This document shows, one piece after another, positions 1 to 32,000 of a stretch of DNA of 32,000 nucleotides. The DNA lies in assembly GCA_004563595.2 (NCBI GenBank), contig CP042461.1:600001-632000 (forward strand), given 5' to 3'. The position numbers and the translations under genes were made by a program. How positions within the stretch are numbered: position 1 is the stretch's first letter; the number at the start of each line of letters is the position of its first letter. The stretch comes from Candidatus Saccharimonadota bacterium. Lineage in GTDB: Bacteria; Patescibacteriota; Gracilibacteria; BD1-5; UBA6164. The notes below the pieces were generated by a model, which saw only the letters and a list, made by a program, of their open reading frames with translations, ran no database searches and had not been told where the DNA came from.

Positions 1-555
1 TTCATCTAAGAAAAGTATGTCTGGAGATTCTAATAGTACTTTTGCAAGTGCTACTTTGGTTCTTTGTCATCAACTGATTTCGAGCAATTTTTTATCAAGG
101 AGCTTGAGTATTCACATACCGTTTGCAACACCATGAATTTTATTATTATAATCATTTCATCCAATATTATTAAACTGTTCAAGTAGGGAAGTATAACTAT
201 CTATAAGCTCCATATTTGTAGGATCTTTTGTCATTTGAGATTCAATCGCAATAATTTTATCTTCAAGATCTTGAATGCTATCAAACCCACTGGCTAATTC
301 CTCTCTGACAGTTTTTTCTTCATTATCTGAATAGACTTGATGGAGGTACCCGATACTTATATTTCAAATATTGTCTATATGCCCATCATAGCTTTTCATT
401 TCTCATGTAAGAACCTTTAAAAGAGTTGTTTTTCATGCTCCATTTGGCCCTACCAGACAAATTCTATCGTTTGAATTAATAGTTATATCGATATTCTTTA
501 GTATTTCTACTCAGCTTATTTCTAGTTTATCAATTTTTACTTTGAGATGTTTCAC
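1..555 (-). CDS. ABC-F family ATP-binding protein, N-terminal part (gene continues past the left edge)
   Basis: Minus-strand translation with TGA=Gly gives DRICLVGPNGAGKTTLLKVLTGE (Walker A; the Gly before Lys is TGA, complement of 433-435). It then gives EISGGQRTKVALAKVLLESPDILFLDE (ABC signature plus Walker B). The start is assigned to GTG at 553-555 because there is no in-frame ATG before the upstream TAA/TAG, so it is uncertain. Confidence 0.85.
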
Positions 556-712
556 GATTTTAAATTTATAAATACTTTTACTAAGAGATATCTTACTGAC
601 AACTCTAAAAAAATGAAAATAAAACTTGTAAAATAGATAAAAATCTTTAAAATTATCCGGCACAATCTTAAGTATCTTGTCATATATTTCCTATTAATTT
701 CGGAGTGATGTT

Positions 713-841
713 ATGAAAGACACAGTTGAGCTTACAAAAAATACAAATCAAAATGGATCTTCAACAGCTAGAATACTTTTGAAAAAAAATATTTCGAAAG
801 TTAAAGCTGCTAGAAGGCGAATAGGAATACGTAGACGATAA
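713..841 (+). CDS. Small basic protein, 42 aa, function unknown
   Basis: ATG at 713 is preceded by GGAG (702-705). The ORF ends at TAA 839-841 with a C-terminus of AARRRIGIRRR, and a strong hairpin terminator follows directly. No secure family assignment. Confidence 0.35.
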   Translation: MKDTVELTKNTNQNGSSTARILLKKNISKVKAARRRIGIRRR

Positions 842-857
842 AAATCCTTGTCTATGA

Positions 858-892
858 AAAAAAGGCGCGTTTTATAATACGCGCCTTTTTCT
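858..892. terminator. Bidirectional rho-independent terminator between convergent genes
   Basis: The stem ggcgcgt (864-870) pairs with acgcgcc (879-885). It is flanked by an A-run upstream and a T-run downstream, so it can serve both the 713-841 ORF and the minus-strand operon ending at 904. Confidence 0.8.
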
Positions 893-903
893 TGCCTAAA
901 TTT

Positions 904-1233
904 TTAACTGATAGAGTAAATATTACTCATAAATGCGATTATGTATAATCAGAGAATCATATAGAGATGCGTAGTAACAAAGTGAATAATTCATACTATT
1001 ATATTGATGAAAATTTGAAATAGGAGAGCTAGATTACTCAGTGATAATACAGCGCTACTATATTCTATATTAAGTCCCATTAGATTATAAGTAAACAATA
1101 AAAATATAGCACTGTATGCAATATAGCTTATAACAGAGAATATTTTTTTCTTTGAGTTTTTTCTTTGCAGAATACTTTGCAGAATATTATAGTTTACTTC
1201 AGGAGTAGTATAACTCTTAATTATTGTTTTCAT
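904..1233 (-). CDS. Small membrane protein, possible anti-sigma factor (109 aa)
   Basis: The track ORF 991-1233 ends at a TGA. Read as Gly, it continues to TAA at 904-906. The protein has hydrophobic segments (FSVISYIAYSAIFLLFTYNLMGL). Its ATG (1231-1233) overlaps the end of the upstream sigma-factor gene, which suggests translational coupling. Confidence 0.55.
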
Positions 1234-1756
1234 ATTGTTCTAAGTTAGGTTTTAGTTTTTTCTTTGCTCTGGAGAGTCTTGTTTTTATGGAATTTTCATT
1301 TATATTCATTATTTTTGATATTTCCTTGATTTTCAGCTCATCGTAGTAGTAGTATAGAAGAATATTTCTATCAATTAGAGGTAGTTTATTTATTTCATTT
1401 GTTATGTCTTGAGTTTTCTTTTTAGTATCAAGTCAATGATAATACTCAGTATCATCTGGAATAAAATTTTCAACTTCAGATATCTCTATATATCATCTCT
1501 TCTTTTTTATATATGTTATGCTCTCATTATAAGATATGCGATATGCCCAGGTCTTAAATTCACTTTTAAATTGAAATTTTGGGAGATTTTTAATGATTTT
1601 GAGGCATACGTTTTGAGTAATATCATGAGCATCACTCTCATCTAAACAGACTCGAAAACATGCTCAAAATATATTTTGAAGATTATTTCTCAGTAATTCT
1701 TCAAGAGCACCCTCGTCTCCTTCTAAATACTTTTTAATTAATTTTTGATCCGACAT
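1217..1756 (-). CDS. ECF-type (sigma-70 family) RNA polymerase sigma factor, 179 aa
   Basis: Code-25 translation reads MSDQKLIKKYLEGDEGALEELLRNNLQNIFGACFRVCLDESDAHDITQNVCLKIIKNLPKFQFKSEFKTWAYRISYNESITYIKKKR, which looks like region 2. It continues PLIDRNILLYYYDELKIKEISKIMNINENSIKTRLSRAKKKL, which looks like the region 4 HTH. The length is 540 nt and the stop is TAA at 1217-1219. Confidence 0.85.
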
Positions 1757-1893
1757 AATTATTATTTTTTTATTACTTTATATATTAGATACAAAAAGTG
1801 AAAAATAGTTTCATTTTTTTGAAAAAAACTTTTTTTGAAACCTTTATGAAGTAAAGTGGTCTAATCAGTACAATAAATCTTAACCATATAATT

Positions 1894-3021
1894 ATGAAAA
1901 CAAACTTTAATATAAAATACTTTTTAATTTTTACCGTATTAATTTCTTCACTTTTTACGTATTGAAATGTATCAGCATTTGAAATAATGAAATGAGAGGA
2001 TGTTTCTATTGAACAAGAAGTAAATGATGATCTGTATATTGCTTGATGAAGAGTAGAAATTAAAAATATAATACATGGAGATTTAATTATCGCTTGAGGA
2101 GAAATTGAAATTGATTCAGAGGTTTCTGAAGATGTAATCATGGCATGATGAGATATATTCATATCAGCTAATATTTGAGATGACCTGAGAGTTGTAGGCT
2201 GATCAGTTGTTATTGACTCTGTTATTGAGTGAGATGTGATTGTAGGTGCGGGGGATCTAAAAATAAAAAAATGAGCTATTATTAGATGAGATTTAGCTGT
2301 ATGAGCTGGAAGAGTAATTATTGATTGAGAAGTCTTTTGAAAGACTAAAATATCAGCTGATGAATTTATATTAAATTGAAAAATTCATTGAGATGTAGAT
2401 TTATTTGTTGAAAAATTTAAAAACACTTCATGATCATGAATCATGTTATGAAACGTTTTGTATAAAACAAGTGAAAAAAATATTTTAATAGAAGAATCTA
2501 CTCAATGAACAGCTATTTATACAGAAGCAAAATTTCAAAAACATGTAAAAGAAAAAGCGAAAGGCTTTTTATGAAAATTTATTATTATAAAAATAATTTG
2601 AATTTTTGTTTTCTCAACTTTTTTATACTTCTTTTTAGAAAAGGTCTATTTAAAAACTGCAGATAAATTATATAAACAGACATGAAAAGCATTCTTATAT
2701 TGACTCCTTACGATCATATTAACTCCTATTATTGCAATTTTATTATTTATTAGTGTTGTTGGAATACCAATATGAGCTATATTACTTGTATGGTATATAT
2801 TACTTTTATTATTTTTAGATATTATTAATGCTACGGTGTTAACATGAGTTATTCAAAAAAAGTTTTGAGAAAAAATGAATACTCCCATTAAGCTCGTATC
2901 ATTATTATGATTTTCTATACTCTTTTGAGTTACGAACGGTTTGAGTTTATTAATAGGATTCTTTTCTATCGGTGCTATATGTCTCGTGAAGTGAGAAATA
3001 ATTGATAAGATTAGAAAATAA
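1894..3021 (+). CDS. Secreted/membrane protein with bactofilin-like beta-helical repeats and a multi-TM C-terminus (375 aa)
   Basis: It has an N-terminal signal-like helix (IKYFLIFTVLISSLFTYG). This is followed by repeated short units (GDLIIAGGEIEI, MAGGDIFISANIGDDLRVVGGSVVIDSVIEGDVIVGAGDLKI, RGDLAVGAGRVIIDGEVFG) in which most Gly are TGA. Several hydrophobic helices follow. The gene is 1128 nt and ends at TAA 3019-3021. The track ORF 1785-2162(-) is its antisense shadow. Confidence 0.7.
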
Positions 3022-3030
3022 AAAATAATA

Positions 3031-3061
3031 AAAAGATAGATTTATAATCTATCTTTTTTAT
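3031..3061. terminator. Hairpin terminator shared by convergent genes
   Basis: The sequence is aaaaagatagatttataatctatctttttt (stem agatagat/atctatct) with flanking A and T runs. The stop codon of the minus-strand gene (3042-3044) lies inside it. Confidence 0.7.
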
Positions 3062-4103
3062 TTTTTGTATATTCTAGCATATATTTATATCAATCATGCA
3101 CTTCAGTAAACAAAGGAGCCCATTTATTCTCTTTTATAGTATAATTAAAGTGAGAGATTTCTTTTCTATTATGGATTCATTTTTCCATTTCTATTGTTCT
3201 TAGCTGCAGTTCTACTTGTACTTCCTCATTTCTATACGGACTAATATACTTGTAATGTATGCTTTGATATCCGTTTGACTTGGGAGATGTTATATAATCC
3301 TTTTTCTTTGTATAGACACACTTTTCTTCAAATGTTTGTATAAATGCATACAAATCAGGCAAATCATCAAATATTATCCTGACTCAAATAGTATCAGATA
3401 GAGTATTAGAATTTTTCCTTTTCATTTTGTTATACAAGCTGAAGTAAGTTTTTTTTCTTATTTGAATTTTTCATATAACTTTTGCTTCAGTTATTAAGTA
3501 ACTCAGATCATTGATTACTTCAATATGATAGGCTCAAGGTATTTCGTAACTCGTTCATTGTCATAATGTTCATTGCTTAGTAATCTTATATTCTTTTGGA
3601 TATATTTTCTTAAAATAAATATCTTGAAAGAATGCTAATAGTCTTGATTCAGACATAGTTAGGCAGGGGATCATATATCAACATGATTTGTAATAATTTT
3701 CAGTATGTGAAACTATTTTTAAATAATTATCTTCTGATAGGAGAACTGTATAATTAATGATTTCTTTGAATAGAAGCAAATCGGGACTCAATCTCATGGT
3801 AGAATAAGTATATTTTTCAAATTCTCATAGAAGCGTATATTCATAGACTTCTATCATCCTTTTAATATTTTTCCTGTCTCTTTTTTTTAGAATTTTACTA
3901 TCTAAATCAATTATTTTAAAGAAGTAGAGAGCGTATAACAATGAAAGTAATATGTAGTATTCATTATCAGAATATTTCTTAAACCTAATAATAACTATTT
4001 TTATAAGTGATAAATAAGAGGGATCTAATTTGCTTGCATAACTTAATAACAAGCGATTAAATTTATTTCGGTACATTTTATTTTTCAGAATGATCGCTTT
4101 CAT
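3042..4103 (-). CDS. RelA/SpoT-domain nucleotidyltransferase (small alarmone synthetase-like), N-terminal unknown domain, paralog 1 (353 aa)
   Basis: Track ORFs 3825-4103 and 3177-3362 share one frame and are joined through in-frame TGA codons, with no TAA/TAG between them. The C-terminal half carries RelA_SpoT motifs: RKKTYFSLYNKMKRK, DTIGVRIIFDDLPDLY, DYITSPKSNGYQSIHYKY, VELQLRTIEME and SHFNYTIK. The stop is TAA at 3042-3044. Confidence 0.8.
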
Positions 4104-4165
4104 TATTGATACTTTAAAAGACTATATTCTATATATAATAAGAGAAAATAGCTTTTATTCAAAGT

Positions 4166-5230
4166 TTATTTCTGAGGTATTTGCTTTTCTTCCATATACT
4201 TGAGCATATATTTATGTCAGTCATGAACTTCTGTAAATAAAGGGGCCCATTTATGCTCTTTGGTTGTATATGTAAAATGAGAAACCTCATTCCTCTTTTG
4301 AATATTATTATCTATTTCTAGAGTTCTTAATTGAAGCTCTACCAGCACTTCCCCATTTCTATATGGATTAATGTATTTATAATGTATACTTTTATAACCA
4401 TTAGGCTTTGGATTGATTATATAGTCTTTTTTCGATATATAAACAAACTTACTTTCAAAAATATTAATAAATTTATATAAATCAGCTTGGCCATTAAAAA
4501 TAATTCGAACTCAAATACTATTAGAAATAGTGTTACTATTTTTTCTTTGCATTTTATTATATAAACTAAAAAACGTCTTTTTTCTTATTTGAGTTTGTCA
4601 TATAACCCATGCTTCTTTCATCAGATAACTGAGATCATTTACAACTTCAATATGGTAACCTCAGGGGATTTCATAACTATTTCATTTTTGCAAATCAGCT
4701 TTTTTAGTTTCCTTATATTCTTTAGGGTATATTTTTTTGAAATATATATCTTGAAAAAAAGGAAGGAGTCTAGATTCGGTCCATGTTAAATATGGAATCA
4801 TATATCAACATGATTTATAGTATCTACTTGTATTTGATATTATTTTCATGTAGTGATCTTCAGATTGAAGAATCGTAGATTTAATAATAACTTTAAAGAG
4901 TAAAAGGTCGTTACTCAGCTCCATAGTACTGTGCACATATTTTTCATATTCTCATCAGAGAGTATATTCATATACCTCAGTCATTTCTTTAATATTTTTC
5001 CTGTCCTTCTTTGACATTATTGGATCATCTAGATCAACAATCTTAAAAAAGTATAAGGCATACTTCAGAGCAAGAACAACAAAATATTCATTATCTGAAT
5101 ATTTTTTAAAACGAATTATAACTATCTTTACCAGTGACAAATAATGGGGAGCTAAAAAGTCCGAATAGGTACTCAGTACCGCATCAAATTTTTTTTTATA
5201 ATATTTATTCTTCACTATAATCTCCTCCAT
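4166..5230 (-). CDS. RelA/SpoT-domain nucleotidyltransferase, paralog 2 (354 aa)
   Basis: Track ORF 4955-5230 ends in two consecutive TGAs (GG) and continues without TAA/TAG to TAA at 4166-4168 (1065 nt). The motifs are RKKTFFSLYNKMQRK, NSIGVRIIF, DYIINPKPNGYKSIHYKY, VELQLRTLE and SHFTYTTKEHKWAPLFTEVHDG. Confidence 0.8.
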
Positions 5231-5311
5231 TATATTTGCTAACTTAAAATATTATCTTAGGTATTTTAGTGAAATAATATTTTTTTTCAATCTTTTTATT
5301 TTTTAGGGGAG

Positions 5312-6397
5312 TTAATTTTTATGCTTTTTTTCCATGAATTGTAACATATATTTATATCAATCATGGACTTCTGTAAATAAAGGGGCCCACTTGTGCTGTT
5401 TAACTGTGTAAGTGAAATGGGAAACCTCACTCCTATTTTGAATATTATTATCCATTTCTAGAGTTCTGAGTTGAAGTTCTACAAGGACTTCACCATTTCT
5501 ATAAGGATTAATATACTTATAATGTATACTTTGATATCCATTTGGTTTGGGGTTTATTATATAATCTTTTTTTGTTATGTGTACAAATTTATTTTCAAAA
5601 ACATAAATAAATTTGTATAAATCATCTTGTTTCTTAAAAATAATTCTGACTCAAATGCTATCTGAAACTGTATCTCTATTTTTCCTTTGCATTTTATTAT
5701 ATAAACTGAAATAAGTTTTTTTTCTTATTTGAGTTTGTGCTAAAACTTGAGCCTCAGTCATGAGATGACTGAGGTCATTTACAACTTCAATATGATACCC
5801 TCATGGTATTTCATAGTTACTTCATTTTTGTAAGTCACATTTTTTAGTTTCTCTATATTCTTTGGGGTATATTTTTTTAAAATATATATCTTGAAAAAAA
5901 GGAAGAAGTCTTGATTCTGTGAGAGTTAAATAGGGAAGCATATATCCACATGATTTGAAATACTTTTCTTTATTCCATATAGCCCCCATATTTTTATCTT
6001 CTCATAGCAATGCCATGTATTTATCTTCTCACAACAATGCCGAATATTTAAGAATAATATTAAATAACAAAAAATCTTTATCAATATTCATAAGAGTATA
6101 AATATATTTTTCAAAATATCAATTCATAGGGTAAGTATATATTTGAATTACCTTTTTTACCTTTTTTCTATCTCTTTTTGTGATAATAGGGTTACGATAA
6201 TCAATAACTTTAAAGAAACATAAAATGTACTTGAGGGCAAATAAAATAAAATATTCATTATTTGAATATTTCTTAAAGCGGATAATAACGATTTTTAATT
6301 GTGTTAAGTTATTTACACTTAATTCATCTCAATATTTTAGCAATATTGAGTCAAATTTTTTTTGGTATGATTTATTTTTTAATATTATCCCCTCCAT
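5312..6397 (-). CDS. RelA/SpoT-domain nucleotidyltransferase, paralog 3 (361 aa, carries an in-frame 9-aa duplication)
   Basis: The gene runs from ATG at 6395-6397 (MEGIILKNKSYQKKF) to TAA at 5312-5314, 1086 nt, intact under code 25. The motifs are RKKTYFSLYNKMQRK, DSIGVRIIF, DYIINPKPNGYQSIHYKY and VELQLRTLEM. It contains ALLGEDKYM/ALLGEDKNM, produced by a 27-nt tandem duplication at 5988-6041. Confidence 0.75.
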
Positions 6398-6566
6398 AAT
6401 ATTTATTTGATGTTTTAAAATATACTCTCATATCATTCTACTGATAATTACCTTTTTTTCAATAGCTAATCTTTCTTAGGTTATATTATGATAGATAACT
6501 GACCTCAATTTTTGCTTTTTTTATCCATCTGATTATATTGGTGTTATATATTTATAATTATTTTAT

Positions 6567-9500
6567 ATGACTACAGATTCTCTTTTTAAAACAGAATATT
6601 CTCGATTAAATACTGGTCAAAAACAAGCTGTAGAGGCTTTATTTTGACCAGTTATGGTTGTTGCTTGACCATGAACATGAAAAACTCAGATTATTTGACT
6701 GAGAACTGCTAATATAATTTTAAAAGCATGAGTTGAACCACGTAATATTCTTATTACTACTTTTACGGAAGCATGAGTGATAGCGATTAGAAAGAGATTG
6801 GTTAAGTTTTTATGAAATGAGGCTTATAAAGTGAATGTTTCTACTATTCATTCTCTTGCTCAGGACATTATTAAAACTTTCCCTGAAAAGTTTTTAGAAT
6901 ACAAAGCTGGGAGTCCTATTGATGATGTTGATGCTTTTGAGCTTATTAAGGAAATAATTGATAAACTATCATGAGAAAAACAATTAGATAAACTTATTAC
7001 GTCATATGATAAATATTTTTATCTCAGAGATATAAAATCACGTATTTGAAATCTAAAAGGGGAGTGAGTAAGTATTTCAAGATTAAAAATACTTATAGAA
7101 AGGCAAAGACTAAAGTATGAAGAAGAATTACTAGAAATTAAACCGACACTTAAAAAATATGAAACAACAAGGATAAAACAAGAAACACATATTCTAAAAC
7201 TTGAGGAATTATGTCTTGTATTTGCTGAATATAATAAAGAATTACGAGCTAAATCTCAATATGATTTTAATGACATGATTAATTTTGTACTTGAGAAATT
7301 TAAAGAAGATGAAGAATTAAAGTTTCATTATGCAGAAAAATTCCAATTTATTATGCTAGATGAGTATCAAGATACAAATAATGCGCAAAATACTATCATT
7401 GATATGATTTTATCAGTATCAGAGTGAGCTCCTAATATCATGGTTGTTTGAGATGATGATCAATCTATTTATCGTTTCCAATGAGCGAATATTGAGAATA
7501 TGCTTGATTTTTCTACTCATTATTCTGATACACAATTTGTAGTATTAGAAGATAATTATCGATCTACTTCATGAATATTAGATTTATGAACTCAGTTAAT
7601 AGTAAATAATGAAGAAAGACTGACGAATAAAATCGAAACTATTGATAAAAAGCTTGTTTCAAGCTGAATACTTAAGTCTAATACAAATAAACCAGTTTTA
7701 TTTCGTGCAAAGAGTGATATGGAAGAAAAATCTTATGTTATCAATAATATAAGACAATTACTAGAACAATGAACTCTTCCTGAAGAAATTGCTATAATTG
7801 TAAGATGAAATAGAGAAGTTGAACAATTTACTCAACTGCTTCTTCAAAACAATATTGAAGCAGAATCAAAATTAAAAACTGATATACTAAAATCTGAATA
7901 TATTATTTTTATATTAAATTACTTAACAGTTATTAATAATCCATATTCAGATGAAAATATATTAATAGATCTGATGAGAAATGATCTCGTTTGATTGCAA
8001 CAGGTTGATATTTTAAGAATAAATAGAGCTCTCTATGTCTTAAATTATTCAAGAAAAATTAATATGACTATGATTGACTTTCTCCTTGATGAGAGCAACC
8101 TTGAAGAATTACACCTTTCTGATAAAGCTTCACTTATTAATTTCCGTGATAATCTTCTCGCTTTTGGATCTGAATTAGCATCAAAGAGTTTTATAGCATT
8201 TTTCAATGATTTTATTGAAAAAACTTGAATATTACTTTCTATTGAAGCGAATGGGAGCTTTGATGATCTTGAAGATATATTCACATTTTTTAATAAGATT
8301 AAATCATGGAATATCTCAGATAAAAAATTTAATACATCTAAACTTCTTTCAAAAATTGATTTACATAAAACTTATAACTATTCAATTTCAAGACAGGTAC
8401 TAAAAAAATGAAAGAATTGAGTACAAGTTTTAACAGCGCATAGCTCAAAATGACTCGAATACGATGTAGTTTTTGTTCCAGGGCTCTTCACCTGAAACTG
8501 GGAATGAAAAAGAGTAATTGATAGATTAAAACTCCCTGAATGAATTGCTTGAGATTGACTTCAAACTTCAAATTTTCAACAAATTGAAGAAGATAGAAGG
8601 CTTTTCTTTGTCGCAGTAACTAGGGCAAAAGAAAATTTATTTCTCAGTTTTCCTGCTTGAATAGGTACAAAACCTTTATTACAATCAGTGTTTATAGAGG
8701 AAATAAAATGATGTTATAATGATTTTACAGATCTTTCAACTCTTGATCAAAACGGTATTTACGAAATCATCTCTCATGAGCTTATCAATAACTTAATTAC
8801 ATACTCTGACCTAGAGTTTAGTTATATAGAGGAGTTTTTAGATACCTATAAACTTTCCCCAAGTGATCTCAATGTATTTCTTGAAGATCCTATTTCATTT
8901 TTACATAGAGTAGTCTTTAAGTATCCCTTTGTTGATAATAAATTTACTATTTTTGGAAAAGTATATCATAGAACTTTAGAATTATTCTACTTGAAATATA
9001 AGAGTGATCAGAAACTTCCAGAAAAAGACTATTTATTGACTACTTTCTCAATTTTACTGGGGAAAGAGATATTAATTCCAGATGAATACGAAGAATTAAA
9101 AGAGAAGTGAAAAGAATGACTTCATTGATATTATGATATATGTAAATCAAAAAAATCTGAACCATTAGTCTTGGAATATAGTTTTAGAAGAAAAAATATT
9201 ATTTTTGAGTGAGTTCCACTGACCTGAACAATTGATAAAATCGAAAAAGTTTGAGAATCGGATACAACTGAGAACATTTCCGAGTGACAATGAGCATTAT
9301 TTAAAGATTCAGTTGCTCTTATTGATTATAAGACCTGAAAAGCAAAAACTATAGGTCAGATTAAATGACTGGATAGATACTGAAATAAAAAAGAATGAGA
9401 ATGAAAATACTTTAGACAACTTCTTTTTTATAAACTTCTTTGTGATCTTGACCCAGAATTTGATGCACAATTTGATGTATGATCGCTTGCTATTGATTTT

Positions 9501-9641
9501 GTGGAATGAAAAGAGGGGAATTATAAATATATAGAGGTTGATTATACTCTAGAGGATTACGAAGAGTTTAAGGTGGAGTTACAATGAGCTCGGGTGAAGA
9601 TAAGAGATATTAAATTTTGGAAGGAGGTGTTACATAAATAA
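6567..9641 (+). CDS. UvrD/PcrA/AddA-like superfamily-1 helicase fused to a C-terminal RecB-type PD-(D/E)xK nuclease (1024 aa)
   Basis: Walker A is VMVVAGPGTGKT, with all three Gly as TGA (6666-6680). Other helicase motifs are FIMLDEYQDTN, VVGDDDQSIYRFQGA, EDNYRS, VLTAHSSKGLEYDVVFV and VAVTRAKENL. The C-terminus has LTGTIDKIEK...VALIDYKTGK (nuclease motif). The gene is 3075 nt and ends at TAA 9639-9641. Confidence 0.85.
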
Positions 9642-9651
9642 AAATATTAGA

Positions 9652-10050
9652 ATGAATATATTTGTATCATACAAACAAACATGAGTTTCTGACCAAGAAC
9701 TCACTGAAAAACTTTGAAAAGTAAGAGAGGTTTTATCATGATTATGACATAATAATTTCATTTATTTTTTTGATACTGATTTTAAGAATCAAACTTCTGA
9801 AGAAATCATTTCAGATGCAAAAAATGAAATAGTAAAATCAGACTTAGTACTTGCTTTTGTTGACGATACTTGAAGAAGCGAATGAATACTACTTGAACTT
9901 TGAATTGCATTTTGATTGAATAAAAAGATATTATTTCTCGTAAATAATAAACAAAAAGAAGAATACTTTCTCTCGTATTGAATTGCTCATAACACTCTAT
10001 TCTTTGATGATTTCTCTGAAATTGAATGATTCATAAGGAATAATATCTAA
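9652..10050 (+). CDS. Nucleoside 2-deoxyribosyltransferase-like small protein (132 aa)
   Basis: Code-25 translation reads MNIFVSYKQTGVSDQELTEKLGKVREVL...SDLVLAFVDDTGRSEGILLELGIAFGLNKKILFLV. The pattern of a trailing acidic residue followed by G-hhhE-hG resembles the NDT/YtoQ-type fold. This is a family assignment from memory only. Confidence 0.45.
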
Positions 10051-10078
10051 AAAGACCTGATTTTTCAGGTCTTTTTTT
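10051..10078 (+). terminator. Rho-independent terminator
   Basis: The stem agacctga (10053-10060) pairs with tcaggtct (10065-10072) and is followed by a T-run. Confidence 0.8.
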
Positions 10079-10137
10079 GACTCTTATGAGAAAATATGTT
10101 GTAATATAAAGTATATTATAATTTAATTATCAAAACT

Positions 10138-10788
10138 ATGTGAGTTGAAGCATTTAACGCTAATATATGACCAGATGGTGAAAAGTCTTTGAGTGTAAAT
10201 CCAGAAGCACTAAAAAATGAAATAAAGAATAAAGTTTCACATTTAAGAACTTTCACAAATGCTAACATTGATGAAGTTGTACAAAAAGTAACAGATAAGG
10301 TTAATCACTTTACTCAGTATGTTGAACAAAATTCATTAGTATGAGAAACAAATCGTTTTTGAATAGGGTTATCAGATCATCTAGATCAAAGTCAGACTTT
10401 TGAAGGAGCAAAGAGTGTAGATATAAATGAAATAAATACTGCTATTGATACCTTGGTATCAGATTTAATGCAATATATTGCAGAGTTAGGTAAAAAGGAA
10501 AAGATATCAAAATATACATTAGCATCATCAATAACTAATCAAATCGAAAGTTATGACTTTCTTTCTTCATTGGATGAAAAAATGCTTATTTGAAATGGGG
10601 AATTTAACCCAGAAGAAGTTCAAAATACAGCTTGAATAAATAATGATAATTGAATTGATATTACTAATTATTCACTTACTGATTGATTGGGAGATATCGC
10701 TAATACTTTTATTCTCGGTAAAAAACCAAAACCTTGAAATAATAGAAATGAAGAATTATTAGCTGAGATAAAAAGACAAACTAAGTAA
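10138..10788 (+). CDS. Hypothetical protein (216 aa)
   Basis: The ORF is open under code 25 from ATG 10138 to TAA 10786-10788 (651 nt) and has several in-frame TGAs. No motif recognised. Confidence 0.55.
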
Positions 10789-10819
10789 AAGAAAAATTTT
10801 AAAACTTGATTGAATTATT

Positions 10820-11098
10820 ATGGGTAGAATTGAGCAAGCAATAACGGTGGTTGAAAGATTATGAGAAATTTTTGATATAGAATCTCAAAAAAGAAAGGGT
10901 ATTTATGAAGAAATTATAGAATTTGATGATGATAATTTTCACAAACTTGTTTCTGATATTGAAATATACTATGATAATTTTACAAAAAATCATAAATCTG
11001 CTGGGGATAAAACCACTATAAATCAAAATAAGATTGAAGAGCTACTTGAAAAAAAGAATTTTCTTACCGAGGAAGATAGTTTATTAAATACTTTATAA
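10820..11098 (+). CDS. Hypothetical protein (92 aa)
   Basis: It runs from ATG 10820 to TAA 11096-11098 with one in-frame TGA. It is acidic with a helical character. No motif recognised. Confidence 0.5.
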
Positions 11099-11102
11099 TT
11101 TT

Positions 11103-11476
11103 ATGATTGATACAAGGAACTCTGAATATTTACCAAATATATGATCACCTGAAACATCTAGTGATTTTCATGATTTAAAAAAAGAAATTACACAAAAAGC
11201 ACTCATTAATGATAGAGTTATTGAGATGATTAGAGTCTGAAAATATGAAATTATTTTTGATGACCAGGATAAAGCGAATGTGACAATGCATTTCAAGGAA
11301 AAAAGTACTATACAAATATTGAAATTATTAAATAATATAATTGAAAAACAAAAATTTATACTTGAATGTGATATTAAAGATGCAAAATATTTAATTATTC
11401 ATCTTAAAAAATGAGATTATTGAATAATTAATATTACGTGAGCTATATTAACTGATAAAATAAAAAAACAGACTGA

Positions 11477-11480
<4 letters not shown>
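11103..11480 (+). CDS. Hypothetical protein (125 aa)
   Basis: It runs from ATG 11103, 4 nt after the previous stop, to TAG 11478-11480. The stop overlaps the folA stop on the other strand by 2 nt. Confidence 0.5.
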
Positions 11481-12001
<521 letters not shown>

Positions 12002-12080
12002 TTATCTTATTTACGTTATAACTCTTCCATTCGAAGGAAGGGAAGTGCCCAGAGGGCGATGGGTTTTTAAAAGTTTTTCC

Positions 12081-13007
12081 TTAAACAGCTACTGGAGCTC
12101 TAATAACTCCATGAGATTGATAGCCTACAACTTCAAAATCTGCCCATTCAAGATTTTCTATATCTTCCAATGTCTGAATATCTGTATGAATCTTTAACTC
12201 TGGAAGAGGGAAAGGTTCCCTTAAGAGTTGTTCATTTACTTGATCAACATGATTATTATAAATATGAGCATCTCAAAGTGTATGAGTAAAAGTTCACGGA
12301 GTCAGTCATGTGATTTTAGCTATCATGATGAGAAGGGTCGAATATGAAGCTATATTAAATGGAACTCAGAGAAACATATCTGCACTTCTTTGATAGAGTT
12401 GGAGATTGAGTCTATTATTTGTGGTATCAACATTAAATTGAAAGAAAGCATGGCATGGTGGGAGAAGCATTTTATCAAGTTGAGCTGGGTTCCAAGCAGA
12501 TACGATTATTCTTCTACTTGTTGGATTATTTTTAATTTGATCTATTATATTTTTAATTTGATCAACTCATTCAGAGTTGAAATTTCTCCATTGATGTCCA
12601 TATACAGGTCATAAATCTCACCATTTTACGACAAATGCATCATCAGATGGAAGAGATGCGATTTTTTCTATAAAAATTGATTTTTCTTCCATCCAAGCAT
12701 CAGAGTATTTTGGAAATTGTTCGGATAATCAGTTTGAATCTATATAGTTTTGAAAGGGCCACTCGTCCCAAATATGACAGTTCCTATCTACGAGATATTT
12801 GATGTTTGTTTCTCATCTGAGGAGCCAAATAAGTTCTACAATGATAATCCTCATGAAGGTCTTTTTTGTAGTTACAAGAGGGAACCCATCATCAAGGTTA
12901 TACTTAGCTTGCATACCAAAAACACCCCTGACTCCTGTCCCAGTCCTATCATCTTTTCAGATTCAGTTTTCTTTTATTTCTTTTAAGAGATCTAAGTACT
13001 GTTTCAT
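12081..13007 (-). CDS. thyA: Thymidylate synthase ThyA (308 aa)
   Basis: The translation reads [33 protein letters not shown]...[27 protein letters not shown]...[22 protein letters not shown]...GDAHIYNNH. Conserved Trp residues are TGG, while several conserved Gly are TGA. The gene is 927 nt. Track ORFs 11781-12197, 12390-12614, 12750-12986 and 12799-13023 (+) are antisense shadows. Confidence 0.95.
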
Positions 13008-13135
13008 ATTTTATATGTTTTAACGTTTAATAACTTAAATATATAAAAATTATAAGTAAAATCAAAATTATATTTTCTTTACTTTCAGTTTGAAAAGATT
13101 ATAATAATAGCTATGTCTTAACTCATTAAAAATAT

Positions 13136-14140
13136 ATGATGAATGAAGAAATGGTAACGATAGAGACTGAAATATCTGAATATCATACATCTGAAAGAAT
13201 CGAATCTATGAATGATATGATTTCTTCTTGTATATGATATGATTTATTTGTGTCCCTATTAAATACTATAAATAGATCAGCAGATACTAAGTTAAAAAAA
13301 GATATCGGTAATTGTATAAAAATATTCCAAAAGTTGATAAAAAAACAATGAATTTCAAAAAACGAAGGAATAATTTTTGAAAATATAATACTTACGACAC
13401 GTTTTTTAGAAATGTATAATAAAGAATTAAAAAAAATTATCATAAAGAATGATTGATTCAAAGTTACATGAACTTATAAGGATATTTATATAGAACTTAT
13501 TCAAATATTTTATGCATCTATCCTTCGTTGTAGGATAGAAAAAATACTTGATGTATCAGATAGTGATATTGATACTATGGTATGAGATTTTAATGATAGA
13601 ATACTGAAAATTGATGATTCATTTTATATGGTTGTAAAAAAAATCTGAGAATATAAGATCTTAGAGTGATGTGATCCAAGTAAAAATGAATGAAGAAAAT
13701 TATTGTATAATAATCAGTTTATAACATGATTTTGAAATGAGGAATTAATACATGTTTGACAAAAATATTTTTTAGTTGAAAATTTAGCTTGTTCAAAAAG
13801 TACTTGAAGGTTAGATATTTTTGATTTAAACGACAAATCAATATTACAATTAAGGGCGTGAACCAATTGTGAGCATATTAATTGTGAATTTTTTGAGGTT
13901 AATAGTATTGTATATATTGTTACTTCAAATGATAATAAAACAAATTGTTGATTATATAATTATAATGAAAACCAATATGTTTTAAATCATGTTTACTCAT
14001 TAGAAGTCGTAAACAATAACACTGGTATAGTAGCTAAATATTTTACTAGCCTTGTTCTTGATGATTTAGATAGACAGGGGCCTTGATATTTTGAAGATCT
14101 AAAAGAATCATATTCTTTATCTAAAAATTCTAAGTCATAA
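13136..14140 (+). CDS. Hypothetical protein (334 aa)
   Basis: The ORF is open under code 25 from ATG 13136 to TAA 14138-14140 (1005 nt) with many in-frame TGAs. No motif recognised. Track ORF 13183-13461(-) is a shadow. Confidence 0.55.
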
Positions 14141-14172
14141 AAACTCTATAATACAAAAAGAGAGTTTTTTTC
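14141..14172 (+). terminator. Rho-independent terminator
   Basis: The sequence is aaactct...agagttttttt, immediately after the stop codon. Confidence 0.6.
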
Positions 14173-14245
14173 ATATTTTCTTTTGCAAAAAAGACTCTTT
14201 TTTATACAATTATTCTGCTTAATTTAATATATCCAAACTAGATAC

Positions 14246-16129
<1,884 letters not shown>

Positions 16130-16146
16130 ATTTTAATATAATTATT

Positions 16147-16776
16147 ATGCATGAAATAGTAAACTATATTGTTACGTTTGTTTCTGATATGTGATATGGA
16201 GGAATTTTTATTATGATGGTTATAGAATCATCATTTTTCCCATTCCCAAGCGAGGTTGCGATGATTCCAGCATGATATCTTGCAAGTATTTGAAAAATGA
16301 ACTTCTTTCTTGCATTTTGCTTTTGAACTTTTTGAGCTCTAATATGAGCAAGTATCAATTATTTTCTTTGAAGATATTTATGAGCAAGAATTGTTAAAAC
16401 ACTTATCCGTAAATATGGGAAATATATATTTATATCAGAAAGACATTACCTTGTTTCAGAAAAATATTTTAAAAACCATTGATCGATTACTACTTTTCTA
16501 GCGAGATTTATTCCTGCTGTTCGACAGCTTATTAGTCTTCCTGCATGAATTTTTAAAATGAATTATCTTAAATTTCTTTTTTACACATGAGTTTGAGCTT
16601 CAATTTGGAATCTTATATTGATGTATATAGGTTATATTGCATGAGAAAACAGAGAACTCATAGCAGAATATTCTAGGGAAGCACTTATATGAGTTATAAT
16701 TTTAATTTGTATGATTTGATTTATATATTATCAAATCAATTGTGCTTTTGAAGAAAAAACTGAAAACGAAAAATAA
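16147..16776 (+). CDS. DedA-family membrane protein (209 aa)
   Basis: The translation reads [39 protein letters not shown]...LGRYLGARIV...FLARFIPAVRQLISLPAGI. This matches the DedA/SNARE-associated pattern (E-x-P-xP-E-h and F-h-P-h-R). Confidence 0.8.
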
Positions 16777-16800
16777 TTTTAATTTTTTTACTATTTAGGA

Positions 16801-17442
16801 GTGGATAATAAAAAAAGATCGATCTTTATATGAGATATACAATGATGTTATGATGAACTAAAACTTCTACTTGTTAAGTTAGAACTTAGTTCTATTGATA
16901 AAGTTTATTTCGTATGAGACCTCATTAATAAATGACCAAAAAGTTGGAAAGTACTAAAATTAATCTATAAAAATAGAAAACAATTTTACTCTGTGTTATG
17001 AAATCATGAAGTAAATTTTTTGAGATGGCTAGATTCGGGGTTATATGATTGAGATATAAGTTGATTTAAGAAATTAAAAGAAAAACTAGAAGAAAATCCT
17101 GAAGTATTAGATTATTTAAGAACCCTTCCCTTATATATAGAAAAAAAGCACTTTATACTTCTTCACTGAGGTCTTATCCCTGGAAAGGATATTGATGATC
17201 ATAGTATAGATGAGATCACACGTATACGTGAATTAGATGGAAAAGCCTGGTATGACTATTATAAATGAGAAAAAAAGGTGATTTATGGCCATTGGGCTGT
17301 TGAATGATTAAGGTTGAGAGAAAATACCATATGACTTGATACTTGATGTGTATATGGAAAAGCTTTAACCGCTTATATACTTGAAACCTGAGAGATTATC
17401 CAACAACAAGCATTGGATGTATATGTTAACGTTTATAAATAA
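16801..17442 (+). CDS. Calcineurin-like metallophosphoesterase (ApaH/PrpE-type diadenosine tetraphosphatase or Ser/Thr phosphatase), 213 aa
   Basis: The motifs are IFIGDIQGCYDELKLLL, VYFVGDLINKGP, LGNHE, LLHGG and IYGHW. The start is assigned to GTG at 16801, the first start codon after an in-frame TAA. There is no spacer to the nearby AGGA, so the start is uncertain. Confidence 0.75.
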
Positions 17443-17443
17443 G

Positions 17444-18868
17444 ATGTTAATTTCAGAATTAAAAAATCAAAAAATTGCTATTATTGGATTTGGAAAAGAA
17501 GGGAAGTCTACACTTGATTTTCTTTTAAAGGTATGAGTTCCGAGTGGTAATATTACTATACTAGACCAAGCTTGACCATTGGCTCCTATTTTACAAGAAA
17601 GAGGGATTACAGGTATTAATACGGTTACTGGAAAATCGTACCTTGATAACTTATGTGATTTCGATGCTATATTTAAAAGTCCTTGAGTATCTCCTTACCA
17701 TGAAAAGATAGCCCCTGTTAGAAAAAAACTTCTTTCATGAGCACAGTTATTCTTTGATAACTATGATTGAAAAGTTATTGGTGTTACTGGCACAAAAGGG
17801 AAGTCTACAATAGCAACCTTGATTTATAAAACATTAATAGAAGCATGATATGATGTAAAACTTGTTGGTAATATTGGAAACCCCGTCTTAGACGAAGTTG
17901 ATCTTATCAAATGAGAAAAACATGATTATATAGTATATGAGTTATCAAGCTATATGCTTGATACGTTAAAACCAAAATGTTTCATAGGTATTTTATCAAA
18001 TCTATATCCATGTCACCTTACTTGGCATAATAATGATTTTGATATTTACAAAGAAGCGAAGCTTAATTTATTGAAGGGTTCTGAGAGAATCCTCATAGAG
18101 TATGATTTTAATGAACTTATGAGTTGAATTGCTCCAGATCAGTCATTATATACTTTTTGATGAGGGGGAAAGTACACATATGAAGATCATAAGTTTTATA
18201 ATCTTTGAGAGGAACTTTTCACTGATAATAGGGTGTTATTAAAATGAGAGCATAATAAGAAAAATATTTGTGCTGTAATCTGAGTATGAAGATTGATCAA
18301 AAAATATACTGATGATTCAGACGAAAAATTTGAAGTATATATTCAGTCTTTACAAAAAGTATTATCAAAGTTTTCAGGTTTACCACATAGATTAGAAAAT
18401 ATTTGAACATACCATGATGTCACCTTTATAGATGATGGTATTTCTACAACTCCTGAGAGTACTATTGAGGCTATTAAGACTTTTTGATATAAAATATGAA
18501 CTCTTTTTCTTGGATGAGCAGACTATTGATTCACAAAAGCTTCGTACTGACTTCTCAAAGATAGCATTATAGAGCATCATATTAGGAATATTGTTCTATT
18601 TCCTGATACATGAAACGATGTTTTCTGAGATATTTCAAGAAATATTAAGCTATGAGAGCAAAAAGTGGTAACAATAGAGGGCATAGAACTTCTTTTATTG
18701 AAAACTAAAAGTATGAAAGATGCTGTAGATTTTGCGTATATAAACACTGAAAAATGAAAAACCTGCCTTATGTCTTCGGCAGCTCCAAGCTATAGTTTAT
18801 GGAAAGGCTATATAGAAAAGGGAAGAGAATATAAATCTGAGATTATCAAATACACTCCTAAGTCATAA
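17444..18868 (+). CDS. murD: UDP-N-acetylmuramoylalanine--D-glutamate ligase MurD (474 aa)
   Basis: The motifs are KIAIIGFGKEGKS (N-terminal Rossmann), KSPGVSP, VIGVTGTKGKSTIATLIY (P-loop), GNIGNP, GLPHRLE and DDGISTTPEST. The gene is 1425 nt and its start lies 1 nt after the preceding stop. Confidence 0.85.
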
Positions 18869-18895
18869 AGGAGTGTTTTTATTTCCTCTCTATAA

Positions 18896-18923
18896 TTGAC
18901 ATTATCATATAAAAATCTATAAT
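18896..18923 (+). promoter_or_regulatory. Consensus sigma-70 promoter
   Basis: TTGACA (18896-18901), a 16-nt spacer, then TATAAT (18918-18923), about 65 nt upstream of the ATG at 18990. Confidence 0.65.
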
Positions 18924-18989
18924 ATATTCACGCTCTAAATTCGAGCACACCTTTAACATAAAATGTTTTACAAAATACTGGAGATTGAT

Positions 18990-20501
18990 ATGAGTGATGC
19001 AACATTGGAAGGAAAAGAAAACAAGGTATTGAAGCTTGATTTACCTGAAGTAAAAGATGTTGATTTACAAAAGCTTGATCAGGGGCAAATTAGCCTTGAT
19101 AAAGAAGATAAAATTAATTCTGATAATGAAGTTAATCTTGAGCCTGAGAAAAGTGAACTTGAGATTAAGCGAGATACTGCTTTGTCTCAAGAAAAACCAA
19201 GCTTTCCGCATGGGTTTTCTGTTCCGGAACAGATGGAGTCAGAATATGATTCATCTCGAGAATTATTGGAGTTTAAGTATGATCCGGAAGATGAGAAAGG
19301 TTTTGAAGAAAAAATAGAATCATTTACTGCTGCTTATATAGTATTAGATGATGCCGCAACTTTAGTAAATAAGCATAAGAAGCTTTTAACAAGGAGATTT
19401 TCTCAATTAGTTGAAAAAGTAGCTATTTCTTCAGATTATAATGAAGATTATGATGCTGCAAAACTAGAATTTTTAGCTTTTTTGTTTCCATCTGATTCTA
19501 ATTCTTCTGAAGGTAGTCTTGAAAAACTGTCTGATGAAGAAAGTGAAGAAAAATGTAAAACTCTTATTGAAGAACTTGATCGTGCTTTTAAAGAAAAAGA
19601 AACTGCAATAAAGAGGGAGAATGCACCATTCAAAGCTATCTATAAATTTAGTTCTGAATTTAAGGAAGCTATTGAAGGAGTTACTCAGAAGCTTACAGGG
19701 GATCTTAAAGCTACACAGGAAAATATATCTAAACGGATTTCTAACCTTACGTATGGTATGATAGGTTTTGGAGTTATTTTTGGTTTAATAATCCTTTGGT
19801 TAGTTATTGTAAATAATCAGATATCTAAATTAAATAAAGATATGGAATCTGTTGAAAATTCTAACATTAACTTTGAAAGTGAAATTACTGAGGCTAAAAA
19901 TAATGCAATTTCTGAAATGAAGAAAGTTGGAACAGCTGAAGCTACTAAGTTTGTAACTGATGTTGTGACTCCAAATACTAACGCTTTTAATAAATTAGGA
20001 GTAGATAAGACTACAGCTTTAAACGAAGCTGTTACTAAGACTGTAAGTGTAGCTAATGGAGAGTTAACAGCATTAGTAACTGAAGCAAAAGAATTTTCTG
20101 TTGTAGCAGGATCATCAGCGTCTGAAGCTAAACAGTCAGCTATAGATGCTACTGCCTCAGCTGGAAGTTCTGAATTAGCAGCAAAAAGTGTTGCAGGAAT
20201 AGTTGATGAAGCTCTATTAAACTCTTTAGGAGATTATAAGAAATTAATTGATGAAGATGGTAATATAATACCAGTAATTGAACTTGTTTTAAAAGCTGGT
20301 AATGTTGCTGAAACTGCATTAAAAAAAGCGACTTTTTCTCAAGTTCGCCTTAACCAGACTGATGATATAATGTCGGCTATACTTACACAAGTATGTTCAA
20401 AAGGGGACTCAACAAAAGCAAAAGTATTAAGAGCGCTTACTTTTGAAATTGGTGACGCATGTAAATTAACCACGAGAGAAATTGATACAAGTACATTGTA
20501 A
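18990..20501 (+). CDS. Single-pass membrane protein with an acidic coiled-coil N-terminus and an Ala/Ser/Thr-rich C-terminus (503 aa); contains no TGA codon
   Basis: The ORF is uninterrupted even in the standard code. I prefer the ATG at 18990 (GGAG at 18980-18983) over the track start at 18963. There is one TM helix (MIGFGVIFGLIILWLVIV). All 22 Gly codons are GGN. The gene has its own consensus promoter and a strong terminator. Confidence 0.8.
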   Translation: MSDATLEGKENKVLKLDLPEVKDVDLQKLDQGQISLDKEDKINSDNEVNLEPEKSELEIKRDTALSQEKPSFPHGFSVPEQMESEYDSSRELLEFKYDPEDEKGFEEKIESFTAAYIVLDDAATLVNKHKKLLTRRFSQLVEKVAISSDYNEDYDAAKLEFLAFLFPSDSNSSEGSLEKLSDEESEEKCKTLIEELDRAFKEKETAIKRENAPFKAIYKFSSEFKEAIEGVTQKLTGDLKATQENISKRISNLTYGMIGFGVIFGLIILWLVIVNNQISKLNKDMESVENSNINFESEITEAKNNAISEMKKVGTAEATKFVTDVVTPNTNAFNKLGVDKTTALNEAVTKTVSVANGELTALVTEAKEFSVVAGSSASEAKQSAIDATASAGSSELAAKSVAGIVDEALLNSLGDYKKLIDEDGNIIPVIELVLKAGNVAETALKKATFSQVRLNQTDDIMSAILTQVCSKGDSTKAKVLRALTFEIGDACKLTTREIDTSTL

Positions 20502-20528
20502 TTTGTATTTAATTACTTTCATAATAGG

Positions 20529-20559
20529 GAAGACCTAGCATTACGCTAGGTCTTTTTTC
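20529..20559 (+). terminator. Rho-independent terminator
   Basis: The stem agacctagc (20531-20539) pairs with gctaggtct (20545-20553) and is followed by a T-run. Confidence 0.85.
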
Positions 20560-20628
20560 ATGTCTAAAATTTGCATTTTTTTAATAAGTAAGTTAAAATT
20601 ATTACATATATTTAATAATTCTAATAAT

Positions 20629-21297
20629 ATGTCAATTGAATGAGGATTAGATTTTACAGAAGCAAGGAATGAAAATAAGTCCTTAGCTGAAATTAGAACC
20701 GAAACTAAAAATAAATCTACTCAACTTAAATCAGATATTAGTAAAGATATTATATCTAAACTAAATAGTAATGAAGGATTAGAAATAAAACAATGAGATA
20801 GTTTGGGATATATTAGTGCATTAACTTTAAAAGGGAATAGTATCAAATGGGATACTCCAGGGAATGCTGATTCTATCTGGCCTGGTGATAAAATTAAAAT
20901 TATTGGAAAAAATGTATTTAGGGATTCAAAATACAATAAAACAGATGAAATGGTTAAGGTTTGAGAGGTAATAAATGGTTATACAAAGATAGAAAAATCA
21001 GAGATAACAGCAGAGGTGTTAGAAGAATTTACACCTTTTGATATTAAGGTTTACTCTGACGATCAAATTCAAACGTTGTCTAGTAAAGTATCGAGTATAA
21101 TTAGTAATGCTCATATTAATAATGAATGATATATTGTTGCTGCTAATTGAAAATACGAAATAACAAATATCGTTTCCAATAAGAATGGTAGCGAAGATAT
21201 ATCGGATACATTGGGGGTAATATTTATTGTTAATTGAAAACATAATTATATATCATTTATAAAACAAAATGTTATTGAAATAACAGAAGAAAAATAA
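20629..21297 (+). CDS. LysM-like domain protein (222 aa)
   Basis: Code-25 ORF of 669 nt. The segment LEIKQGDSLGYISALTLKGNSIKWDTPGNADSIWPGDKIKIIG resembles a LysM repeat (xGDSL..IA...I.PGxKIKI). The rest is unassigned. Confidence 0.5.
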
Positions 21298-21330
21298 GTC
21301 CTTATAGATAACTATAGGGACTTATTTTAT
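21295..21330 (+). terminator. Rho-independent terminator
   Basis: The stem aagtccttatag pairs with ctatagggactt (one G.U pair) and is followed by attttat. Confidence 0.6.
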
Positions 21331-21350
21331 AATATGGTTAGAAAAACCCA

Positions 21351-21382
21351 GTACTTAACATAATATAACTTATGTTAAGTAC
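21351..21382. other. dif-like Xer recombination site (perfect 13-6-13 palindrome)
   Basis: The sequence is gtACTTAACATAA-TATAAC-TTATGTTAAGTac. The right arm TTATGTTAAGT matches the E. coli XerD arm TTATGTTAAAT at 10 of 11 positions. The left arm ends in CATAA, like the XerC arm. The outline ACTT...AAGT resembles the B. subtilis dif site (ACTTCCTAGAATATATATTATGTAAACT). Confidence 0.6.
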
Positions 21383-21519
21383 ATCTTAACCAATTAAAGG
21401 GATAAGTTGTACTCTCACAAATTACATTAATCACATAAAAATATGTGTTTTAAGATTTTTTAAGCCATTACTGGCTGAAATGCTCATTTTTGTACTTTCA
21501 ATGTATATACACTGCAAAC

Positions 21520-21798
21520 TTAGCTTTTTCAGTATCTCTTGGCTTTTCAATCCAGAAAATCCTTATAAGCTGTTTTTGTAATTTTAACTCAAAACATGTT
21601 TCTAATAATATCATATTTTTCTGAGTTATTTGGGCTTATCGGAATTTGTCAGTATTGTTTTTCAAAATCTTTAATATAATTCCACATAAATCATTCAATC
21701 ACACTTGTCATTTCAAGTGGTCAAATTGACACATGGAATTTTTCTTTTAACATTTGTGTGGTACGCAAATTTATAGTTGCGGATTTATATATTTTCAT
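21520..21798 (-). CDS. Hypothetical small protein (92 aa), possibly a DNA-binding regulator
   Basis: It runs from ATG at 21796-21798 to TAA at 21520-21522 (279 nt) and contains 7 in-frame TGAs. The N-terminus MKIYKSATINLRTTQMLKEKF has a strand-then-helix pattern that loosely resembles ribbon-helix-helix proteins. It is transcribed divergently from the 22023 gene. Confidence 0.4.
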
Positions 21799-21964
21799 AC
21801 ACAAAAGCTATATAATAAAGTCGGATTATGTTAAGGATCGGACCTACTATGATTTAAAAATCATTTAGGATACATATAAATTATATTCAGATTATATTTA
21901 AGTCAAATGTTTTTTAAATGGATTATAGGATAAAAATGAGATTTTCCCTATTTAAAGGGATTTG

Positions 21965-21993
21965 TTGACAACATTAAAATAGAATGATATAAT
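21965..21993 (+). promoter_or_regulatory. Perfect consensus sigma-70 promoter
   Basis: TTGACA (21965-21970), a 17-nt spacer, then TATAAT (21988-21993). AAGGAGG and the ATG at 22023 follow. Confidence 0.7.
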
Positions 21994-22022
21994 ATTATTC
22001 TTAATATATAAGGAGGATAATT

Positions 22023-22244
22023 ATGGATTGAAAAGTATTTTTAGATGCAATTATTGCTATGGCAGGTGCATATTTCTTGTTTTTTTGAATATGGTTAATT
22101 TTTACGACAACAGTAGTGTTCTTTACTATAAGATTTTGGAAATTTATGTTTAATATTAAAGATCAAGTGGTAGTTCATGATTATGTGATATATCAAAAAA
22201 TGAAGAATAATACGATAAAAGATATGAGAGGAATAGTGGAATAA
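22023..22244 (+). CDS. Small membrane protein (73 aa)
   Basis: A strong RBS (aaggagg) precedes it. The translation is MDGKVFLDAIIAMAGAYFLFFGIWLIFTTTVVFFTIRFW, i.e. two hydrophobic helices. The stop is TAA at 22242-22244. Confidence 0.6.
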
Positions 22245-22257
22245 ATAAAGAATGAAT

Positions 22258-22470
22258 AAGAGGGAGAGGAAGGAAAATGGTCCTTCTCTCCCTCAATAGA
22301 GAATTTTATTGAGTTTTGGGTCGGTACAAATTTAAATCAAATATTCCCTACGGGCTACCCTTTAATTTAAATTATGACCTAAAGAAGAAGACTTCCCTCT
22401 TTCTTCGCTACGCTACGAAATAAATTGAAGAATAAAAAACTAGCCCCGTAAAGCGTGGGGCTAGTTTTTT
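22258..22470 (+). ncRNA. Candidate structured non-coding RNA (about 210 nt) ending in a strong terminator; family unknown
   Basis: No ORF longer than 15 codons exists on either strand under code 25. Stem-loops follow one another: gagggagaggaagga/tccttctctccctc (22260-22294); ctcaata/tattgag (22293-22314); ggtc...aatttaaat // atttaaatt..gacc (22319-22379) enclosing ccctacgggctaccc; and gaagaag/tttcttc. The terminator is ctagcccc/ggggctag plus a T-run (22440-22470). The strand is inferred from the T-run, but an A-run on the other side leaves it ambiguous. Confidence 0.35.
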
Positions 22471-22505
22471 ATATAAATTCTTTTCGGAATATTTATCTAT
22501 GCTAT

Positions 22506-22534
22506 TTGACTTTAAATATTTTGTAATGTATAAT
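22506..22534 (+). promoter_or_regulatory. Near-perfect consensus sigma-70 promoter
   Basis: TTGACT (22506-22511), a 17-nt spacer, then TATAAT (22529-22534), 58 nt upstream of the ATG at 22593. Confidence 0.7.
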
Positions 22535-22592
22535 TAAGGTGTTAGTCTTAGTTGATTAACTACCACAACCACAAGTTACGGGAAACAGTATT

Positions 22593-22973
22593 ATGAATAG
22601 TGCACAAGTTTTTGATATTTTACGTTCTCAAATGATCTCTTTTTCTTTGAATGAAGATGCATCAATTTCTGTTGGTGATCTGAGTAACATATATAATATT
22701 TATTGGATTGAACCTACTGATACTAGTGAAAAAAATAAAGCACGAATGATGCTTAATTCAAAGAATAATAATATTACTATATTTGAAGAAAAGGGAGTAA
22801 GTAGTGATGATGTAAAAGAATATGTTGTTTTAACAAACCGTATTCGAACTTTCCTTAAACTTGAGAAATATGCTGATTTAATTGACTATATTGAGTCAAG
22901 TGATTTGATTTTCTTTGTGGATGAAGTTTCTATTGAGTTGCTTAAAACTGAGATGAATAAAGTCAACGATTAA
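22593..22973 (+). CDS. Hypothetical acidic protein (126 aa)
   Basis: The ORF is uninterrupted and has no TGA. It has its own promoter and terminator. No motif recognised. Confidence 0.6.
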   Translation: MNSAQVFDILRSQMISFSLNEDASISVGDLSNIYNIYWIEPTDTSEKNKARMMLNSKNNNITIFEEKGVSSDDVKEYVVLTNRIRTFLKLEKYADLIDYIESSDLIFFVDEVSIELLKTEMNKVND

Positions 22974-22994
22974 GTATATCTCATAGTTCCTTGT

Positions 22995-23031
22995 ATCACC
23001 CTGACACATAAGTGTTAGGGTGATTTTATTT
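22995..23031 (+). terminator. Rho-independent terminator
   Basis: The stem atcaccctgacac pairs with gtgttagggtgat (one wobble) and is followed by ttttatttt. Confidence 0.8.
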
Positions 23032-23039
23032 TATAAAAA

Positions 23040-23069
23040 AAACTCTGACGGTAAACCGCAGAGATATTT
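23040..23069 (-). terminator. Rho-independent terminator for the minus-strand phage operon
   Basis: On the minus strand the sequence is tctctgcggtttaccgtcagag followed by tttttttt, immediately after the stop at 23070-23072. Confidence 0.7.
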
Positions 23070-23351
23070 TTATAAATTCATAACATTATGAATAGATGCA
23101 TAAAACCAGATAGTCATAATAAGAACACTAAATAGAATCTTGAAATGTCATTCTAGTTTCAGGATTATTAGAAAGATGATCAAAGGAATTATAAGAGTTC
23201 GGAACAAAAAGAAGGGGTAGTCTCAAAGTGTAATAAAATAATTGTACATAGGGTTATACTCCCCTCCTCAGATATTTAAAACAAGCTTGGTGGTAACTGA
23301 ATCTAAAAATGATGTAAAGACTAATCAGATCAATATTAGTTTGTTTTTCAT
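23070..23351 (-). CDS. Phage small integral membrane protein (93 aa)
   Basis: The ATG at 23349-23351 overlaps the end of the Zot-like gene by 16 nt. The protein has three hydrophobic helices (KLILIGLVFTSFL, FFLFRTLIIPLIIFLIIL, ILFSVLIMTIWFYA). Confidence 0.6.
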
Positions 23352-24226
23352 GTGCTTAATAACTTAAGTTTATTAAATAATTTCTTTTTCGGTTTTGCAT
23401 CTTGTGATATTTTAGTGATATACTTATAAATAGATCGTTTTGTGTATATATCAGTTCAAGGACGAATAAGTTCTTTCGTGTTGTAGTCATATACTGGAAA
23501 TATTGGATATAGATTGAGATTCATTCACATAAGAATACCTCATCATACTTGCTCAGCTTTTTCTAAGTCTATTTCTTCTGGGTCTAAGAAGTAAAAGTCT
23601 CTGTACCATCTATAGAATCAGACTCATTTATAGTATTTTCTGTAGTATGTAGCCAGTCTTCTGAATTTCACATCTAATTCCATTGGAGATTGAACTACAC
23701 AGAACATAAGAAGATTAAGTTTTCTTGGTTGATAGATGAAATCTAGGAGTCTTTCATTTTCTCATGAGAAGTTCTTTTTGAAGTTTCTCGGATTAAAATA
23801 TATAGAACATTCATCAAGTACGATATTAAACTTGAGATCCTTTTTTAGGTTTGGGTATTTATTTCTAAACTCTTTTGCATTAAATAGATATTCCTCATAT
23901 TGTTTCCTTGGTTTATGTGTATGTAGCTTCTCAGCATCATCATAGAGGTTTATATATTGGTGATAGTCATAGATGTCATTGAGTATGTTGACGAGATCGT
24001 TATGACTTGATAATTGATAGTCAGTATATCAGGTATAGTAGTTCGTAATATTGATCTCCTTTCAATGTTTACGACCTTTGAGATAAGCAGTGGTATTTTG
24101 TGTTTTTCATGATCAGAACTCTCACATGGTTATAAAGAAACCGTATTTTGTCTTTTTGAAAACGTAATAAGAAAATACTCATAGAAAAGTAGCTATTCAA
24201 AGAAAATATAAGAAAAATTCCAACAT
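23336..24226 (-). CDS. Zot / filamentous-phage pI-like assembly ATPase (296 aa)
   Basis: Walker A is FFITMGEFGSGKTQNTTAYL, with all three Gly as TGA, followed by EINITNYY. Walker B is FNIVLDECSIYFNPRNF. This is the Zot-family P-loop layout. An N-terminal TM helix precedes it. The gene is 891 nt. Confidence 0.75.
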
Positions 24227-24274
24227 ATAAATTTAGTTATGATTTAAATGGTGGCAATTTTTGGTATTTAATAA

Positions 24275-24526
24275 TTATTGAGACTTCATAAATGAAATCA
24301 TTATAGATAGTAAGAATATAAGTATAAGTGAAAGTAGAGAGTTTTGTACTAGGGTTATTGTTGATTGATGAAGAAAATTACTCAAAAATAAACCTATGCT
24401 TATGTTCACATGGTATACGACAAAGGTTAATAAACTAAGTGAGTAATAAGAAACTACTCATACTAGTAATACAAATATAAATATTCTAAAAAAAAGAATA
24501 AAAAACTTAACAACTGCAGTTGTCAT
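24275..24526 (-). CDS. pVI-like small hydrophobic phage protein (83 aa)
   Basis: The ATG at 24524-24526 overlaps the stop of the upstream gene (TAATG). The protein is almost entirely hydrophobic (FFILFFRIFIFVLLVGVV..., LLSLILIFLLSIMISF). It sits between the pIII-like and Zot genes, as gene VI does in Ff phages. Confidence 0.55.
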
Positions 24527-26337
24527 TATTCAGATGGTTTAAAAAATAAAATTAAAGCTCAGACATAAAGTATTCAATATATTAACAAAAACATATAATC
24601 TAATACTGTTTTACTTCAGGGATTTACTTTATATGATTCAAGAGATCAAATCACATTTCATCATGAAGGTATATATTTTTGAAACTCTACTTTATGAACT
24701 ATTCAAAGGAAACAATATTCTTTATTATCCTCAATAGATCAGAAGCTCCCTATGAAATCAAATAATGAGTTCAGGTGTTTTGATAATCATGAGAGTATTA
24801 AGTCTGGTACAAATAGAATTATTTTAAATGCTCGGTTATCAAAAAGTGTAGCAAGTTTATACTCTACATGAAATATATTATTTACGGTATATAAGAACCT
24901 TCAATCAGTATCAAACATTTCACATGTTCATAATTCTTGGTCTTTATAAGTAATACTTCAATATGTTGCTAGGGGTTGTAATAATAAATTATCAGATCAA
25001 GAAAATGATACTGGGCTCCCTTTTAATTTTGAGGCTAATTCTAGTATTTCATTATTCAGGTCTTCAAATGTATATTTCTCTCTTATTTCAAAGTTTGTTT
25101 TTTCATTCCCTATATTATCTAAGCTTCAAGTATAGGTTTCTCAATCAACAGTGATTTCATCAGTATCAAGATTAGAACATACTTCCCTTTCTATAATTTG
25201 TGTTTCTTTGCTTCAGAAGTCTATATTAAATATTTCATTTTCGGTAAACCATGCAGGTATAAATTCTATACAAACGTCTTCCATAGTTTCAAAGTGATAC
25301 TCTTTTCAATATTCTAGGAGTTCCCTTTCTATGGAACTGCTTCAATCACAGCTAATGATATTAAAAGCATTTCAAGTTCATGTGAGATTTACGTAATCAA
25401 TTCAGTAATCAGAGTGTAATTTTAATTGAGGATCATTGTTCCCTATTATATCAAATGAATTGAAGGTAAAGCTTGTTCAAGTACTTGATAAGCTTCAAGT
25501 AAATCACTCTATATCTTCTGCGTTATAGAGTCAGATAGATTCGTTCCCTCATCATCATCTATTATATTGAAAATATTGTCAGTAACTGAGACTATAATCA
25601 TCTATAGTTGTGTGAGATGGTTGATATGAATAACTCAGGTTATATGGTGTATTGATGTATGCTGTCTGACAGGATTGATTTGAAGATCATCAAGATAACT
25701 CTATATGAGGAACTAATGAATTAGTATCAATATCATAAGAATTATTATTATAATATGTAGGAACAATATTATCTGTTATAACAAATCAATTACAAGATGA
25801 AGTACCACTACAAATTAAACTATACACATGTGTAGTCCTATTAATTTTTGCCCAATCATAATTACTAGAATTTGTAAACTTAAGATAAATATAATCATTG
25901 TCAGAACCGAAATACATATATCAAGCTCAATTTGAATTTGTATTATATCTTGATTCAGAATTAATAATATTTCAATCAAAATCCGTCATCTGTAATATTA
26001 AACTTCCCCAAAAAGTATTAAGCCATTGATTTGAATAAGTAATATTTAAAATAAATTCATTATCCAGATCATGAATCATATTTAAAGTACGATTTGAATC
26101 CATAATATCATTAAAATAAACATGACTTCAATCTTTCCAGAGAAAAGTTCAACTTGAATCATAAGCACAAACTTGTTTTGAATTAGTACAATTGGAATCT
26201 GTATATCAAGTTACTATAGAATAATTATCACTTGATAATAATTGAGTAGCACTTGTATAATCTCAATGGGTATTTGATATTCAGAAAACACTCAATGCTC
26301 CAAAGAATAGAAATACTGATAGTATTATTTTTTTCAT
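24526..26337 (-). CDS. pIII-like adsorption/minor coat protein (603 aa)
   Basis: It has a signal peptide (MKKIILSVFLFFGALSVFG) and a long Asn/Ser/Thr/Cys-rich ectodomain with Gly-rich linkers (ELSGGSSNQS, YNRGGGGNES; the Gly are TGA). A C-terminal membrane anchor (YMFLLIYGILYVGALILFF) follows. The gene is 1812 nt with no TAA/TAG. Confidence 0.65.
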
Positions 26338-26555
26338 AGTATTTTTTCTCAAGATGTAAGACTGAAACCAAAGTTAAAAGATAGGATGAATATTTTTATT
26401 AAGGTTTTCATTAGTAAGATTCCTAGGATTGTTATGATGAGAATATAGCTAAAAGTATCCTGATTAATATAGTATGAGTCGTCATATATTTTTATTAATT
26501 CAAGATGATTTTCAGTTAATGTTCATGTTCAAACGAGGTGTATATCTCAAGTCAT
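26325..26555 (-). CDS. Phage small membrane protein (76 aa)
   Basis: It runs from ATG at 26553-26555 to TAA at 26325-26327 and overlaps the pIII-like start. It has one TM helix (FSYILIITILGILLMKTLIKIFIL). Confidence 0.5.
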
Positions 26556-26557
26556 AT

Positions 26558-26725
26558 TTATCTTTTATAGTATAATTTGTAGAAGAAACCGAGTATGAGT
26601 CATACGGGTGCAGCACTTCATATAATCGCAATTATGCTAAAAATAAACACCACAAAAAATGATATGTATATATCAAATCATAAAGCTATATTTGCAAATA
26701 GTGGTCCCATATTCAGTAATTAACA
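26558..26725 (-). CDS. Phage small hydrophobic protein (55 aa), pVII/pIX-like by position
   Basis: It runs from ATG at 26723-26725 to TAA at 26558-26560 (168 nt). The translation is MLITEYGTIFANIALGFDIYISFFVVFIFSIIAIIGSAAPVGLILGFFYKLYYKR. Confidence 0.45.
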
Positions 26726-26734
26726 TAATTAAGG

Positions 26735-26764
26735 TGTAAGGGATTTATTTTACTAAATCCCTTA
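26735..26764 (-). promoter_or_regulatory. Hairpin immediately downstream of the coat-like gene (possible attenuator/terminator)
   Basis: The stem is gtaagggattta / taaatcccttat, 12 bp with a 6-nt loop. There is no clean U-run on the minus-strand transcript. Confidence 0.4.
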
Positions 26765-26782
26765 TGCTCTAACTAGGTTAGA

Positions 26783-27040
26783 CTATGATCTTCAACCTTT
26801 TTTTACAAGGAGCATAATAACACCAATTACGATCATTATTCATAATGCAACCCCTAAATAAGGAAGTACGAATAAGAAACCAGCCCACAGATTTGATAAA
26901 GCATTATCTACTCATGTATCAACAACTGTATTGTCAGATGCATCAAAAGTTACTTTACCACCTGTATATGTTAAGGCAGATGTATATAGTCCTAGTACAA
27001 AAGCTGAGATAGTAGCAAACATTCCGCTAATAAGTCCCAT
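26783..27040 (-). CDS. Major coat protein-like (pVIII-like), 85 aa precursor
   Basis: The translation is MGLISGMFATISAFVLGLYTSALTYTGG|KVTFDASDNTVVDTGVDNALSNLWAGFLFVLPYLGVALGIMIVIGVIMLLVKKGGRS. It has a hydrophobic leader, an acidic N-terminal segment, a hydrophobic core and a basic C-terminus, which is the canonical inovirus coat layout. The gene is 258 nt. Confidence 0.6.
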
Positions 27041-27063
27041 TCTCTTAAACTTAAGAAATAAAA

Positions 27064-27088
27064 AAAAGTAGAGTATTACTCTACTTTT
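27064..27088. terminator. A/T-flanked hairpin (bidirectional terminator-like)
   Basis: The sequence is aaaagtagag-tatta-ctctactttt. Confidence 0.5.
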
Positions 27089-27238
27089 TACATAAAAGAA
27101 TCGCCAAAAACTTCTATGTAAAAAGTAAAGGGCGATTTAGTTTATTTAAGGCAGTGATTATTTTTACTTAGAAAATCACTAAAAACTAATCGAATTTTTT
27201 ATGTATATGTATTGGGATCTATCCGGAAACCCAGTAAG

Positions 27239-27445
27239 TTAAATAAATATGATTGCAGTAATTAAAAGAGGTATTACTACAAAGATAAGTACTATATTTG
27301 TAAACTTTAGAGAGTTGTAAATATCATCTAGTTGATCTAGCTTATTTATAACTCTTTTTTGTAGTCTAATATGAACAAAAGTTTTAACTATTTCTCAAAA
27401 TATATGAGATAGGTCTATTTTGTCCTCTTGTGTTTTCTTAGGCAT
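27239..27445 (-). CDS. Phage small protein with a C-terminal TM helix (68 aa)
   Basis: It runs from ATG at 27443-27445 to TAA at 27239-27241. The translation is MPKKTQEDKIDLSHIFGEIVKTF...NIVLIFVVIPLLITAIIFI. Confidence 0.5.
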
Positions 27446-27456
27446 TTAGTTTTTTA

Positions 27457-27840
27457 TTAAAAAGGTATGTCTTCAATAGTGATTTCTTCTTCTGCTTTCT
27501 GTTGTAACGGTTTTTTACTCGCTCATGCGAATTCTACATTTTGAACGTTGATAGATGTGAAATAGCTTTTATTTCCATCTTCTTTATCAAAAGTAGAGTT
27601 TTCAAGTTCTCATTCTAGGTATACCTTTGTTCATTTTGGTATATATTTCTCAAAGAAGTCAGCTCTTTGTCCCCAAATAGTTAAGTTTATGAAAGTTGTA
27701 GTTTTTACCTCTTCCCCATCTCTATTTTTGTATTTTTTGTTTATAGCAATAACGTTTTTTAAGTATTTATTATCGTTGCTTGTTGTTTTTACTTCACTGT
27801 CTTTGACTATATTTCAAATCAAACATATTCTATTTAACAT
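27457..27840 (-). CDS. ssb: Single-stranded DNA-binding protein, bacterial OB-fold type (127 aa)
   Basis: The translation reads MLNRICLIGNIVKDSEVKTTSNDNKYLKNVIAINKKYKNRDGEEVKTTTFINLTIWGQRADFFEKYIPKGTKVYLEGELENSTF and ends with the canonical acidic tail EEEITIEDIPF. Confidence 0.85.
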
Positions 27841-27944
27841 ATGGTTTTAAAATTAAAAAAAAATAATATATAGCGCTTATATGCCTATATATTATTCATT
27901 TTTATTCGTAAGTCAAATGTATTTTAAATGTAATTTAAATATAC

Positions 27945-28115
27945 TTAACTGTTATTTTTGTAGTTTTGTTTGTATAATTGGATTAATGCGTTTAATTTTT
28001 GTGATCTATTATCAATTTTCATTCCATGAAAATCAACGTCTAGTTCAAAGAATTCTTTTGCTATCTCAGCATCAATAGCGATAGTTGTAAATTTCGTTGG
28101 CGATTTAGTAGTCAT
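27945..28115 (-). CDS. Ribbon-helix-helix-like small regulator (56 aa)
   Basis: The translation is MTTKSPTKFTTIAIDAEIAKEFFELDVDFHGMKIDNRSQKLNALIQLYKQNY. It shows a beta-strand (FTTIAID) followed by two helices, as in Arc/CopG. It is the first gene of the minus-strand phage operon and sits next to a divergent intergenic region. Confidence 0.5.
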   Translation of the reverse strand: MTTKSPTKFTTIAIDAEIAKEFFELDVDFHGMKIDNRSQKLNALIQLYKQNYKNNS

Positions 28116-28340
28116 ACAATATGTATTTAAATAATATTTAGTTATGTAAGTTTATATTATATGAATATTAAATGAATGTCAAATAAAAAGAGTGTTTCAT
28201 AATTTTAATAGATAATCCTATTCCTGATTCTAAAACATATTACAAATAAGTCTAGATAAAATTATAAAAATTTCAAAATATTAAGGTCTTGTTAATGTCT
28301 TATACGTATAATATTTATACTTATTTCATTTTAAAAATAT

Positions 28341-28955
28341 ATGCATAGAAAAATCGAAGCGATTAGAGGTCTAATTAATAATATAGAGAAATTAGAAGAT
28401 TTAGATTTTGACAGTCTTGATAGAATTAAGAAAAAGAGTAATATGGTATTATTAAAAGTTTTTTGAGATGAATCTGCTCATATAAATGGCTTAAAGAATG
28501 CTAATTTTTCAGTTATTTCTTTTACAATTTGAAGAGAAACTCCAATAGGGAGAAAAATAGAGGCTTGGAATAAAGGAAAGAAGAAATTTATTAATACTTT
28601 AGAAGTTTGTATTGATGAGCTAGAATTAGATATATGAGCTAGTGTAATGGAAAAAACACCAATAAAAGAAAGAAAAATGAGTGTTAATATTAAGAATTTT
28701 AATTGAAACTTATCCTGAGAAAATTATTGAACTCAAGAATTTATAAATAGTGGTATTGATGATATAATAGATCAAATTAATGAAAAAAATATTGAATTTA
28801 AAACAGAAATTATAAAATTATTAGAAGAAATTAAATCTGTAAAAGAGCCAGAAGTTAAGTCTAAAAAGTTTTTAGAGGTTATTAATCTTTTGTGATCAGG
28901 TGCTTCAATTAATTCATATATAATGGCTTTAGGTGCTTTTGTAGCAGGTATATAA
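28341..28955 (+). CDS. Hypothetical protein (204 aa) with a hydrophobic C-terminus; first gene of the opposite-strand cassette
   Basis: It runs from ATG 28341 to TAA 28953-28955 (615 nt) with 7 in-frame TGAs. It has coiled-coil-like segments, and its C-terminus SINSYIMALGAFVAGI is hydrophobic. No motif recognised. Confidence 0.55.
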
Positions 28956-29032
28956 TAAAATTTATAGTGATAACACTATAGATTTTATTTGAAAGGTAGA
29001 AGCAATATTCGTAATTGAAATTAATAAATTAT

Positions 29033-30190
29033 ATGAAAAAAAAACATAGAATTAAAATTAAAGCTCAAATACAGGAATTCTCAAGTAGTTTTGTAGAAAC
29101 TTTTATAAAATTACTTATGTCTTTTGAAAGAGTGCAACCAAATATTAGAGAAGCCGTACCTGATATTTTTAATATAGCTTTGGAGGATATTGCAGTTGAT
29201 TCTTATTTCTCTGAAAATAGAAAACATGTAATGATTCTTTTTAAAGAAAGGAAAAATAAGAGTTTTAATTTTAATCTTACAAAAGGTAATGTCTTTGATG
29301 AACTAGATGAAACAGGTCAGTGGAAAAGACCAAATATACCGGTTTGTTTTAATTTTAAAGGTTGAACTGGTTTTATGCAAGAAATAACTATATCTGGTAT
29401 GAAACCTTTCAATATAGAAGGTGATAAAGTAAAAATTACATTCTCAGATTTTAAATTTAATTTGCCAAATGGAGATAATAAAAAGATATCTTTTGGGTAC
29501 ATTTTTTCTTATAGTCTTTTTAAAGATGAAGTTTTAAGTAATACAGAAAACTATGTTGAAAATTTAATTTATTCTTTTTGGGACTATTATAGACTCTATA
29601 AACATAAACTTAGTTCTTCAATTGATGAAAAAAAATATAAAAAATACCAGAAATGAATTTTAGAAGATATGGAAAGATTATTTTTTAATGAAGAAATAAA
29701 AGAACAAGAAATAGATAACTTTATAACAGAAAATCCAATTATTTTAGAAAGGTGCTTATTTCTTACTCCAATATTACCACAACAGATATTAAATAACCTT
29801 GTGAAAGAAAACTTTGATCAAGATATGATACCTGATTTAATATGTCAAGATATTAATGACAGTTGGATAATTGTTGATTATAAAAGAGCAAAAAGAATAA
29901 TTAAGAAAAATGATACAGCTCGTGCAGATATAAAATCTGAGGTAAATGAATTAAAAATCCAACTAAAAAACTATAGAGAATATTTTAATGAAGAAAAACA
30001 TAGGAACAATTTTGCGAAGATCACAGGATATAAAATTCCTTCCAAACCAAAAACAAAATGACTTATAGGGTATGTTTTAGATTCTGAGAGAAAAATATTT
30101 GAAGATTCTATTGAAGATAACCCAAATCGGATTGATATAATTACTTATGATGAACTTTATAAGAGATTTAAAAAGTTTTATGAGTCTTAA
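29033..30190 (+). CDS. Shedu-like (DUF4263 / SduA C-terminal) PD-(D/E)xK nuclease with a novel N-terminal domain (385 aa)
   Basis: Track ORFs 29015-29365, 29375-29656 and 29669-30061 share one frame and are joined by single TGA codons. The C-terminal half reads FITENPIILERCLF...MIPDLICQDINDSWIIVDYKRAKRIIKK...KIQLKNYREYF...KGLIGYVLDSE...RIDIITYDELYKRF. This is the D...(D/E)xK core, the Q..Y motif and the terminal TYD-hL that I recall as typical of DUF4263. The start could instead be TTG at 29015. Confidence 0.6.
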
Positions 30191-30212
30191 ATAATATACT
30201 TATATAAATAAA

Positions 30213-30246
30213 AAAAGGCTAGACTTTCATCTAACCTTTTTTTTAA
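30213..30246. terminator. Hairpin terminator between convergent genes
   Basis: The stem aaggctaga pairs with tctaacctt (one mismatch), with an A-run before and a T-run after. Confidence 0.6.
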
Positions 30247-30419
30247 CCTTTAAAGGTTATCTTGTGGACTATTCTATCCACTCAAAATATATCTCTTGGA
30301 TTATCTCATTTTATGAGATCTCATTTCTTTAGCACTGTGGTTAAATCAAATGAACAATAGTTTTGCTCATCGTAGTGTGTTCAGTCGGCATCAACTGACT
30401 CTATTGCATATTCGTACAT
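30243..30419 (-). CDS. Hypothetical small protein (58 aa)
   Basis: It runs from ATG at 30417-30419 to TAA at 30243-30245 (177 nt) with 4 in-frame TGAs. The translation starts MYEYAIESVDADGTHYDEQNYCSFDL. It lies directly downstream of the structured inverted-repeat region. Confidence 0.4.
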
Positions 30420-30435
30420 AATATAAAAATTGTAA

Positions 30436-30517
30436 AAGGACCCTAGCAGGAAGATCACCACAATCGTACACCTGCTAAGGTCCTTAAATAAGGTGATCTA
30501 TTTAAATACGATTGTGG
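30436..30517. repeat. Compound inverted-repeat element (15-bp stem, with a 20-nt loop that is itself complementary to two flanking boxes)
   Basis: aaggaccctagcagg (30436-30450) pairs with cctgctaaggtcctt (30471-30485). Within the loop, gatcacc (30453-59) and ccacaatcgta (30458-68) are complementary to ggtgatc (30492-98) and tacgattgtgg (30507-17) respectively. Confidence 0.7.
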
Positions 30518-30713
30518 TATATTAGTTATAGCTATAAATAAATTATTTGCAAATTGTTTTTAAATGTAAAATAAATGACGTCACTGGAGTATAGCATAAT
30601 AGTTTTTATAAAAGCAAAAGTTTTTTCGACTTTCTTGGCTTTGTGTAGGTGATATATCGATATTATAAGTACAAATAAACTATTGATTATAATGAAGTGA
30701 TATTAACAGGGCA

Positions 30714-30857
30714 TTAATATTGAGGATTAAAGTAATAATTTCTTTGATAGGTTAATATTACTGAGTCGAACTTTTCGTCTCATGGGAGGAATTCTTGAGT
30801 GGTATATTGTTTATAGCTTTCTAATGTAAGATTTGGTACTTGTGTTTTTAAAGACAT
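30714..30857 (-). CDS. Hypothetical small protein (47 aa)
   Basis: It runs from ATG at 30855-30857 to TAA at 30714-30716. The translation is MSLKTQVPNLTLESYKQYTTQEFLPGDEKFDSVILTYQRNYYFNPQY. It is supported only as an ORF in the phage operon. Confidence 0.35.
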
Positions 30858-30858
30858 G

Positions 30859-30960
30859 TTATAAATTAAATAATACTTTAAATTTTTCTATTGAATCAAC
30901 TCCATTCATTCATAGATACCACCCTATTGATGTATAGAATAGTATATTTATCAAGGTCAT
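30859..30960 (-). CDS. Possible very small ORF (33 aa)
   Basis: It runs from ATG at 30958-30960 to TAA at 30859-30861, which abuts the next ATG. The translation is MTLINILFYTSIGWYLGMNGVDSIEKFKVLFNL. Support is weak. Confidence 0.2.
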
Positions 30961-31043
30961 TAATGTACTAGACGTAAAGTCACTTATGAATTCTCAGAAT
31001 TGTATTATGAGAAACTCTCAATAAGTTCATATGTCTGGATCGC

Positions 31044-32000
31044 TTAAGCACTTATCACATTTCACTTTTTTTCATAGGATTTCTTTCATAATTTAATTTT
31101 AGGTTTTATAGTATATTTCTTTAAGATTCTATTAATTATAGATGCTTCAAGTCATTGTTCTTGTAAATATATGATTAAATTTTCTAGTAGATCATATCAA
31201 TTAAATAGTTTTCTATTCACAAGTTTGAATTGTTTCACATTATATCATTTACTTTTAGCATATTCATATTGATATAAGCTAGTTCTATCTCTTATAGTCT
31301 CTTTTGATTCTTTTTGAACTCATAGAACGGTATCAAAGAGTCAAACATATCATGTATTATTTTGAATAGTTTTTAAATATCAGTGTGACCTAGAGAGATA
31401 ATCTTTTGGAATATGTCAGTGCTGTAAATAATAACTTTTTAGATCAAATTTTACGTTAGTATATTTTTTGAGCTCTATATCTTTGTAATGTAACTCGTGT
31501 TCTGTATATCTATTGAAGTATTTTGTAAATATTCTTTGAATAGGTTTATTTCTATTCTCTAATATATCAGAGATGGAGAAATCTGTTATTCTTTTACATT
31601 CTTCGGGTCTGAGTTCTAGTTCAATTCTTCTTACATCATGATTATGTATGAGGTGAGGATAGAGGAATCATTTTTGTTTTTTCCAGGTATCAAGTATTTT
31701 ATCATAAACTCTAAATAGAAATTTACGGTTTGAATTACTTTGTGGATTATTGATATAGTAGGTTTGACTAAACTCAGGGTGTTTTTTGTCATTTCATATT
31801 TCAGAAAAGAAATTTACGTCTTTGAGGAGTTGGGATTTAATCTTTTTAATATCATAGGGTAAATCTATAGCAATATCTAACCTGTGTAAATCTGTTTTAT
31901 CATCTGTGAAAAATGCTTCATAGAATTCTTTTATGGAGAAATCTAGTTTGTCGCTCTTTTCTAAAACAAAAAAAGTAGAATAAAAAACTACTTTATCTTT
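31044..32000 (-). CDS. Rolling-circle replication initiator, Rep_trans family (RstA / pT181 RepC-like); the N-terminus lies beyond the window
   Basis: The frame is open from the window edge to TAA at 31044-31046 (957 nt). The motifs are DLHRLDIAIDLPYD, then NRKFLFRVYDKILDTWKKQ and HDVRRIELELRPEECKRI. This matches the RhDhAhD ... hRhYDK ... hRhEhEhR pattern of replication initiation factor proteins. Confidence 0.7.

Follow-up and report, generated by a model that had tools for sequence, protein, structure and literature searches.

The locus analysed here raises the question of whether three tandem genes for RelA/SpoT-domain proteins form an immunity array or serve housekeeping alarmone synthesis. 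The genes occupy positions 3042-6397, on the minus strand, of a 32,000-nucleotide stretch of contig CP042461.1 (hereafter the window) from Ca. Gracilibacteria 28_42_T64, the organism of the genome paper, and are arranged head to tail in the order A, B and C. The trio is already known: the genome paper mentions "three relA/spoT domain proteins encoded sequentially" together with a larger multi-domain RSH elsewhere in the genome, and ascribes the trio to the response to nutrient limitation. The first-pass annotation had instead seen in it a diversifying conflict array of the toxSAS/CapRel type. Our comparisons of sequence and predicted structure lead us to favour, as the probable explanation, that A-C are duplicates of a Gracilibacteria-restricted, long-Rel-derived RSH subfamily that would act as accessory, ribosome-independent (p)ppGpp synthetases. 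The architecture of the proteins, their conserved catalytic motifs, the single-copy synteny in relatives and the purifying selection on the genes are direct observations, and are described below.

All three genes are intact, as had been noted from the sequence. Gene A (5312-6397, minus strand; 361 aa) corresponds to GenBank QFR39152, which is called there from an upstream ATG at 6436, whereas the family alignment favours the start at 6397. Gene B (4166-5230, minus strand; 354 aa) is QFR39151, and gene C (3042-4103, minus strand; 353 aa) is QFR39150, with the product name 'hypothetical protein'. The frames are open only with TGA as a sense codon. In alignments with the E. coli proteins, TGA stands opposite Gly at 7 of 10 aligned positions in ThyA and at 16 of 23 in FtsH, and opposite Trp at 0 in either; TGA is also the commonest Gly codon here (183 vs 103 GGN). 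The proposal that each gene encodes a single polypeptide under code 25 is thus borne out by independent genes. The accompanying remark, that in the standard code each gene would begin with an ORF of 91-92 aa, applies to C (92 aa) and B (91 aa) but not to A, which has an earlier TGA, so that the two-piece layout fits two copies of three. Scans of the window for tRNAs and Rfam families gave no matches. Differences of 30-38% between the copies exclude an assembly artefact, and an independent draft assembly also carries the three proteins.

The profile search that had been proposed recovers the RelA_SpoT domain (PF04607) in every copy far above its cutoff (gathering threshold) of 27 bits: 71.7 bits in A (aa 225-320; 5438-5725, minus strand), 64.1 bits in B (aa 216-311; 4298-4585, minus strand) and 71.0 bits in C (aa 216-309; 3177-3458, minus strand). 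The motifs listed in the first-pass annotation, namely RKKT[YF]FSLYNKMxRK, I-G-VRIIF with its Gly encoded by TGA, DYIxxPKxNGYxSIHYKY, ELQLRT and KWAPLFTEVHDG, are all found. At the level of the family, the alignment retains the R-K-S-K residues of RxKxxxSxxxK, KKDYIxxPKxNGYxSxH, ExQxRT and HxxY[TS]. A and C have the RxKxxxSxxxK motif, the Asp of DxxGxR, DYIxxPKxNGYxSxH and ExQxRT, none of which varies among 33 family members except for the Asp in B. The catalytic core, which had been taken as intact throughout, is therefore complete in A and C, while B lacks the DxxGxR Asp (D237N) and keeps the other motifs.

The sequence around this core points to a long RSH as the ancestor. On the long-RSH model TIGR00691, residues 160-346 align to profile positions 158-338, and A-C score 72-86 bits, against 29-33 bits on the YjbM model NF053588 (cutoff 320). 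The SYNTH domain is preceded by the long-RSH junction (LEDxxFxxLxPxxY plus helices) in the order and register of a Rel NTD. The best sequence matches in the PDB are NTDs of RelA and Rel, from the junction motif onward; the best of all, E. coli RelA, aligns from its residue 198, the HD-SYNTH junction, where the long-RSH-specific motif FQDIYFKKIYPKEY parallels LEDYCFRYLHPTEY of RelA at the start of the alignment. In a full-length profile-profile comparison with Patescibacteria long RSHs (hhalign), positions 1-374 align to 1-382 with 99.4% probability. A small alarmone synthetase of the RelP/RelQ type is ruled out by the length of 353-361 aa, the extra folded domain and the low NF053588 scores. 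PF04607 is the sole Pfam domain found in A-C, each chain stops about 35 aa beyond SYNTH, and the C-terminal regulatory region (TGS, helical, ZFD/CC, ACT/RRM) is missing. We also considered a particular closeness of the SYNTH half to Gracilibacteria Rel among the long RSHs, and rejected this, the median scores being 61.8 bits against the former and 63.7 bits against other Patescibacteria long RSHs. The SYNTH half is equally near to both, and hence no donor lineage is singled out.

The structure predicted for A comprises an N-terminal all-helical domain, the junction helices, the SYNTH domain and a terminal helix, and B and C have the same architecture. The AF2 model (pLDDT 87.3, pTM 0.83) aligns with N-terminal fragments of Rel, RelA and SpoT over 347-367 columns (Foldseek E 5e-10 to 1e-8, TMt 0.60-0.64), and with RelP and RelQ over about 170-200 columns. 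The N-terminal domain of A (aa 1-165; 5903-6397, minus strand) consists of eight helices with a probable decayed HD fold. That this part lacks an HD hydrolase motif had been seen at first pass, and we agree: its 165 residues include no invariant His or Asp among 27 sequences and match neither PF13328 nor PF01966. The residues that are conserved (K42, E48, F62, K117, Y146, P155, T158, E161 and S162) do not correspond to the HD motifs. The name given to A and B in GenBank, bifunctional synthetase/hydrolase, is rejected on the same grounds, as the HD catalytic residues are absent.

To call this domain unrecognised, as the first reading did, is justified for its sequence, which matches nothing else; by fold, its nearest neighbours are RSH-type HD hydrolases, below significance. 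With the isolated N-terminal model, the top five TM-scores in the PDB all belong to the HD superfamily; small alarmone hydrolases score 0.48 (7qod), 0.46 (7qoc), 0.45 (7qoe) and 0.39 (6yvc), and an HD-GYP domain 0.36. In the viral library BFVD, rank 2 goes to a phage (p)ppGpp hydrolase-like protein and rank 4 to a 'putative hydrolase'. The matches in both libraries are individually non-significant (best Foldseek E in the PDB, 1.6) and are informative by their rank pattern alone. Together with the absence of conserved His or Asp, the nearest folds imply that the N-terminal domain is most likely a decayed pseudo-hydrolase.

Since the domain taken by itself stays below significance by both sequence and fold, it could also be an unrelated helical domain in the place of HD, that is, a lineage-specific replacement that brings a new input such as ligand, ABC-F or ribosome binding. 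No HD profile gives a sequence signal with it: in hhalign, the profile of the N-terminal 158-165 aa reaches E values of 0.62 and 0.68 against Patescibacteria long RSHs and the HD regions of 108 Gracilibacteria Rel, respectively. A search of 1.84 billion representatives places the domain in this family only, returning the family itself and fragments shortened by the standard code, with no link to other domains. Conserved residues unlike the HD motifs and fold matches with TM of at most 0.48, each non-significant, would also suit a replacement. Against it, the domain has the position and length of the HD domain of Rel, the full-length model covers nearly all columns of the Rel NTD structures, and RSH-type HD hydrolases give the top TM-scores in two independent libraries. 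Strong divergence of HD after duplication of Rel also has precedents in RelA, RshB and rickRel[hS] (PMC3153485). We therefore consider a replacement rather unlikely, and retain the decayed pseudo-hydrolase as the preferred reading.

The genomic setting bears on whether the array is an immunity locus. Its neighbours, apart from the paralogues themselves, are a bactofilin-like membrane protein and a divergently transcribed gene for a UvrD-type helicase with a PD-(D/E)XK nuclease domain (6558-9641, plus strand), which is the upstream neighbour also at the related loci L008, L009 and L012. Positions 1-690 (minus strand) hold the 5' portion of a gene for an ABC-F ATPase. Conserved single-copy orthologues had been named in advance as speaking against a conflict role, and this is largely what was found: 18 other Gracilibacteria loci carry one copy each in conserved chromosomal synteny, with the ABC-F gene directly downstream in 12 of the 18 and no more than 4 kb away in another 3. 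The array is thus a local, lineage-specific triplication of a gene that is conserved on the chromosomes of relatives. The window also contains, at least 17 kb from the array, a Shedu-like gene and a possible inovirus-like element.

Promoter-like elements precede A (TTGAAA-16-TAGAAT, 6435-6462, minus strand), B (5263-5290, minus strand) and C (4135-4162, minus strand). These are supported by their positional conservation only, a consensus scan for promoters and terminators showing no enrichment over shuffled sequence in the AT-rich window. From their equivalent placement, each copy appears to have its own 5' region. At 3034-3054, an AT-rich 9-bp hairpin read from the sequence, AGATAGATT-TAT-AATCTATCT, overlaps the stop codon of C and has A and T runs alongside; it looks like a candidate bidirectional terminator closing the array.

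The immunity reading would make A-C fused toxin-antitoxin or anti-phage toxSAS sensors, in which SYNTH is a toxin (by tRNA pyrophosphorylation or (pp)pApp), the N-terminal domain inhibits it in cis until triggered, and triplication diversifies the specificity of the trigger. The SYNTH domain does match the PADLOC candidate PDC-S33 (E 1e-16) and phrog_4773 (E 6e-11), but these matches span the generic SYNTH core only; the PDB sequence matches and the top 50 fold matches are all housekeeping Rel, RelA, SpoT, RelP and RelQ, with no toxSAS among them. Truncated RelA/Rel constructs without hydrolase and CTD are expected to inhibit growth on over-expression, and the same would be expected of A-C, a property that a toxin would share. 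A separate promoter-like element for each copy and the faster evolution of the N-terminal half would also suit such sensors, as would the Shedu-like gene and possible inovirus-like element, although at the distance given above. The patchy, mobile-linked distribution that is a feature of toxSASs is not seen, however: in the 18 other genomes, one copy stands beside the ABC-F and helicase genes in a conserved position and not in variable islands. Furthermore, no small antitoxin gene is adjacent to the array, and the chain closes with a single helix about 35 aa past SYNTH, with no pZFD and no YXXY element. Taken with the alignment to long RSHs, dN/dS far under 1 in both halves (see below) and the interpretation given in the genome paper, these observations leave the conflict array unsupported and make toxSAS sensors a highly improbable explanation.

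Pairwise identity among A, B and C is 62-70%. As the first-pass annotation had noticed, the copies are more alike in the catalytic half (69-82%) than in the N-terminal half (53-68%), but the diversifying selection that it suggested is not supported by the dN/dS comparison it called for, which gives 0.07-0.19 between copies in both halves; these figures are rough because dS is saturated, and, coming from three sequences, they are blind to site-specific positive selection. A, B and C are old duplicates under purifying selection.

Beyond the genome paper, the new details are that the catalytic Asp is lost in B alone and that B is a mosaic of A and C, a pattern consistent with unequal crossing-over as its origin. 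At 4520-4522 (minus strand), the codon is AAT (Asn237) in B but GAT (Asp) in A, C and 30 further family members. B is the only family member with Asn for the conserved DxxGxR Asp, and the D237N change is present in two independent assemblies. Position 237 is aligned to the Asp of DVRAVRIV in E. coli RelA, and we take it to be the Asp that binds Mg in the synthetase site, the counterpart of RelSeq D264. Judging from this substitution, copy B is probably inactive or regulatory.

Extended to the array, the same observation raises the question of whether any of the copies serve as non-catalytic pseudoenzymes, regulatory subunits or decoys, with the array drifting towards redundancy or loss rather than encoding three working synthetases. 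In addition to D237N at an otherwise invariant position, A contains an in-frame 27-nt tandem duplication (ALLGEDKYM/ALLGEDKNM, aa 120-137; 5987-6040, minus strand), which adds 9 aa to a loop that is modelled with low confidence in the N-terminal domain, and one or two near-invariant N-terminal residues are changed in each of A and C. All frames and all remaining catalytic motifs are nevertheless retained, and the SYNTH half of B is under strong purifying selection (A-B dN/dS 0.085), which speaks against pseudogenisation of B. We consider this reading as a whole very unlikely; it can hold for B without contradicting the derivation of A-C from a long Rel.

On that derivation, A-C correspond to the N-terminal catalytic half of Rel: a strongly decayed hydrolase-like domain comes first, followed by the junction helices, then SYNTH in complete form, and last the helix that in Rel runs on into TGS. 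The C-terminal domains that sense the ribosome are all missing. Motif conservation suggests that they make (p)ppGpp from ATP and GDP/GTP without ribosome sensing, in a mode like that of RelP/RelQ or of artificial Rel-NTD fragments; the substrate (GDP/GTP, ATP or tRNA) is predicted from the motifs. Their activity may be set chiefly by how strongly their own promoters drive them, with allosteric control via the pseudo-HD domain as a further possibility. Degradation of (p)ppGpp would be left to the canonical bifunctional Rel reported elsewhere in the genome. The existence of this protein is taken from the genome paper, as the genome's own long RSH was not found among the best 120 matches to a Gracilibacteria Rel. 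Gracilibacteria Rel proteins are about 745 aa long, with PF02824, PF13328 and other domains; in 108 of them, the His of HP, the HD dyad, ED and the Asp/Asn of KxxDRxxN are invariant and the SYNTH motifs are kept. The Rel neighbour at locus L015 has RFKQ for RFKD, but a general SpoT-like specialisation was rejected because 107 of the 108 have RFKD. Literature searches for Gracilibacteria with ppGpp found no papers, and those for CPR with stringent response found nothing relevant.

A more specific proposal is that this unclassified RSH subfamily partners with the downstream ABC-F protein, the pseudo-HD domain being the regulatory surface through which ribosome or energy status would govern alarmone synthesis in a new way, with three members here including a dead, regulatory B. 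We regard it as quite unlikely. The conserved ABC-F pairing and the Asp-less copy B are specific leads. More broadly, the array reveals no new defence system. It suggests an organisation of alarmone metabolism in tiny-genome episymbiotic CPR bacteria in which a canonical bifunctional Rel is accompanied by an accessory Rel-derived synthetase without CTD or working hydrolase, a parallel to RelA/SpoT of Proteobacteria and to rickRel[hS] of Rickettsiales that apparently arose independently. The annotation is corrected accordingly for A and B, which lack hydrolase residues, and for C, which is no longer hypothetical; mistranslation with code 4 or code 11 conceals this family in public protein sets.

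Among known systems, RelA and RshB are likewise Rel duplicates in which the synthetase is intact, the HD catalytic residues are lost, and a bifunctional Rel stays in the genome. RelA carries TGS, helical, ZFD and ACT/RRM domains, and deacylated tRNA on the ribosome switches it on. A-C differ in having none of these regulatory C-terminal domains, stopping right after SYNTH, and the KKD preceding YI in A-C resembles the RxKD of Rel rather than the EXDD of RelA. With RelP and RelQ, A-C have in common the SYNTH core and its catalytic motifs, and likely also the role of accessory, ribosome-independent (p)ppGpp synthesis beside a bifunctional Rel; these SASs, however, are single-domain proteins of about 200-250 aa, to which A-C add a domain of about 165 aa and the long-RSH junction helices.

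CapRel and other toxSASs resemble A-C in joining a RelA_SpoT nucleotidyltransferase core and a second domain in one polypeptide, and in the similarity to PDC-S33 and phrog_4773. In CapRel, toxSYNTH is N-terminal and the antitoxin, a pZFD carrying a YXXY switch, forms the C-terminal part (PMC11782079), which is the opposite domain order, as the first-pass annotation had stated. In A-C, a helical extra domain precedes SYNTH, neither a pZFD nor an antitoxin gene is present, and synteny and purifying selection are of the housekeeping kind. The closest precedent is rickRel[hS] of Rickettsiales, in which SYNTH follows a very divergent HD domain, C-terminal regulatory domains are missing, and multiple copies occur in small genomes of host-dependent bacteria alongside a full-length Rel (PMC3153485, Atkinson et al. 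2011). The likeness is one of architecture; rickRel[hS] belongs to another phylum, and the origin was presumably independent. In contrast to rickRel[hS], the Gracilibacteria family normally has one copy per genome, in linkage with ABC-F, and its N-terminal domain has diverged past sequence detection.

The window (~27% GC) uses genetic code 25, since TGA is its commonest glycine codon and lies opposite E. coli glycine at 7 of the 10 aligned TGA codons in ThyA and 16 of the 23 in FtsH, and opposite tryptophan at none in either. With TGA as sense, ORFs of at least 100 aa total 39 kb; the standard code gives 6 kb. Under code 25, the minus-strand genes A (5312-6397, 361 aa, QFR39152), B (4166-5230, 354 aa, QFR39151) and C (3042-4103, 353 aa, QFR39150) are intact and head-to-tail in the closed 28_42_T64 genome (1,343,103 bp). 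The first-pass annotation had described three intact tandem RelA_SpoT genes and suggested a profile search; all three score 64-72 bits against the Pfam RelA_SpoT model (cutoff 27), and every motif it quoted is found in each. Its leading ORF of 91-92 aa in the standard code exists in B (91 aa) and C (92 aa) but not in A, because A has an earlier TGA. For the start of A, GenBank uses an upstream ATG at 6436 (374 aa), whereas an alignment of 33 homologues favours the ATG at 6397 (MEGIIL..., 361 aa). A TTGAAA-16-TAnAAT element occurs at the equivalent position upstream of A, B and C. An AT-rich hairpin with a perfect 9-bp stem, bordered by runs of A and T (3034-3054), overlaps both the C stop codon and the end of a bactofilin-like gene that converges on C. 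It resembles a bidirectional terminator and is too AT-rich for the consensus scan.

The three proteins resemble long Rel/RelA/SpoT homologues (RSHs) more than small alarmone synthetases (SASs). Residues 160-346 align to positions 158-338 of the long-RSH model TIGR00691, while the YjbM SAS model gives just 29-33 bits, and an HMM of the C-terminal half yields a median of 62-64 bits on long RSHs versus 47 bits on SASs. Sequence searches of PDB rank E. coli RelA, Bacillus Rel and Mtb Rel highest, with alignments starting at FQDIYFKKIYPKEY, equivalent to LEDYCFRYLHPTEY of RelA. This is the junction between the hydrolase (HD) and synthetase (SYNTH) domains, which A, B and C share with RelA and which SASs lack. 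Full-length profile-profile alignment with Patescibacteria long RSHs pairs 1-374 with 1-382 (probability 99.4%) and takes in the last helix (KWxxLFxEVHxGY aligned to WxxxLxEWQ), the one that connects to TGS in Rel. The full-length AlphaFold2 model, built with 33 sequences of the ~350-aa family to which A, B and C belong, is confident (pLDDT 87.3, pTM 0.83). In Foldseek, 347-367 of its 374 columns align to N-terminal catalytic fragments of Rel, RelA and SpoT (24io, 1vj7, 8acu, 7oiw and 5xnx; E 5e-10 to 1e-8, TMt 0.60-0.64), whereas RelP and RelQ span just ~170-200 columns and no toxSAS appears among the best 50 matches.

The N-terminal part lacks an HD motif, as the first-pass annotation had noted: no His or Asp is invariant in it across 27 aligned sequences, while HP, LHDxxEDT and KLADRxHNM are invariant in Gracilibacteria Rel (n=108). 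With the isolated domain (aa 1-165), hhalign detected no sequence relationship to HD domains (E 0.62, 0.68), and among 1.84 billion representative proteins a profile search found it solely in the ~350-aa family or its fragments, which are proteins shortened by standard-code translation. AlphaFold2 models the isolated domain confidently, with eight helices (pLDDT 87.9). No Foldseek match of this model is significant by itself; the five top PDB TM-scores all belong to HD-superfamily proteins, namely the small alarmone hydrolases (SAHs) RelH (7qod, 0.48; 7qoc, 0.46), Leptospira SAH (7qoe, 0.45), Pseudomonas SAH (6yvc, 0.39) and an HD-GYP domain (0.36), and non-HD matches are all at or below 0.34. 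In a viral structure library, a phage "(p)ppGpp synthase/hydrolase" ranks second and a "putative hydrolase" fourth. Our reading is that the domain is likely an HD fold that has decayed heavily into a pseudo-hydrolase like that of RelA; alternatively, a helical domain may have replaced HD. Whichever its origin, the GenBank label "bifunctional" on A and B is not justified (C is a "hypothetical protein"). Gene A also carries an in-frame 27-nt tandem duplication (5987-6040, ALLGEDKYM/ALLGEDKNM) in a low-confidence loop of this domain, absent in B, C and every other family member.

Across 33 family members, R-K-S-K of RxKxxxSxxxK, the Asp of DxxGxR, and KKDYIxxPKxNGYxSxH, ExQxRT and HxxY[TS] are invariant or nearly so, and A and C keep all conserved SYNTH motifs. 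In B alone, Asn (AAT, 4520-4522) replaces the Asp of DxxGxR, which is retained in A, C and all 30 other members; the finished genome has the Asn, and so does an independent draft. This Asp aligns to that of RelA DVRAVRIV and is the counterpart of D264 in RelSeq, which binds Mg. Despite the Asn, B is under strong purifying selection in its SYNTH half, and from its sequence it is plausible that B is an inactive or regulatory paralogue.

Synonymous sites among the copies are saturated. Pairwise identities of 62-70%, together with low dN/dS (0.16-0.19 for the N-terminal half, 0.07-0.09 for the catalytic one), indicate old duplicates under purifying selection; dN/dS gives no gene-wide sign of the proposed diversifying selection. 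B resembles C slightly more in its 5' ~150 codons and A clearly more in its 3' part: upstream of ~residue 151, B shares 72 informative sites with C and 58 with A, and downstream 108 with A and 44 with C (Fisher p ~1e-5, for a breakpoint picked after data inspection). Unequal crossing-over of A with C, giving rise to the middle copy, would be expected to leave this pattern; A/B gene conversion would account for it too.

Scanning the GTDB species representatives gave 16 Gracilibacteria loci, and the closest relatives two more. All 18 hold exactly one family member within ~6-7 kb either side. In 12 of these loci (L001-L006, L010, L011, L014, L016, L018 and L019), the gene immediately downstream, in the same orientation, encodes an ABC-F protein (ABC_tran-ABC_tran_Xtn-ABC_tran); in loci with gene calls the two are ~60-70 nt apart. 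In L008, L009 and L012 the ABC-F gene lies ~4 kb downstream, and the UvrD-type helicase with a PD-(D/E)XK nuclease domain that is divergent upstream is the same as in the window. Here, the helicase is retained on one side of the array, and part of the ABC-F gene (1-690) lies 2.3 kb away on the other, split off by the bactofilin-like membrane protein and sigma-70-family genes. ABC-F is a translation-factor-type, ribosome-associated ATPase whose gene forms a conserved pair with that of the Rel-like synthetase. The single copies and shared neighbours mark a conserved chromosomal site of a single-copy orthologue, expanded in the 28_42_T64 lineage only.

The family is restricted to Gracilibacteria, where a long Rel of ~745 aa with all HD and SYNTH motifs intact is widespread. 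In locus L015, from a Gracilibacteria MAG, the family member (5956-7098, plus strand) adjoins a divergent full-length 768-aa Rel (3554-5857, minus strand) with intact HD. This Rel alone has RFKQYI; 107 of 108 Gracilibacteria Rel proteins have RFKDYI. Many family members in public databases (records P0003-P0033 and P0178-P0208) were translated with code 4 and so carry Trp at TGA (e.g. DSIWVRIIF for DSIGVRIIF), and use of code 11 reduced others to 57-92-aa fragments. Such mistranslation hides the family and corrupts conserved Gly columns.

Elsewhere in the window, ~23336-32000 may be an integrated filamentous-phage-like element, with minus-strand genes for a P-loop protein weakly matching M13 protein I/Zot (23336-24232; phrog_1675, E 4e-5), a 616-aa secreted protein with a C-terminal membrane anchor (24526-26373), a small membrane protein (26783-27136), SSB (27457-27846) and an unassigned 318-aa ORF running past the window end (31044-32000). 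A plus-strand 385-aa ORF (29015-30190) scores 27.8 bits (cutoff 27) on PF14082, the C-terminal domain of the Shedu anti-phage protein SduA, and may encode a Shedu-like defence nuclease. Even when TGA is read as sense, no frame of the ~1.2 kb at ~21300-22560 has an ORF of at least 100 aa, and Rfam and tRNA scans gave no match there.

The first-pass annotation had suggested a conflict or immunity array and named toxSAS and CapRel-type proteins; a toxSAS or CapRel-type defence system is a reading that we regard as very improbable. CapRel combines an N-terminal toxSYNTH with a C-terminal pZFD antitoxin/sensor bearing a YXXY switch, and other toxSASs have an antitoxin encoded by a separate gene (PMC11782079). 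A, B and C, by contrast, carry their extra domain, which is helical, at the N-terminus and end in a single helix, and no adjacent antitoxin candidate was found. The PADLOC PDC-S33 and PHROG phrog_4773 matches span the generic SYNTH core alone, and the conserved single-copy synteny and dN/dS of 0.07-0.19 also speak against a conflict locus. Toxicity on over-expression is conceivable; the defence interpretation is not supported.

The trio itself is real, was read accurately in the first pass, and is already in the literature, the genome paper giving it one sentence with no further analysis. Our additions are the architecture of a Rel NTD whose HD part is probably a pseudo-hydrolase, the restriction of the family to Gracilibacteria and its ABC-F linkage, the Asp-less mosaic copy B, and the mis-annotation and mistranslation of the family in public databases. 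In Rel/RelA, removal of the C-terminal regulatory domains relieves ribosome dependence and autoinhibition, so that a natural Rel NTD of this type, without hydrolase residues, should be a ribosome-independent (p)ppGpp synthetase. Its control would probably lie mostly at the expression level, with possible allosteric control through the pseudo-HD domain, and hydrolysis would be supplied by the bifunctional Rel encoded elsewhere in the genome. This product and regulation are inferred; the architecture, motif conservation, synteny and selection are results of the analysis. The proposed role would be functionally analogous to that of RelP and RelQ, and the division of synthetase and hydrolase roles to that between RelA and SpoT. 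Long RSHs with secondary domain loss are on record in the RSH classification (PMC7229694). The closest published precedent is rickRel[hS], which has SYNTH and a "very divergent" HD without the C-terminal domains, is multi-copy in host-dependent Rickettsiales, and coexists with full-length Rel (PMC3153485).

Follow-up and report, generated by a model that had tools for sequence, protein, structure and literature searches.

A probable inovirus-like prophage at a dif-like site of a Gracilibacteria chromosome with TGA as a glycine codon

The 32,000-nucleotide stretch of Gracilibacteria (BD1-5) chromosome analysed here (the window) ends in a block of mostly minus-strand genes, which raises the question of whether a filamentous phage is integrated at this locus, as a sequence-only reading had proposed. 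Every refuting test named in that reading was run and none contradicted it, and I put the probability at roughly 0.85 that a filamentous prophage (inovirus-like, Tubulavirales-type) of ~11.3 kb is integrated here, in a chromosome where TGA codes for glycine. The element extends from ~21381 to 32640-32720 of the extended sequence, that is, 640-720 bp beyond the window end; the left boundary originally placed at 23070 was too narrow and left three more small genes outside (Table 1).

TGA is a sense codon for glycine in this DNA (code 25). With TGA counted as sense, 59 open reading frames rather than 12 reach 100 aa, and TGA occupies all three glycine positions in the Walker A motif of the Zot-like ATPase (gEFgSgKT) and encodes conserved glycines in the GDLGPVYG and FLGVPFN stretches of ThyA, while the same alignment columns in homologues mix GGN glycines with TGA (rendered W). 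The earlier statement that all genes use TGA as glycine was right about the meaning of the codon but not about its spread, as g22560 and g27945 contain none and the Shedu gene uses it for only 3 of its 13 glycines.

Read in this code, the minus strand carries, in order, Rep, small proteins, a single-stranded DNA-binding protein (SSB), a small membrane protein, a coat-like protein, a further small membrane protein, a pIII-like protein, a pVI-like protein, a Zot/pI-like ATPase, and a DUF5658 membrane protein. The genes that had been listed for this region are indeed intact minus-strand frames once TGA is read through, but a plus-strand pair at 28341-30190 interrupts them. The element's 17 open reading frames are all intact, free of internal stops and of frameshifts, and the close packing described earlier is real: the pIII-like and pVI-like genes share 1 nt (TAATG), and the Zot-like and DUF5658 genes overlap by 16 nt. 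None of the element's reading frames matched capsid, portal, or terminase families. A secretin is likewise absent from the element, as would be expected for a host with only one membrane; a single-membrane envelope in CPR bacteria is the assumption behind this argument. As single-stranded DNA, the intergenic region shows significant structure (z -3.4).

Homology at the level of protein fold was found for two genes. The Zot-like ATPase has an N-terminal membrane helix, the Walker A motif GEFGSGKT, and the Walker B motif FNIVLDE; it showed no direct match in Pfam or NCBIfam and none in a PDB sequence-profile search, and matched PHROG 1675 ('protein I of M13') weakly (E 4e-5). A profile search of 1.84 billion representatives returned 151 matches, and 41 of the 62 distant full-length ones belong to Pfam Zot (best E 1.7e-22). 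With the predicted structure (pLDDT 78) as query, Foldseek ranked Neisseria Zot 2R2A first in the PDB (E 5.5e-4, probability 1.0), followed by HerA, and Inoviridae Zot proteins first in BFVD (4.8e-9 and 1e-7), so that the proposed Zot/pI assignment holds through PHROG, distant Pfam Zot relatives, and fold. The full Rep has 422 aa, of which the C-terminal 318 lie within the window, and its gene ends at 32312 of the extended sequence. Its motifs RLDIAID, QTYYI...FRVYDK, and VRRIELELR do not vary among 22 homologues, and it had no match to Pfam, NCBIfam, or PDB sequence profiles. The AlphaFold model of a homologue (P0054, 46% identical) matched only chains A-D of 4CIJ (E 5e-5 to 9e-5; next hit 0.15), the Geobacillus rolling-circle initiator RepSTK1, which I take to be a member of the Rep_trans family. 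The earlier Rep_trans call is thus backed at fold level, through this homologue.

The SSB call was straightforward, with matches to Pfam SSB (1.8e-27), PHROG 44 (1.6e-32), and NCBIfam ssb (1.6e-27), and five relatives have a weak homologue of the neighbouring g27945 located between their Rep and coat genes. The identities of the coat-like, pIII-like, and pVI-like proteins are based on size, position, and physico-chemical features. In the coat-like protein, a hydrophobic leader and an N-terminal part of acidic character (4 acidic residues to 1 basic) are followed by a hydrophobic core of ~35 aa and a basic tail (KKGGRS); homologues 46-64% identical occupy the same position in six related loci, and the hairpin said to follow the gene is present. 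The conserved single-TM protein that adjoins the coat gene does so in relatives too. The pIII-like protein, with a net charge of -43, starts with a signal peptide (1-23), contains Gly-rich stretches, and ends in an anchor (577-602); its gene contains 40 TGA codons, and across relatives the C-terminal ~150 aa are conserved while the N-terminal part varies. Neither the coat-like nor the pIII-like protein matched a cellular family, or a known virion protein in Pfam, PHROG, and GenBank phages, and both earlier assignments fit by features. The DUF5658 protein, whose gene also follows Zot in four related loci, is a candidate for the assembly ATPase's partner in the membrane.

Table 1. Features of the prophage and its left junction (window positions)
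Feature	Position	Strand	Basis
dif-like site, ACTTAACATAA-TATAAC-TTATGTTAAGT, left junction (attL)	21353..21380	.	palindrome
80-bp direct repeat, left copy (5 mismatches to right copy)	21358..21437	+	repeat comparison
Small basic protein, 92 aa, 6 TGA codons; accessory or regulatory segment between att site and assembly genes	21520..21798	-	ORF
73-aa membrane protein, one TM segment, accessory segment, strand opposite core genes	22023..22244	+	ORF and features
g22560, acidic, 126 aa, no TGA codon, convergent with core operon	22593..22973	+	ORF
GC-rich hairpin, 13-bp stem, between convergent genes	22995..23024	.	sequence
DUF5658 membrane protein, 93 aa, 2-3 TM segments	23070..23351	-	Pfam PF18902, E 6e-7
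Zot/pI-like morphogenesis ATPase, 296 aa	23336..24226	-	profiles and predicted structure
pVI-like hydrophobic protein, 83 aa, 2 TM segments	24275..24526	-	position and features only
pIII-like adsorption protein, 603 aa	24526..26337	-	size, position, features
76-aa single-TM protein, candidate minor coat	26325..26555	-	features and synteny
Hairpin, 27-nt arms, directly after coat gene stop codon	26721..26780	.	sequence
Major-coat-like protein, 85 aa	26783..27040	-	size, position, physico-chemical features
68-aa protein, C-terminal TM segment, candidate minor coat	27239..27445	-	features
SSB, bacterial-type, 127 aa, acidic ...EDIPF tail, gene V position	27457..27840	-	profiles
g27945, 56 aa, no TGA codon	27945..28115	-	ORF
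204-aa protein upstream of Shedu gene	28341..28955	+	PADLOC PDC-S35 candidate defence family, E 1e-7
Predicted Shedu SduA-like nuclease, 385 aa, DUF4263/SduA_C domain	29033..30190	+	Pfam and PADLOC
76-aa protein, overlaps Rep end by 46 nt	30859..31089	-	ORF
Rep, rolling-circle initiator, Rep_trans-like fold	31044..32000 (gene cut by window end)	-	motifs and homologue model

The dif-like site noted earlier near the block is present at its left junction, and this 28-mer, composed of two perfectly complementary 11-nt arms around a 6-nt spacer, is probably the functional chromosomal dif. It recurs exactly in 20 of 21 other TGA-recoded contigs, and with 1 mismatch in the remaining one, in an FtsH-DedA-MurD / PilT neighbourhood wherever flanking genes are visible. 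None of these 21 contigs contains a homologue of any phage gene, and they therefore represent empty sites, which means that the phage block is not a core locus. The prophage lies at the dif-like site with the murD side on one flank and, judging from relatives, the pilT side on the other, and the intact site stays on the murD side. The right site, near the Rep-proximal intergenic region, is a hybrid in which the spacer and one arm are preserved and the second arm is degenerate; the phage site that would pair with the 28-mer is TCCCCACATGC-TATAAC-TTATGTTAAGT. The right copy of the 80-bp repeat lies outside the window, at 32638-32717 of the extended sequence and 11,280 bp from the left copy, and this junction is known only from an independent short contig (L007) that ends inside the repeat.

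In favour of mobility, module order is kept, with differing flanks, at 13 loci in 12 species-representative genomes (20-55% GC). At locus L002 (another species, 19% GC), the same phage lies between PilT and a dif-like site adjoining MurD, flanked by a 14-nt direct repeat made of one arm and 3 nt of the spacer. The window and L002 differ in spacer polarity relative to the phage, a point against the reading; as a further sign of mobility, they are 79% identical in Zot but only 56% in MurD. Integration would be carried out by the host Xer recombinase, as the architecture of the sites suggests. No recombinase gene is visible in the window's copy, yet most relatives carry an Xer-like recombinase gene ~1 kb past the Zot end, so the earlier 'no integrase' applies to this single copy and not to the lineage.

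The element also carries accessory genes. The hairpin between the convergent genes is likely a terminator for both the core operon end and g22560, and in PADLOC g22560 itself weakly matches a type II restriction enzyme, at E 6e-4. The plus-strand Shedu cassette inside the element had been overlooked in the sequence-only reading. Its predicted nuclease matches Pfam SduA_C at 27.8 bits (cut-off 27) and PADLOC SduA at 2.4e-10, and thereby shares the C-terminal SduA_C domain with known Shedu (SduA, DUF4263 nuclease); in contrast to these, it sits within a filamentous prophage, has an unrelated N-terminal half, and is preceded by a partner that matches a different candidate defence family.

The same element may have entered by a route other than host Xer, through homologous recombination via the repeat of at least 80 bp or a recombinase encoded past the window end. 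Such a route is unlikely, although the ~57 bp that follow the two dif-like cores on their right share 94% identity, a stretch of at least this length being longer than Xer needs and not predicted by simple Xer integration into a naive site, and although most relatives possess a recombinase gene. That gene lies on the Zot side, which is fully visible in the window and holds none; moreover, the junction coincides exactly with the conserved 28-mer's spacer, with spacer and one arm at the right site, and L002 shows the same pattern with a repeat of just 14 nt. It is slightly less likely again that the phage arrived but no longer replicates or assembles, and persists by chance or because of the cargo it brings (Shedu, SSB). 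The missing recombinase or excision gene, in contrast to 10 related loci, would fit such decay, as would the paper on the source genome, which reports no prophage, but the intact frames and preserved overlaps, the full canonical gene set, and the structured intergenic region speak against it, and CTXphi-type phages are active though they lack an integrase.

A non-viral integrative element, such as a rolling-circle plasmid or another Xer-exploiting element that by chance encodes a membrane ATPase along with membrane or secreted proteins, is very improbable. Rep_trans initiators are common on plasmids, and the coat, pIII, and pVI candidates lack sequence homology to known virion proteins; however, the ATPase fold is closest to phage Zot/pI and its distant relatives are Pfam Zot, the order Rep, ssb, small, coat, small, adsorption, pVI, pI is that of inoviruses gene for gene, and the layout of the coat-like protein runs from leader through acidic and hydrophobic parts to a basic one. 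Two further readings are a core locus of the host and a plectrovirus of Mollicutes under code 4 (TGA = Trp). Mollicutes would also suit the low GC (27%) and the recoding, and the GC content of the element (27.2%) equals that of host DNA (28.0%). Both readings are refuted by the alignment of TGA with GGN glycines in Walker A, in ThyA, and across many columns of the homologue alignments, by homologues carrying Gracilibacteria names, and by the 21 relatives with empty sites.

The prophage reading is further informed by comparison with known systems. VGJphi and CTXphi (Inoviridae) are integrative elements that exploit XerCD at dif, and the gene order found here is identical to that annotated for VGJphi: rolling-circle Rep, ssDNA-binding protein, minor coat, major coat, minor coat, adsorption protein, pVI-like, and Zot/pI-like, followed in both by a variable region with opposite-strand genes and then the att site. 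The prophage resembles both phages in lacking an integrase, in integrating at a dif-like site with an intact site left on one side, and in the predicted Rep_trans-type fold of its Rep, RstA being a Rep_trans protein. There is no detectable sequence similarity to either, and hhalign against single VGJphi proteins was not significant. Unlike them, it uses code 25 in a CPR host, encodes a bacterial-type SSB with an IPF tail in place of a gene V-type protein, has an N-terminal membrane helix in Zot, includes a DUF5658 protein as an extra and Shedu as cargo, and is larger (11.3 kb versus ~7 kb). Among Rep_trans initiators (pT181 RepC/RepD; RepSTK1, 4CIJ), the comparison rests on the predicted P0054 fold, which matched 4CIJ alone, and on three conserved motifs including the Tyr-containing QTYYI stretch; the prophage Rep differs in falling below the detection threshold of Pfam models and PDB profiles and in an extra C-terminal helical domain of ~150 aa modelled at low confidence. 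The Plectroviridae of Mollicutes are filamentous-type phages of wall-reduced, low-GC hosts with recoded TGA, and have no secretin. The prophage parallels the filamentous or rod phages of Spiroplasma and Acholeplasma in type, in its wall-reduced, low-GC, recoded host, and in secretin absence, but TGA is Trp (code 4) in their hosts and Gly here. Inovirus-type prophages in large CPR contigs, like the one described here, are reported by Roux et al. 2019 (PMC6813254), with at least nine detections, for example in Magasanikbacteria, and no Gracilibacteria or SR1 entry is among the supplementary entries covered here. Unlike those entries, the present clade has no IMG/VR relative by Zot-profile scan and escapes detection by Pfam Zot.

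By analogy with Ff, CTXphi, and VGJphi, the genes can be assigned to modules. In replication, the structured intergenic region upstream of the Rep gene would hold a plus-strand origin for the Rep_trans-fold initiator to nick, and the bacterial-type SSB would coat the single strand. The structural module would comprise the small membrane proteins, the major-coat-like protein, and the pIII-like adsorption protein, and the assembly module the pVI-like protein, the N-terminally membrane-anchored ATPase, and the DUF5658 protein, with an accessory or regulatory segment adjoining the attachment site and the Shedu nuclease carried as cargo in an inserted opposite-strand cassette. Relatives were found only in Gracilibacteria-type genomes, and none in IMG/VR (Zot-profile scan) or among GenBank phage records; the lineage is too divergent for standard phage searches to detect. 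The prophage's genome would be single-stranded DNA and its particle filamentous, extruded without lysis, and it may well be active in its host at present.

Every minus-strand gene listed by the sequence-only reading, which had taken the region for an inovirus-like filamentous prophage, was found to be present and intact. The gene overlaps that it had claimed are genuine (1 nt between the pIII-like and pVI-like genes, as TAATG, and 16 nt between the Zot-like gene and its neighbour), as is the hairpin after the coat gene, and two further overlaps were found (13 nt between s79, a single-TM protein, and pIII; 46 nt between Rep and s77, a small protein). It had passed over a plus-strand gene pair that breaks the minus-strand series and a DUF5658 membrane protein after Zot (Pfam E 6e-7). 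The SSB was borne out by Pfam (1.8e-27) and ends in an acidic ...EDIPF tail, as is typical of bacterial SSBs, while no ORF of the element matched a capsid, portal, terminase or other tailed-phage family. The annotated gene order of VGJphi (replication, structural, assembly) is the same as that of the element, and the variable/regulatory region adjoining attP in VGJphi has its equivalent in position in the three small genes at the left end of the element. With a Zot/pI-like ATPase, the coat-protein layout, this order of modules and a small genome, the element shows genomic traits of inovirus-like phages (Tubulavirales).

Features of the window and its extension; positions above 32,000 lie on the extension via Logan contig L007
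Position (nt)	Strand	Feature
1-21300		Ordinary chromosomal genes: UvrD-type helicase-nuclease, DHFR, ThyA, FtsH, DedA/VTT protein, metallophosphatase, MurD, 3 RelA_SpoT paralogues
3042-6475	-	Three tandem paralogues, ~355-387 aa, each apparently with a RelA_SpoT nucleotidyltransferase domain
18957-21297		Stretch from murD to the dif-like site: 512-aa coiled-coil membrane protein and 245-aa protein
21353-21380		Left full dif-like site, ACTTAACATAA-TATAAC-TTATGTTAAGT
21358-21437		Left copy of the direct repeat
about 21381-32640		Element, ~11.3 kb
21520-22973		Three small genes within the element, two on the opposite strand
22593-22973		g22560, zero TGA codons
26325-26555		s79, 76-aa single-TM protein
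26721-26780		Hairpin after the coat gene
27945-28115		g27945, zero TGA codons
28341-30190	+	Gene pair breaking the minus-strand series
30859-31089		s77, 76-aa protein
32313-32717		405 nt upstream of Rep (L007 1-405)
32534-32561		Second dif-like sequence, ACTAAACATAA-CAGGAG-TTATGTTAATA (L007 157-184)
32638-32717		Right copy of the direct repeat, cut off by the end of L007
32640-32667		Right hybrid dif-like site: spacer and one arm kept, other arm TCCCCACATGC

The window has a GC content of 27% and yields 12 ORFs of at least 100 aa with TGA as a stop, and 59 when TGA is read through. All three glycines of the Walker A motif GEFGSGKT in the Zot-like ATPase are encoded by TGA, as are the conserved ThyA glycines in GDLGPVYG and FLGVPFN, and about a dozen columns in an alignment of 37 homologues mix G (GGN) with W from code-4-translated database entries. 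TGA is decoded as glycine, neither tryptophan nor stop (genetic code 25), and this evidence rules out a Mollicutes/code-4 reading. The phage-gene homologues carry the name Candidatus Gracilibacteria. Most Logan and ENA entries of the clade (P0002-P0064) had been translated with TGA as Trp, turning Walker A into MWEFWSWKT for example, which by itself would hide them from family profiles; the Zot-homologue entries affected were corrected to Gly for alignment A2.

Assigning the Zot-like protein to the Zot/pI family, as the sequence-only reading had done, could not be achieved by a direct Pfam match: the window protein gave none, and just 2 of 17 code-corrected homologues reached Pfam Zot (E 0.011). 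NCBIfam, Pfam and PHROG gave no direct assignment for Zot or Rep_trans except for one weak PHROG match; PHROG 1675, 'protein I of M13', matches the Zot-like protein over the Walker B region (E 4e-5). The family placement was nevertheless upheld by three independent lines, namely PHROG, profile search and predicted structure. A code-25 Zot profile searched against 1.84 billion representatives retrieved 151 proteins, and Pfam Zot made up 41 of the 62 distant full-length profile matches (best E 1.7e-22). In Foldseek searches with an AlphaFold model of the protein (pLDDT 78), the best PDB match was the N-terminal domain of Neisseria Zot (2R2A), followed by HerA, and the best BFVD matches were annotated 'Zonular occludens toxin [Inoviridae sp.]' (4.8e-9 and 1e-7). 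A profile search of PDB sequences returned generic P-loop matches only.

The Rep_trans assignment proposed for the replication initiator did not hold at the level of the family profile, as neither the window fragment nor full-length homologues matched Pfam PF02486 at E up to 1, and a sequence-profile search of the PDB came back empty. The three motifs that had been read from the sequence are invariant across 22 homologues, as is a QTYY motif that may hold the catalytic tyrosine, and the lineage holds two Rep types with the same motifs. Alignments of the code-25 families with the single VGJphi Rep and Zot sequences (hhalign) were non-significant; the one for Rep nonetheless paired the RxDxAxD motif of both proteins. 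A model (pLDDT 72) of P0054, a Rep entry that shares 46% identity with the Rep of the window, matched only chains A-D of 4CIJ, a Geobacillus rolling-circle initiator (E 5e-5 to 9e-5, probability 1.0), with the next structural match at E 0.15. 4CIJ is a member of the Rep_trans family, and I accept a Rep with a predicted Rep_trans-like fold, though the family profile test failed.

The coat-like, pIII-like and pVI-like proteins had no match in Pfam, PHROGs or GenBank phages, and their names rest on features and position. The 85-aa coat-like protein starts with a leader and an acidic stretch, continues as a hydrophobic core of ~35 aa and ends in a KKGGRS tail, and its position is kept in relatives; the pIII-like protein has a signal peptide and a C-terminal anchor, and the pVI-like protein two transmembrane helices. 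In a related element (L003), the gene at 4499-4879, located between those for Rep and the coat protein, encodes an N-terminal methylation motif like that of type IV pilins (Pfam N_methyl 1.2e-8).

The element is flanked by one full and one partial copy of a dif-like site, which points to integration at this 28-nt palindrome (arms of 11 nt, spacer of 6 nt). Scanning metagenome contigs for the 28-mer with two positions left open returned 21 contigs, all TGA-recoded and with 19-34% GC, in which the site was exact in 20 and had one mismatch in the other. Where the flanks are visible, the site lies between FtsH-DedA-(phosphatase)-MurD and PilT, and in two of these contigs (L036 and L037) only ~100 bp and 235 bp are found on the two sides of the 28-mer. 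The site is unchanged while MurD is only 39-50% identical, has an 11-6-11 architecture and resembles the E. coli dif core, and on these grounds together it is the leading candidate for chromosomal dif. Outside the core, the flanking bases in the other contigs are unconserved, yet each extends the palindrome by 5-8 nt (for example gttttacatc...gatgtaaaa), and these compensatory flanks suggest a further role for the site, as a hairpin or cruciform or as a terminator acting in both directions between murD and pilT.

Phage-gene homologues were absent from all 21 contigs, which read as empty sites. The sequence-only reading had named conservation as a core syntenic locus in all relatives among the findings that would count against a prophage, and the empty sites rule this out. 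The distribution of the lineage bears on the same question: a search with the Zot profile turned up 13 loci among 12 species-representative genomes (20-55% GC), all of them Gracilibacteria or so-called 'Peribacteria' MAGs, and all 13 keep the order Rep-like ... coat ... pIII ... Zot while their surroundings differ. One MAG holds two different copies (L018 and L019). In the other species with the same phage (L002, 19% GC) the order is RuvC, PilT, phage (Rep...Zot, DUF5658), dif-like site and MurD, and identity to the window is 79% for Zot and 56% for MurD. This distribution, with these identities, fits a mobile phage lineage and not a core locus. The ends of the L002 phage are marked by a 14-nt direct repeat made of one arm and 3 nt of the spacer. 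Relative to the phage, the spacer has another polarity in L002 than in the window.

That no integrase is visible also stood up, there being no recombinase in 21381-32717 or in L002. The host XerC/D, or a single Xer, may carry out the integration; its gene lies outside the window. Ten loci have a Xer-like tyrosine recombinase ~1 kb past Zot, which scores 1.3e-52 against NCBIfam XerC, below the cut-off. A contig of 8.4 kb with a 14-nt terminal overlap (L001) was considered as a circular genome and rejected, as it ends inside a recombinase gene.

The right end of the element was reached through the full-length Rep (P0041, 422 aa), which led to an independent Logan contig, L007 (9,471 bp), identical to window 23247-32000 and continuing for another 717 bp. 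The end of this extension copies the left flank as a direct repeat of 80 bp with 5 mismatches at a distance of 11,280 bp. The repeat is probably longer, since its last 30 nt are identical, as a k=31 assembly graph yields when a repeat continues, and the stop of L007 inside it is explained by the repeat itself. Past both dif-like cores, the near-identity goes on for ~57 bp and may reflect an array or an older remnant. A 37-mer across the right junction was absent from the metagenome collection, and look-ups via two small genes, g22560 and g21520, returned no further right-junction sequence. The other end of L007 falls within the DUF5658 gene; it may reflect a variant in the population or mark where a longer duplicated segment stops.

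Upstream of Rep, the 405 nt that begin L007 fold as ssDNA significantly better than shuffled sequences (z -3.4). They have a noncoding block in common with L002 2100-2418, where the Reps are 46% identical, in the order of a T-run, a hairpin ending in TCCTTACAACTTT and an unusually GC-rich stretch (GCTTTCCAnTGC ... GAAAGTCCTTTTAnTTG), and this block is a candidate plus-strand origin or leader. A second dif-like sequence lies in the same region of L007, at ~80 bp from the hybrid junction site, and in the single-stranded form one of its arms could base-pair with that site, an arrangement reminiscent of the folded attP of CTXphi. The second dif-like sequence and the TCCTTACAACTTT hairpin are candidates for origin and packaging functions.

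Within the plus-strand pair, a 385-aa protein has a Shedu SduA_C domain (Pfam PF14082, 27.8 bits with a cut-off of 27; PADLOC SduA 2.4e-10), and its upstream neighbour matches the candidate defence family PDC-S35 (1e-7). Only 3 of the 13 glycines of the Shedu protein are encoded by TGA, a share that reaches 76% for the phage core and 59% for host genes; the difference suggests that the gene came in recently from a donor using the standard code. A cell with the standard code could translate the Shedu gene, g22560 and g27945 correctly, a hint that they were imported recently.

The host genome is probably the closed Gracilibacteria one of 1.343 Mb and 28.87% GC from an oil-degrading microcosm, and the genome paper does not mention a prophage (Sieber et al. 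2019, PMC6851277). Of the three tandem RelA_SpoT paralogues in the window, the one tested matched Pfam at 1.2e-19 and the other two are clearly alike by eye; a triplicated small-alarmone-synthetase-like gene is unusual for a 1.3-Mb genome, and possibly encodes a synthetase of toxin or defence type. The two proteins between murD and the dif-like site had no family match, and their stretch may be another insertion, since some relatives have only ~100 bp there.

The sequence-only reading knew of no filamentous phage described for this bacterial group, in agreement with the literature, IMG/VR and GenBank phage searches, which found none. Roux et al. 2019 (PMC6813254) report nine inovirus detections in CPR bacteria, no Gracilibacteria or SR1 entry was found in the accessible part of its supplements, and a 2025 preprint still cites these nine only. 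Liu et al. 2023 described prophages of code-25 Gracilibacteria on the evidence of portal, tail-related, terminase or integrase genes, with no mention of filamentous phages; the few known phages of Gracilibacteria and code-25 relatives are all tailed in the literature searched. A Zot scan of IMG/VR gave no relative. Among 50,697 GenBank phage records there was a single weak match, for Zot (E 0.6); Rep and pIII had no match there. The element thus counts as a novel and highly divergent inovirus of the kind that integrates at dif.

A more far-reaching reading, to which I give a probability of roughly 0.35, is that the element founds a filamentous phage lineage of family rank, confined to code-25 Gracilibacteria, and is still active. 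Such a phage would replicate by a highly divergent Rep_trans initiator and would be extruded through a single membrane without a secretin, via an N-terminally anchored pI-like ATPase and the DUF5658 membrane protein. Lysogeny would follow from hijacking one conserved dif site next to murD and pilT, where arrays of related elements may form, and the phage would spread defence genes such as Shedu.

The hosts are uncultivated or barely cultivated episymbionts, and the element fills a gap among their known phages. As it has no Pfam Zot match, no IMG/VR relative and no GenBank phage match, it marks a blind spot, in that an inovirus lineage unseen by standard pipelines points to a systematic gap in virus detection. 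The candidate 28-bp dif site is useful for locating replication termini and other Xer-exploiting elements, and Shedu in a filamentous prophage adds to the evidence for defence cargo on small chronic phages. Filamentous phages are easily engineered, so an active element would lend itself readily as the basis of a CPR genetic vector and, if the reading holds, would be a natural candidate for a vector in these bacteria, which are genetically intractable.

Follow-up and report, generated by a model that had tools for sequence, protein, structure and literature searches.

A divergent Shedu nuclease gene and a neighbouring defence-type gene as likely cargo of an inovirus-like element in a code-25 bacterium

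We analysed a 32,000-nucleotide stretch (the window) of the genome of Candidatus Gracilibacteria bacterium 28_42_T64, in which two plus-strand genes stand among minus-strand phage-like genes. This cassette is likely accessory cargo of an inovirus-like element of ~11 kb and comprises two adjacent defence-type genes, which most likely act independently. Judged from profile matches and predicted fold, the second gene encodes a genuine but divergent Shedu (SduA) nuclease. The cassette offers a further case of system types already known and does not constitute a novel two-gene system.

Gene 1 (QFR39174.1; 28341..28955, plus strand) encodes a 204-aa protein with a PDC-S35-type N-module and a helical C-terminus, and gene 2 (QFR39175.1; 29033..30190, plus strand) encodes 385 aa from an ATG, with an alternative TTG at 29015. 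An earlier note on this DNA had described both genes, and they are present as described. Genetic code 25, in which TGA encodes glycine, was confirmed by host genes (UvrD-like and ThyA) whose in-frame TGAs sit at conserved glycines; for example, the UvrD-like Walker A motif is written A-TGA-P-TGA-T-TGA-KT and reads AGPGTGKT under code 25. There are seven in-frame TGAs in gene 1 and three in gene 2. Codon 42 of gene 1 lines up with an "FG" that its family conserves, and codon 343 of gene 2 is an invariant glycine in the subfamily alignment. We reproduced the observation that gene 2 is a single ORF under code 25 and three ORFs (116, 93, and 130 aa) under the standard code. Its stop-free run spans 391 codons, where 1000 shuffles gave 88 on average and 182 at most, the chance of 385 open codons is ~2e-14, and full-length conserved homologues exist for each of the two genes. 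The Shedu subfamily is not restricted to code-25 hosts, a limitation that we considered and rejected because the homologue on contigs L001/L002 terminates at a TGA stop.

The DUF4263 nuclease domain of gene 2 (aa 223–376, 29699..30160, plus strand) was delimited with PF14082 and the AF2 model. PF14082 matches end to end (profile positions 3–159 of 159) with 27.8 bits, 0.8 bits over the gathering threshold of 27, and this borderline match is backed up by two other subfamily members (P0003 and P0008). Under code 25, the PADLOC SduA models PDLC00377 and PDLC00397 match with E-values of 2.4e-10 and 1.1e-6. The AF2 model (pLDDT 84.9, pTM 0.78) has Shedu chains as its best four Foldseek matches in the PDB (E. 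coli SduA 8ps5/8ps4 and B. cereus 8ti9), with a probability of 1.00 and a target TM of 0.61–0.62 to 8ti9. Sequence searches of the PDB, by phmmer with the single sequence and by hmmsearch with a four-sequence profile, returned no Shedu and nothing meaningful, and neither did the N-terminal domain alone give a meaningful match to PDB sequences. Because the Pfam margin is 0.8 bits and these searches for PDB Shedu sequences were negative, Shedu membership is assigned through profile and fold. Pfam, PADLOC, and the fold comparison thus all bear out the DUF4263/SduA reading proposed in the earlier note, and the strings it had quoted (IPDLICQD...WIIVDYKRAK, KIQLKNYREYF, KGLIGYV, and IDIITYDEL) are all found in the translation.

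The predicted PD-(D/E)xK active-site motifs I–IV, placed by alignment and AF2 secondary structure, span 29747..29962 on the plus strand and comprise E239 (motif I, 29747..29749), D268 (motif II, 29834..29836), D282/K284 (motif III, 29876..29884), and Q310 (motif IV, 29960..29962). All five residues are invariant in 7/7 subfamily sequences, down to 33% identity. In the AF2 model, the strand at 269–273 begins at D268 and the strand at 278–284 ends with D282-x-K284. Motif order and spacing are comparable to E204/D249/E264-K266/Q295 of the B. cereus protein, as mapped by motif order and secondary structure. N-terminal to the nuclease, which starts at ~aa 223, AF2 secondary structure places a long helix and a beta-rich domain (aa 1–159, with the beta-rich stretch at aa 53–159) and a helical linker (aa 160–217), so that gene 2 has the Type-1 Shedu architecture of N-terminal domain, helical linker, and C-terminal nuclease. 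The N-terminal region of ~215 aa matches no Pfam family and no PDB sequence, in keeping with its earlier description as unrecognisable. Gene 2 extends Shedu by a divergent lineage whose sensor domain is unclassified.

By analogy with SduA of B. cereus and E. coli, the gene 2 product would form a tetramer via its DUF4263 domain, and the N-terminal domain and helical linker would hold the PD-(D/E)xK site (E239/D268/D282/K284/Q310) inactive. A feature of the invading DNA or of the infection, sensed by these two N-terminal parts, may act as the trigger, upon which the nuclease would cut or nick the DNA of the invader. If the gene is expressed from the prophage, as we infer, such cleavage would protect the lysogen together with its resident prophage and amount to superinfection exclusion.

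PD-(D/E)xK nucleases are also common in phage DNA metabolism, and no integrase was recognised in the window, which would suit a housekeeping enzyme that serves replication, recombination, or integration of the element and has no immune role. We regard this as highly improbable for gene 2. Profile and fold comparisons both place Shedu specifically at the top, above generic restriction and Can2/Card1 nucleases, and the gene runs opposite to the phage operon at a lower GC content. Its homologues occur in non-phage settings (next to an ABC transporter, TruB, and a ParE toxin-antitoxin pair). An IMG/VR profile scan with the Shedu alignment and tblastn against GenBank phages both returned no relatives; a profile search of genome contigs with the same alignment also gave no relatives, and it likewise did not return the source genome itself.

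Gene 1 has three parts: an N-terminal helical module (aa 1–105, 28341..28655, plus strand; PADLOC PDC-S35 and AF2), a disordered linker (aa 103–125), and a helical C-terminal region (aa 126–204) that ends in a small-residue-rich, weakly hydrophobic tail. The PADLOC model PDC-S35 (PDLC05005) matches aa 4–105 with an E-value of 1e-7, over profile positions 6–108 of 264. An exhaustive HMMER search returned 36 relatives, all but one of which (35/36) are matched by PDC-S35 models. The Cap12/PycTIR TIR domain PF10137 is present in 16 of the 36, and kinase, AbiTii, and Hypoth_Ymh domains occur in one relative each. Gene 1 itself has no Pfam match and lacks the TIR effector domain PF10137, and fold searches of the PDB and BFVD came up empty for it. 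The AF2 model shows a helical bundle with pLDDT >93 over most of aa 1–100, and the tail is modelled at low confidence. The protein had been thought to lack a recognisable family; this does not hold, because its N-terminal half is a PDC-S35 N-module. The hydrophobic C-terminus ascribed to it is found in weak form only, with a marginal Kyte-Doolittle hydropathy of 1.68 over 15 aa.

The C-terminal ~80 aa of gene 1 are common only to two relatives (P0009 and P0025), including the tail LGSGASINS, and they have no counterpart in Pfam, the PDB, or BFVD. In the reading that we favour, gene 1 is a separate single-polypeptide module in which the N-terminal bundle is presumably a sensing or assembly domain, and the small helical C-terminal module with its weakly hydrophobic tail may act on the membrane in the manner of abortive infection. 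We think it rather unlikely that gene 1, P0009, and P0025 constitute a new functional class of PDC-S35 N-module proteins, for instance a new effector variant that carries a tiny tail-anchored helical module instead of a TIR NADase, and that, separately, the N-terminal domain of the Shedu protein is a sensor class distinct from the 79 published families. The PDC-S35 N-module is swappable: many relatives carry it fused to TIR, and a kinase, AbiTii, Hypoth_Ymh, or a small helical C-terminus is its partner in single instances. This swapping offers a handle on what the module senses.

Gene 1 is phage-borne and retains the N-module at high model confidence without TIR or any other enzymatic domain, and accessory loci of filamentous or tailless prophages are reported to hold counter-defence genes (PMC11630473). 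It could accordingly be read as a phage-encoded decoy, an effector-less copy of the N-module that poisons PDC-S35-type TIR defences of the host and so disarms them; the inovirus cassette would then combine defence, in the form of Shedu, with counter-defence. We give this reading little credence. Conservation of the C-terminal ~80 aa in P0009 and P0025, down to the LGSGASINS tail, suggests that this region has a function of its own, and there is no PDC-S35 TIR gene within the 32-kb window. Moreover, P0009, the only full-length homologue of gene 1, lies not among phage genes but in an apparent defence island, a tight same-strand cluster of an S24 repressor-like gene, P0009, SMODS, SLATT_4, Rx4H (HEPN-like), and methyltransferases.

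Both genes are encoded on one strand with 77 bp between them, and a single strong terminator, located after gene 2, serves the pair. Their identical low GC content suggests joint acquisition. Since two-component Shedu systems exist (PMC12577705), gene 1 might be a dedicated sensor, regulator, or DNA-binding subunit comparable to KELA that forms one system with gene 2, as the earlier note had suspected in calling gene 1 a possible partner and the pair a possible undescribed Shedu variant. The genomic neighbourhoods speak against this. Among four distinct gene 2 homologues on short contigs with a readable upstream gene, none (0/4) has a relative of gene 1 upstream by BLAST, phmmer, or hhalign (probability <1%); the upstream genes encode an ABC ATPase (L001/L002), an unrelated protein (L003), and TruB (L004). 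In L005, the most distantly related of the subfamily, a gene of ~205 aa likewise stands directly upstream, but it shows no relationship to gene 1 (BLAST E ~7, hhalign probability 0.07%) and its topology is the opposite one. Conversely, P0009 adjoins SMODS/SLATT genes and has no Shedu beside it. Gene 2 furthermore carries its own N-terminal domain of ~215 aa and a linker, the architecture of the single-protein Type-1 systems. We consequently find no support for the partner and two-gene proposals and judge a two-component Shedu quite unlikely. Within the spacer, a weak, AT-rich stem-loop (TTATAGTG-ATAA-CACTATAG) with a T-rich tract behind it (28962..28990, plus strand) was read from the sequence as a possible weak terminator or attenuator; it falls under the G-C threshold of the terminator scanner, so this role is one that we infer. 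With 77 bp between genes of the same strand and a weak hairpin at most, some co-transcription or lineage-specific coupling of the otherwise independent genes is conceivable.

The setting of the cassette is that of a filamentous-phage-like integrated element, as the earlier note had proposed. Phage genes flank it on both sides, and its GC content of 0.246–0.247 is the lowest measured (phage genes 0.26–0.30, host genes 0.28–0.34). It is closed by a bidirectional intrinsic-terminator hairpin (30210..30243) with an A-run, a 15-pair stem, and a T-run, which is the sole terminator-like site in 27800..30700 (mean of 0.3 in shuffles). On the left, gene 1 diverges from a 56-aa gene (27945..28115, minus strand), earlier labelled RHH-like, that has no Pfam or PHROG match. 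The intergenic region between them (28116..28340) contains no ORF and is a presumed promoter/operator; its promoter-like hexamers occur on both strands at a frequency not above that in shuffles, so the promoter role is put forward as a presumption. Further left are an SSB of the phage module (27457..27840, minus strand; PF00436, E 1.8e-27; phrog_44, E 1.6e-32), coat-like genes including one for an 85-aa coat-like transmembrane protein, and a pI/Zot-like morphogenesis ATPase (23336..24226, minus strand), an inovirus hallmark gene with a partial match to phrog_1675, "morphogenesis (protein I of M13)" (E 4e-5). The latter shows a Walker A motif (GSGKT) and a Walker B-like motif (LDEC) by eye; an IMG/VR profile scan with it gave no relatives. 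Several small transmembrane ORFs are also present, and neither the small ORFs nor a 608-aa protein matched Pfam or PHROGs.

On the right, after two small ORFs, lies a putative rolling-circle Rep (31047..32000 and beyond the window, minus strand; 422 aa in full) with the motifs GLDHLEFT, RLDIAIDL, and VRRIELELR. The Rep label stands as a motif resemblance; recognition by profile or homology did not follow, as Pfam, PHROGs, and tblastn against GenBank phages gave no match. The full Rep and 717 bp past the end of the window were obtained from L012, a Logan contig of 9.5 kb that belongs to this genome. We rejected this contig as an independent circular episome, given that its ends do not overlap and its sequence agrees with the chromosome at 100% identity. 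An 80-bp direct repeat forms candidate element boundaries, with a left copy at 21358..21437 (plus strand) and a second copy at the window-equivalent position 32638..32717, within the 717 bp past the window end and at the limit of what L012 covers; the copies are 94% identical and bracket ~11.3 kb. No tRNA att site was found, as the window contains no tRNA or Rfam family. An inovirus would be expected to combine a pI/Zot-like ATPase, small transmembrane coat proteins, an ssDNA-binding protein, and a rolling-circle Rep within ~5–15 kb; observed here are a partial pI-like match, a strong SSB, a coat-like transmembrane protein, a putative Rep that profiles do not recognise, and ~11.3 kb between repeats. 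Based on the one partial PHROG match, the SSB, gene sizes and order, and the putative Rep, the carrier is probably an inovirus-like integrated element of ~11 kb. In strand, low GC content, terminator, flanking phage genes, and bracketing repeat, the cassette looks like acquired cargo.

There is little experimental knowledge of the conflict between CPR/Patescibacteria and phages, and this locus is a concrete, testable case of a filamentous-type prophage with immune cargo in a code-25 bacterium. An alternative code conceals such genes from standard annotation; code 11 splits this Shedu into three fragments. Current concepts are unchanged by the locus but extended to a poorly sampled branch.

Shedu systems consist of one protein, whose N-terminal sensor domains vary widely, and 121 cases in prophages are reported (bioRxiv 10.1101/2023.08.10.552793). 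QFR39175.1 does not appear among the entries searched in Table S3 of Gu et al. Gene 2 resembles the Type-1 Shedu of B. cereus B4264 (8ti8/8ti9) and E. coli (8ps4/8ps5) in its C-terminal DUF4263 domain with motifs I–IV, linker, and N-terminal regulatory domain, and in being a stand-alone gene of variable mobile contexts. It differs from them in having D-x-K in place of E-x-K at motif III, in being only 13–16% identical to the solved structures, which phmmer and hmmsearch against the PDB miss, and in an N-terminal region, made up of a long helix and a beta domain of ~6 strands, without Pfam or PDB sequence match; it also differs in its host, a CPR bacterium that uses code 25, and in its inovirus-like carrier. 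In the two-component KELShedu, composed of KELA and KELB (PMC12577705), a small gene of unknown family likewise precedes the DUF4263 gene on the same strand, whereas the upstream gene is not conserved in the gene 2 subfamily (four homologues) and gene 1 comes from a different, separately distributed family, that of the PDC-S35 N-module. PDC-S35 is itself only a candidate, a PADLOC-DB v2 "phage defence candidate" composed of the N-module and a PF10137 TIR domain, and it is unmentioned in the literature searched. Gene 1 shares the N-module (aa 4–105) with it but has no TIR, and its match ends at position 108 of the 264 in the profile.

Accessory hotspots of filamentous prophages are enriched in defence genes (PMC11630473). 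Like the defence cargo of such prophages in marine Vibrio (PMC11630473) and the KKP module of Pf (PMC11341870), the present cassette is a discrete defence-type locus beside regulatory genes in a small prophage; unlike them, it resides in a CPR/Gracilibacteria host that uses code 25. Its cargo is a Shedu, which is unmentioned in the text of the marine Vibrio survey, and the phage lineage has no detectable relatives in IMG/VR or among GenBank phages. Publications already exist on Shedu in both prophages and CPR bacteria, as they do on defence genes carried as cargo by filamentous prophages.

The cassette comprises two adjacent plus-strand genes within a phage-like module: gene 1 (28341..28955) and the Shedu-like gene 2 (29033..30190). 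The window is AT-rich (GC ~0.22-0.35), and TGA is a sense codon. The Walker A motif of a UvrD-like host protein reads A-TGA-P-TGA-T-TGA-KT where AGPGTGKT is expected, and host ThyA has a TGA at a position where Gly is expected. These glycine positions identify code 25, which the earlier note had assumed. Under this code, gene 1 encodes 204 aa with seven in-frame TGAs and gene 2 encodes 385 aa with three, whereas the standard code splits gene 2 into ORFs of 116, 93, and 130 aa. The TGA at codon 343 of gene 2 pairs with a Gly that is invariant among homologues in the subfamily alignment, and in gene 1 the TGA at codon 42 falls on the 'FG' that its relatives conserve. The stop-free run of 391 codons lies far beyond shuffled sequences (mean 88, maximum 182, n=1000 shuffles; P ~2e-14 for 385 open codons). 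The two-gene reading is confirmed. The products are identical to hypothetical proteins A9Q91_02980 (QFR39174.1, gene 1) and A9Q91_02985 (QFR39175.1, gene 2) from the 1.34-Mb contig of Candidatus Gracilibacteria bacterium 28_42_T64. Elsewhere in the window, a plus-strand 375-aa ORF (1894..3021) with a signal- or TM-like N-terminal segment contains 32 in-frame TGA codons and is unusually Gly-rich under code 25; it is followed by three tandem paralogous minus-strand genes (3042..6436; 353, 354, and 374 aa) with ~75% nucleotide identity.

Gene 2 encodes a Shedu nuclease, as had been proposed from motif strings that are all present in the sequence. Residues 223-376 align with the SduA_C domain (PF14082) over its full length (profile positions 3-159 of 159) and score 27.8 bits, against a gathering score of 27; two PADLOC SduA models also match (E 2.4e-10 and 1.1e-6). 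A word-indexed search of 5.8 billion proteins returned only six further members of its subfamily (50-57% identity, and one at 32%). An AlphaFold2 model based on the 7-sequence subfamily alignment is confident (mean pLDDT 84.9, pTM 0.78) and has Shedu structures as its best four PDB neighbours (probability 1.00, target TM 0.61-0.62). Two of them are SduA from E. coli (8ps5, 8ps4), and the other two are chains of 8ti9, an octamer of the nuclease domain of B. cereus Shedu. Can2/Card1 nucleases and generic restriction enzymes rank after these with much weaker scores. B. cereus Shedu has motifs I (E204), II (D249), III (E264/K266), and IV (Q295) (Gu et al., bioRxiv 10.1101/2023.08.10.552793); gene 2 has E239, D268, D282/K284, and Q310 in the same order and with similar spacing, all invariant across the seven subfamily sequences. 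In the model, D268 starts one strand and D282-x-K284 ends the next, and by strand position the predicted PD-(D/E)xK residues are placed as expected for such a site. In the N-terminal ~215 residues, the model has a long helix that is followed by a ~6-stranded beta domain and a helical linker. No Pfam family and, at the sequence level, no PDB entry matches this region, in agreement with its earlier description as unrecognisable.

If gene 2 works like the Shedu systems of solved structure, it would form a DUF4263-mediated tetramer, with the N-terminal domain and linker holding the nuclease inactive until an invader cue switches on DNA cleavage or nicking. The enzymes of B. cereus and E. coli both become toxic when their N-terminal domain is deleted. 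E. coli SduA detects free dsDNA ends, and if gene 2 did likewise, it would be naturally compatible with a circular rolling-circle phage as its carrier; such sensing is speculation because the N-terminal domain of gene 2 differs from that of E. coli SduA.

The earlier note also proposed an undescribed two-gene Shedu variant with gene 1 as the partner. We retrieved contigs for all six gene 2 homologues, and the upstream gene was readable for four distinct homologues: two LivG/LivF-like ABC ATPases (L001/L002), an unrelated ORF (L003), TruB (L004), and a 205-aa protein whose N-terminus bears a TM helix (L005). BLAST, phmmer, and hhalign (probability <1%) revealed no likeness to gene 1 in any of these upstream genes, and on these four homologues the two-gene variant does not hold. 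Downstream of the Shedu gene, L001 encodes a ParE toxin-antitoxin pair and an ORF6N protein. The gene 2 Shedu thus behaves like a stand-alone mobile gene, in keeping with its family. The L001/L002 homologue ends at a TGA stop, which rules out confinement of the subfamily to code-25 hosts and shows that it reaches beyond them. The most distant member, P0008 (L005, 885..2036), has an in-frame TAG at codon 25 (957..959), read as Gln by the gene caller; the source of the contig may be a phage or organism in which TAG is recoded, and alternatively the Shedu gene there may be a pseudogene.

Gene 1 proved to have a recognisable family, contrary to the initial view: its N-terminal part matches the PADLOC-DB phage defence candidate PDC-S35 (E 1e-7, profile positions 6-108 of 264), of which we found no mention in the searchable literature. 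A word-indexed search returned gene 1 alone, and an exhaustive HMMER search returned 36 representatives, 35 of which match PDC-S35. Sixteen carry PF10137 (Cap12/PycTIR TIR), and protein kinase, AbiTii, and Hypoth_Ymh domains occur in one representative each. P0009 is a full-length relative (194 aa, 36% identity, E 1.7e-21) and P0025 has the C-terminal half in common; in the others the likeness is limited to residues ~3-110. AlphaFold2 predicts an N-terminal helical bundle with very high confidence (pLDDT >93 at most positions from 1 to 100); a disordered linker connects it to a C-terminal region of four helices. The fold has no counterpart in the PDB or BFVD. The hydrophobic C-terminus noted before amounts to a low-confidence last helix that is marginally hydrophobic (Kyte-Doolittle 1.68 over 15 aa). 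The C-terminus of P0009, itself recoded under code 25 (LGSGASINSMIIALSSLIV), pairs with the gene 1 ending LGSGASINSYIMALGAFVAGI. P0009 lies on L008 (GC 0.19, code 25) in a tightly packed same-strand cluster (9321..15244) ordered S24 repressor-like, P0009, SMODS, SLATT_4, a 185-aa protein with an HEPN-like Rx4H motif (RNNFFH), and split N6/N4 methyltransferases. The cluster resembles a defence island, here from a second recoded CPR genome. Both known full-length members thus adjoin defence genes, albeit different ones. P0025 recurs on three contigs (L009/L010/L011), where the genes upstream of it encode a ParA-like ATPase (CbiA/AAA_31) and a 63-aa product whose gene it overlaps, an arrangement that suggests a plasmid or phage partition/maintenance module. 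Our reading of gene 1 is a defence-associated protein that is independent of gene 2, with a putative swappable sensing/assembly module and a small uncharacterised C-terminal module; it would work separately, perhaps as an abortive-infection-type module.

Left of the cassette, the minus strand has the 56-aa gene and an SSB gene (PF00436, E 1.8e-27), then several small hydrophobic ORFs, one of which encodes a coat-like protein of 85 aa. A gene for a 608-aa product and one for a P-loop protein of the pI/Zot-like type, which partially matches phrog_1675 (E 4e-5), also lie on this side. To the right, a structured non-coding stretch is followed by two small ORFs and by an ORF of 422 aa in which rolling-circle-like motifs can be read and which no profile recognises. 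The non-coding stretch (30246..30720, 475 nt) separates the cassette terminator from the small ORFs on the minus strand. As ssDNA its predicted fold (dG -44.3 kcal/mol) is better than that of 100/100 shuffles (z -2.8) and includes a long hairpin about CCACAATCGTA...TACGATTGTGG; the stretch may be an origin or a packaging signal of the filamentous element. L012, a 9.5-kb Logan contig from the same genome (100% identical to the window), runs 717 bp past the window end and ends exactly at an 80-bp direct repeat (L012 9392..9471, window-equivalent 32638..32717) of 21358..21437 (94% identity, ~11.3 kb apart). The repeats bracket the whole phage-like module, suggest an element of ~11.3 kb, and may be att-type boundaries or the beginning of a tandem copy. 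Three palindromes of the module may be operators or terminators: one 38 bp long just left of the left repeat copy (21291..21328), one of 27 bp after the coat-like gene (27063..27089), and an imperfect one of 52 bp between the SSB and the 56-aa gene (27854..27904). The cassette genes have the lowest GC among the genes measured (0.246-0.247; phage genes 0.26-0.30, host genes 0.28-0.34) and are closed by a bidirectional hairpin, the sole terminator-like one of its region; both features support a moron inside an inovirus-like prophage. The prophage-cargo call holds, and the inovirus assignment is only moderately secure because the element has no relatives in IMG/VR or among GenBank phages.

Shedu is known to be a system of one gene, for which 79 families of N-terminal domains, 121 prophage instances, and examples in Patescibacteria and Gracilibacteria have been described (bioRxiv 10.1101/2023.08.10.552793). 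Two-component Shedu (PMC12577705), defence-enriched accessory loci of filamentous prophages (PMC11630473), and predicted inoviruses of CPR bacteria have likewise been published, so the cassette extends known kinds. Two elements are modestly new: the C-terminus of gene 1 as a partner for the PDC-S35 N-module, and the N-terminal domain of gene 2, which is unclassified for Shedu. The architecture of gene 2 fits Type-1 Shedu, where a shared nuclease is under the control of N-terminal domains of many kinds.
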